DNA of 64,000 nucleotides from Mobula hypostoma. Taxonomy: Eukaryota. The stretch is from assembly GCF_963921235.1 (NCBI RefSeq), contig NC_086097.1, positions 140,494,001-140,558,000 of the forward strand, written 5' to 3'. The notes below the pieces were generated by a model, which made no database searches, was not told the DNA's origin, and saw nothing but the letters and a program-made list of their open reading frames with translations. Positions 1 to 64,000 of this stretch are shown piece after piece (position 1 is the first letter of the stretch; each line of letters opens with the position of its first letter). Position numbers and translations under genes: made by a program.

Positions 1-3000
1 TGCGTGGATTACCGTGAGCTGAACCGAAAATCCATCCCTGACCGTCACCCCATCCCTTCAGTGCAAGATATCTTGAACAGCCTGAGTGGGAGTGTATGGT
101 TCTCGGTACTGGATCAGGACAAAGCGTACCATCAGGGTTTCCTGGAGGAGAGTAGCAGGCCACTTACAGCCTTTATAACACCTTGGGGCTTATACGAGTG
201 GGTAAGGATCCCCTTCGGCCTGTCCTCGGCCCCAGCATAGTTCCAGCGCAGTATGGAGGAGTGCCTCGTGGGTTTGAGAGATGAAACATGTCAGCCGTAT
301 TTGGATGACAATCTTGTCCACAGCCAGTCTTTTGAAGACCATGTGCGGGATATGAGAGAGGTGTTACGTCGCTACCAAGCACATGGGGTAAAACTGACAG
401 CTAGAAAGTGTGAAGTGTTTAAAGACAAAGTGAAATTCCTGGGTAAGATTCTATCCAAAGATGGCTACTGCATGGATCCTGCTGAGATAGCACCAGTACA
501 AGCACTCAAAGACCGCAGACCTGAGACTGTGGGAGACCTGAGGAAAATGGTAGGGTTCCTATCGTACTACCGCCCATATACCCCAAACTTCTCACACATT
601 GCCAAGCCGCTGTACAGTCTGTTATCCACCGAGAAGACCCCAGGAAGTAAGGTCCAAGGATCAAGTGCAAGTAGGAGCAGGGGGAAACCCAAAGAGTCAG
701 ACCAGCTACCCTCAAGCCAACCGATCACCTGGACTGAAAAACACCAGGAAGTGCCCTGCCAGCTGTTAGAGTACCTGCTGCGCCCACCACTCCTAGGTTA
801 CCCCGACTTTGAGAAGCCGTTTGTGTTGCATCGTGATGCCTCACAGGAGGGGCTGGGTGCAGTACTGTACCAGAGACAACGAGGCAAGCTGGTCGTCATA
901 GGTTATGGGTCGAGAACACTAACTGAACCAGAAAATTACCACCTCCATTCTGGAAAGTTAGAATTTTTGGCAATAAAGTGGGCCATTTGTGAAAGATTTC
1001 GTATGTATATTATGCACCCTCTCATTCACTGTCTACACCAATAATAATCCCTTAACCTATGTTTTGACCACAGCGAAGCTGAATGCCACAACACACCAGT
1101 GGATTGCGAGGTTAGCTGACTTTAATTTCTCAATCAAGTATCAGCCTGGGAAAGTTAATGGAGACACAGAAATTGGCAGGAAACAGAGAGTGGGAATAAA
1201 GGGATCCTATTCTGGTTGGCTGCTGGTTGCCAGTGGTGTTCCACAGGGGTCTGTGTTGGGGCCGCTTCTTTTTACATTGTTCATCAACTATTTGGATTAT
1301 GGAATAGATGGCTTTGTGGCTAAGTTTGCTGACAATACGAAGATAGGTGGAGGGGCCAGTAGTGCTGAGGAAACGGAGTCTGTAGAGAGACTTGGATAGA
1401 TTGGAAGAATGGGCAAAGAAGTGGCAAATGAAATACACTGTTGGAAACTGTATGGTTATGCACTTTGGCAGAAGAAATAAATGGGCAGACTATTATTTAA
1501 ATGGGGAGAGAATTCAAAGTTCTGAGATGCAACGGGACTTGGGAGTCCTCATACAGGATACCCTTAAGGTTAACCTCCAGGTTGAGTCGGTGGTGAAGGC
1601 GGCGAATGCAATGTTGGCATTCATTTCTAGAAGAATGGAGTATAGGAGCAGGGATGTGATGTAGAGGCTCTCTAAGGTGCTGGTGAGACCTCACTTGGAG
1701 TACTGTGGGCAGTTTTGATCTCCTTATTTAAGAAAGGATGTGCTGACGTTGGAGAGGGTACAGAGAAGATTCACTAGAATGATTCCGGGAATGAGAGGGT
1801 TAACATATGAGGAACATTTGTCTGCTCTTGGACTGTATTCCTTGGAGTTTAGAAGAATGAGGGGAGACTTCATAGAAAGATTTCGAATGTTGAAAGGCAT
1901 GGACAGAGTGGATGTGGCAAAGTTGTTTCCCATGATGGGGGAGTCCAGTACGAGAGGGCATGACTTAAGGATTGAAGGGCGCCCATTCAGCACAGAAATG
2001 CGAAGAAATTATTTTAGTCAGAGGGCGGTGAATCTATGGAATTTGTTTCCACAGGCAGAAGAGGAGGCCAAGTCATTGGGTGTATTTAAGGCAGAGATTG
2101 ATAGGTATCTGAGTAGCCAGGGCATCAAAGGGTATGGTGAGAAGGCGGGGGAGTGGGACTAAATGGAAGAATGGATCAGCTCATGATAAAATGGCGGAGC
2201 GGACTCAATGGGCCAAATGGCCGACTTCTGCTCCTTTGTCTTATGGTCTTATGGATGGCTTGTCACGGTTGCCACTTGATATGGAGCAGTACATCCGCAC
2301 ATGCTCACAGGAAATAGAGCCAGAGACAGTAAAAACTGTCACACAGGCACTCCAACTCAAATCGCATGAACATGAGCCCTGGTTGTGTCCAGCCAGCGTT
2401 ACTGCAGCATGTACTGATGTAGAGCATCAAAGACCAACTTCCACAGTGGCAGAAATCTCCACCGAGAACCTAAAGGAAGCACAAAAGGATGATCCAGTCA
2501 TTGGCAAGGTGTGAGAGTATGTCATGACAGGACAGTGGCCTCATCAAAGGGGAAGAGACCGGCGTGATGACACCTCTGTTCTAGTAAGGGAGAGAAACAA
2601 GTTGTATCTCAACAAAGACGGCATCCTGTACAGAAAGTCAGCGGCTCGAGATCAACTAGAGTTACCTAAAACATTCCATCACCTGATGTACAAGGAGCTG
2701 CATGAGGAGATGGGACACCTCAGAGTGGAGCGGACACTTAGCCTGATCCGTGAGCGTTTCTATTGGCCTCATATGCAAAGAGATGTGGACCATTATGTGA
2801 CCAAGGTGTGTAGCTGCCTGAAGCAGAAGTGCCCGAACAAGCCAACTAGAGCACCACCGGTTAATGTAGTAACCACATATCCTTTTGAGATGGTTTCAAT
2901 AGATAACCTGCATCTGGAAAGCTGTAAAGGAGGATATGATTACATCCTGGTTGTCATCGATCACTTTATGCGCTTTACCCAGGCATACGCATGTACCAAC

Positions 3001-4582
3001 AAGTCAGCAAAAAATGCTGCTGAAGAGATCTTCGGAGACTTTGCGCTCAAATTTGGATTTCCGGCCAAGTTGCATGATGATCAGGGCAAGGAGTTTGAGA
3101 ATAAGCTGTTTTCCAAGCTGGAAGAATACTGTGGCATCCAAGGCTCACGCATAACACCTTACCACCCAGCTGGAAACGGTCAGGTTGAGAGATTTAATCA
3201 AACACTCCTTTCCATGCTGAGAAACTTGACAGAGGAAGCCAAGTCAGATTGGAAGAGCTCCTTAGCCAAGGTCGTACAAGCATATAACTGTACGCATAGT
3301 GAAGCGACAGGATATGCCCCATACTACCTCCTCTATGGTAGAAGCCCCCGGCTACCTGTGGACATTATGTTTGGCCTGACACCAAGTGACCAGAGCACCC
3401 CTCACAGCAAATATGCCAGTAAGTGGAGAAGGTGGATGCAAGAGGCATACAGGCTGGCATCACAGACAGTTCAGAGGGAGCAAAATAGAGCAAAGAAGCA
3501 GTATGACTGGAAGACTTATGGAGTGGAACTACAGCCAGGGTGTAGAGTATTAGTGCGGAACTTCAGGGACAGAGGAGGACCCGGGAAGCTCAGGTCTTAT
3601 TGGGAGGATTAAGTCCACATCGTAACCGAGAGGAAGCACAAGGACAGTCCTGTCTACATCATATGACCTGAGAGAGGCCCAGGAAAGACTAGAGTCCTAC
3701 ACAGGAACCTGCTACTGCCCTGTGACTTTCTGCCCGTGGAAGATGATGAGCAAGGGAAAAAGAAAATGTGAAAGAAAAAGCCAAACACAGACAAGAAGAG
3801 TGAAAGGCAGGAAAGGCAGAAGGAGAGAGATCCGCACAGTAGTTCAGAGAGTAACTGGAGATTCATCACCACACGACCAGCAGAGTCATTCGACCTGTTC
3901 AGAAGCCAGCTGAGAGTGGAAGCAGAGGAGTTCCAACCACAAGCAGCTGACAGAGGATTGGAGCAAGGCAGTAAGGAAGTCGAGTGTCCAGATGAGGGTG
4001 AGGAAGGTAGGATGGAACCAGAGATGGAGAATGGAGAAACTGCAGGGGCCGAGCGAGTGGTGTTGTTTGACGAAGCAGACGAGATGAGCTCTGAGCAGGC
4101 GTCGTCATCTGATGAAGCAGACGAGAGGGATCTCGAGCAGTGGTCAACTCCCATAAGAAGGTATCCTTTCTGACAAAGAAACCCACCCAAGACACTCACA
4201 ACCAACACATTGGCTCAACCATCAGTCGAACACAAACCACTGATATATAGAAGGACACTGGAACATGTGTGAGGCATACAGTAGGACATGTGGGTCTGTG
4301 TAAAGGGTTATGGGGTAGACATAGGGTCAAAACCTTCCGTCCGAGATGCATAGCCCTCACAAGTAGCGGAGTAGCACTTATGCCATCATCTGGCCAGTGA
4401 TGCCTGTTGCTGACACATGACATAAAGAGGGAGATGTGGGTCACGTCAAAGACTGTTGCTGTACAGAGAGTATCCCGAAAGACTGACTCCTTTATAACCT
4501 ACCACTATAACTCAACAGTTGAAGACATGAGTACCCTGGGAAATATATAATGTCGGGACGACATTCATTTTGAAGGGGAGAG
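1..4582 (+). mobile_element. Gypsy/Ty3 LTR retrotransposon internal region (pol: RT, RNase H, integrase), decayed and truncated by the window edge
   Basis: RT motifs DYRELN, PFGL and YLDD (ORFs 4-240, 253-1044). RNase H motif DASQEGLGAVLYQ. Integrase zinc finger (H-EEMG-H...C-S-C), DDE core and GPG motif in ORF 2524-3612. The frame is broken by stops and frameshifts. Polypurine tract GAAGGGGAGAG at 4572-4582. Confidence 0.95.
1171..2253 (+). mobile_element. 5'-truncated CR1 LINE inserted into Gypsy pol
   Basis: [11 protein letters not shown] and KFAD(N)TK RT motifs, CR1 C-terminus ERVQRRFTRMIPG, and 3' tail TCTTATGGTCTTATG. Removing it restores Gypsy PGKVNGDT-DGLSR. Confidence 0.93.
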
Positions 4583-5493
4583 TGTGGGACCCATAGTAAT
4601 GTGGAGCATATTAATGGACACTGGATACCCCCCTAATTTTCTTATATTATGTTCATATCATTTTTATTGCTTTGGTTTGTTATTTTGTTCATTCACAATT
4701 TGATTAATGTTCAGTTGCACTAGCAACAGTAATATTTTAGTGCGTTGGTTGATGGTTACAAGGGGCAAAGCTTATACAGGCACTTGGGGCAGCTGAGGGG
4801 TCCTGGAGGCCACGAGAGTGCACACGTGATGGAGTAGACAGAGACGGCCCCGCAGCATGCATGGTAAGCCGATGCGCTTGTGTTCCTGTATTTCCAGAAA
4901 GGAAAATGAAGACGTTATTTTAAACTTCTGCATGCCTGGAAGTCCCTTTTGTGTCCAAGTGTGCAACAGAAAACCTAAAATTTCCTCTTCCATAACTATG
5001 CTCGGTAAAGTGGAGATAACAGAATTAATTGCTTGGATTGTCTGCTTCAGCAATACTGATTAAACACGAGGCTCATTCTTGCCATCCGATGAGATCTTTG
5101 CAGAGTCTGGAATGCAATATATTTGTGTCTGTGATTTCCTAGCACTAAAAGTCAATGTGTGCTTTTCAGTCAAAGCAGAAAACCTTCCCTAATATTATTA
5201 ATTCTTGAACACCGTGGTCTCTCTCATTGTGGCCTCTTTCCCTGGGAACGCGCAAAACTCTTTGTTCATCCTCAAAAATGGAGGTACATATTGGAAACAA
5301 CAGAAAACACACCATTAGCTGATGTAATGCTTGTTTGAGGAGATGCCACAGCACTTTATGTATGTAGTGTTGGAGCAATTTTATATCAAAGAGGCAGAAG
5401 TTACGAAGCTGAAAGAACAGCCAATGAATCATAAACCAGCAGGGTGTCGGCAGCGGTTGGGACAAATAACAGCGCTGGAAGTTTGGGGTTACA
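4583..5493 (+). mobile_element. Probable 3' LTR of the Gypsy element
   Basis: Begins TGTGGGACCC directly after the PPT. Candidate end GGGGTTACA at 5493 gives TG...CA termini with an imperfect inverted repeat. The 5' LTR is outside the window, so the right end is unconfirmed. Confidence 0.6.
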
Positions 5494-5769
5494 TCTCCAT
5501 ACTGAAGTAATCTACACTAAAGAAAATAGATGTTCAGCAACTGATATATTAAACTGAGTGTACTAGCATATCACTGTCTCACTTAGAAGTGCTCCAGACC
5601 CTGTACAACAGAAATGAAGAGGTAAAATAACTTGTGTTGAATCAAAATGAAAGTAGACTTCATATCTACTCAAGCAAACAAAATGTAATTACAACAGTGA
5701 CTACACGCAATAAAATATTTAATTCAGCACAAAACACTTTGGATGCTCAAACTCAGGAAGGCAGTATAG

Positions 5770-7275
5770 AAATAAAAACACCTTTTTTTTGCTCCCTGCA
5801 TCAGCCACACATTTTACACCCCCCACCCAACTTCAATCAGAGACTCCCACCTGCTTTAAAAAGATCACTATTATCCCAGTACCTAAGAAAAACAAGTTAA
5901 TATGCTTTAACAGCTACTGTCCAGTGGTTCTGACATTTAATGTTATGAAGTGCTTTGTATGGCTGGTTATGACGTGGATGAAATCCAGGTTCCCAGATTA
6001 CCTCAACCCATTGCGATTCACCTACCACCATTTCCCTGACCCTACACTCATCTCTAGAGCATCTGGACAGTAACGACATCTACATCAGACTATTGTTTAT
6101 CAACTAGAGCTCTGCATTCAGTACTATAAATCCAAGCAAACACTGTCAAATCCTGGAAGTCAACACTTTCCTCTGCAATTAGATCTTCAGCTTCCTGACC
6201 AGTAGACTATAATTAGTAAGGATAGGCAGCAACAGCTCCACCATGATTTAGCGCCCACCCCCCGACTTTACAGCCTGCACGCACATGATAGCATGGCCAG
6301 ATCCTGCTGCAACACCATCTATAAGTTTGCAGATTATACCATCACAGTGGGCCACGTCTCAAATTGCGATGAGTCAGAGTGCAGGAAGAAGTTAATAACA
6401 TGGAGTCGTGACAACAACCTTTCCTTCAATTTCAGCAAAATAAAAGACCTGCTTATTGAATTCAGGAAGAGGGACAATGCAAATGCTCATGCTTTCATCC
6501 ATAATGCTGAGGTTGATAGCTTCAAGTATCTTAAAGTGAATATCACCAATAGACTGCTGGTCCAACCACGTAGATGTCACAACCAAGGAAGATTGCTGAC
6601 ACCTCTACTTCCTCAGGAGACTAAAGAAATTTGGTCTATTCCCACTGACCCTTGCCTACTCTTAATTGATGCACCACTGAAAGCATCCTATCCAAATGCA
6701 TCACTGCTTGTTATGGTAACTGCTCCACCACAACCGCAAGAAACTATACAGAGTTATGGACACAGCTCAGCACATCACAGAAACTAGCCTCCCCATCCGG
6801 GAACTCTGTCTATACTTCTTTCTGTCTCAGTAAAGCAGACAGTATGATCAGACACCCCAGCAGCTCTCACATTAAACCAGGGATTCCCAACCTTTTATAT
6901 GCCATGGACCCTTATCATTACCAGAGGGGTCTGTGGACACCAGGTTGGGAACCCCTGTATTAGACAGAAGATAAAAAGGCTTGAAAGCACATCCTAGCAG
7001 GCTCAAGGACAGCTTCCACCCCATTGTTATAAGACTATTCAATGGTTCCCTAGTACGATAAGATGGACTCCTGACTTCACAATCTACCACGATCTGATCT
7101 TGCACCTTATTGCTGATCTCTACTTTCTCTGTAGATGTTGCACATCATTCTGCATTATGTTACTGTTTCACCTTATACCAGCTCAATGCACTGCATAACA
7201 ATTTGATCTGTATGAAATGTATGCAAGACCAACTTTTAACTGTACCTCGGTTCATGTGCCAATAAGAAATGAATT
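5770..7275 (+). mobile_element. Rex1/Babar-type LINE fragment (degenerate RT and 3' UTR)
   Basis: PTCFKKITIIPVPKK and IYKFADYT motifs. Similar to the other Rex1-like copies in the window. Confidence 0.8.
6878..6957. mobile_element. 80-bp hAT (Charlie-like) MITE inside the Rex1 copy
   Basis: 15-bp TIRs CAGGGATTCCCAACC / GGTTGGGAACCCCTG (one mismatch). Flanking 8-mers CATTAAAC / TATTAGAC (6/8 identical, central TA) fit a hAT TSD. Confidence 0.8.
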
Positions 7276-7394
7276 ACAAATATTTAGCTCTCTCAAACAC
7301 AAGAGCATAGATTCTAGTCACTAAAGTATTCATACTTTTCTGTGGATTAGTAAGCCATCTGCCACTACCTTGGAATTGAATTAGCTTTAGATAC

Positions 7395-7578
7395 CTGAAG
7401 TGTAAGGCAAAAAACAGCTTGGGTTGTACTCCAGTTTTTTCATGAAGCGAAGCTGTCCATTTTCTTTGAAGCAGTAAAGGTTTCTCTCACCAAGTACCAA
7501 TATAGAAGAAGGAGCTTGGTGAAATGATGTGATGTGTATGTCTAAAGCTTGCTCACCAATGTTCACTGTCCAATCCTT
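7395..7578 (-). CDS. BBS9: BBS9 (PTHB1) coding exon 7 (184 nt)
   Basis: KDWTVNIGEQALDIHITSFHQAPSSILVLGERNLYCFKENGQLRFMKKLEYNPSCFLPYTS matches vertebrate BBS9. Acceptor tttacag, donor gtatct. Phase agrees with the preceding exon. Confidence 0.96.
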
Positions 7579-8164
7579 CTGTAAATGCAAAAGATGCATA
7601 ACTGGTCAAAACAGGTTAAATTTGCATCAACTCAAATGCAACCATTCATGATGGGCTTGGCTACACTGATATTTTCTACCACCCCACCCCTGTGCATTTT
7701 TTTGGAACCGAAGACTATATTATTAAATAACCATGCACCAATGTCATGAGAAATAACCCTTATAGCAATAAAATTGTTAAATTTCTAACAAATTTATTGT
7801 TCAAATTCAAATTTCACTATGGAAATCATGTGAATGTTCTCCCAATACAGACTGGCCAACTGCTATCAAATGTATACACAGTAACAAAATATCACACAGG
7901 GAGTCAATAATTTGCACATAAAGTTAAAACAAAATTTTGTCCTGAACTGCAAGAATATCGAAGCAACTCACCATCGTGTGCCTCTTGGTAAAGATGGAAC
8001 AGAAGCCAAAAAATTCTCCTGGCCTGCAATATACTTTCAATGGAGTTTTGCAAACCACAGGACATTCATCCACCATCAATACATTCAAAACTGCCTCTCC
8101 CTACTGCTTTTAACTTTTCCCTTGTCCTTCATGTTGGGCTCTTTAAAGTTGTAAAGCTATAAGT

Positions 8165-9855
8165 GACACACACAAAATGCTGGAGGAACTGAGCAGGTCA
8201 GGCAGCGTCTATGGAAAAGAGTACAGTTGACTTTCCAGGCCGAGACACTTCAGGAGGACTAGAGAAAAAAAGATGACTATATTTAAAAGGTGGGGGAGGG
8301 GAGAGAGGAACACAAGGTGATAGATGAGGCTGGGAGGGGGAGGGGTGAAGTAAAGAGCTGGGAAGTTGATTGGTGAAGGAGGTACAGGGCAGGAGAAGGA
8401 GGAGTCTAATAGGAGAGGACACAATGCCATGGAAGAAAGAAAAGGGGTGGGGGGGGGGGAAAGGAGCACCAGAGGGAAGCGATGTGCAGGCAAGGAGATA
8501 AGGTGAGGGGGGAAAAGGGGATAGAGAATGGAGAAGGATGGGGGTGGGGGGGCCATAACCACAAGTTCAAGAAATCTATGTTCATGCTATCAAATTGGAG
8601 GCTACCCTGACGGAATACAAGGTGTTGTTCCTCCAACCTGAGTGTGGCCTCATCATGATAGTAGAGGAGGCCATGGGTTAACATATCAGAATGGGAATAG
8701 GAGGTGGAATTAAAATGGCTGGCCACTGAGAGGTCCCGTTTCCTCTAGCAACCAGAACGTAAATGCTCGGCGAAGCAGTCTCCCAATCTACGTCAGGTCT
8801 CACCGATTTACAGGGAGCATTGATCACAGTACATGACCCCAACAGACTCACAGGTGAAGTGTCACCTCACCTGGAAGAACCGTTTGAGGTCTTGATGGTC
8901 ATACGGGAGGTGCGGAAGCAGGTATAGCACTTGTTCCGCCTGCAAGGATAAGTGCCAGGTGGGAGATCAGTGGGGAGAGCAAATGGACAAATAGTCACAT
9001 AGGGAGCGATCCCTCTGGGAGCAGAAGTAAAAAGTGGATGGGAGGGAAAAATGTGCTTGGCGGTGGGATCCCGTTGGAGATGGCAGAAATTCCAGAGAAT
9101 GATGAATTATGTGCTGGACACAGAGGCTGGTGGGGTGGTAGGTGAGGAAAAGAGGAACCCTATAACTGGTAGGGAGGCGGGAGGATAGAGTAAGAGCAGA
9201 TGTGCATGAAATAGAAGCAATGCGGATGAGGGCAGCATGGATGGTGGAGGAAGGGAAGCCCCTTTCTTTGAAAAAGGAGGAAATCTCCTTTGTTCAGGAA
9301 TGAAAATCCTGATCCTGAGAGCAGATGCTGTGGAGATGGAGGAATTGAGAGAAGGGGATAGTGGGAAGAGGTATAGTCCAGGTAACTATGAGAGTCTGTG
9401 GGTTTATAATAAATATCAGTAGATAAGCTGTCTCCAGAGTTAGAGACAGCGATATCGAGAAAGGGGAGGGAGCTGTCTGAAATGGACCAGGTAAATTTGA
9501 GGGCAGGGGGGAGTTTGATGAAGTTGACAAGCTCCACATGGGTGCGGGAAGCAACATTAAAGTTGTTGATGTAGGGTAGAAAAAGCAGGGGTATGGTCAC
9601 CAGTGTAGGCTAGAAACATAGGCTGTTCCACGTAGCTGACAAAAAGGCAGGTATAGCTGGGACCCATGCAAGTGCCCATGGCTACAGTTTTTGTTTGAAG
9701 GAAGTGGCAGGAGCCAAAGGAGAAATTATTAAGAGTGAGGACAAGTTCCACTAGATGGAGGAGAGTGCCGGTGGAGGGAAACTGGTTGGGTCTGGTGTCC
9801 AGAAAAAAATGGAGAGCTTTGAGGCCTTATTGGTGGTGGATGGAGCTACAAGTAT
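8165..9855 (-). mobile_element. Penelope-like element (RT and GIY-YIG remnants, terminal repeat)
   Basis: ELVLTLNNFSF...VAMGTCMGPSYTCLF, LPFLDI and YYKPTDSHSYLDY (PLE RT). ASHFNS...RLEEQHLVFR...MNIDF (GIY-YIG C-terminus). Degenerate terminal repeat at about 8165-8260. Confidence 0.88.
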
Positions 9856-9999
9856 TTCAGTTAACCAAACTCATGATCAGTTTGCATTTAATCATAGCCT
9901 ATCACCACCACCTCAAGGTGACAAATCCTGCTTAACAGAGACTCCTCAGTACAACAGACAAAATGGACGTATTCAAAAGCAGCAAGACAAAAAGCTCAC

Positions 10000-10084
10000 C
10001 GTGAGTCTTTTCCCAGACCCCAATTTCTGTTGCTCAGAATCATGCCTGCTTTCTGCATCTGTGGCAACTGCCAATACCTGGTAC
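10000..10084 (-). CDS. BBS9: BBS9 coding exon 6 (85 nt)
   Basis: Not in the ORF track; read by hand as (K)YQVLAVATDAESRHDSEQQKLGSGKRLT. Acceptor gattag, donor gtgagc. Confidence 0.95.
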
Positions 10085-10834
10085 CTAATCAGAGAGAAAA
10101 CACACAGTTTACTAATTGTACTTCCAAATTACATTGTTCTTTAAATGTTAGTAATGCTATTTAAATGCATATTACTTATGTCGCTCAGGACCAAGAGTTG
10201 AGGTTATTTTTCAATAATAGTAAATGCACCATATACTCAGGCATCCAGAACACACAATTAGACACACATATGTGCAACAGAGAAAAAGCAGAATTTGGAC
10301 AGATGATTTCTGTACTAATTCAGAGAGCAATTAAAATTATTCCCAATATTCTTCACTCTCGTTAAGTGTTACTTTCCCAGCTTTAGTATCCATGAAATTT
10401 ATTCTGCATGTAGTAATATTCCAACATCAAAATTCCATTATCCTCTTCTCAAACTCTGCAAATATTTTTTGAAATCAATAATTTCTTATTGTTAATTCTT
10501 AGCAGGAGGTAGAACAGTACAGCACAATACAGGCCCTTCAACCCATGGTCTATATAAATTGACTCCATGAGCAACAGCTCAGTAGCCTCCTCATACAAAC
10601 ATTTTGAAGATCTGCAGATATTTCTATTCTGCACAGCCTCCCAGAACTTCCTGTCCTCTATCACGAAGGTCTTTCACAATAGCATGCAGGAGAGTCTGGA
10701 CCAGCCAGAGTCCAGAGTAGCTGACTGGCTCCATCCACTCCTTCAACTCTAATAAAACTTCAAGATGTGACAGCTTACCAGACAAGTTGTACTCTGCTCT
10801 GTGAGACTGGATGGGCCCAGACCAGCTGGAAGCG

Positions 10835-12510
10835 TACTATAAACATCAAGACATTATGCTCAATTACACCATTCAGCCCATCCAGTCTGCCCCACCGTTG
10901 CATCATGATTGATTTATTATCCCTCTCAACCCCTTTCTCCCTTCTCTATGGAACCTTTGATGCCCTTACTAATCAAGAACCTATCAATCTGAGCTTTAAA
11001 TATACCCAATGATTGGGCCTCTACAGATGCATATGGCAATAAATTCCGGAGATTCACCACCCTGGCGAAAAAAACCTTCCCCCCCTTACTCAGCCTGCCA
11101 TTTTTTTTACATTCATGTGCCTACCTAAGAGTCTCCTAAATGTTCCTATTGTATTAACCTCTCACACCACCCTTAGCAATAGATTCTAGGTACCCATTAC
11201 TCTCTGGGTAAAAAAAACCTCTGATATCTCCCCTAAACTTCACTCCACTTACCTTAAATGGATGTCCTCTGGTATTGGCCATTGCCACCCTGTGAAAGGG
11301 GTGCTGGCTGTTCACTCTATCTATTCCTCTCATAATCTTATATTAGAGTCACAGAGCCCAGCAGCACTGAAACAGGCCCTTCGGCCCTTCTAGTCAATGC
11401 CGACCTGTTTTTGTTTTTACTGCCTATTTCCAACTACCTGTACCATAGCCTCCATCCACCTCCCATCCATGTCATCACCCAAATTTCTCTTTAGTGTCTA
11501 AATCGAACCACCTCCACTGGCAGCTCATTCCACACTCCCACCAAACTCTGAGTGAAGAATTCCCCTTCAGATTCCCCTCAAATATTTCACTCCCACCCTG
11601 AAATTATGTCCAATGTGGGGTTAAGAGGGAAGACGGGGCAGAGAAGGAAGACAGTAAGGGGAGGGGGTGGTCGAGTGTGGAGAGGGAAACAGAGTGGAGA
11701 GTTTAAACTTAATATCTTTCAGAAAAGGTACTTGTTTGAACTTACTTGCTGCAAACCTACTATCCATACCCTGTACATTCTCAACCAAATTATTGATCGA
11801 GATGACAAGTAGCAATGTTCAAAGTAAATTTTATTATCAGAGTACATATGTCACCACATACAACCCCGAGATTCTTTTTCCTACAGAAACACTTAGCAAA
11901 TCCATAGAATAATAACAGGATCAGTGAAAGATCAAGTGGAGCAGAGAATTCAACAACTGTGTAAATGCAAATATAATTAAATATCAATAAATAACGACAG
12001 CAACGGGGTGTAACCCTGGGGAACCCCACGAGGCACGGGCCTTGAGTTCAATAAACAGCCTCCCACCATCACTTTCTGCTTCCTACCATCAAGACAACTG
12101 TGCATCCAGTTAGCCAGCTCTCCCTGGATCCCATGTGATCTAACTTTCCACAGCAACTTACCATGCTGAACCTTGTCAAAGGCCTCACTGATGCCCATGT
12201 CGGCCACGATCCTGGGACGGAGGTGTCACTGATCAGAGGGCGTAGATTTAAACAGAGGATAAAGAGGTTTAGAGGGATCTTAAGAAGAGATTTTTCACTC
12301 AGAGGGTAGCTGAAATCTGGAACACACTGCCCGAGGTGGTGGTGGAGGCAGGTTCCTTCACAACATTTACAAAGTGGGTGAGCATTGAAGCTGCCGAGGT
12401 ACAGTCGGCTATAAACCAAGTGCTGATAAATGGGACCAGTGTAGACAGTGAGTGATGGTCAGAACAGGTATGGCCGGCCAAAGGCCTGTTTCCATGCAGT
12501 GTGATCCACC
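10835..12510. mobile_element. Cluster of short CR1 3'/RT fragments in both orientations
   Basis: Several CR1 3'-end pieces on minus, an RT fragment EAFDKVQHGKLLWKVRSHGIQG (11977-12207, minus) and a plus-strand 3' end at about 12210-12510. Confidence 0.65.
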
Positions 12511-14736
12511 ACTCTGGACATGCTAAATTAACAATGGTGGCACCGCAAGGCATTGATTTCAAAACCCCACACCCCTTTCCAACCTGAAATAAACCAAACT
12601 GAACCCCTTTGTCACCGCTGCAAATACCTGTTTCTCTCAAGTTGGTCACTTCTGCTAAACAACTGGCAATTGATGAAGTCCCCATGTCATCTTCCATTAA
12701 TGTTGCTTCCTTACAGCAAAACTAAGCCTCTCACTGTGTCAGAATCAGCAATTAAATCCGGCCCCAAATACAGTGCTTTCATCTCTGCACATTGTAACTT
12801 GAACCATCTCACTGAGGGTCTGATGGAGACACAACCCCTGCCCTCTGCACAAGTGATCACACCTCCCCTCCTTCTGGCATTTCAAATACCCTCAGAATGG
12901 TTTTCTGATTCAGTCTGAAGGTTACAGTACATTCAGCTCGTCGTCAGACCTGACAAACCATGTCTTCCCACAGCTGGTTCCACCTATTGGTGTGTCCTCT
13001 TTCGGGTCCACCTCCAGGGAAGCTGCATCTCCACACAAACTCCTCACTTGAGACGATAGCTTATACCCGTGACACAGGAAATCACACCACTGTCACTCTC
13101 CTGATAGCACCCGGGAAGCAGTACTGCAACATAAAAGCCAGGACCAACAGGCTCTATCAATTCAGCCACTCATCTTCCTTTGCTCCAAAGAGAAAAGCCC
13201 TAGCTTGCTCAGCCTACCCTCATAAGACAGGCTCTCTAATCCAGGCAGCATTCTGATAAATCTCATCTGCACCCCCTCTAAAGTTATCACATCCTTTCTA
13301 TAATGAGATGGCCAAAAATGAACACAATACTTCAATTGGTATACATAGTTTTATAGAGCTACAATATTACTTCATAGGACTTGAACTCAATTCCCTGACT
13401 AAAGAAGACCAGCATACTATACACTTTCTTAACCATCCGATCAACTTGTACAGCAAAACAGAGGAATCTATACGGATCTGGAACCCAAAATCTAAAATCA
13501 GCTGTAATAATGTAGCGTCGTAACAACTTTTGGGACCACTACTGAGAAAGCAAGTATTGTCACTGTAGAGTTGCAGTACAGGTTCTCTAGAAAGATGCTT
13601 ATATTTAAAGGATTACACAAAAACTCAAGTTTGGCCCATACACCATGGAGTTGGTAGAGACAATATGATTGAGGTGCTTTAAATTATACTAAGATATGTA
13701 AACAATAGGTATTGACAATGGAATCCACATCAGTAGGGGCATCATCACAAGTTCAGAACTATTCTATGAGAAGTAAAACCAGGTAGAATCTTCGCATTAA
13801 GAAAATGTTAAATTCTAAATTCCTTTTCCCAAAAGGCAGAGGACTGTAAAATACATGGATCAAATACAATGCACAAATGAAACAATTTCTGTCTGAAATT
13901 ACAGAGCTCATAATTAGTCCTGTTTTGTACTACTAATGAATATGCACATCAATTCTACTGAAAAAACCAAAAGTGACATTAACTTCAAATAGATTAGAAT
14001 GACAGAATAAAAACAAAGCACTGATGCAGTTTCATGTCACAACCTAATCTTTCAAGTAAAGTTGATTGTCTGGATAGACACAACAAGTAAATTTCTGAAT
14101 ATATTTCTTGGAAAAGAAATAAAAATGATAAAGTGACTGCCTATTTTATTCTCACAGAAATACCGGAGGTGAGTTGGCTTAAAAGTGCTTCTGTTAGATA
14201 GCCAGGAACAGGTTCTATTCATCCTTTGAGTTATACAGAAGAAAGCAAAAACCAAAATAGACAATAATTATGCACCTTTATACCATATTCAATTACACCA
14301 AACATCTTACAATTACAGTTGTTATACTTACTTCTGCAAATGCATAATGTGCATGTTATCTTTGTGATGTGTTCTAATTTGTTTACTGTTCACTAGATTT
14401 CTTTTATCAGAGTACAAAATTTGAGCATTTTTTTAAAAATCATTTTTGTAGTCTTAAAATATTATAGGTTATCTAGACAGAGATGTCACTAATGACACGA
14501 GCAACAGATCTTGCCAGCATTTTTCAAGTAAATAACCAAATCAAAATAGGTTCAGTAATAACTTTCTAATTACATCAGCAATACAATCCAAAATAATTAC
14601 ACACATTGAAATGTTAAGCTTTGGCTGTTATTTCCTAAACATAACTACAGATTAAAGTAGAAGGAATGTTTACTTGGAGTTAATTATTTTTCTCTTCACT
14701 CTATCAAAACATGGTAGACAAGAAGCAAATACTCAC

Positions 14737-14911
14737 TTGTAGCTTTCAACATGTCGACTTGACGAGACAGTAATGAAGGAATCTGTCCTGGAGCAATATT
14801 TCAATGGGCCTGGCAAAAGACAATTAGGCAAGAAACGCCTAAAAGCAAAGCTTTCCTGTTCAAAGAACATCAGCATCCCATCCATGGACTGAATGCAAAT
14901 TAAATCACGAC
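14737..14911 (-). CDS. BBS9: BBS9 coding exon 5 (175 nt)
   Basis: GRDLICIQSMDGMLMFFEQESFAFRRFLPNCLLPGPLKYCSRTDSFITVSSSRHVESYK. Acceptor caacatag after a pyrimidine tract, donor gtgagt. Confidence 0.97.
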
Positions 14912-15369
14912 CTATGTTGAAAAAAAACAGCAAAGTGATATTTCAAAACAAAACTGCCACTAATCGCTAAATTATCACACAACCTGCCTTCAGAACTTCT
15001 CTCTCTCTGCCTCCCTCAAGTGTTAGAAGTCACTTGTTGACAGGAGTATAAACATGACAGCAGGCAGCTGCAAAATTGCTGTATTCAGGGAATGAAAAAA
15101 ATAGAAGTAACATGAGAATTTGTGCATGAGGAGAAATGGAAAAAGATAATGGAAAAAAACTGTAAAGAATGAACTGCTTTAGAAGCAAACAATTATAGTT
15201 TTTTCACAAATCTGGAGCTGGAAATGAATTATCAGCTCCAAAGTGAATATATGGAAAGCCCAGCTATACCACAACATTTGGTAATAGTACCAAAGTTTTG
15301 ATACTGGGACTTTCTCCTGTATGGACAAGTCAGTGTGAGAATGAAAAGGGAACTAAAACAGCATACAGC

Positions 15370-16420
15370 TAGAAGACCTAGCTACATCTGTCTAGTTGGC
15401 TATGTGGAACAGTCATGCTCCAAATCTTCTTCAGTACCACTCTCCATTGTACTGACAGCTGCTTCCTACACCCATGTGGAACTCTTCAATTTTGTCTCTT
15501 TCACTACTAATTTCCACCTTGTTTTCAACTTCACTTGGACCATTTCTGGTCCTTCTCTCTCTTTTCTAGATCTGTGTCCAGCTCAGGAGATAAACAATCT
15601 ACTGACATTTACTATATCCACCAACTCCCACAGCTACCTAAACTACACCTCTTCCCATCCTGTCCCTTGTAAGGACGCCATCTCTTTCTCCAAATTACTC
15701 TATCCAAATCTGCTGTCAAAATGAGGCCTTCCATTCCAGGGCATTGGAAATGTCTGTTTATTTTTTAAAAAAAACAGGGAAAAATGGCTTCCCTTCTGCT
15801 GTGGTTGATGGAGACCTCTTACATTTCTTGTGTCTCAAACTTCTGCTCTCATCCCAACTACCTTCATATAGAAGAGGGATAAAGATCCCTTCTACCACAC
15901 TGGCCTCTGCATCAAGCACATTATCCTCAGTCATTTCCACAAGCTTCAATGAGGTTCCACTACTAGCTACATCTTCTCCTCAACCCTGTTCCATCTTACA
16001 CAGGGACCTCCCTCTCCCCACCCATCAGCCTAGTCACTTTCACTTGCAATCATAGGAAGTACAACACTTGTTCATACACCCCTCCCACCATCTAGCCCTT
16101 CCAGGTGAGGCAAATTTCATGTGCACCTCCTCCAATCTCACCTACTGCATTCAGTGTTCCCAGCATGGCAAAACCAAGCGTATACCAGGTGACTGTTTTG
16201 CAGAGTATCTGCACCGTTCGTAATCGCCATCATAAGCTTTCAGTTGCATGCCATTTTAATTCCCCTTCCCATTCCCACACCAACCTCTCTAACTTTGGCC
16301 TTTCCACTGCCACACTGAGGCCCTACACAAAGCAAAGGAATAACACCACCTCGTTTTTTTCCCCATCGGTAATCTACAACTCAATGGTATGAATAATGAA
16401 TTTTCCAATTTCTGGTAACC
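15370..16420 (+). mobile_element. Old Penelope-like element fragment
   Basis: PSYICLVGYVEQ, FTWTISGPSLSFLD, NSHSYLNYTSSHP and VACHFNSPSHSH are homologous to the 8165-9855 element. Confidence 0.75.
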
Positions 16421-18682
16421 ATCACCTGATTTTCTTCCACCAGTCCTTTTCTCCCCCAGCCCTCCTTCAGTCCTCTATTTTCTTCCTTGTTCATATATCC
16501 TCCACCCCTACAGCCACCATTCATGCATTTTTGTCCTCCCAGTTCCACCCATATACTACCTATATATTTCACCCAACACCATCTCACATCTTCTCCCCAC
16601 CCACTCCCCATGTGGTCTGGTTCCATCTGCCATTCCCCCTTCCCCTAATAGTTCCCATTAACACCTTCTTTCCTTTATCAGATTCCTGCACTGGTAGCCT
16701 TTGTGCTAGACTACAAGACAGAGGAGCAGAATTAAGCCATTCACGCTTTTCACCCTCACACTTAAAAGTTTCCATTTATCACCCTCCTGCATCTACCCTC
16801 AACCCCCTCCCTCCACTTGGGTCCATCTGTCTCCATATTTCATCTATCTGCCTCTTTTTCTCCCCCCCCCAACTCCACCCACACTTTCCCCCATCTGACT
16901 CCAATTGCCCAACATTCTTCACTCTTCCACGAGACAGCAAATAAAAAATAAAAGCCAAATGCAGAGCTTTATTTTTAATCAGTTCATAAGCTAATTTCAA
17001 CCTAGACAAACAATAACAGTTTAGACTTCATTTGTTTTTGACTTGGTGGGAATATAAATTTAATTACCAACTGTTACACAATTACCACAACTATTTAAAT
17101 CTTACAATATGATATTCATTAAACAAATGCACATTTCCTATATTCTAATTCTTCTACCCTCATCCATCTTCCAGACAGGTCAGCATTGCCATTCCTCTTA
17201 GAGATGGAACAATTTTTGACTCCATCCGGCACAGCCATTCCCTTTGTTCTCTTCACCAACTTAAAATAATGCAATATTGACAGGCAAGGATAATACGTGC
17301 TTGTTTTGTCAACTGATCTCTAAAATAATAGTCAATTTCATGAAAGTTATCAAAATTAGAACATAACCAAAAAAAAACAAGGAATTGCTAACAATCCTCT
17401 GCTCATCTTGGGACACAGTTTCACAAGGGTGCCAAGATGATATGATGTCACCATTATTCCAACCAAGGAACTGACCAAGGTAACTGCCAAAACTAGATAA
17501 AAGTCATGGATGTGACTTTTTTTTTGTTTCAGTTTTATCTTGGGTGCTATCTTAGTGCACAATCTCTTAACCAGAAATGATTGAGCTCTGTAAGCATTTT
17601 TACTAAAAATCTTTTTGACCCAATTTGAGATCCACGAAAGAATTTGCCTGCCATCAACTTTTTGCTCTTTTCAATTTGTTGCTGACAACACAGTGGAACT
17701 CAAATTGCACAAACAATCCACTTGAAATCCTATGATTATCCAAATTAGTGCCAAGAATTTTTTATTTGGAGCAGGAAATTAAGAACTTTTAACTCTGAAT
17801 CCGTATGGTCTACTGGTTTTGTGGAGTCCTAACAAAGCAGCTGGAGAGTTTTCCCACATTTGTACAAAACCAAGCTGATCCTGTGATGGATAAATCCACT
17901 TCTGAAGAAATGCTGGAAAAAAAATGCTTCAAACTTGTATTGGTAATATTCACTAAAGAAATTATTGGCTGCAACTATAGTCAATAATGCCTGATCTCAT
18001 TTACCTTGCAAGGAAAGTTACAAGAACCACTTGCCAACTAGTAGGAAATTATAAATACTCACCAACTTTCATTACTTTTCTGCATGGAGTAAATGGTGGT
18101 GGTGGTGGTGGGGGGGGGAGTGGATTTCCAGCCACTGGCAAAATCAACATATTTTGCTCATACCTAGCTTCCCGAGAGAAAGTGCTGCAAGGTCTAGCTT
18201 CCCTGTCCTTTTATAGTAATATAGTATGGCCAGTCATAGTTACCTGAAGTACTAGGAGGCAGAGTAAATGATAGATTATCATAATTTACTGTGTTCTGCC
18301 AACTGAGAACAAGTAGCCATTTCAGTACTTAAAAGAATAATCATAGGTACAGATATCTATAAGGAGTAGTAGCATGCTAAAGATTACCTAGAGTAAAACA
18401 AAGGCAACAAATGTTTACATTGCATCCTGAATAGACCAAGATATCATGCAGGCTTTTTTTTTTGCTGAATCAATGAAGGGGAAGGCTTAGGACTAGGTGA
18501 TTAAAAAAATGAAAGAGCACAAAATTTGCCACAGATACGTGAATGTAGATTTTCCACTTGCCACGCAAACATTACTTTACTGTTGCTATAGTCTGACCTC
18601 TGTAGGAAGCAACATTGATCATAATTCAACTTCCACAAATGTCTTGTAAGCAAGGTAAGATAACTACAACATATATTCTCAC

Positions 18683-18796
18683 CTTTCACACCACCAAAAC
18701 CTCCAAATGTTAAGTTGTAAGCTGTCCCCTGAAGATTGTGTTCGTAAATTAGTTTCAGCTGGTACTGATTTCCATGTTCAACTGTACCCATAGTAC
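18683..18796 (-). CDS. BBS9: BBS9 coding exon 4 (114 nt)
   Basis: GTMGTVEHGNQYQLKLIYEHNLQGTAYNLTFGGFGGVK(G). Acceptor ttgacag, donor gtgaga. Confidence 0.96.
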
Positions 18797-20617
18797 CTGT
18801 CAACCAATAAAAAATAATTGGAAGATGAAAAAAAGGCCATCTGCTTCAAAGAAAAACAAATTCATCTCTAATTAAGGCCAATGAACCTTTGAACCTTTCC
18901 CATGCATTAAAATACACTTACGTAACTGCTGGAAAAATAAAAAATCCAAATTATAGAATATCTGGCTCAAAATACAAGAGGCAGATTCCATCACAAAGCA
19001 TGTGAAGGAGTTTACTCTGATAACAATGGGAAAGACATCTGTTCTCACTTGATGTGAAGAGGTTCTTTCAAGCATTTCATCATGTAGGTACCACATATTA
19101 ACAGACAAGAAGAAAATTCTATGGCTGCTGGAAATCTGACTGATGAAAACGAAGTGAAACTAATCAAACTGCACAGTTGCTCCTGCACTGCATTCTACAG
19201 ACAACTTACACCTGTGTGTGTCTCTGAAAACTAATTTCAACCTCAGCATCGCTTCCTCATACCAATCTTACATTGCTTAATTTTCTCAATATCTCAAAAC
19301 ATATCAGGCTATCTTAAATATAGTTAGCAACTCAGCTTTGTTTTCATGTTTAAATTTCTCCTTCCTTTCAGGTAGTGAGACTTCCACCTAATCTGCATGT
19401 GATTCAGCAAGACCATCATATAAGCCAACTTTGACCAGTGGATAATAGCATATTCTCCCACATCAGATACAGAATGTCCAGCATCTATCTCATCGTAAAT
19501 GCAATAATTCAATACTTGTTTTTTAATGACTTATCAAACATCTTTTTTTATCCACACAAACCTCAATACTGCAGCTAAACAATTGAGTCATGTCATGATT
19601 AAATACAAAATTTTTGCTTGCCATCTTCATATTGTCGGCTCTAATAGCATACTAAGCTTTGAATTATTTTGACCATACATCTCCAAAGAGCCCCTGAAAT
19701 TCCAAATAAAATTTAGATGGCTCATTCATGTAGACAGCCATTGCTACAAACTCCTCTTGTTCAATATTTACACCTTGAAACTACAGAAAAGCATTTTAAA
19801 TTTATGTTTTATTCACCTGAAGATTCAATTTCCAGTTTATGTCCAGACATGTATGATTAGGGCAAAAAGAAAATACCTGCCATAAAAAGCTAAGGATATT
19901 TAGGCTGGAGCACACTCATACATAACTACAATGTCCTCAAAAGTCCTGGCTCTTTTATGCTATCTATCAGGCCTAGCCCCCAATCAGATTGCCACTTATT
20001 TTAAAAGCTCCACCTCAGGGCTAAAGAACCATACATGAAAACTACCCATAATTAAACAGCCCAAAACAGTGCAAGATAAAGGTTGGTATTTTAGGCACAA
20101 CAAGACCGAATCTGCAGCTTTATAACTTTTTTTGAGAAATTTCTGACTTCTTTCCACGAAGGCTTGCTCCATAATTTCCAATTAATGGAATGCAATTCAA
20201 TCTAAATGGGATTCAGAAACTTGCTCTTCAAACTGCTCAAGCTGGTGGCTGAGAAGGCAGAGGATTTTTTGTAACTTGAGTTTAAAATTCTGTATTTAAA
20301 AGGTTAACAATGCAATAGTGGTATCAATATCATCAATTTTGGATAAAATCAATACTTGAACCTGGCTGGAAGGCCAAGGAGAGTTTATTCGTCATATACG
20401 CCAGGAAAACACTAGATCCTTTTTCACAGCAACATAATTCCAAAACTTCTAAATTCCGTATTAAACTCATCACTTTCACAAGTTAATGAACAGATCCTCA
20501 CCAAATACCATTAAACTTATTAGTGTGCATACAAGAAAATTCAAACACTTTGATCTTTAGCTTAAAACCAGAAAAATAAAAGCGCAAACAAGGTACAAAT
20601 TTGTAAGCATATGTTAC

Positions 20618-20682
20618 CTGAGACAGCATGAACAGATAGTTTTCTTGGATGTAAAACTGCCATGTGGAGGAGTTCTGTACCT
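20618..20682 (-). CDS. BBS9: BBS9 coding exon 3 (65 nt)
   Basis: Read by hand as (S)GTELLHMAVLHPRKLSVHAVS(G). Acceptor ttcctgcag, donor gtaaca. Phases match both flanking exons. Confidence 0.95.
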
Positions 20683-22312
20683 CTGCAGGAATAAACCAAA
20701 TAATTTAACTGCAAATCATTTTAAGGCAGCTGCAAAACCAAACTCATAGTTGGCTTTTGAATAACTTTTTCTGAAAATAAATTTGAATTAAACTTCAAGC
20801 CGATGCACAGTGAACTTGCTTCTGCAAATCATGATCAGATTTTTTTTAATTCAATGCCTCTCAACTATATAATTTCAAATCATTGAATTGTTAATAGCTT
20901 TTTGAATGTAAATCAGAAGGTTATTTTTGATTAGGACTTTGAGAGAATCCATTACACATAATATAAGAACTTAACGTAGCAAATTTGAAAATATTGAATT
21001 AAAAACCAAAAAGCCATCTAAACGTCACTCCTTTGTCACCGAGCAGGTTTAAAGAACTACAAATACACATCCTTCCACATTTGGTATTGATTCCATTAAA
21101 AAACAAGTTCAAGTTTAATTGAACTATGCACATGAATACAGCCAAACAAAACAGCATTCCTTTGTGGTCAAGGTGCAAAACACAGTACCAACAGTCACAC
21201 ACACACAGCACATACAATTATAAAAAAGTTACAAAAAAAAATAGCCCAAGTCCGAGTGTCAAGGCCCATATGCAATCTAGCTTGTCTTCCACCAAGCAAA
21301 CAATGGAGAGCGGCACCGACAGGAGGGGTCCCAGAAGCCAACCTGGTACAGAATCCAGTGGCACACACCATCTCCTGCGTCTCCTTCCCCAGCGGCCACA
21401 ACAGGCGATCCTGAGGGACGAGAGCTTGGTTCACACAGCAACCGAGGCAACTCGGCCTCCCCGGCATCACTCTTGCCAATGAACCAGTTGATGAGACTCT
21501 CAGTATTCTATATTACCAATGTCCAACAGGGTCTTGCAAATATATTATTTATCCATGTGACTAATACCAGAAAAACGGCAGAATACAAGACTTGTTATAT
21601 TTCTGTCTTCCCCCAACTGCTCTCAACAAATCTTGAAGGTTCCATCTGAAAATTGGAAACTTGGTAAATTGGGTACCTGAAAAAATATTACCAATTTTGT
21701 AGGGAATTCTTCATTTTTGTAATTATCCTCATGAATTATTGAGAAAACTGCCCACATTATTGAAGAAATTCCCACCTGCTGATGGTACAATCTGAAATGT
21801 GCTGTTGGAAGGATGGCGAAAGTAAGCTTAACATCAAATTTGAAAAGGGAATTGGCAAATTATTTTAATACTTTGGAGGACTGTTGGGAGAGAGCAATGG
21901 AATGCGACCAACTGGATAATAATTAAATGACAAAGAATCTAAAGGGATTTCCATTATAATTAGTCAATAATCACTTCCCCACCACAAAATGTAGAAGAGG
22001 TAACCCAACATCAGTTCACTTTATTCAAAAAAAGTCTGAAAATATGCTCTGCACCTTGTAACGGACTGATGGCCCAAAACTATCTTCTATCGTCTGTTAG
22101 ATAGCCCTCAGGATTGAGGGCAACTTGCTTCCAATGCCGTTTGGTGGGTTCAGAGGTGGAGGTCTCTGATGTCACTTGTTTATCATTCCAGACAATTTGA
22201 AGGATTTTGTAAAGACATTTCTGGTATTTTTTCAGATCCCTAGAGCTATTTCTTTTCCCTTAAATGAAGGTAGAGCTTCCATTTCAAGAATGCCTCACAT
22301 CTATAGTTAATA

Positions 22313-23873
22313 CAGGTATCCCCCGCTTTTCGAACACTCGCTTTATGAAACCTGTTACGAAAGACCTACATTAGTACTCTGTTTTCACTTTCAGAAGGTA
22401 TTTTCACTATTACGAAAAAAATTCAGCACGCAATAAAAAATTCAGCGGCAATAAAAAGCAGTGCACGCCCCGAGCAGCCGCTCTCCCCGGATTCGGAACG
22501 GCATTCTCGCCAGCATTGCTTTAACACGAGCCTGTGAGCAGTCGTTTGCAAGATGAGTTCTATGGTGTCGGAAAAGCCTGAAAGACCTCGTAAGGGTGTT
22601 ACACTTAGCGTAAAACTAGACATAATTAAGTGTTTCGATCGTGGTGAACAAAGTAAGGACTAAGTGAGTTTGGCTTGTGGAAGCTGACGAAGATGATGTT
22701 GAAGAGGTTTTGGCATCCCATGACCAAGAACTGATAGATGAAGAGCTGATGCAATTGGAAGAGGAAAGAATAACAATCGAAACCGAATGAGTAATGATAA
22801 AGTACGACTTTAATTTTGAAAGGGTACGTAGGTTTAGGGGATATTTGCAAGATTCTTTGAGTCCTTACAAAGAACTGTATGATAGAAAAATGCGCGAGGC
22901 TCAGCAGTCAAGCAAGCCTTCCACATCAGCCACCGCAGACGACGAACCTCGACCTTCAACATCGAGGCAGGCAGTCATAGGCGAAGATGAGCTGCCTGCC
23001 CTGATCGACGATGAGATGACACCCTCGTGTCCCACCACCCCAACACCCGGGCCCCGGACAGATACTGTACTGATTCGCGGAGAATGCAGCAGTAGCCGGG
23101 AGGCACACAGCACACCTTTAAGAAAAAAGCCAAAATAAACATGCTAATTAATTAGGTGCCACCCCACACGTAATTGTCGGCCCAGATCACAGACGACGCA
23201 ATCGGAAATCGGCACCGATCTGGGCCGACAATTACGTGTCAGGCAGCACGTAATTAATTAGCATGTTTATTTCGGCTTTTTTCTTAAAGATGTGCTGGGT
23301 GCGTCCCGGCTACCGCTGGATCCCTGCGTGCTTCGCGGCAATGTATCGGTTGGTGGCCCGGAGGGTGGGGGCCACTGCACAACCCAAAGCCCGACTCAGC
23401 CTAACACACCATCATCAATGTGCTCTGTGCTGTCCCGATTCCGGTAAGTGATACTACACTGTACACACATTATTTCTACTTTATATCGGCTGTGTATTTT
23501 TACGCGTTATTTGGTATGATTTGGCAGCTTCATAGCTTAAAGGTTACTGGAGAGCGTTTGCGCCGTGTTTTTGCCGAGAGCGCTTGCATGAGATTTTCGC
23601 TACGGAGATCTGTGCAGGCAATCGTTGTAGAGAAGTATTTCTACTTTATATAGGCTGTGTATTTAGCATATCATTCCTGCTTTTACTATATGTTACTGTT
23701 ATTTTAGGTTTTACGTGTTATTTGGCATGATTTGGTAGGTTATTTTTGGGTCTGCGAACGCTCACAAAATTTTCCCATATAAATAAATGGTAATTGCTTC
23801 TTCTCTTTACAACATTTCAGCTTACAAACCGTTTCATAGGAACGCTCTACCTTCAGATGGCGGGGGAAACCTG
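22313..23873 (+). mobile_element. Tigger/pogo-type (Tc1/mariner superfamily) non-autonomous deletion derivative
   Basis: TA on both sides. TIRs CAGGTATCCCCCGC.../...GCGGGGGAAACCTG. Transposase remnants RKGVTLSVKLDIIKCFDRGE (HTH-psq-like) and EDDVEEVLASHDQELIDEELMQLE. No DDE domain seen. Confidence 0.88.
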
Positions 23874-24719
23874 TATGCTCTTTGATCTCATCATTATCAT
23901 CAAACCAGACCTGGGTGGCTCTTGATAGAGAAACCAAGAGTCTCTTCACTGCATCTGTGATGAGAGGACCTGCCTGAGGCATGATGCCTTTGTTGGGTCT
24001 TGATAGCTTCAATTTTGATCTTGTGTAATTGCTGTGAGGTTGATATTTGGGACCAAATTGATGAATATAACAGAGTGGTTTAAATAGTAGTCAGTGCAGC
24101 ATTGATGTCGGATTTGCTGTTGCTTCCCCAGATGAGGCAATCCAACATATATAGAACATTACAGCACAGAACAGATCTTTCCACTCATGATGTTGTGCCA
24201 ATCTTTTAACCTACTCCAAGATCAATCTTACCCTTCTCTCCTACATAGCACTTCATTTTTCTACCATCGATGTGCCTATCCAAGAGTTTTTTTAAAAAAT
24301 GTCCCTAATGTATCTGCCTCTACGACCAGCACTAGCAGTACATGCCATGCATCCATCATTTGCTGTGTAAAGAACTTACCTCTGATTCCCTTCCAATCAT
24401 TTTAAAATTATGCCCCTTTATATTAACTATTTCTACCCTGGGAAAAAAAGGTCTCTGGCTACCCTCCCTGTCTACGCCTCTTATCTTGTACACCTCTATC
24501 AAGTTCACTTCTCATCCTCTGCACTCTGATGAATGATTCACTCTCTTCAGCTTCATTGCCTTTTATTAATTTGCTACTATAAGATGTTTCAATACCTTTT
24601 CTTTTGTAAATGGAAAATTCTCTGCCAGAAGGCCTGTAGCCACTACTAAGACAACAAAAGTAAAATGCTAAGACTATGTCATTAACTGTGTAAAAAAATA
24701 ACCTTACCTTGTTTAGTCA

Positions 24720-24990
24720 GAGTCTAACATGACAGGAAGAGGCTCTTCAGTTGCCCACACCCATACCGATTATCAAACATCCGGTTACACCAATTCCATT
24801 TTCCCCTCCTGTATAACCAGCTCCATCCTCCACCCACCTGTCTCAATTCTCCTTTTAACAACCTATATGAGGGGCAGTTTACAGAAGCAAATGAACCTAC
24901 CAACCAGTATGTCCTTAGAATACGGGAGGAAAATGGAATATTTGGGGGATATAAAGAGAACCTGAAAACTTCACAAAGGCAGCACTAAAG
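24720..24990 (-). mobile_element. Degenerate V-SINE-like element
   Basis: The reverse complement resembles the V-SINE central domain (GTGGAGTTTGCAnGTTCTC...TTTCCTCCCAC...AAAGAC), recalled from memory. Confidence 0.45.
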
Positions 24991-27900
24991 AACAGGAACA
25001 TGAGACAGTAAAATGATTGATTGCTAATAACAGTTTATTCAAAAGGTGGTCTTCATGTCTGAGCTTTTTTGTATTGTAAGCAAACTGAAAACAATATTGT
25101 TCAAATCTTGAATCCTAACCACAAAAGATTCAGCAGAAACTGGAAATCCAGAGCAACAGAGAAAATAATGGAGGAACTCAACAGGTCAGGCAGCATCAAT
25201 GGAGAGATATGAACAATCAATGTTTCAGGGCAAATTCTGATAAAGGGTTTCAACCAGACACTGACTGTTTATTCCTATCCATTGATGTTGGCTGACCTGT
25301 TGAATTCCTCTGGCATTTTGTGATGTTAAACCGAGATCCCTGGAAATTTGAGGCAGTAGCACCAAGCACTGTGCCTCTAAGTTCAAAGATATCAACATAA
25401 ATTTTGTGGTTACCCTGTTCTCTAGCAGCTGAATAATTTAGATTCCTAATAACCATTGCGCAACTGTACTTTATGTTACTTCTGGTAGCCAAAGGCCTGG
25501 ACTATTGATCTGGAGGTGCAAATTCATTCGATCACATCCGCTGAGGAATTTGAATTCAAGTAGTTAGATAATAAAATTAGCATCAAATAGAACAAACAAA
25601 TTGACTAAAACAAAATCAGGTTTACTACTGTTCTTTAGGAAAAGATATTTGCCATCTTAATCAAATCTGGCTTCGTGCACGGATCAAAGGAGTTGCAGAG
25701 CATTCATTACGACAAGGCTACACTCTTAAATATTTTATCAAGGGAAGTATCCCACTAGAGTTGACTTTCTCTACACCTTCCCTGCCAGAGTGTTACATCT
25801 CTACTATCCTAGCACTGGAATTTACCAAGGTCACTTTATATCCCCTGATATGCTACAATATGTATTTTTCAGCATGACATTTGTCACAGACAACTAGTAT
25901 AACAAAGAGAGGAACAAAAAGTTCTTTGAGTGAGACATGTATCCCATATCAAGATAGAGTACCCAAGACCATCGACAGCCGCTAAATCTAAATAAAACCA
26001 GGTAAAGGAGCAATACTCCTAGTATCTCTTTCACAATTCTGAATGCAGCTTAACTATTATTAACTGCTACACTAATATCTTCATAAGCTAATGGCAGTAT
26101 AAACACAGTAGAGGAATTGACCAGTAAAGGCTGCTCTATTGAATTTTAGTACAATTCCTTGGTTAATGAAGTGTACAACAGGACCTTAAGCATGAGAATT
26201 TTAATTTGCGGAACCTGACGGAGTCAACTGATCTACTTGGGGCAGAAAATTTGGGGAACAGAAAATGGACCACTAACTTATAGATGAACAAACATTTACA
26301 TAGCTTTGCCTCCACTCTGTGTGCGCTCACCCATCCCTAGAATCTCATTTTCTCTAATTCTGGCCTCTTGAGCATTTCCTCTTTTCCCTACAAGTAGTAC
26401 CAAGGCTAGAATATTAAAACTTTCCTTAATCCTTCACATCTTCACCACTACCTCCTCTTTTTGGATACACCTTGAACTGAATTTTTAATATCCATCACTG
26501 AAGTTGTCGTCCATTTTTGGCTAACAAAATTTGAGTACTTTGGGGAAATTTTTATACATTAAATTTGTTACATGAATTTGTTTTCGTTTAACTATTTTTC
26601 AGAGTCTGAATACCAATGTAAAGGCCAGCAGTTAATTGCCCATCCCAAAATGTCCTCAAGAAGGTGGTGGTGAGTGGACCTCGAAGGTCACCACGTTTCT
26701 TCTGATAAAAGTGTTGCTGCTCGTGGGAAGTTCCTGAATTTAGATTCAAAGATTTGGCAATATATTTCCAGGTTAGGATAATATTCAGCTTGCAGGGTAC
26801 CTGAGGGTAGTGCAATTCCCATGCGCCTGCTGCCCTTCTTCTGCTTGTTGGTGATATGGGAGATGCTGTCAGAGTAGCAGTACATCCTGTAGATGGTGCA
26901 GGGAATGAATGTTTAAAATGGAGGATGGTGTCCCACTCAAACAAATTAGAAGGTGCTAAACTTATTTATCCAGGCAAGTGGAGAATACTCCATTGTGTAT
27001 CTGAATTGTGGCTTCTTGATGGTGGAAAAGATTTGGATACCCAGCCTCTGACCTGGTTTTGCAGACATTGTATTTACATGGCTGATTCAGGTGAGGCTTT
27101 GGTCAAATGCAAACTGGAGGGTGGTGACAGCAAACAACTCAGTAACAGTAATGCTAATGATAGTCAATCATAGATTAGACTTTCACTTGTTAGAAACTGC
27201 CATTGGATGGTACTTTTTTGGTGTAAATCTTTCTTGTCACTTATCAACCTGTGCTTGAACATCATCTCGGACTTGCTGCATGTAAGCAGGCATTCATAAA
27301 CCTCAGCAAATAGTCATTGCATAATTAAATATCCCCACTTCTCACCTCAAGTTGAAAAAAAGTGTTACATTGGGGTATAGAATTGTTATTTTTCTTGTTA
27401 GAATTCTTGTATAATCACCTCATATATGTTCGGTGAGTTTTCCAGTGATTACAGCTGCTTCTGTATTTTTCTGGAAACTTTTTGGTTTCAGTAGCAAGTG
27501 TCACATTACATGAATCTGGCTATCTTATTGGTTAACGGTTATCAATGGAATTTCTGTCACCTCTAGTCTGATACAAGAAGACTACACTACTTTTTTAAAG
27601 TCTGTTTTCCTCTTCTTCGTCTCTCACTCTGCTTCTGCTTCTCTCTTCTTTGCACTTGTAACGCTTAATACAACAACCATAAGCAACAAGTTTTATGCCT
27701 CATTCTTGACTTCCAAAGAACATTTGGATCGCAAATGCATCAGGATCCAACGGATGGTCATTGATGAAGGAGCTGATACACAGCCAAAAAAAATTCCCAT
27801 GCCCAATAGTAGCAAATCCAACCGAGTACAGCCATTTCTGTCAGCAGAGAACCACAAGTTCTTTACATGGCAACTCTTTACAAGAGAGCCAACTAAGTTT

Positions 27901-28669
27901 CTATATTAGCACTGGCATATTCTAATAATCGCTCTGCATGAGCTTCACCACAGTGATGGGAATATGCAGGTAAAGACATACAATGTTTCAGACATGAGGC
28001 GTGTCTAAGAGACTTCTCAGATATACAAAACTGTTCAAGTTTTGTCTTTTTGGGTTATTTCAATGTTATTCTTATTTTTAATCATTATAAAACTGGGCAT
28101 TCTAAAAATAATGATGATAACTACATGGGATAAAATTAATTACAGAAGCATCAATTATTGAAATTGGCATCTTTCCATTGGCTGCCTTTTAGGATGATTT
28201 ATTGAGCTAAATGCTATTGACATCAAATAATGAATAACATGCAACTATATGTCTTCAACCATTGTCCAATCTGAATGTGCAGGATCCAAGCAAAGGATAA
28301 TGGTAGGATGGCTGGGAGAACAACAAACTGCATCTGTAGTCTTGTTTTGGGTTCATTCACGTGAAATGGCTCCCTCTGCTGATCAAAGGTATGCTGTTCA
28401 TTTCACTTTATTAAGCACTTTCTGGCAAATGCAAATTGCAGCAGTCTCCCCCATTAACACAATCCAAAATCAACACTGTCCAAGCAACAATAGAGCCTGC
28501 TATCTCATAGGCTCACAGCAGTCTGACTTTGGTGCACCTCAACCAGGAAATATTAATGCGAATATCAAGTTGGCAGTCTGAGCCTGTGTGGTCGCTTTGT
28601 GGGTTTGGAGTGGTAATTCTCATCTCCACACAACTTGGCAGTATTCAAAAGAGGTAATGAGCAGTAAAA

Positions 28670-29700
28670 GCAAACAAAAGCAAAAATGCTGGAAGAACTT
28701 TGCTGGTCGAACAACATCTGTGGAAGGAGAAACTGGTCAATGTTTTGGGTCAGTGACCCGTACTTAGAACTGGGAGAAAGTGAACAGAGCAAAATGTGAA
28801 ACAAAAGTCTTTACCGAGATAGGTTAAGTCAGATCAAGCAATGAGGAGCAGGGGTACTGTCATTGACAAGAGCATGGGAAATGAAGGGAGAGCTGTTTAA
28901 GATGATGTTCTTCTAATTTACCTTGGAGCTCACTATAACACAAAGGAGGACACAGAAAGACAGATCAGAATAGTAGTGGGATTGGGGGATTAAAGTAGCA
29001 TGCAACAGGAAAATCGGGAACACCCCTCTAAACAAAGTGCAGATATTCTGCAAAGTGATTACCCAATCTGCACTGATTTCTTTAGAGGAAGCTACGTTGT
29101 ACACTACATTGGTAAAGCGCAAGTGAATTGCTGCTTCAACCAGGGAGATTGCTTGGGCTAAAGGATGATGGAGGTGAATGGGCAGGTCCTGCATTTCCTC
29201 GTGTTTGCCGCAGGGGTACTATGGGATATGGAGTAGTGGGTGAAGGTGATTTTGAAAAACAATTAGTTACGAAGTGATTGGGCCCTGCAAAATGCACATA
29301 AGGGAGAAGAGGGGATGCCGTGACTGGAGGATGGGATAACATTGGAGCTGACAGAAATTGCAAAGGATAATGTAAATTTAACAAGGACAAAGGTCAGTAC
29401 CAAGAGAACTTTGTTCTGAGATGGTGAAAATGGGATTAGAGGGTCCCATCGCTCGTTGTTCAATGGCACATTTGCATCAAACCAGAGAAAATGCAACACC
29501 TGTCCATTCACCTCTTCCCATCCCACCATCCAGAGGACCAAACAATCATTCCAGGTGAATTCCTCCTAATCTAGTGCACTGCATTTGGTGCTCACAACAT
29601 GGCTCCTTTACACCAGAGGAAATAAGCACAGGGCTGGTGACAGTTTTGCCGATAATCTGCACTTATTCTGCAGGAGTGACACTGAACATCCTGCCTTATA
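28670..29700 (-). mobile_element. Old Penelope-like fragment with an inverted internal segment
   Basis: Terminal repeat AAAATGCTGGAAGAACT... at about 28680. GIY-YIG region on minus, then a related GIY-YIG segment on plus at about 29440-29700. Confidence 0.6.
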
Positions 29701-30064
29701 CTATTTCCATTTAGGCTTTTGTCTTATACCTCACATCTCCCCACTATTTTCATTCTAAAATCTCACCACTCTTCCTCCAGTTCTGACCAAACCATCAACT
29801 ACAGCATGTGCATTTTATTTGTTTTCTGAGCAATGGAACTTGGCAAATTTTCCCTACATTAGTTCAGGACACCACCACTAATTAGCATTTTCCTTTTCCT
29901 CATAAATAATCAGACATGGCAGTGAGCTTAAATACTCCTCAGTGAAAATTATGTTTAAGAAATCCATATTCCCAAGTTCTTAAAAAAGAACACTATTACA
30001 CTTGCTTTTAATCTTGGCTATTAATGTAACCCTTCCCACTATACTCAGTGATGTATCTACTTAC

Positions 30065-30215
30065 GAGACAAATTTGCCAACCTCCACTTGTAATATTGGA
30101 TCCTGCAGCTGAACTTCTAGAATTAATTCTTCCGGTTGAAGTGCTGCTCCAGGTTTGGAAGGTTCTGGAGAATAGATGCGTAGAATTCCCTTATAGCTGC
30201 CAATGATGATTTTAT
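30065..30215 (-). CDS. BBS9: BBS9 coding exon 2 (151 nt)
   Basis: (D)KIIIGSYKGILRIYSPEPSKPGAALQPEELILEVQLQDPILQVEVGKFVS. Acceptor ttctccag, donor gtaagt. Confidence 0.97.
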
Positions 30216-30807
30216 CTGGAGAACCAAGCAAAACAAAATTAAAGTGCATTATTTGTTCCCTTCAATACATTAAAGTAGGGAACCAGTTATTGTTCCCAAA
30301 ATCATTGATCATTATTGTAATACTGATTTTCAAAAATGCTCAAGATTCAGGTACTCATGGACAACAGAACAAAGAACCCAGACAGCTGCCTTTAATCACT
30401 AACTAGCACATTAAAATTAAATGGCCCTTTTTAAATGTTTAATTTGTGATTGGGAAAGGTCAATCACAAAAATGAAGCGATTAAGTCTGGAGTGTCTTTT
30501 GTTTACTTTTTCTCCAAAGATACCAGGAGGGTCATAAGGCCCATTATATGGATTTAACTGAAACAATAAATATAAAAAGATTGTTTGGGGGCAGAGGGAG
30601 AGTCACTCAGCATGTAGAGTTTGCCCACTCACCCACAATCAAAATGGGATTGGGGAAGGAAGAAGTTATTAGAAAGGTCTCGAAAATGTTGCATTTTGTT
30701 TGAACTACAAGAAGAATCTACAGCCAGCAAATACCTCTACTTTAATTACAATACTCAATTTCATTTGCTGACAAAACTCTAGTAAAGTCAACTTCTTTCA
30801 CACTTAC

Positions 30808-30913
30808 CACTTTCAGTGTTGTCAACATTAGCAACACATAAACATCCCTGGTCAAATTCCTCCTGCTCGCCCACAGATGTGGACCACCAATCTCGAGCTT
30901 TAAACAAAGACAT
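30808..30913 (-). CDS. BBS9: BBS9 first coding exon (ATG at 30913; the exon extends to 30923 with 10 nt of 5' UTR)
   Basis: Read by hand as MSLFKARDWWSTSVGEQEEFDQGCLCVANVDNTES(D), the canonical BBS9 N-terminus. Acceptor gatttcag (AG at 30924-30925), donor G|gtaagt. Confidence 0.96.
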
Positions 30914-31279
30914 CTTTTACAACCTGAAATCAACAAAGCAAAGAAAAACTTAGATGGCTGAAGCACATGATTGTTAGAACTGACACAGGAAGACAACTGA
31001 ATTTACATATAGTCAACATAAAGACAACCAATATTATGGAACTATTAAGTAGGCCATTCGGTCCTCCACGGCCACTCAATCATTAAATATGATAATCCAC
31101 TTCAGTACCCTGGTCGTACTTTCTCCTCACATCCCCTTCAGCATTACCAAATTTATCTACCTCTTTTTTAGAATATATTTCATGACTTGGTCTCCATCTC
31201 TTTCTGTCATTGAAAGACCTTCTGGATGACATTTCTCCTGATTCCTGTTCTAAACATCATACTTCATATTCCAAATGAG

Positions 31280-34200
31280 CTCAAAGCCTTCTACGTTTGC
31301 TTTCACCTTCAAAACAAAGAGGAACCATCATAAGCTCCCACATTCCCCACTGAAACTATGATTTCATTCTCTGAGGCCGAAGTGTGAGCAATGTTCAGGA
31401 AGGCAAACCCACGACTAGCGTCAGCCCAGATTGTCAAGTACTAAAGACCTGTGCTGATGAGCTGGTGTGTTCAATGAGATCTTTAATCTCTCGCTTTAGC
31501 AGTGTGTAGTACCCATCTGCTTGAAGTAGGCTTCAATTATACCAGTGCCCAAGAAGAGCATGGCAACCTGCCTCAATGACCATCCTCCAGTAACACTTAC
31601 ATTTACAATGAAGCGTTTTGAGAAATTGGTGATGAAGCATATCAACTCTTGCCTGAGAAGTGACTTAGATCCGCTCTAATTTGCCTACCGGAGCAACAGG
31701 TCCACAGCAGATGCAATCTCACTGGCCCTTCACTGAACCATGTGACATCTAAACAGCAAAGATGCATACATCAGGAAGCTCTTTTATCGACTACAGCTCA
31801 GCATTCAATATCATCATCTCTTCAAAGCTAATACCCTCTCCCAGTGTAGAGTACTCTCCTGCTTCAAAACATTCACCGTTGTTCCAGTACCAAAAACAGA
31901 GCAAGGGAACATGTCTGTACGACTGATGTCCTGTCGCACTTAACTCAGTAATAAGCAAATGCTTTGACAGGCTGGTCAAAGACAACATTTGCAGCATGCT
32001 ACCACCCACACTGGTACCCCTACAATTCGCCTACCGACACAACCGATCGACAGATGACGCAATAGCCACAGCTCTACACACCATCCTTACACATCTGGAG
32101 AAGGATGCTTACGTGAGAATGCTGTTTTAGGACCACAGTTCAGCATTCAACACCATAATTTCCTCCAGGATCCACAAGAAACTCAGAGAACTCGGCCTTC
32201 ACCCTGCCTTGTGTAGCTGGATCCTGGACTTACTGTCAGATCGCTGGCAGGTGGTAAGAGTGGGCTCCCTCATCTCTGCCCCTCAACACAGGTGCCCCTC
32301 AGGGATGTGTACTAAGCCCCCTCCTTTACTCTCTGTAAACCCAAGACTGTGTCGCCACCCACAGCTCCAATCTGCTAATTAAATTTTGTTGACGACACTA
32401 CACTGATTGGCCTGATCTCAAATAATAATGAGGCAGCCTATAGAGAAGTCAAGAAAACAACCTCTTCCTCAATGTTGTAAAAACAAAGGAGCTGGTTGTG
32501 GACTACAGGAGGAACGGAGACAGGCTACCTCCTATTGACATCAATGGATCTGGGGTTGAGAGGGTGAACAGCTTTAAGTTCCTCGGCATAAACATCACCA
32601 AAGATCTCACGTGGTCTGTACATACTGGCTATATGGTGAAAAAGGCACAACAGCGCTTCTTTCCCCTCAGACAGTTGTAGAAGTTTGGTATGGGCCCCCA
32701 AATTCTAAGAACTTTCTATAGGAGCACAATTGAGAGCATCTTGACTGGCTCCATCACTGCCTGGTATGGGAACTGTACTTACCTCAATCGCAGGACTCTG
32801 CAGAGAGTGGTGCGGACAGCCCAGCGCATCTGTAGATATGAACTTCCCACTATTTAGGGCATTTACAATGACAGGTGTGTAAAAAGGGCCCAAAGAATCA
32901 TTGGGGACACGAGTCACTCCAACCACAAACTGTTCCAGCTGCTACCATCCAGGAAACAGTACCGCAGCATAAAAGCCAGCACCAACAGACTCCAAGGACA
33001 GCTTCTTCCACAAGGCCATCAGACTGATTAATTCATGCCAAAACAATTGTATTTCTATGTTTTATTGACTGTCCTGTTGTACATACTATTATAAATTACC
33101 AAAAATTGCACATTGCACACTTAAATGGAGACGTAACTAAAGATTTTTACTAAATATATGAAGGATGCAAGTAATAAAGTCATAGAAACATAGAAAACCT
33201 AGAGCACGATACAGGCCCTTTGGCCCTCAAAGCTGTGCTGAACATGTCCCTACTTTAGAATTTCCTAAGCTTTACACATAGCCCTCTATTTTTCTAAGCT
33301 CCATGTAGCCATCCAGGGGTCTCTTAAAAGACCCTATCGTTTCCGACTCTACCACCGCCGCCGACAGCCCATTCCACGCACTCACCACTCTCTGCGTAAA
33401 AAAAAATTACCCCTGACATCTCCTCTGTACCTAATTCAATTCAATCTGCATGTTTCAAGACCTTGGCCCCAATACCTCCTTCTGCAGTTGAATGCTGGAT
33501 TTCCTCAATTACAGACGCCTGTCCGTTCAGATTGCCAACAACATCGCCTCCACAACCTCCATTAGCACTTGTGACTGTGTGGCTAAGCACAGCTCCAATG
33601 CCATATTCAAGGTTGCTGATGACACCACTGGTGTAGGCCATATCAAAGGTGGTGAAAAATCAGCATACAGGAGGGAGATTGAAAACCTAACTAAGTGGTG
33701 TCATAATAACAACCTCTTAATGACAGCAAGACCAAGGAGCTGATTATAGACTTCTGGAGAAGGAAATCAGAAGTCCATGAGCCAGTCCTCGTCAGAGCAT
33801 CACGACTTTAAATTCCTATGTGTTATTATTTCAGAGGACTCATCCTGGGCACAACACAAGTGCAAATACAAAGAAACCACAGCAGCACCTCTACTTCCTT
33901 AGGAGTTTGCAGAGATTTGGCTTACATCTAAAACTTTGACTTTGATAGATGTGTAGTGGAGAGTATATTGACAGGCTGCAGCTCAGCCTGGTATGGAAAC
34001 AATGCCCTTGAACTGAAAATCCTACAAAAAGTAGCGACTAATGGCCCAGACTTTCATAGGTAAAACCCTCCCAACCATTGAGGGCATCTATATGAAATGC
34101 TGTTGCAGAAAAGCAGCATCCATCATCAGGGACCCCCACCACCCAGGAAATGCTCTCCTCTTACTGCTGCCATCAGAAAGAAGATACAAGAGCCTCAGGA

Positions 34201-34545
34201 CTCATACCACCAGGTTTAGTAACAGTTACAACCCCTCAACCATCAGGCAAAGGGGATTACATCACTCAAATTCATCATGCCCCATCATTGAAATGTTCCT
34301 ACAACCAATGAACTCACTTTCAAGGACTCTTCATTTCATGTTCTCAATATTTATTGCTTATTTCTTCTTATTCTATTTGCACAGTTTCTTGTCTTCTACA
34401 CTCTGGTTGGGTGCCCTAGTTGGGCAGTCTTTCATTGATTTTTATATGGCTAATATTCTATAGTATGCTCACAAGAAAATGATTCTTAGGGTTGTATATA
34501 GGAGCATATATGTACTTTGATAATAAATTTACTCTGAACTTTGAT
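31280..34545 (+). mobile_element. Rex1/Babar LINE containing a second Rex1 copy (about 31840-33440) whose tail holds a minus-strand CR1 3' fragment (33183-33432)
   Basis: Two successive sets of RT motifs (CFK...PVPK, DYSSAFN, ADDTT). The inner copy's tail AATAAAGTCA|ATTCAATTCA is split by the CR1 piece. The outer copy resumes at about 33445. Confidence 0.8.
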
Positions 34546-35169
34546 ATTATGAAGGCGAGACTCTTCGTTCTGGAGTCCCTACTGACTAGGAACAATTTCA
34601 TCACTTAGAGTTCAATTTTCTTTAAAACACATAAGGTAGACTGTTACAGTCTTTTATCAGGGTAGTGGAGTCTAAAATTAAGGCACAGGTTTGAGAGTGG
34701 AAGGATTTAATGGGAATTTGAAGGACAATTTTCCCCCCCGCCCCCCACACCGAATGGACCAGGTATATGGAATGAGCAGCCGAAGGAAACAGTAAAGTAC
34801 AAGGACAATGCTTACAAGACATTGAACATGTGCATGGATAGGGAAGGTTTAAGGGGTCAGGGACAAAATGCAAGCAAATGGTACAAGCTTAGCAAGGCAC
34901 CTTAATTGGCACAGACAAGTTGGGTCAAAGGGCCTGTTTCAATGCTGAATAACTATGACTTTATGATTCTAACTCACCAAAATTTCTTTGACACAATCTT
35001 CCAAACCCACAACCTCCAACTGCTAGAAGGACCAAGGCAACAAAAACATGGAAATGTCATGTCTTGGAAGTTGCTCTCCAAGCTACACACCATTCTAACC
35101 TGGAAACATATTGTTGTTTCTTCACATTCATTGGGTCAAAATCCTGGAATTCCCTACCTACAGCCATGC

Positions 35170-35500
35170 CTGGCCTTTTATTCCATTCTCCTCACCTGCC
35201 TATCACCTTTCCCCTGGTGCCCCCCTCTTCCCTTTCTCCCATGGTCCACTCTCCTATCAGATTTCTTCTTCTCCAACCCTATGCCTTTTCCACCTAGCAC
35301 CTTCCAGCTTTTAGCTTCATCTCTCCTGGCTTCACCTGTCACCTTCTAGCTTGTCATTCTTCTCCTACCCCACCTTTTAATTTTGGCATCTTCCCGCTTC
35401 TTTTCCAGTCCTGATAGCGTCTTGGCCCAAAACGTCAACTGTTCATTCATTTCCTTAGATGCGGCCTGACCTGTTGAGTTCCTCCAGCATTTTGTGTGTA
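35170..35500 (+). mobile_element. Penelope-like 3' fragment with a degenerate hammerhead motif
   Basis: Pyrimidine-rich PLE 3' region followed by AGTC-CTGATA-GCG...CCC-AAAACGTC-AACT and GAGTTCCTCCAGCATTTTGTGTGT. A further partial copy lies at about 35670-35770. Confidence 0.7.
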
Positions 35501-36569
35501 ATTTATTTCAGACTCAGATTTACTTATTAGTGTATTAAAACATACAGTGAAGTGTTGTTTGCATTAACCAACACACCCAACAAAGTGCTGGAGGCAGCCC
35601 ACAAGTGCCTCCACACATTCCAGAGCCACAATGTTCAGCAGAACACAAGCAATAACAACAGAACAAACTCCTTCAGGGCAAAAGGTCTCAGCCCGAAACA
35701 TCAACTGTACTCTTTTCCACAGATGCTGCCTGGCCTACTGAGTTCCTCTAGTATTATGTGCACGTTGCTAGAACAAACTCCTTTCCAACCTGCCCCATCA
35801 TACACAGACAGGCCTCCAACCTGTTCTCAGGTTCACAGAATTTTTTACTTTATCTTAAGCACCAATATAAATGTAAAACACATAAAATATAAGGGAAATG
35901 ATATACCTGTGTGCTAACAACTAAACAGGCTACACATTAAATGAATAAAACTAGCAGCTGAAGAACATCAGAACATTGAGGTTTATGAAGCCCAAGTACC
36001 AAACCATGTTTGATAGCACAACTTGAAAAATTTAATAACTTTATACAAATACAAAGTACATTAAAATATTCATTGATTTTCTCTGGCAAATATAAAATAC
36101 TTTCATCTGATTCAGAGCATTATCAGCATTACCTGCTTGAGTTAGCCTTCTATCACTTCCATTTTGGTAAAAAGCAACATAGTAACAATCTATAACATCA
36201 AAATCTGACATAAATCCATTTAACAATGCCCATGACATTTGAAAACCTCCATGCTACGCACCAACACATTCTTCAAGCTTTTATACAAATACCTAACAAA
36301 CATCAGTCTTGAATATACTGAATAAATTAGCCATCCAGAGGTAGACAACTCTGAAGCTTTCCAACCATCTGGGGAAAGATATCTCTCTTCACCTTAGGTC
36401 AAATGAGATAACCTATTGTTTTTTCTGAATTTCTGCAAGTATAGCCCAAATATCTTCAATTGGTCTTGAAATGCTGCAAACCTAAGTTACACTGACTCCA
36501 AATCTTCCTCAGATAGGGAAACTTAAATTGTACAAAATATGTTATATCATAACTCCTGTACTACCTCAG

Positions 36570-38860
36570 CAGAACTTCCATGGTCCCTCCTGGTGTTCAG
36601 AATTCCCTTCTTGAGTTCTTTTCTGGCTCTTTTATAATCCTCAGAGGCTCTGTTCAAATCTAGCTTCCCTAGCTTTACATACTGGCCCCTTTTCTTCTTG
36701 ACTAAATTCATCACCTCCCAAGATTCTCATACCTTGCCAGCCTTGTCCTTTCTTTTGACTGGAACATAACTGCGCTGTTCTCTGTTCAGTTGGTCTTTAA
36801 ATACCCTCCACATGTCAGGTGTGGACCTGCCCAAAAACAGTTGTTCCCAATTAACTCTCCCTAGTTCCTGCCTAATGCTCTCATAATTTGATATTCTCCT
36901 GCAAGGTCAATACTTATCCTATCTTAAACCTTAAGGAGTTGTTGTCAATGTCCCCTAACTGCTCACCTACTGAAAGGTCAGTCACCTGACCAGACTCATT
37001 ACCCAACACCAGGCCCAGTATAGACCCACACCCACCCCCACCCCCACCCCTCTTGTTGGACTATCTACATATTGATTTAAGAAATCCTCCCGGATGAAAC
37101 TAACAAATTCTGTTTAATTTAAACGTCCTGCACTAAGAAAGTCCCAGTGACAACAATCCTATTGTTTTTACACTTTTCCTTAATCCGCCTGCATACCTGT
37201 TCCTCCATGTCCTAGTGGCTGAGGGGAGGGGAGGGGATCTATAGTACAATCCCAGAGTTGTTGTACCCTTCTTATTTTTGAGTTTGACCAACATAGCCTC
37301 AGCAGATGAGCCCTCCATTTTGTCCCATTTGAGTGCAACTGTGATATTGTCCCTGATTAGTAGCACCACTCCCTCACCCCCTCTTTTACCGATCTTTTCT
37401 ATACCATCAAAATCCCAAGATATTACGCACCCATTTCTGTCCTTCTCTCAACCAATTCTCTGCAATGGTCACAACATCATAGTTCCATGTACTGGTCCAT
37501 ACTTGAAGTTCATCACCTTTACCTCTAATACACCAAGCAATAAAATACAAACACTTCAAACTATCCTTTCTATCATATCTGTAACTTTGCTCCTTCCTGG
37601 TTTTACTGGCCCTAACATCTACCTTTCTCTCCATCTCTCCACTTTCTGACCTGGTGCTCTGGTTCCCATCCCCCTGCCAAACGAGTTTAAACCCTTCCAA
37701 GTAGCATGAGCGAACCTCCCAGCCAGGATGTTGGTTCCCCTCCATCTCTCTTGTACAAGTCACCGCCTCAGAAAAGGTTCCATTGATTCAAGAACCTGAA
37801 ACCCTGTCCCCTGCAACAGTTCTTCAGCCATTCATTCATCTGTATTATTATCCTATTTTTGTCCTGGCTAGCACACGGCACTGGAAATCCTGCTCTGCAG
37901 CCTCTTACCTAATTCACTTATACCCACTACACAGGACCTTTCTCCTTTTCTACCTGTGTCATTGGTGCCAACATGCATTACAATTGCTGTCTGCTCATCC
38001 TCCCCCCTTAAGAACATTCCTGGACCCTAACTCCCAGGAGGCGACATACCTTCTTGGAGTCTCTATTGCTGCCACAGGATCTTCTGTGTGTTCCTCTAAC
38101 TATTGAGTCTCCCATCACTATCACTGCCTGACGTTACCCTTCCCTACTGTGCCTCAGAGCTAACCCTGTGCCTCTCACCTGGCTGCTGCTGCAGTGCCCT
38201 GATAGGTTATTCCCCCCAGCAGTATCCAAAGGTGAATACTTGTTGCTGATGGGAACCCCACAAGAACTGCTTACTCCCCTTACTTCTCCTGGTTATCACC
38301 TGAAGCTGCATTCTGGATGTGACCACCTCAATAAAAATTTCATCTATGAGGTTTTCAGCCTCCTGGATGGTCCGAGTGCATCTAGCTCCAGTTTCTTGAC
38401 CTGGTCAGTCAGAAGCTGAAGTTGGGTGCACTTCCCGCAGATGTAGTCATCAGGGAAACTATTAGGTACACCGCAATCCCACATTTTACAAGAGGAACAT
38501 TCCACCACCTTAACTACCATCCTGCCTGCACTGAGTTAAGATCCAAAGATTTACAGACAACAAAAAAGGCTTACCTGTCCTCACCTGTGCCTTTTCTCTG
38601 AACCCTTTGGGTTTTGCACTCACCTAGGTCAGCCTCTTCTATCCAGGCATGTTACACCTTTGGCTCTTACTTCTCAAGCCTAGTTCTACAATCAAATGAA
38701 ATGATACCAAACAAAACAGCACCCTTAACCTCTGCCTGTTCTTGCCAAAGCCTGTCAACTCAACACTAGCCCACTCCAACAATGGGTGCTCCGCATACAC
38801 ACCACTTCTTTTCATTGGCCTTTGCCAAGTGCCTAATAGACCACCACGATTGAATACCAC
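36570..38860 (-). mobile_element. CR1 LINE, 5' portion (ORF1 and APE endonuclease remnants)
   Basis: LKCLYFIAWCIRGKGDEL...YDVVTIAENWL and LGLYYRSP (APE domain). Upstream ORF1-like sequence homologous to 44720-45190. Confidence 0.8.
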
Positions 38861-39008
38861 CTAAAAGTTCTGAAAAGGCCCCAAGCTCTTTTTAAAATAA
38901 GTCTGCCTCTCCCACAAGCGAGTGCTCATGATGATTGAAGGCTGCTGCAAATTTTTTTTTAACTTTAATATTGGTTTATTATTATTGTACCAAGATTTGG
39001 TTCCTTAA

Positions 39009-39570
39009 GGTTGTCATAGCTGGGAGTGGTAATGGGGACAAGTGCCCACTACCTATTAAATGCTCCCAATGACGTGCGCCTCAAATAGCCTCTGACAACC
39101 AAGTCTAGCTTCTGGCCTTCATGTATGGCTTAGTACTAAGCCTGGTGGAACAGTTTCTACTGACAGGAGAAGGGGCAACGGTGGGTTACTGGTGCTTTAA
39201 AACCAGTTGCTTCGGGCAAATAGGGCTTGTCAGCCGTGGTTGGCAGATCATCTAGAAGGAAAACTCTGATTTCAATCTCTGCTGCCTTGCAGCTATATCA
39301 TGAAGAAGGGTTTGGGAGTAAACTCCAAGGGAAAAATCCAGAGCTGGAGTCCCTAAGGCTGTCATACACTGAGTTCAACGCTGACTGGCAACTCCTGTGA
39401 CACCGCTGGTACAAAACTGTATCAGTCTCTGCCGGTCCTTTGGGTTCATCAGATGCGTGGAGAGGGTGAGCTTGCTACATGGACAACAACTTGCTCTTCA
39501 TATCGTACTGCGTATCTAGACAGCTAGGACACAATATCCAGGGTCAACGCTGACCGACGGAGGCCTTCGA
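39009..39570 (+). mobile_element. Non-coding retroposon (SINE-like or non-autonomous LINE derivative, possibly Vingi/RTE-related)
   Basis: Shares a roughly 300-bp core (GAAGGAAAACTCTGATTT...GGAGTAAA...AGCTGGAGTCCCTAAGGC...GGCAAC...GTGGAGAGGG) with the minus-strand element at 42362-42745. Family assignment is from memory only. Confidence 0.55.
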
Positions 39571-40899
39571 CCTCAACCAAGGTATAATGAAAACTTGTCA
39601 AACAGAATGCAAGACAAGCTTTTCATTTTTTCCAAGAACTAATGTTAGGTTACCTGGTCTGTAGTTCCCCATATTGTTCACTCTCATTTCTTAATTGTAA
39701 ACTATTTTCTATCTTCCAGAATTAAGAAATATTGAGAAATAGTCACTAACACATCCACATCCTCCACACCCACCTCTGAAAGAACTTGGTGATGTAGGCT
39801 ATTGGGCTGGGGAGTGTCAACTTTCATCCCCTTGATCTTCCAGCATCTCCCTTTTTGGGACATCAATTGTCACTTGAATTACTGCTCTATTTATTATGTC
39901 CACTACAGCTATGGAATTGAAACTCAGTTAATACTCTGAAATTTGGAAAGAAAAACATGATCTTCGTAAGGATGACTACAAAACCACTGGAATGTCATAT
40001 AAAGCCATCTAGTTCCCTCCTGTTAGTTTCTTTCTTGAAGGGCATTAGACCATGCAAATTCCCTTGCTCTATTTTCTGCAGACTTAACCAATGAAAACAC
40101 AGATGATCATGTCCCAACATGTATGAAATCCTCTCCACCATCACCCCAGCTATCAAGCTGGATTTGGATAACAAATAACACTGGATCACAAATGACTCAG
40201 TACCAAGGGGTCACACTTTGGAATTCCTTCCCTCAACCACTCTTCTCTCTATGCCCAAGGTTTAAGCCATCTGGCCAAATTTCTCCTTGCAAATTGTTTT
40301 AATTAACTTTCTTATGAAGTGCCTCACTATATATTTTTTCATTCAACGCAGGATCCAAACAGAGTGTGTTGTGATGCTGCTCCACACATTTAATCTTGCA
40401 AACATTACCTTTAAGATCTTAAAATCTAAACTATAATTTATTTCTTGTAATATAAATAAATATCCTTACAAAATATCCTTGTCTGAGTGGGAATAATCGC
40501 CCTCGGTACAGTATCTGAATAACTGTAGGTGTTTGACGTGATACCAAAAGCAGAGTAGTTATGCTGAACCTTTGTCATAAATGTATAAGATGTGCCTAGG
40601 ATTTGTGCAGCACAAAATCAGCTTTGTATTTTGTAAATCCAAAGCCTGAAACAGGCTGGATCTCTGCTCGGACTGTTATTTAAAGTAAAAGCCTTGTCCA
40701 GCAGCCCATAATGGGCTAAGCCAAACTTAATTCAGCTGGATGTTGAGGTTATTCCAGACTACGGGAGGCTGGTAAACCTGCCACGATAAAGAAGCCCCCT
40801 GAGTATGAGGATTGTTGTTACCCATTGCGACACCGTCACCCAGCTCTAAAACCCCAACAACCCCACGGCTGACAGACAGTTCTGTACCCAAAACTTTTG

Positions 40900-41300
40900 A
40901 GAAGGAATCTGGAGGGGTCGCTGTCAGGTCCCATCCCGACTCTGTGAAGGGTAAGGATCCCGTCCTGGTTCTGTGCAGGATTGGGGTCCCATCCTGGCTC
41001 TGTGAGGGGTCGGCATTCCGTCCCGTCTCGGTAGGGGGCGAGGGCCCATCCAGTCCCAGCTCGGTAAAGGTTCGCAGACCTACCCGTGTGGGTGCGCGAT
41101 ACAGAGAACCAACCCCCAGGCCGGACTAACACAGTGAGAAATGATTAAATACGAACCGGTGCCGGTGTCCACCGCCGCCCGCCGTTCCACTCATTAATCC
41201 GCCAACCGCTCCACTGTTGTCATAGCGCCTCCACGAGCCGACGCTTCGGTAGTGCGCAGAGCCGGAAATTGCCCCACTGCCTTGTAGGAATTGTAGTTTT
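40900..41300 (-). promoter_or_regulatory. BBS9: CpG-rich BBS9 promoter and probable non-coding exon 1
   Basis: Locally GC/CpG-rich unique sequence. Candidate minus-strand donor CGG|GTAGGT at 41084/41083. X-box-like GTTGTCATAGCGCC (41216-41229), ETS-like CCGGAAAT (41262-41269) and ZNF143/SBS-like ACTACAATTCCTACAAGGCA (minus, 41278-41297). Confidence 0.7.
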
Positions 41301-41319
41301 CTGTCGGGTTTTTACCTGG

Positions 41320-41448
41320 AACGCTCACAATGCGCTGGAGGAACTCAGCAGGTCAGTCAGCATCAGTTGAAAAGATCAGTCGACGTTTCGGGCCGAAACC
41401 CTTCGTCGGGACTGAAGGAAGAACTTTGGGGAGGGTTTGAAGAATGCT
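41320..41448 (-). mobile_element. Solo Penelope-like terminal repeat with a hammerhead-like motif
   Basis: Flanked by 13-bp direct repeats GGTTTTTACCTGG / GGTATTTACCTGG (one mismatch). Homologous to the other PLE termini in the window. Confidence 0.8.
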
Positions 41449-41479
41449 GGTATTTACCTGGTTTTACCTGGTTCTTTTG

Positions 41480-42960
41480 CTCAGTCCAATCAAATGAAAA
41501 TCAAAATTGATCAAGATGAAGATTGATTGTATATCAGTGATACAACTGGTTCAGCAATATTTACAAGAAAGATATTATGGTTTCTTACATATCTAAACAG
41601 AGAGTTCAAAAGATCCAGTTTAGGTTGTTCAGATGTTTGTGTTTATGTTCCGAAGTTTCGGGTGACCATTAAGAGAAGATGATCAAAGTATCAGTATTCA
41701 CATCTGAGATGATTGCTATCTTTTTTGCCTTGGAATAGGTCGGAGAAATATGTCCTGCTTTTGTATTTTTGTGTTCTGATTCATTCTCAGTTTTGACATC
41801 TAATACAGCAGCTATTTCAGATTGTAGGACAGACATTCTTTTGGACTATAGAATCTAGAGTTTAGACATCTTTTGAGGCTGCAGGGTCTAGGCTTACGTA
41901 TCCATTTCTTATGAGTTCCTGTCCATATATAGGGGTTGTCGGAAACAAGGTGACAGATATTCTCGCCAAGCAATCACTTAAAATCGAGCATGTAGATGTA
42001 ATGGTGTCTTTGCATAAAGCCATCACTAAAAAGTTTATTTGATCAACTTGATAACAAAGTTGGGATAAGGAAAAGAAAGGACGGCATTTACCGTATATAA
42101 AATTCAGAAGATGGTGGGAGGTCAACTGGGAGATTGATATAACAGTAGGGAAGAAGTTATACTTACACATTTACGTATTGGACATACTATGTTGAATAAT
42201 TCCTTGTTCAGAACTAATATGCATGATATGGGTACTTGTAGGGAGTGCACTTGTCAAGAAATGGTGGAACATATATTATATGAATGTAGATCCTATGAGG
42301 TGCAAAGGAAACATCTAATTGCCAAATTGAGATCTCTGGGACAGACTCAGTTTAACGTGGATAGTAGTAGTAGGCAGCCGTCGATCCCAGGGGATCATGG
42401 GTTTGCGCCTCTGGTGGACTGTGTCCTCTCCAGGGCGCCAGCCTGGGTGGGAAGATTTGAAGAACCGGCTGTTGCCCATGCAGCGGGTTCTCCCTCTCCA
42501 CGTCACTGATGTAGTCCAAGGGAAGGGCATGCACCGATACAGCTTGACACCAGTATCGTCGCAGAGGTTGCCAGAGTGAAGTTGTAAACAACATCAAACT
42601 GCCTTAGGGACCCCAGCTCGGGATTTCTTCCTGGGGATTTACTCCTGAAGCCTTTCCCATGGGTGGGTATGGCCACAAGACAGCGGAAGTTTAAAATCAG
42701 TTTTCCTTCTCCCAGGCGGGCTGCCGAGCCCCACCTACCCGAAAGTTTGTTGGAATATTACTGCCATCATAATGTACATAAATGTGTATTTGACTTTCTG
42801 AAAAGCATTAGACTTTTTAATACTATTTGAGTCTTTTTTTTTGGGGGGGGGAATTAAAGTGGCTGTACTTCCTGTCTCTTTGCTCCATACTCACCTCAGG
42901 AACTGGCGGTAATGCACTTATGCTGGTTTGCCAACCACTATTAAACTTTACTAGAAGAAA
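41480..42960 (+). mobile_element. Degenerate I-group (Nimb-like) LINE 3' part: RNase H and CCHC zinc finger
   Basis: SVFTSEMIAIFFALE...CSDSFSVL and GVVGNKVTDILAK (RNase H). RIGHTMLN...CRECTCQEMVEHILYEC (zinc knuckle). GGCGGTAATGCAC near the 3' end. Confidence 0.7.
42362..42745 (-). mobile_element. SINE-like retroposon with a (CTA)n tail inserted in the Nimb-like LINE
   Basis: TAGTAGTAGTAG at its 3' end (plus-strand reading). Reverse-complement homology to 39009-39570. Confidence 0.6.
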
Positions 42961-43094
42961 ATCAAAAGTCTGGATCTGGTACGAAACAGGAAATGTTGAA
43001 AACATTCAGCAGGCCAGACGTCACATGTGGAAGGAGAACAGTTAAACTTTTCAGGTAGAGGTGGATGCTTTCCGAAGGTCCTCAATGTGAAAAG

Positions 43095-44315
43095 TTTATA
43101 CTTTATACTTTATTGTCGCCAGACAATTAATACTAGAACGTACAATGATCATAGCGATATTTGATTCTGCGCTTCCCGCTCCCTGGATTACAAATCGATA
43201 GTAAATATTAAAAATGTAAATTATAAATCATAAATAGAAAACATAAAAATGGAAAGTAAGATAGTGCAAAAAAACTGAGAGGCAGGTCCAGGTATTTGGA
43301 GGGTACGGCCCAGATCCGGGTCAGGATCTGTTCAGCAGTCTTATCACAGTTGGAAAGAAGCTGTTCCCAAATCTGGCCATACGAGTCTTCGAGCTCCTGA
43401 ACCTTCTCCCAGAGGGAAGAGGGACGAAAAGTGTGTTGGCTGGGTGGGTCGTGTCCTTGACTATCTTGGCAGCACTGCTCCGACAGCGTGTGGTGTAAAG
43501 TGAGTCCAAGGACGGAAGATTGGTTTGTGTGACGTGCTGCGCCGTGTTCACGATCTTCTGTAGCTTCTTCCGATCTTGGACAGGACAACTTCCATACCAG
43601 GTTGTGATGCACCCGAGAAGAATGCTTTCTACGGTGCATCTATAAAAATAAGTGAGGGTTTTAGGGGACAGGCCAAATTTCTTTAGTTTTCTCAGGAAGT
43701 AAAGGCGCTAGTGGGCTTTCTTGGCAGTGGACTCTGCTTGGTTGGACCAAGTCAGGTCATTTGTGATATTGACCCCGAGGAACTTAAAGCTTTTGACCTG
43801 TTCCACTTGCGCACCACCGATGTAAATTGGGTTGTGCGGTCCGCTACTCCTTCTGAAGTCAACAACCAATTCCTTCATCTTGCTGACATTGAGGGATAGG
43901 TTATTGTCTTCGCACCATGCCACCAGGTTCTTAATTTCCTCTCTGTACTCAAACTCATCATCACCCGAGATACGGCCTACAATCAGCAAACTTATATATT
44001 GAGTTCGATGGAAACTTGGCTACACAATCATGGGTGTACAGTGAGTATAGCAGGGGGCTGAGTACACAGCCTTGTGGGGCACCGGTGCTCAGAGTGATTG
44101 TAGAGGAGAGCTTGTCCTCTATTTTTACAGCCTGGGTCCTGTCTGTGAGGAAGTTGAAGATCCAGCTGCAGATCTGAGTGCTAAGGCCTAGGTTCCGGAG
44201 CTTAGGAATCAGTTTATTTGGAATGATGGTATTAAAGGCAGAGCTGTAGTCAATGAAAAGGAGCCTTACATATATGTCTTTATTCTCCAGGTGTTCTAAG
44301 GAGGAATGTAGGGTT
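43095..44315 (-). mobile_element. Rex1/Babar LINE, 3' portion
   Basis: [48 protein letters not shown] and SFFPTVIRLLN motifs. AATAAA plus short tandem tail at about 43095-43115. Confidence 0.88.
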
Positions 44316-44719
44316 TCTCTTTCCATAAAATATGCCTGTTTTTCCAGCATGACCAAACGTGCTGAATATTTGCAAGATGTTTTATTGTGTCCACCCATTC
44401 TAGAAATAGCACGTTGAAAATACAGTGCAGCACAAGTATTTTCAGCGTTTATATTGTGCTGGGATATGTTGGAAATCTCCCCTCTTACAGTTCTTTTGAT
44501 TCAGGTTTTCAGCAGGGTGAAGGGAATAATTTCCCTTCCTATAATAGCAGTTAGTTTCTTGCGAGCAATTAACCCCTAATCAATGGAATACGCAGGAGGT
44601 TTCTGAAAAAATTACAGGTGAAAAGACTGTTAAAACAATATGCGCCATTTATTTTTAGGAACATAACCTGATTAACTAGTGTAAAATCGACTTTATTGTC
44701 ATATGCACAAGTACAACAT

Positions 44720-47700
44720 ATCATAGGTGCAGATTCTGTGGATGTGAACGGGACCCCTGGATGGTATGTTGCCTCCCAGGTGCCAGGGTCAGGGACGTCT
44801 CAGATCGCGTCCACAACATTTTGGAGAGGCGGGAGAGCAGCCAGATATCTTGGTACATATTGGCACCAATGACAGAGGAAGAAAAAAACAAAGAGGTCCT
44901 GAAAAGAGATTTTAGAGAGCTAGGTAGAAAGCAGTGAAGCAGGACCTCCAGGATAGTAAATTCTGGATGGCTGTCTGTGCCACACGTGAGTGAGGGTAGA
45001 AACAGCACAACATTGGCAGATAAATGCGTGGCTGAGAAGCTGGTGCCAGGGCCAAGGCTTCAGGTTCTTGGGTCACTGGGATCTCTTCTGGGGGAGGTAT
45101 GACCTGTTCAAAAGTGACAGGTTGCACCTGAACCTGAGGGGGACCAATATTCTCGTGGGCAGGTTTGTTAGAGCTTTTGGGGAGCATTTAAACTAATTTG
45201 GCGCGGTGGGAGTGGGAACTGGATTGATGGGACTCAGGATATTACATATGGTAAAAGGGTAAAGATAGCATGCAGTCAGATTGTCAGGAAGGGCAGGCAG
45301 GTGATGGGACATAGTCATAGGCAATAGGGTGAGTATCAGTACATTAGGGATGCAAAATCAAAAAGGGTAGCAAATACAGTACTTAAGGTGTTGTATCTCA
45401 ATGTGTGGAGCATAACAAATAAGGTGGATGACCTTGTTGCACTATTACTTGCCAGATATGATGTTGTGGCCATCACTGAATCGTTGCTGAAGGATGGCTT
45501 TCATTGGGAGCTGAATGTCCAAGGTTACACTCTGTATCATAGGGACAGGAAGGTAGGCAGAGGGGGTGACGTGGCTCCATAGTTAAAAAATGGCATCTAA
45601 TCATTAGAAAGATGTGACATAGGATTGGAAGATGTTGAATACTTGTGGGTTGAGTTAAGAAACTGCAAGAGTAAAAGGACGTTGATGGCAGTTATATATA
45701 GGCCTCCAAACAGTGGCTGGGAGGTGGACCACAGATTACAATAGGAAATAGAAAAGGCCTGTCAAAAGGGCAATGTTATGGTAGTCACGGGAGATTTTAA
45801 CATGCAGGTTGATTGGGTAAAATCAGGTTGGTAAAGAATCTCAAGAGAGTGAGTTTGTTGAATTCTTAAGAGATGGCTTTTTAGAGCAGTTTGTCGTTGA
45901 GCCTACTAGGGGATCAACTATACTGGATTGGGTGTTATGTAATGAACAATGAACTGGAGATGATTAGGGAGCTTAAGGTAAAAGAATCCTTAGGAACCAG
46001 TGACCACAATATGATTGTGTTCAACTTGAAATTTGATAGGGAGAAAGTAAAGTCTGATGTAGCAGTATTTCAGAATCAGAATCAGAATCAGGTTTATTAT
46101 CACCAGCATGTGACATGAAATTTGTTAACTTAGCTGCAGCAGTTCACTGCAATACATAACCTAGCAGGGAGAAAGAAAAAAATAAATAAATAAAATAAAA
46201 CATAATAATAAACAAGTAAATCAATTACGTGTATTGAATAGATTTATTAAGATGTGCAAAAAACAGAAATACCATATACAGATTTTTTTTTTAAAGTGAG
46301 GTAGTGTCCAAACTTCAATGTCCATTTAGCAATCGGACGGCAGAGGGGAAGAAGCTGTTCCTGAATCGCGGAATGTGCGCCTACAAGCTTCTGTATCTCC
46401 TGCCTGATAGTAAAAGTGAGAAAAGGGCATGCCCTGGGTGCTGGACGACCTTAATAATGGACACTGCCTTTCTGAGACACTGCTCCCTAAAGATGTCCTG
46501 GGTACTTTGTAGGCTAGTACCCAAGATGGAGCTGATTAGATTTACAACCCTCTGCAGCTTCTTTCGGTCCTGTGCAGTAGCCCCTCCATACCAGACAGTG
46601 ATGCAGCCTGTCAAAACGCTCTCCATGGTACATCTATAGAAGTTTTTGAGTGTATTTGTTGACATGCCAAATCTCTTCAAACTCCTGATAAAGTATAGCC
46701 GCTATCTTGCCTTCTTTATGACTACATCGATATGTTGGGACCAGGTTAGATCCTCAGAGATCTTGACACTGAGGAAATTGAAGCTGCTCACTTTGTCCAC
46801 TTCTGATCCCTCTATGAGGATTGGTATGTGCTCTTTTGTCTTACCCTTCCTGAAGTCCACAATCAGCTCTTTTGTCTTACTGACGTTGAGTGTCAGGTTG
46901 TTGCTGCAGCACCACTCCACTAGTTGGGATATCTCACTTGTCTGAGTTAAATTCTGTCAATCATTTCTTTGCCCTCTTTCAAGCCAATTATCTCACTCCT
47001 GTACGCCCTCTCGTCACCACCTGAAAATCTACCAACAATGGTTGTATCGTCAGCAAATTTGTAGATCGTACTTGAGCTATGCCTAACCACACAGTCATGT
47101 GTATAGAGACAGTACAGCAGTGGAATAAGGGAAATTACAGTGGTATGACAGGGTAATAGGCCTAAGTAAATTGGGAGGAGCTGCTGGCAGGGGTGTCAGC
47201 AGAGCAGCAATGGTGTGCATTTCTGAGAAAAATGAGGAAGGTGCAGGACATGTGTATTCCAAAAATGAAGAAATACTCAAATGGCAAAATAGTACAACCA
47301 TGGCTGAGAAGGGAAGTCAAAGTTAATGTAAAAACAAAAGCTTACAGAGTGCAACTAAAAGAATGATTAGTAAGGAAAAGATGCAATATAAAAGCAAGCT
47401 AGCAAATAATATCAAAGTAATAGTAAAAGCTTTTTCAAATTTGTAAAAAATAAAAAGAGATGAGAGTGGTTATAGGACCACTAGAAAATGAGGCAGGAGA
47501 AATAATAACGGGGGATAAGGAGCTGACAGATGAACGAAATGAGTATTTTGCATCAGTCTTCACTGTGGAAGACACAAGCAGTGTGCCAGATGTTGTCGTG
47601 TGTGAAGGAAGAGAAGTGGGTACAGTTACTATTACAAGGGAGAAGGTGCTCAAAAAGCTGAAAGACCTAAAAGTACATAAGTCACCAGGACCAGATGAAG

Positions 47701-49220
47701 TTCTGAAAGAGGTAGCATTAGAGATTGTGGTGGCATTAGCAATGATCTTTCAAAAATCATTGGACTCTGGCATGGTGCCAGAGGACTGGAAAAATGCAAA
47801 TGTCACCCCACTCTTTAAGAAAGGAGGAAGGCAGCAGAAAGGAAATTATAGACCAGTTAGCCTGACCTCAGTGGTTGGGAAGATGTTAGAGTCAATTGTT
47901 AGGACGGGGTGATGGAGTACTTAGTGACACAGGACAAGACAGGACAAAGCCAGCATTGTTTCCTTAAGGGAAAATCCTGCCTGATGAACCTGTTGGAATT
48001 CTTTGAGGAGATTACAAGCAGGATAGATAAAGGGGATGCAGAGGCTGTTGTATATTTAGACTTTCAGAAGGCCTTTGACAAGGTGCCACACATGAGACTG
48101 CTGAACAAGTTAAGAGCTCGTGGTATTACAGGAAAGTTTCTCAGATGGTTAGAGCATTGGCTGATTGGTGGGAGGCAGTGAGTGGGAATAAAAGGATCCA
48201 TGTCTGCCAGTGACTAGTGGTGTTCCGCAGGGTTCGGTGTTGGGACCACTTCTTTTTATGCTGTATATAAATGATTTAGGTGATGAAATAGTTGGCTTTG
48301 TTGCCAAGTTTGCAGATGATACAAAGATTGGTGGAGGGGCAGGTTGTGTTGAGGAAACAGGTAGGATGCAGAAGGACCTAGACAGATTAGAAGAATGGGC
48401 AAGAAAGTGGCAAATGAAATATAATGTTGGAAAATGCATGGTCATGCACTTTGGCAATAGAAATAAATGGAAAAACAGAAAATCCAAAAATCTGAGATGC
48501 AGAGGGGCTTGGGAGTCCTTGTGCAGAACACCCTGAAGGTTAACTTGCAGGTTGAAGTGGTGGTGTGGAAGGCAAATGCAATGTTAGCATTCAATTCAAG
48601 AGGACTATAATAAAAGAGTGGGGATATGATGCTGAGGCTTTATAAGGCACTGGTGAGGCCTCACCTTGAGTATTGTGAACAGTTTTGGGCCCCTCATCTT
48701 AGAAAAGATGTGCTGGCATTGGAGAGGGTCCAGAGGAGGTTCACAAGGATGATTCCAGGAATAAAAGAGTTACCATACAAGGAACGTTTGATAGCTCTGG
48801 GTCTGTACTTGCTGGAATTTAGAAGGATGAGGGGGAATCCCATTGAGACCTTTCGAATGTTGAAAAGCCTAGACAGAGTAGATGTGGAAAGGATGTTTCC
48901 CATGGTGGGAGAATCCAGGACAAGAGGTCAGGATAGAGGGGCATCCATTCAAAACAGAGATGCGGATAAATTTCTTTAGCTAGAGGCTGGTGAATTCATG
49001 GAATTCGTTGCCACATGCAGCTGTGGAGGCCAGGTTGTTGGGTGTATTTAAGGCAGAGATTGATACAGTAGGTTCCTGATTGGACATCACATCAAAGGTT
49101 ACGGGGAGAAAGCTGAGAAATGGGATTGAGGAGGAGAAAAAAAAGATCAGCCATGATTAAATGGTGAAGCAGACTCGATGGGCCAAATGGCCTAATTCTG
49201 CTCCTATGTCTTACGGTCTT
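44720..49220 (+). mobile_element. Long CR1 LINE (ORF1 esterase-like C-terminus, ORF2 APE and RT), degenerate and interrupted by Rex1
   Basis: FRFLGHWDLFWGRYDLFKSDRLHLN (ORF1). LYLNVWSI...VAITES (APE). [37 protein letters not shown] and FADDTK (RT). 3' tail TCTTACGGTCTTAT. Confidence 0.92.
46074..47120 (-). mobile_element. Rex1/Babar LINE 3' fragment inserted in CR1
   Basis: (GATTCT)n tail at about 46074-46091. WCCSNNLTLNVSKTKELIVDFR and ESVLTGCITVWYG motifs. The host CR1 rejoins as GTATTTCAG|TGGAATAAGGG. Confidence 0.88.
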
Positions 49221-49439
49221 ATATGAAAAACTTACTTGCAGCAAATTCATAGGCCTCATATAAACAGCATTAACAAGAAAAACATAAATTAAGCATAACT
49301 TATACACAATTTTATGTATGAATAAAAATATTGTGTTCGGCCAAACTTCCTCTTTGGAAATGCCACCATTTTCAGCAACTGGTTTGCTCAATGTACTGTC
49401 ACTGCTATACTTTGTGACTCCATCACACAGATTCAGGAT

Positions 49440-50395
49440 CAGAAATAATATCCCCAGATTACTGATAATCAACACTGGCGTACCTCAAGGATGTATGCTT
49501 AGAACACTGCTCTACTCTTTCTACACCCATGACTGTGTAGCTAGGCACAGCTCAAATGCCATCTATAAATTTGTTGGCAATGCAACTACGGTTGGCAGAA
49601 TTTCAGATGGTGACGAGAAGACGTACAAGAGTGAGGTATGTAAGCTAGTTGAGTGGTGTCACAGCAACAAGCTTGCATTCAACATCAGTAGGACCAAAGA
49701 ATTGATTGTGAACTTCAGAAGGGGTAAGATGAAGGAACATACACGAGTGTTCATAGAGGGATCAGAAGAGGAAATAGTGAGCAATTTCAAGTTCTTGTGT
49801 GTCAATATCTTTGAGGATCTATCCTGGGCCCAACTTATCAATTTACCTACAAAGAAGACACAATAACAGCTATATTTCATTAGGAGTTTAAGGAGATTCG
49901 GTATGTCACCAAAGACACTCGTAAATTTCTACAGATATACCAAGGAGAACATTCTAACTGGCTGCATCACCACCCGATATGAGGAAGGCGGCCTGCACAA
50001 GATCGAAATAAGCTCTTGAAAATTGTGAACTCAGTCAGCTCCATTATGGACACTAGCTTCCCCAGCATCAGAACACCTTCAAGGTGCACTGTCTCAGAAA
50101 GGCAGCATCCATCATTAAGGACCCCCATTGACCAGAACATGCCCTCTTCTCATTTCTACCATCAGGGAGGAGGTACAGGAACCTGAAGGCACCACTCAAT
50201 GATTTGGGATCAAATATCAGATTCCAGAATGGAGATTGAACACATGCCTACCTCCTGACTTTTTTTACACTATTTATTTAACTTATAAATAAATAATACT
50301 TACTGTAATGCAGTTTTTATTATGTATTGCAATGTACTGCTGCCACATAACAACAAATTTCACGGCATATGCTTGTGATATTAAACCTGATTGAA
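49440..50395 (+). mobile_element. Rex1/Babar LINE 3' fragment
   Basis: NTGVPQGCML...YTHDCVARHSSNAIYKF and RTKELIVNFR. Ends ATTAAACCTGATT. Confidence 0.85.
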
Positions 50396-52514
50396 GTTAA
50401 TGTATTATTCTAATTGCAATATACAAAATAATAATTTGTACAGAAGTGGAGGATCCAAGATTATGAAGATTGCAAAATTGTCTGTGTCTGATAAAGTAAA
50501 AAAAAAATAGGCTGCAGAAAGACGATAATAGTCCGGAAAGATGTATACAAGTGACAGTCAATTTCTTGCCCTTGACCTCACCTTTTTTTCCCTGTCCTGA
50601 TGGGGGGGGGGGGGGCCTCGGCCTGGGGCGTTGATGGTGCTCTTTTTGGTGGATGCTGCCTGGCCTGTTGAGTTCCTCCAGCATCTTCAGATTTTCTGTT
50701 GCTTGCGATTGGACCAGTGGACCATGCTTAGTCTGTCCTTTACCCTTTGACCTGCTTGGCATGGATGACCCTATTAAAGCCAAAGTATAAAGCCCTGACT
50801 GCAGGTAGTGTAGTTCTCTGGATAATTGAGACACGAAAGCCTCCAAACCACAACAAGGTTCTGTGACCATGCTCACTAATCCACCAATTTTTATTTATAT
50901 ATTTATTTTTGCTGGCTATATGTGTCCAGTTTTTATATATAATATTTACACTTGTCCTATTCACAAAGAACTGAGGCCTGAGCACTGGTCCTCATTGGTA
51001 ACCAGAATAATATCCTTCCACCACTACTGTCTTCTATGGTCAAGCAAAATTTGAAAGCAATCTATGAAACTTCCATTCATCCTGTGTCCCTTATTTTTTG
51101 CATCAGCCTACTATGTGGGAATCTTTTCACAAGCTATACCGAAGTCCGTTTATGCAGCATCTACTACTCTATCTCATTAATCATCTTTGTCACCTTCTCA
51201 GAGAAACTCAATTAAGGTTTCCAAACCTTGCCATTCTTGTGTTTCTTGCTCAGGAACATGTTTGGTCCTGAATTCTGCTCATCTGTTCTTTAACACTTCC
51301 ACTTAGGTCCAGACTTGTGCCCTCCACAAGTATCTGAAAACCCATGGCATTTGATAACTGTTCCAAAAATGCTTCCCCACAGAAACTCCAATTACCTGAT
51401 TTAGCTTTGCAATAGTAAATGATTTATAGCCTCTAAGACACCAGTTAGTGCTCCTCTTGTTTTATGTATTTTTCCTCAGCATGACAAAGTTTTAGTTTAT
51501 TTTTTGTTAGGCAGGTCAATGCTGAAGTGGTTGGAAAAGATCTTTTTCGTTTATAGTAAGAGTTGGAACCACACCTTTCTGATTGAGGCTAGGGTGCCAC
51601 CAATTTATGCAATTCGACTTGTAAACCATTTCTATGCTTTGTAATGGGTCTTATTGGCCAAAGGATCTACTTGGAGTACTCACTGTATCTAACCCAGGAG
51701 ATTCTGCAGGTGCTGGAAATCTTGAGCATTACACACACAAAAAATGCTGGAGGAACTCAGCAAGTCAGGCACCATTTCTTAATAAACAGTTGATGTTTTG
51801 CAAAGAAACCATTCATCTACTTTCCCTAGTGCTGCTTTCAGTTCAGAAATTTGGCAGTAATTTAAAATCACTTGTACATTCAAATTATTCTCAAATTTGG
51901 CACGAATTTTACTGACTTCACTGTTTTGTGTAAGGGTTATGTATTTCCAAGTGGGATTTTTCAAAAGCTAGAGGGGGAAAAATAAGTTGATGTGCTCAAA
52001 AGACTGAAGTTGAAGTCATGAAACAAAAATATTGCTAAAGAGATGATGGAAGTTTTCAGTTTTCTAACTGCTGAAAGCTCAAATCTCTGGTAAAGAAGTT
52101 ACATTGAGTGTCACCAATCTTGGCCTAATTCAGAACATTTTCTAGCTTATGTCCAGGAAGTAAGAACCGCGGAATGAATGAAAGAAGGTGGTCATTGATC
52201 AGTATTGTAGTTTGGATAATCTGTTGCTGAGGGATGAAAGTCAATCTCAAGATTTCTTTCTTGAGATTGAGTGACCAGTAAACATCTTTTTGACACCTGC
52301 AAACTTGCATAGAGTGCTACACTTACACGTTAAGTGTACATGCAAGAACCTATTATTAATTTCACATTGGATGTCAGTGAATTTAAAAAATACAATTGTT
52401 ACTCTGGCAAATAGTTTAGAGTTAAAGTAAATGGTCCTGCTGTCAATTGTTACAACTGCAAGTTTCTTGTTAAAAATATACAATGACTTCAGTGGAAGGA
52501 TCACTACAGGAAGG

Positions 52515-53005
52515 GTTTGGAAGCCATAGAAAGGGTGCAGAGGAGATTTACAAGGATGTTGCCTGGATTGGGGAGCATGCCTTACGAGAATAGGTTGAGT
52601 GAACTCGTCCTTTTTTCTTTGGAGCGACGGAGGGTGAGAGGTGACCTGATAGAGGTGTATAAGATGATGAGAGGCATTGATCGTGTGGATAGTCAGTGGC
52701 TTTTTCCCAGGGCTGAAATGGTTGCCATAAGAGGCCACAGGTTTAAGGTGCTAGGGAGTAGGTACAGAAGAGATGGCAGAGGAAGTTTTTTACGCAGAGT
52801 GGTGAGTGCGTGGAATGGGCTGCCGGCAACGGTGGTGGAGGCGGATGCGATAGGGTCTTTTAAGAGACTTTTGGATAGGTACATGGAGCTTAGAATAATA
52901 GAGGGCTATGGGTAAGCCTAGTGATTTCTAAGGTAGGGACATGTTCGGCACAACTTTGTGGGTCGAAGGGCCTGTATGGTGCTGTAGGATTTCTATGTTC
53001 TATGT
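52515..53005 (+). mobile_element. CR1 LINE 3' fragment
   Basis: ERVQRRFTRMLPGL...RGDLIEVYK...FKRLLDRYM, and (TTCTATG)n tail at about 52990-53005. Confidence 0.9.
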
Positions 53006-53189
53006 GCATCCGGAAATACATGCATTTTGGGAGATCAGATAACGCAAGGGACTGCATAATAAATTGTCAGAAACTTAATTCGTGTAGAGAACACCTTACA
53101 AATGACCTCCTTCCATCCTGTAAATACTTTTGACTACAAGAACCTTTGAGACGCTACTATTAAAAAAACAAAGACACAAAATTCCCTAA

Positions 53190-53302
53190 ACTCTACGTTC
53201 CTCCGCCTCCTTACGAATACCGCACTCCCTTCGACAGTAACAGTCCCAGGGCTGCATTTGCGCATGCTCCCCGTCCCACACAGGCGCAGTTGTGAGCGCT
53301 GG
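53190..53302 (+). promoter_or_regulatory. NT5C3A: NT5C3A CpG-rich promoter / 5' UTR region
   Basis: CpG-rich stretch directly upstream of the ATG. NRF1-like TGCGCATGCT at 53259-53268. Confidence 0.6.
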
Positions 53303-53440
53303 ATGGAGCGGGCGGTAGTGACGCGCCTGGGCGTGGTGGTGGGGAGTATAGTGTGTGCAGCGATCGGTGGCGCCCTACTGACCCAGTACATCTTCACCAT
53401 GAAGAAGAAAGCCGGCCGGAAGACTAAGATCATCGAGATG
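53303..53440 (+). CDS. NT5C3A: Cytosolic 5'-nucleotidase 3A, first coding exon (N-terminal hydrophobic segment of the long isoform)
   Basis: MERAVVTRLGVVVGSIVCAAIGGALLTQYIFTMKKKAGRKTKIIEM aligns to the human long-isoform start MDRAAVARVG...AQYIFTLKRKTGRKTKIIEM. Phase-0 donor ATG|gtaagt. Lies near BBS9, as in human. Confidence 0.93.
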
Positions 53441-53751
53441 GTAAGTGAACCAGTGAGAGGGGAATGAAGCAGGATGTTGGCCGAGCTGGCTGGCCGGGCG
53501 GCCAGGAATTGGAGGCACACACTGAAATGCGGTATCCACTGGAGGTGATCAGCCTGCTTGAAGTGCAAGTGTGAGATAGACTTCCTGTTCTTACAAGCAA
53601 GAAATGCAGGAAACACTTAGTATCCAAAGGAGAAAGACAGACAGACTTTTCAGCATTTCTAATTATTATTTCAGATTTCTAGCTTTCCTATATAATCCCC
53701 GGACTTGTTCGAATTGACCCTCTTATGTACAGGCCACTTTACTCTAACCTT

Positions 53752-54464
53752 AGGAATTCTGCAGATGCTGGAAATTCAAGCAACACACATCAAAGTTGCT
53801 GGTGAACGCAGCAGGCCAGGCAGCATCTCTAGGAAGAGGTACAGTCGACGTTTCAGGCCAAGACCCTTCGTCAGGACTAACTGAAGGAAGAGCTAGTAAG
53901 AGATTTGAAGGGGGAGGGGGAGATCCAAAATGATAGGAGAAGACAGGAGGAGGAGGGATGGAGCCATACCATGGCCTCCTCTACTGTAAGGATGAAGCCA
54001 CACTCAGGTTGGAGGAACAACACCTTATATTCCGTCTGGGTAGCCTCCAACCTGATGGCATGAACATTGACTTCTCAAACTTCTGATAATGCCCCACCTC
54101 CCCCTCGTACCCCATCCGTTATTTATTTATATATGCACATTCTTTCTCTCTCCTTTTTCTCCCTCTGACTATACCCCTTGCCCATCCTCTGGGTTCCCCC
54201 CTCCCCCTTTCCTTCTCCCTGGGTCTCCTGTCCCATGATCCTCTCTTATCCCTTTTGCCAATCACCTGTCCAGCTCTTGGCTCCATCCCTCCCCTTCCTG
54301 TCTTCTCCTATCATTTTGGATCTCCCCCTCCCCCTCCCACTTTCAAATCTCTTACTAGCTCTTCCTTCAGTTAGTCCTGACGAAGGGTCTCAGCCCAAAA
54401 TGTCGACCGTACCTCTTCCTAGAGATGCTGCCTGGCCTGCTGCGTTCACCAGCAACTTTGTGTG
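53752..54464. mobile_element. Self-inverted Penelope-like insertion with 13-bp TSD
   Basis: Minus-strand terminal repeat (53752 to about 53965) joined to a plus-strand GIY-YIG C-terminus, 3' region and terminal repeat. TTACTCTAACCTT at 53739-53751 and 54465-54477. Confidence 0.88.
53843..53878 (-). ncRNA. Minimal type I hammerhead ribozyme motif
   Basis: Minus strand reads AGUC-CUGACGA-AGGGUCUUGGCCU-GAAAC-GUC-GACU: intact CUGANGA and GAAA boxes, stem I AGUC/GACU, palindromic ACGU helix III and a GUC cleavage triplet. Activity untested. Confidence 0.7.
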
Positions 54465-55308
54465 TTACTCTAACCTTGGTGGGTGTATCAAACCCTGTCT
54501 TTTTTTATTTAGATCAGAATCAGCCTTATTATCACTGACATCTGTTGTGAAATTTGTTTGTTTTGCAGCAACAATACATTGTAGGGCATTAAATTACTGG
54601 AAGTTACAAAACAAAAGTAGTGCAAACAAGGATTAACAAGCTCGTGTTCATGGACCATTCAGAAATTAGGGGGAAAAGTTGCACCTAAAACATTGGTTAT
54701 AGGTCTTCAGGCTCCTGTATTTCCTCCCTGGTGATGGTAAAAGAAGAGGGCATTCCCCAGATGGTGAGTGCCCTTTATGATGGATGGCATCTTCTTGAGG
54801 CACTGCCCCTTGAAGGTGTCTTCTGGTGGGGAGGATTGTACCTGTGATGGATCTGGCCAAATCTACAGCCCTCTGCAGCTTCTTGTGATCCTGTCAATTG
54901 AAGCCTCCATACCAATCTATGATACAACTAGACAAAATGCTCTCCACCATATGTCTATTAAAATTTACAAAAGAGTCATGGTGACATGCAAAGCTCCTCG
55001 AACTCCTAATGAAGTAGAGCTGCTTATATGCATTTTTTGTGGCTACATCAGTTATGTTGGGTCCAAGATAGATTCTGTTGAGCTGTTGATGGCCAAGAAC
55101 AATCCTCGAGTTGTTGATGCCCAGGATCCTGAAGCTCCTCATCCCTTCCACCTGTGTGTGTCGCCACCCAAGGCACCAATCTGCTAATTAAATTTGCTGA
55201 CGGCACTACACTGATTGGCCTAATCTCAAATAATACTGAGTCAGCATACAGAGAAGTCGTCACCACCCTGACACAGTGGTGTCAAGAAAACAACCTCTCG
55301 CTCAATGT

Positions 55309-57887
55309 ACTATGGACATGTGGTCGATGTTTAGAGATCTCTTGCAGGATGTTAGGGATAAATTTGTCCCGGTGAGGAAGATAAAGAATGGTAGGGTGAA
55401 GGAACCATGGGTGACAAGTGAGGTGGAAAATCTAGTCAACTGGAAGAAGGCAGCATACATGAGGTTTAGGAAGCAAGGATCAGATGGGTCTATTGAGGAA
55501 TATAGGGAAGCAAGAAAGGAGCTTAAGAAAGGGCTGAGAAGAGCAAGAAGGGGGCATGAGAAGGCCTTGGTGAGTAGGGTAAAGGAAAACCCCAAGGCAT
55601 TCTTCAATTATGTGAAGAAAAAAAGGATGACAAGAGTGAAGGTAGGACTGATTAGAGGTAAAGGTGGGAAGATGTGCCTGGAGGCTGTGGAAGTGAGCCA
55701 GGTCCTCAATGAATACTTCTCTTCGGTATTCACCAATGAGAGGGAACTTGATGATGGTGAGGACAATATGAGTGAGGTTGATGTTCTGGAGCATGTTGAT
55801 ATGAAGGGAGAGGAGGTTTTGGAGATGTTAAAATACATTAGGACGGATAAGTCCCCGGGGCCTGATGGAATATTCCCCAGGCTGCTCCACGGGGCAAGGG
55901 AGGAGATTGCTGAGCCTCTGGCTAGGATCTTTATGTCCTCGTTGTCCACAGGAATGGTACCGGAGGATTGGAGGGAGGCGAATGTAGTCCCCTTGTTCAA
56001 AAAAGGTAGTAGGGATAGTCTGGGTAAATTATAGACCAGTGAGCCTTGCGTCTGTGGTGGGAAAGCTGTTGGAAAAGATTCTTAGAGATAGGATCTATGG
56101 GCATTTAGAGAATCATGGTCTGATCAGGGACAGTCAGCATGGCTTTGTGAAGGGCAGATCGTGTCTAACAAGCCTGATAGAGTTCTTTGAGGAGATGACC
56201 AGGCATATAGATAAGGGTAGTGCAGTGGATGTGATCTATATGGATTTTAGTAAGGCATTTGACAAGGTTCCACACGGTAGGCTTATTCAGAAAGTCAGAA
56301 GGCATGGAATCCATGGAAGTTTGGCCAGGTGGATTCAGAATTGGCTTGCCTGCTGAAGGCAGAGGGTGGTGGTGGAGGGTGTACATTCAGATTGGAGGAT
56401 TGTAACTAGTGGTGTCCCACAAGGATCGGTTCTGGGACCTCTACTTTTCGTGATTTTTATTAATGACCTGGATGTGGGGATAGAAGGGTGGGTTGGCAAG
56501 TTTGCAGACGACACAAAGGTTGGTGGTGTTGTAGATAATGTAGAGGATTGTTGAAGATTGCAGAGAGACATTGATAGGTTGCAGAAGTGGGCTGAGAAGA
56601 GGCAGATGAAGTTCAACCTGGAGAAGTGTGAGGTGGTACACTTTGGAAGGACAAACTCCAAGGCAGAGTACAAAGTAAATAGTCATAGTCATACTTTATT
56701 GATCCTGGGGGAAATTGGTTTTCGTTACAGTTGCACCATAAATAATTAAATAGTAATAAAACCATAAATAGTTAAATAGTAATATGTAAATTATGCCAGG
56801 AAATAAGTCTAGGACCAGCCTATTGACTCAGGGTGTCTGACCATCCAAGGGAGGAGTTGTAAAGTTTGATGGCCACAGGCAGGAATGACTTCCTATGACG
56901 CTCTGTGTTGCATCTCGGTGGAATGAGTCTCTGGCTGAACGTACTCCTGTCCCACCCAGTACATTATGTAGTAGGTGGGAGACATTGTCCAAGATGGCAT
57001 GCAACTTGGACAGCATCCTCTTTTCAGACACCTCCGTCAGAGAGTCCAGTTCCATCCCCACAACATCACTGGCCTTACGAATGAGTTTGTTGATTCTGTT
57101 GGTGTCTGCTACCCTCAGCCTGCTGCCTCAGCACACAACAGCAAACATGATCGCGCTGGCCACCACAGACTCGTAGAAATGGCAGGATACTTGGTAGTGT
57201 GGAGGAGCAGAGGGATATGGGGGTACATTTCCACCAATCTCTGAAAGTTCCCTCACAGGTGGATAGGGTAGTTGAGAAAGCTTATGGGGTGTTAGCTTTC
57301 ATAAGTCAAGGGATAGAGTTTAAGAGTCGCGATGTAATGATGCAGCTCTATAAAACTCTGGTTAGGCCACACTTGGAGTACTGTGTCCAGTTCTGGTCCC
57401 CTCACTATAGGAAGAATGTGGAAGCATTGGAAAGAGTACAGAGGAGATATACCAGGATGCTGCCTGGTTTAGAGAGTATGCATTATGATTAGAGATTAAG
57501 GGAGCTAGGGCTTTACTGTTTGGAGAGAAGGAGAATGAGAGGAGACATGATAGAGGTGTACAAGATAATAAGAGGAATAGATAGAGTGGATAGCCAGCGC
57601 CTCTTCCCCAGGGCACCACTGCTCAATACAAGAGGACATGGCTTTAAGGTACGGGGTGGGAACTTCAAGGGGGATATTAGAGGAAGGTTTTTTACTCAGA
57701 GAGTGGTTGGTGCGTGGAATGCACTGGCTGAGTCAGTGTTGGAGCCAGATACACTGGTGAAATTTAAGAGACTACTAGACAGGTATATGGAGGAATTTAA
57801 GGTTGGGGGTTATATGGGAGGCAGGGTTTGAGGGTCGGGACAACATTGTGGGCCGAAGGGCCTGTACTGTGCTGTACTGTTCTATGT
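55309..57887 (+). mobile_element. 5'-truncated CR1 LINE (RT)
   Basis: [34 protein letters not shown] and FADDTK motifs. TCAATGT duplicated at 55302-55308 and 57888-57894. Confidence 0.93.
56681..57176 (-). mobile_element. Short Rex1-like 3' fragment inserted in CR1
   Basis: AATAAA plus (TATGAC)n tail on minus. YESVVASAIMFAVVC peptide. AAAT duplicated at the junctions. Confidence 0.8.
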
Positions 57888-60374
57888 TCAATGTCGCAAA
57901 AACAAAGGAGCTGGTTGTGGACTACAGGAGGAATGGAGACAGGCTAACCCCTATTGACATCAATGGTTCTGGGGTTGGGAGCGTGAACAGCTTTAAGTTC
58001 CTCGGCTTAAACATCACCAAGGATCTTGCGTGGTCTGTACCAGCTGTGTGATGAAAAAGGCACGACAGCACCTCTTTCACCTCAGACGGTTGAAGGAGTT
58101 TGATGTGGGCCCCCAAATCCTAAGAACTTTCTATAGGGGCACAATTGAGAGCATCCTGACTGGCTGCATCACTGTCTGGTATGGGAACTGTACTTCTCTC
58201 AATCGCAGGACTCTGCAGATAGTGCTGCAGACAGCCCAGCACATCTGTAGTTGTGAACTTCCCACTGTTCAAAGGCAGGTGTGTAAAAAGGGCCTGAAGG
58301 ATCATTGGGGACCCGAATCACCCCAACCACAAATTGTTACAGCTGCTACATCGGGGAAACGGTACCGCAGCATAAAAGCCAGGACCAACAGGCTCCTGGA
58401 CCACTTCTTCCACCAGGCCATCAGACTGATTAATTCATGCTGACACAACTGTATTTCTCTGTTATATTGACTGTCCTGTTGTACATACTATTTATTATAA
58501 ATTACTATAAATTGAACATTGCACTTTTAGACAGAGACGTAATGTAAAGATTTTTACTCATGTATATGAAGGATGTAAGTAATAAAGTCAATTCAATTCA
58601 ACTCAACCGCCCAATCTGTCTCACAACTGTACTTGTCTGAGATTCTGCCGACAACAATGGTGATTTCTGCAAATCTCTGGATGGTATTTGAGCTGTGCCT
58701 AGCTGCGCAGTCCTGGAGTAGAGCAGTGGGCTAAACACATTCTTGAGATGTGCCTGTGTTGATTGCCAGCAAGGAAGAGACATTGTTACCAATCTGCTTT
58801 GACTGTGGTCTCCCATTAAGGAAGTCGGAAGATCCATTTTTTGAGGGAGGTGCAGTAGCCCAGGTTTTGAAGCTTGTTGATTAGTATAGAGGGGATGATG
58901 GTTTTGAATGCCGAGTGCCAAGCTGTAATCAATAGCCTACACGTATGTTTTGCTGTTGGCTAGGTGCTCCAAAGCTGAGTAGAGTGCTAATGAGATTGCA
59001 TACTGTTGTGGTGGGAGGCAAATTGCAACCAAGCAATTGTCTTGAGTAAGTACACTCTGCTCTTCTTGGCCACAAATATGATTGATGCCAGGACATCAGC
59101 AACAATGGCTTGTCTTTCCCTTTTTTGAATGGGTACCTGAGATGTCCACCTCTCAAGATGCCAGTTGTGGTCCTTTGCAATATCAGATAAAGGTTTGGCA
59201 GCAGTTTCAAAGTGACCTGATGATACCCAGTTATGCCTCATCAGCACTTCCCTTGATCTATACACTGCCTCTTAAAATCTGATTGTTTGCACAACATTGA
59301 ACAGAAATTTCTCAAACCTGCACCAGACTTTTCCAGACTTTGGTGTTTTATTTGATGTCATTACCACAATGGTTTGTTTCTTGCTGTATGGCATCACCTG
59401 AAACCAGCCCATCTCGGTTCACCGATGTGTATGATTGCCTCTGAATTTAAAATATGTAGTGAGCTACCCCGCTTCATTTTCTCTCACCCCCCTCTCCCAC
59501 CCAAACATGTGCTAGAGGCGTGTGGCAGTCTGCTCCAGGTCCTATTCGACTGTGTTGGTCGTTGATGTAAATGATGCATTTCATTGTATGTTTTGATGTA
59601 CATATGACAAACAAGCCCAAATTTTAATCTTTAAAATACACTTATTTTGGTTGCTAGTCTACTGTAAAAATTGTTGTCAAATCCCTACTTGTCTTTAACC
59701 TAATCTAACCCTACAATCCAGTGATTTTCTGTTTGTATAAAATCTGCACTTTTACAATTCTGAACTCTCCATTTTCCCCACTTTTAATAGGTGATATAGC
59801 TTCACTTGCAAATATTCTACTTTCAAGGTATCTTTCTGTCTGTCCATTATGGCATTTCCTTATGGGATTCTTTGTCTCATATTGCTTACTAATGTTCCCA
59901 TGAAGTACTCTACATATGGTGCCACACAAAATGCTGTAGAAATGCAAGTTTTGTAAACCATGTCTTAAGCAAAGCCAAACATGGCTCTCATTTGAGGTGA
60001 TGTTTGTGGTTTTTACTGAAAAGTTGAAAATCAAATTGTTTGCATGTTCCAGAATGGTGCAATTAGAACAATACAACATGGGAAGATCCTTCATCCTGGG
60101 ATGTTGCACTGAACTAATTAAGATAATGAACCTATTCCCTTCTGCTTGCTCATGGTCTGTTTCACACCATCCCTGCATTTTATTATATGTATCTAAGAGC
60201 CTCTTAAACACCTTTATTGTATCTGCCTCCAACAAACAACTCGGCACCAGTTTGGTCATTGTACATAGGGCAAGAAATAGACTAGAAGTGCATCTAGGTG
60301 ACCAAAGTTCAGGCTCTGAATTTATAAGGTAAGGAGAATGAGTAAAGTTAATCTTTCTTTGCAGCTTAATTTTA

Positions 60375-61062
60375 GATTATTTAGATTATTTTTTAGATTA
60401 TGAGGACACGCAGTCCTCTTTTATTGTCATTTAGAATGCATTAAGAAATGACACAATGTTCCTCCAGTGTGATATCACAGAAACACAAGACAGACCAAGA
60501 CTGAAAAACTGACAAAAACCACATAATTATAACATATAGTTACAACAGTGCAAGCAATACCGTAATTCGATAGAAGAACAGACCATGGGCACGGTAAAAA
60601 AAAGTCTCAAATTCTCTCGAAAGTCCCAACATCTCACGCAGATGGCAGAAGGAAGAAAACTCTCCCTGCCATGAACTTCCAGTGCTGCAAACTTGCCAAT
60701 GCAGCATCCTGGAAGCACCCGACCACAGTCCAACTCTCAGTCCGTCTGAAAACTTTGAGCCTCCAACCAGCCCTCCGATGCCGAGCACCGAGCACCATCT
60801 CTGCTGAGCGCTTCGATCCCAGCCCCAGCTGCCAGCAACAGGCAAAGCCGAGGATTTGGGGCCTTCTCTCCAGAGATTCTTGATTGCACAGTAGCAGCGG
60901 CAGCGAACCTGGCATTTCAGAAGTTTTTCCAGATGTTCCTCCATGCTTCTCACATCTGTCTCCATCAAATCAGGATCGTGCACGGTCCCTATTTAACAAA
61001 TACGATATCAATTCACCGGAGAGGCTGCACGTGCTGCATCGCGCCGCCATCTTCTCCTCCCC
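60375..61062 (-). mobile_element. Non-autonomous LINE-derived element
   Basis: Minus strand starts GGAGGAGAAGATGGCGGCGCG and ends AATAAAA...(TAATCTA)n-like tail. No coding homology seen. Confidence 0.55.
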
Positions 61063-63119
61063 CCAATTTGCCATCAAAACCTCTGCACAACTGTATATCC
61101 TTGTACTTAAGGGTGTTTTAATTCTTGTATCAACATCAAGTTTACAATTGATTTATTATAAAATAATTGGCTCCACCCACCTCTCTCTCTTGTTGGTTGG
61201 GGAGAGTGTGTTGCCGATTTTCAGTTTGGAGAACTGGTGGATAATGCGACGCAGCAGACTTTAACACCGTAAATCAGCAAGTTGTTTTATGTATGTCTCC
61301 CTTTTTGGTGAGTGACACCTCTCTGCCCCTTTATTTGGGAGCCAAAGAGAGTCTGTGGTACCTTGAATTGTTGGGTGAACGATTAGTTTTTGTTGTATTG
61401 CAGATATTGGTCCTTTTTGCAGGCTTTGCTGTTGCTTGCTTGGTGGGTAGAGAGTGCTGATGCTTTTTGCTGAAGTAAGTGGGGATGGTGTCGTTGTTTT
61501 GCTGCTGCTTGTGCATGGGAGAGGGAAGTAGGAAAGCTTTGGGGTTGTAATGTTTTTTACTGACACTCATTCTTTGGGGCACTTCTATTTTCGTAGCTGT
61601 AATAAGTATTTCAGGTTGTAAATTGTATACATCCTCTGATATTAAATGGAACTATTGAATAAAGCTTGAACATCTCAGCATGTCTTTTCCATGATGGAGA
61701 TTGGCACTATTAATTTTTATTTTAAAGTTTCAGTTTTGGCAGATATACTCTCACTTTTGTTTAGCTTTTGAAAGTTTAGCCTTTGAAATTTTGTCAGTGT
61801 TCTTGCTGGTATTACCCTATTGCCAGTGTGCTATACCATAGAATATATTTGGGATAACAAAATAGATTAAGTTATCTTCAGTCAAGAGTTGATTGTTCCT
61901 AGATCTGCTCTGTTGAAATGGTGTGATATGTATGAAAGGAGCAATTTGGTTTGACAGGAAGTACAAAGTCTTAACACAGTTGCAGTGAAATTCTGTGTGG
62001 ACCTTTCTCAGATGAGTTATTTAAGTCAAATGCTACTAAGAAGCTGTTTTTACAATGTAGAAAGAGCAAATTCCAGTTATATTATGCCTTTGAATCACCA
62101 GAAATTTCACTGTACAGAAATTCAATCAGACAAGGTAAATTAATTATTGAGGCTGACAACTAAAAGCTTTAATGAAAGGGCTTGTTTTATGTGGTATTCT
62201 AAAGGATGAATTTGATATAGTGTTTCTGGGAAGGGATTTCAGAACTTGGGCCTTTGCTACTGAAGGCACTCCTGCAAACGGAACATTTAAAAGTGGTGTT
62301 TATCCAGAAGCGCAAATTGGAGGAGTGCAAGAAAATACCATATAGATGAAGACGATTCAAAGCTGAAGAGAAGGGGCAAAACCATGAAGCTATTTAGAAA
62401 CAATAAGAATTTTGAACATAACAGGATAGCAGCCAGCACAATAGTGAAGAGTAAATTAAATTATTAATTCGTGGTTTGAATTACATTTTACCAGAGCTGA
62501 GCCCACGTTTACAGACTGTTGCAAATCCAGCCAGAAGTGATTAATGATCAAGTCTAAAGGTCACAGTGGCATGAATAAAAGCTCCTGCAGAATGCATTTA
62601 TGACAGGGTGGAGCTAATATTTCAGAGGTGTCTTAATGAGATAAGAATGAGTCCAAAGGTTAGCTCTTATTCAAATGTAACATCAGAGGTGATGGTGTTG
62701 AGTGCTGGGCAATAGAGGTTATGGCAGGAGTTGAACCCTTTGGCATTTGTCTTACCAGTATTTAGTTGGAGGAAATCCCTTGTTATCCATTGTTAGATGA
62801 CAGAGGCACGAAGGATGGTGCAGTCAAAGCTGGGTGCCAGTATTATGTGTGGCAACTGCCACAGTGCTTTAGGATGATGTTTGAAAAAGGGTTACATATT
62901 AATGTGAAGTAGGGAGCAGAAGTTGGATCTTCTAGTGGGAAGGATAGGGCGCCAGTCATGCCGATGAGGGAATCAGTGTCTGGGGTGAGTGCAGTCTCAG
63001 ATAACTGGAGAGGTATTGGAGGAAGGTCATGTAGCTGACACTGTAATTAACATTTTTTATAAAGGTATTTTAGTTTCCCGAGGTCTCGGTGTGTTCATGG
63101 AGTAAGTATTATCAGAGGT

Positions 63120-64000
63120 TTTGTCTCTGACCAAGAGAACTGATCAACTGGCTGGAATGTGCACTGAGATCTTTAACCTCTCGCTTCAGCACTCTGAGGT
63201 ACCCACCTGTTTCAAGCAGGTTTCAGTTATACTGGTGCCTAAGAAGACACTGGTAACCTGCCTCAAAGACTATTGTCCAGTAGGACTTGCATCCACGGCG
63301 ATGAAGTATTTTGAGATGTTGTTGATGAAACATATCAATCCTACCTGAGAAGCAACTTTGATCTGCTCCAGTTTGCTTCTCAGCAACAACAGATCCGCAG
63401 CAGATGCCATTTCATTGGCTTTTCGCTCAACCTTGGAACAGCTGGACAGCAAAGATGCATGTATCAGGATGCTGTTTATCAACTACAGCTCAGCATCAGT
63501 ACTATTATACCTTCTAAACTAATCAATAAGCCTCAAGACCTTGGCCTCAATACCTCTTTGTGCAGTTGGATCCTCAATTTCTTCACTTGCAGACCCCAGT
63601 AGTTTGGACTGGCAACAGCATTTCTTCCACAATCTCCGGCAGCACAGGTGCACCGAAAGGCTGTGTGCTTAGTTCCCTGCTCTACTTCCCTTACGCTTAT
63701 GACTGGGTGGCTAAGCACAACTCCAATGGCATATTTATGTTTGCTGATGACACCACTGTAGTTGGCCGAATCAAAGGTGGTGAAGAATCACCATATAAGG
63801 AGACTGAAAATCTGGCTGAGTGGTGCCACAACAACAGACTCTTACTCAATCTCAGCAAGACTAAGGAGCTGATTACTAACTTCAGGAGGAGGAAACCAGA
63901 GGTCCATGAGCCAGTCCTCTTTGGGTGATCAGAGGTGGAGAGGGTCAGCAACTTTAAATTCCTTGGTGTTATCATTTCCGAGGACCTGTCCTGGGCCCAG
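63120..64000 (+). mobile_element. Rex1/Babar LINE, runs off the window
   Basis: EIFNLSL...PTCFKQ...VPKK, TGAPKGCVLS, FADDTTVVG and SKTKELI motifs. Confidence 0.88.

Follow-up and report, generated by a model that had tools for sequence, protein, structure and literature searches.

Minimal type I hammerhead ribozymes (min-HHR) are known in the pseudo-LTRs of metazoan Penelope-like elements (PLEs), including the fish elements Xena, Poseidon and Neptune (Cervera and De la Pena 2014, PMC4209133). In the accessible part of that report, single minimal motifs show no cleavage in vitro and dimers show low cleavage; the available text of a recent preprint counts one of nine dimers as cutting (bioRxiv 10.64898/2026.07.22.740005). 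A U4C change in the core is described as lowering activity considerably (PMC3088659, in its accessible portion). The hammerhead of an anole PLE cuts only with the element's protein, and cutting is dispensable for insertion in vitro (PMC11167929, likewise a partial text). Traits of PLE insertions include an inverted truncated arm and a 30-40 bp tail at one end (PMC8557442, excerpts), and such a tail has been explained by two internal reverse-transcription start sites (PMC11167929). The locus analysed here is thus known in kind since 2014, and it extends the class to a ray genome.

Within a 64-kb stretch of the Mobula hypostoma genome (the window), the original prediction placed an intact-core hammerhead on the minus strand at 53843-53878. 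This was borne out: none of the 12 core positions differs and both stems pair. The parts of the motif are as follows.

53843-53878, minus strand: minimal type I hammerhead motif, core intact, with a G10.1-U11.1 wobble (from sequence, pattern and descriptor searches)
53875-53878, minus strand: stem I, 5′ arm
53868-53874, minus strand: core C3-A9
53867, minus strand: extra unpaired A after A9 (between 9 and 10.1)
53855-53866, minus strand: stem II, 4 pairs and a 4-base loop
53851-53854, minus strand: G12-A15.1
53850/53849, minus strand: palindromic C15.2/G16.2
53848, minus strand: U16.1
53847, minus strand: C17
53843-53846, minus strand: stem I, 3′ arm
between 53847 and 53846, minus strand: predicted cut site

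The core (C3 U4 G5 A6 N7 G8 A9, G12 A13 A14 A15.1, U16.1 H17) is complete. Stem I forms four of four pairs and stem II four of four, two of them G-U, in a type I topology with a palindromic helix III that has no loop. The normally conserved G10.1-C11.1 pair is here a G-U wobble, a CpG-type change; the pair is G-C in the majority sequence of the repeat copies and in 4 of the 12 copies in the window. That majority sequence holds every core position as well as stems I and II, an additional nucleotide following A9, the G10.1-C11.1 pair and palindromic 15.2-16.2. By its sequence features, 53843-53878 belongs to the PLE min-HHR.

A degenerate 36-nt pattern allowing up to three mismatches finds three sites in the window, at 41378-41413 (-), 53843-53878 (-) and 54373-54408 (+), and gives no match in 100 shuffles. 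A structure-based descriptor with no core mismatch returns 53843-53878 alone and adds 41378-41413 when one mismatch is permitted, with no match in five shuffled windows at zero or one core mismatch. A repeat profile recovers 12 copies in the 64 kb and no copy when the window is reversed. The 12 comprise all 11 positions given for the roughly ten predicted recurrences of the PLE terminal repeat, plus 43004-43056, a weak match (E 0.003). Rfam yields no hammerhead match in the whole window (E ≤5) or in 53780-53940 (E ≤10). The prediction that standard annotation overlooks the motif therefore stands for Rfam, although the class as such is already published. Pattern scans for copies in metagenome contigs, viral contigs and prokaryote genomes gave no match, as expected for a vertebrate repeat.

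The prediction also made the repeat a terminal repeat of a PLE, with a minimal type I hammerhead whose helix III is palindromic; the motif features and the linkage to GIY-YIG ORFs both support this. Three GIY-YIG ORF ends, at 54086 (+), 8562 (-) and 28989 (-), have terminal repeats with the motif downstream of them. The order of reverse transcriptase (RT) followed by C-terminal GIY-YIG is visible in a broken remnant at 8161-9870 (-) (tblastn with the PLE proteins P0001, P0003 and P0006), which contains the RT motif region, thumb, CX4CxxC linker, GIY-YIG and 3′ UTR. The endonuclease part of this remnant shares 71% identity with a protein of Mobula hypostoma, the one match among 13 candidates. 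In this protein an RT catalytic motif is present, and Pfam matches GIY-YIG at E 0.00046, just short of the cutoff. It has 18,649 relatives at E ≤0.001; among ten examined, three are named, all from Hypanus sabinus. Pfam detects RVT_1 in all of four longer relatives and GIY-YIG in three of them, and finds no relevant family in five window fragments. A CX2-5CxxC linker is present in 97 of the 103 relatives with a scorable endonuclease motif, as well as in the 8161-9870 remnant. Given the description of this linker in the accessible text of PMC8557442, it points to a C-terminal-endonuclease PLE of the Neptune/Nematis type.

The window also contains seven coding exons of BBS9/PTHB1 (7396-30913, minus strand, residues 1-293), 80-98% identical to a stingray protein, with 98% over one exon. 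Three PLE-repeat loci lie in BBS9 introns and the motif is broken in all three; counted from the first coding exon of BBS9, the 53843-53878 copy is 23 kb upstream. A remnant of a more distant PLE family occupies 15377-16412 (+), with about 37% identity to P0001 and a pyrimidine-rich 3′ region; no hammerhead module is recognisable after it.

The motif at 53843-53878 sits in the inverted arm of a single 713-bp, 5′-truncated PLE insertion spanning 53752-54464, with the following anatomy.

53739-53751, no strand: 13-bp target-site duplication, left copy
53752-53966, minus strand: inverted, 5′-truncated terminal-repeat arm carrying the motif
53752-53784, minus strand: 33-nt tail, in the inverted arm only, with the family 3′ end at 53752
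53969-54086, plus strand: C-terminal end of the GIY-YIG endonuclease ORF, with stop (tblastn)
54087-54464, plus strand: pyrimidine-rich 3′ UTR and direct terminal-repeat arm, ending without a tail
54373-54408, plus strand: second motif of the insertion, broken (G12A, C15.2U and one stem I mismatch)
54465-54477, no strand: 13-bp target-site duplication, right copy

A duplication of 13 bp is reached by 1 of 1994 random window pairs. P0001 residues 331-414 match the 53969-54086 region at 76% (tblastn, E 3e-31), with the last ~39 codons present. The tail is confined to the inverted arm in both of the inverted pairs (53752-54464 and 25125-25325). Contigs from three sequencing runs depart from the reference at 53752 with 638, 502 and 64 loose ends, which marks this position as the family end. 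The repeat 3′ of the motif (53752-53830, minus strand) is predicted to form a long hairpin with a U/G-rich loop at the position of the shorter 3′ end; this hairpin is a candidate reverse-transcription start site. Another abundant short repeat lies to the right of the insertion (54506-54593 and 54682-54750), with raised depth and loose ends at 54558.

The remaining copies in the window are listed below.

8161-9870, minus strand: longest PLE remnant, in a BBS9 intron, with frameshifts and stops and a broken motif near 8225-8260
25125-25325, no strand: short inverted pair joined within the motif, both motifs broken, tail on the minus-strand arm only
28683-28778, minus strand: decayed copy belonging to a more distantly related sister family (profile)
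35396-35500, plus strand: copy with a pyrimidine-rich upstream UTR; 2-nt core deletion and G12A
35674-35769, plus strand: 96-bp insertion beginning inside the motif, with a 14-bp target duplication (35660-35673 / 35770-35783)
41320-41461, minus strand: solo insertion of ~140 bp with a 10-bp target duplication; motif at 41378-41413, U4C its sole core difference
43004-43056, minus strand: weak old copy, absent from the earlier list (profile, E 0.0028)
50585-50687, plus strand: decayed copy whose motif contains a run of G
51690-51816, minus strand: copy cut inside the motif, with a tail

No target duplication is recognised at the 25125-25325 pair, the 8161-9870 remnant or the 50585 copy, and matches of 8 bp at 35407 and 51800 were rejected as target duplications. 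None of the 12 copies in the window forms a head-to-tail tandem unit. PLE endonuclease pieces at 28989-29334 (-) sit ~210 nt upstream of the 28683-28778 copy. Stem II of this copy (the 28760 copy) is fully Watson-Crick over five pairs, and upstream of it lies an inverted pair of distant-family PLE linker/endonuclease pieces, 28989-29707. Other repeats in the window include LTR-retrotransposon-like pol remnants at 241-3612 (+), with Pfam matches to RT, RNase H and integrase within two ORFs, and many LINE-type RT fragments of several families, some as inverted pairs (6206-6787, 32348-34195, 43961-44500, 46379-50190, 55240-58492 and 63151-63795). An inverted repeat at 23084-23321, with 105-nt arms that are 90% complementary, a 28-nt spacer and a chance-level Rfam miRNA match, is possibly a MITE.

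A family of working ribozymes is unsupported in the window, where 11 of the 12 copies either carry an altered core or break off within the motif. The core is intact at 53843-53878 alone; the 41378 copy differs by U4C only, and the 54373 copy carries G12A and C15.2U. Each of the other nine shows two to five differences in the core or is truncated within the motif, the counts for the cut copies 25233, 35674, 51800 and 43050 being partly alignment artefacts. These four of the 12 were left out of a rate comparison on the eight motif-spanning copies, in which 12 of 77 non-CpG core cells are changed against 27 of 254 in the downstream repeat (p 0.23). The core is no better kept than the downstream repeat, a comparison in which old copies, 12 in all and from more than one subfamily, give low power to show or exclude selection. 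CpG cells are changed at 19/63 against 34/221 for non-CpG cells (p 0.01).

The two arms of the 53752-54464 insertion differ at 8 of 181 aligned bases, six of them within the 36-base motif (p 0.0009), and five of these six fall on consensus CpG sites. This makes the motif the part of the repeat that decays fastest, and the intactness of the 53843-53878 copy would reflect a young insertion, not selective retention. The 36-base majority motif holds four CpGs, against a window average of 0.48 per 36 bases (observed/expected 0.30), a richness that is no more than suggestive of constraint on master elements.

Covariation, proposed as a check on the stems, did not rise above chance: the observed score was reached by 61 of 500 shuffles, although this is a weak test with only 12 decayed copies. 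On the same 12 decayed copies, stem cells are paired at 73.9% against 69.6% when shuffled, a value that 36 of 500 shuffles reach. One could read this result, the missing Rfam match and a folding z-score of -0.82 as signs that the resemblance to a hammerhead arose by chance at the repeat end, which would never have been a ribozyme in this lineage. That reading is scarcely credible, since the majority sequence is complete in hammerhead features and lies at the PLE position reported for them (PMC4209133, accessible part), and the pattern and descriptor controls returned no matches.

Whether the intact copy could act where it lies is a separate matter. For the 53843-53878 monomer, the best predicted fold is off-path and its z-score is unremarkable. 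The predicted active dimer reaches -9.5 kcal/mol against -30.1 kcal/mol for an off-path duplex. In a minus-strand read-through transcript, stems I and II have a pairing probability of 0.0, while pairing between the motif and the antisense arm averages 0.97 (ViennaRNA). A transcript starting between the arms escapes this duplex, yet is predicted to be off-path as well (stem I 0.045, off-path helix 0.81). ViennaRNA models secondary structure without the hammerhead tertiary core, and these energies lower the expectation of activity but cannot exclude it. As for partners, the same-strand neighbours are the broken 51690-51816 copy and the U4C-bearing 41378 copy 12.4 kb away, and the second motif within the insertion (54373-54408) is on the opposite strand and broken. 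On these predictions, the 53843-53878 copy is probably inert in its place.

It is accordingly very unlikely, in our estimate, that intact dispersed copies work as ribozymes on host or read-through RNA, be it as monomers, by pairing in trans or with the help of protein. The intact core and both stems at 53843-53878 speak for such activity, as do the very high abundance of the family, which would supply partners in trans, and the cutting of the anole PLE hammerhead once the element's protein is added (PMC11167929, in part). Against it stand the uncut single minimal motifs and weak dimers reported in vitro (PMC4209133, in part), the broken or distant U4C state of the nearest same-strand copies, and the broken motifs at all three loci in BBS9 introns. 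The preference predicted for the off-path duplex over the active dimer, and masking by the antisense arm, would weigh in the same direction.

The abundance of the PLE family, also predicted, is supported by contigs at the locus. Contigs matching 1.3 kb around it number 229,040 in one DNA run and 212,216 and 87,395 in two other organisms. Summed depth over the repeat runs into millions, against ~15 for the unique-flank contig, depth here indicating abundance and not copy number. Three of four runs show loose ends at 53878, which suggests that what sister families have in common is limited to the motif and the sequence downstream of it. Among contigs of the two other organisms, none spans the insertion stretch for an orthology or empty-site check. 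One contig covering 53492-53759 at depth 2, from a run presumed to be RNA, was not used as evidence of expression.

Short non-autonomous forms, by contrast with what was predicted, are not shown here: the short copies (insertions of ~96, ~140 and 713 bp) have differing 5′ ends and separate target duplications. Differing 5′ ends and these lengths, together with the ~1.7 kb remnant, are what 5′-truncated insertions would give, and judged by sequence the short copies resemble truncations more than members of a non-autonomous family. Sequence 5′ of the cut site is present in all 11 well-aligned copies and none has its 5′ end at the cut site, so that their templates were uncut there, in agreement with the use of uncut RNA as template described for the anole element (PMC11167929, accessible part).

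We nevertheless considered that the short copies might be true non-autonomous families that the PLE protein mobilises, either as retrozyme-like repeats or as short inverted units that have been amplified. Joints from one arm to the other recur near the motif in several runs (among the joints listed, 53878 to 54382 in 4/4 and 53859 to 54373 in 2/4), single contigs with such joints reach a depth of ~400 against ~15 for the unique-flank contig, and the 25125-25325 pair has the inverted joint form. Non-LTR retrozymes derived from PLE ends have also been reported, one chondrichthyan genome included (bioRxiv 10.64898/2026.07.22.740005, available text). The joints are heterogeneous, however: among 15 listed (1343 more exist), nine fall at the motif and these comprise nine different position pairs. 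Their detection is moreover biased to the motif region, which together with the sequence after it is all that sister families appear to share. The short copies in the window have different 5′ ends and none is tandem, and depth is not a copy number. Such families are on balance unlikely. Quite unlikely, too, is a more specific scheme in which the hammerhead end of the ray PLE would seed short self-complementary non-autonomous units, with inversion junctions accumulating at the ribozyme because its stems favour fold-back in the course of reverse transcription, certain junction forms being re-amplified as families, motifs of separate transcripts pairing in trans thanks to the very high copy number, and inverted arms acting as antisense switches. 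Were it true, the genome would be a large natural dataset on PLE hammerhead cutting in vivo.

Very probably, then, 53843-53878 is a min-HHR of the 3′ pseudo-LTR of a Neptune/Nematis-type PLE, its dispersed copies being passive and neutrally decaying and this one inert. The motif, copy set, insertion anatomy, PLE linkage and decay pattern were observed directly; what we infer is that the master cuts as a dimer or with protein help, that two nicks prime reverse transcription at two sites of the RNA, and that the dispersed copies are neutral. In this account, a C-terminal-endonuclease PLE of the Neptune/Nematis type would have amplified massively in the ray genome. In a full-length tandem master, by analogy with known elements, two motifs would pair via the palindromic helix III, probably helped by protein, and cut after C17; the window holds no full-length or tandem master copy, and the two-motif arrangement is an assumption. 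The dispersed copies would be passive by-products of the master element. On uncut RNA, reverse transcription would begin downstream of the cut site, at ~60 or ~93 nt, and mostly end prematurely, and priming from both target nicks would leave an inverted arm with a tail and a direct arm without one, flanked by a duplication of 10-14 bp. After insertion the CpG-rich motif would decay neutrally, and the 53843-53878 copy would owe its intactness to youth rather than retention and would most likely be inert in place.

As it stands the finding is of little importance, extending a class described in 2014 to a ray and showing that Rfam misses the motif. Cutting was dispensable for insertion in vitro in the accessible account of PMC11167929, and the abundance of this family would permit a statistical test of whether insertion 5′ ends pile up at the cut site, of which the window offers no instance (0 of 11 well-aligned copies). 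On the motif in sharks and rays, the literature searched gave only the 2026 preprint, with one chondrichthyan genome; most subscription papers, Repbase and supplements fell outside that search.

Comparison with described systems places the ray motif closely, here taking each cited report in its accessible part. Like the min-HHR of PMC4209133, it has a type I layout, a short stem I, no helix III loop and a palindromic 15.2-16.2 pair, an unpaired base after A9 and, in the majority sequence of the window family, G10.1-C11.1. That report likewise describes thousands of mostly single copies from truncated PLEs, as well as opposite-strand pairs 100-700 bp apart, an arrangement matched by 53843/54373. 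The host here is a ray, whereas bony fishes, coelacanth, Xenopus and reptiles are named there, and a shark or skate term was not found in two of its three supplementary files. Stem II is short here (4-5 bp), and the copy number appears far above the 4,000-9,000 given there. Set beside domesticated intronic hammerheads of the RECK/HH9 type, defined by a canonical type I motif kept at an orthologous intron position, the motif gives no Rfam match and lies upstream of the first coding exon of BBS9, at a distance of 23 kb. With non-LTR retrozymes (PMC7229834; bioRxiv 10.64898/2026.07.22.740005) it shares a type I hammerhead related to PLE pseudo-LTRs and dispersed monomers, and it differs in that 0 of 12 copies are tandem, in having no canonical loop 1-loop 2 architecture and in its linkage to PLE ORF remnants.

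Among the PLEs themselves, the Anolis carolinensis Poseidon element PAc (Frangieh et al. 2024, PMC11167929) resembles the ray element in its two 3′ ends ~30-40 nt apart with an optional tail, in a hammerhead upstream of the initiation region, and in copies that span both sides of the cut site. The putative initiation region of the ray element is U/G-rich on the RNA strand whereas that of PAc is AC-rich, and the CX2-5CxxC linker present here is absent from Poseidon (PMC8557442). The 10-14 bp duplications of the ray element lie in unique sequence, with a microsatellite target at none of the three resolved insertions, which sets it apart from Neptune/Nematis (Craig et al. 2021, PMC8557442). With these elements it nonetheless shares an RT followed by a zinc-finger-like linker and then GIY-YIG at the C-terminus, as well as 5′ truncation, an inverted truncated arm, a tail at one end and a hammerhead near the 3′ end.
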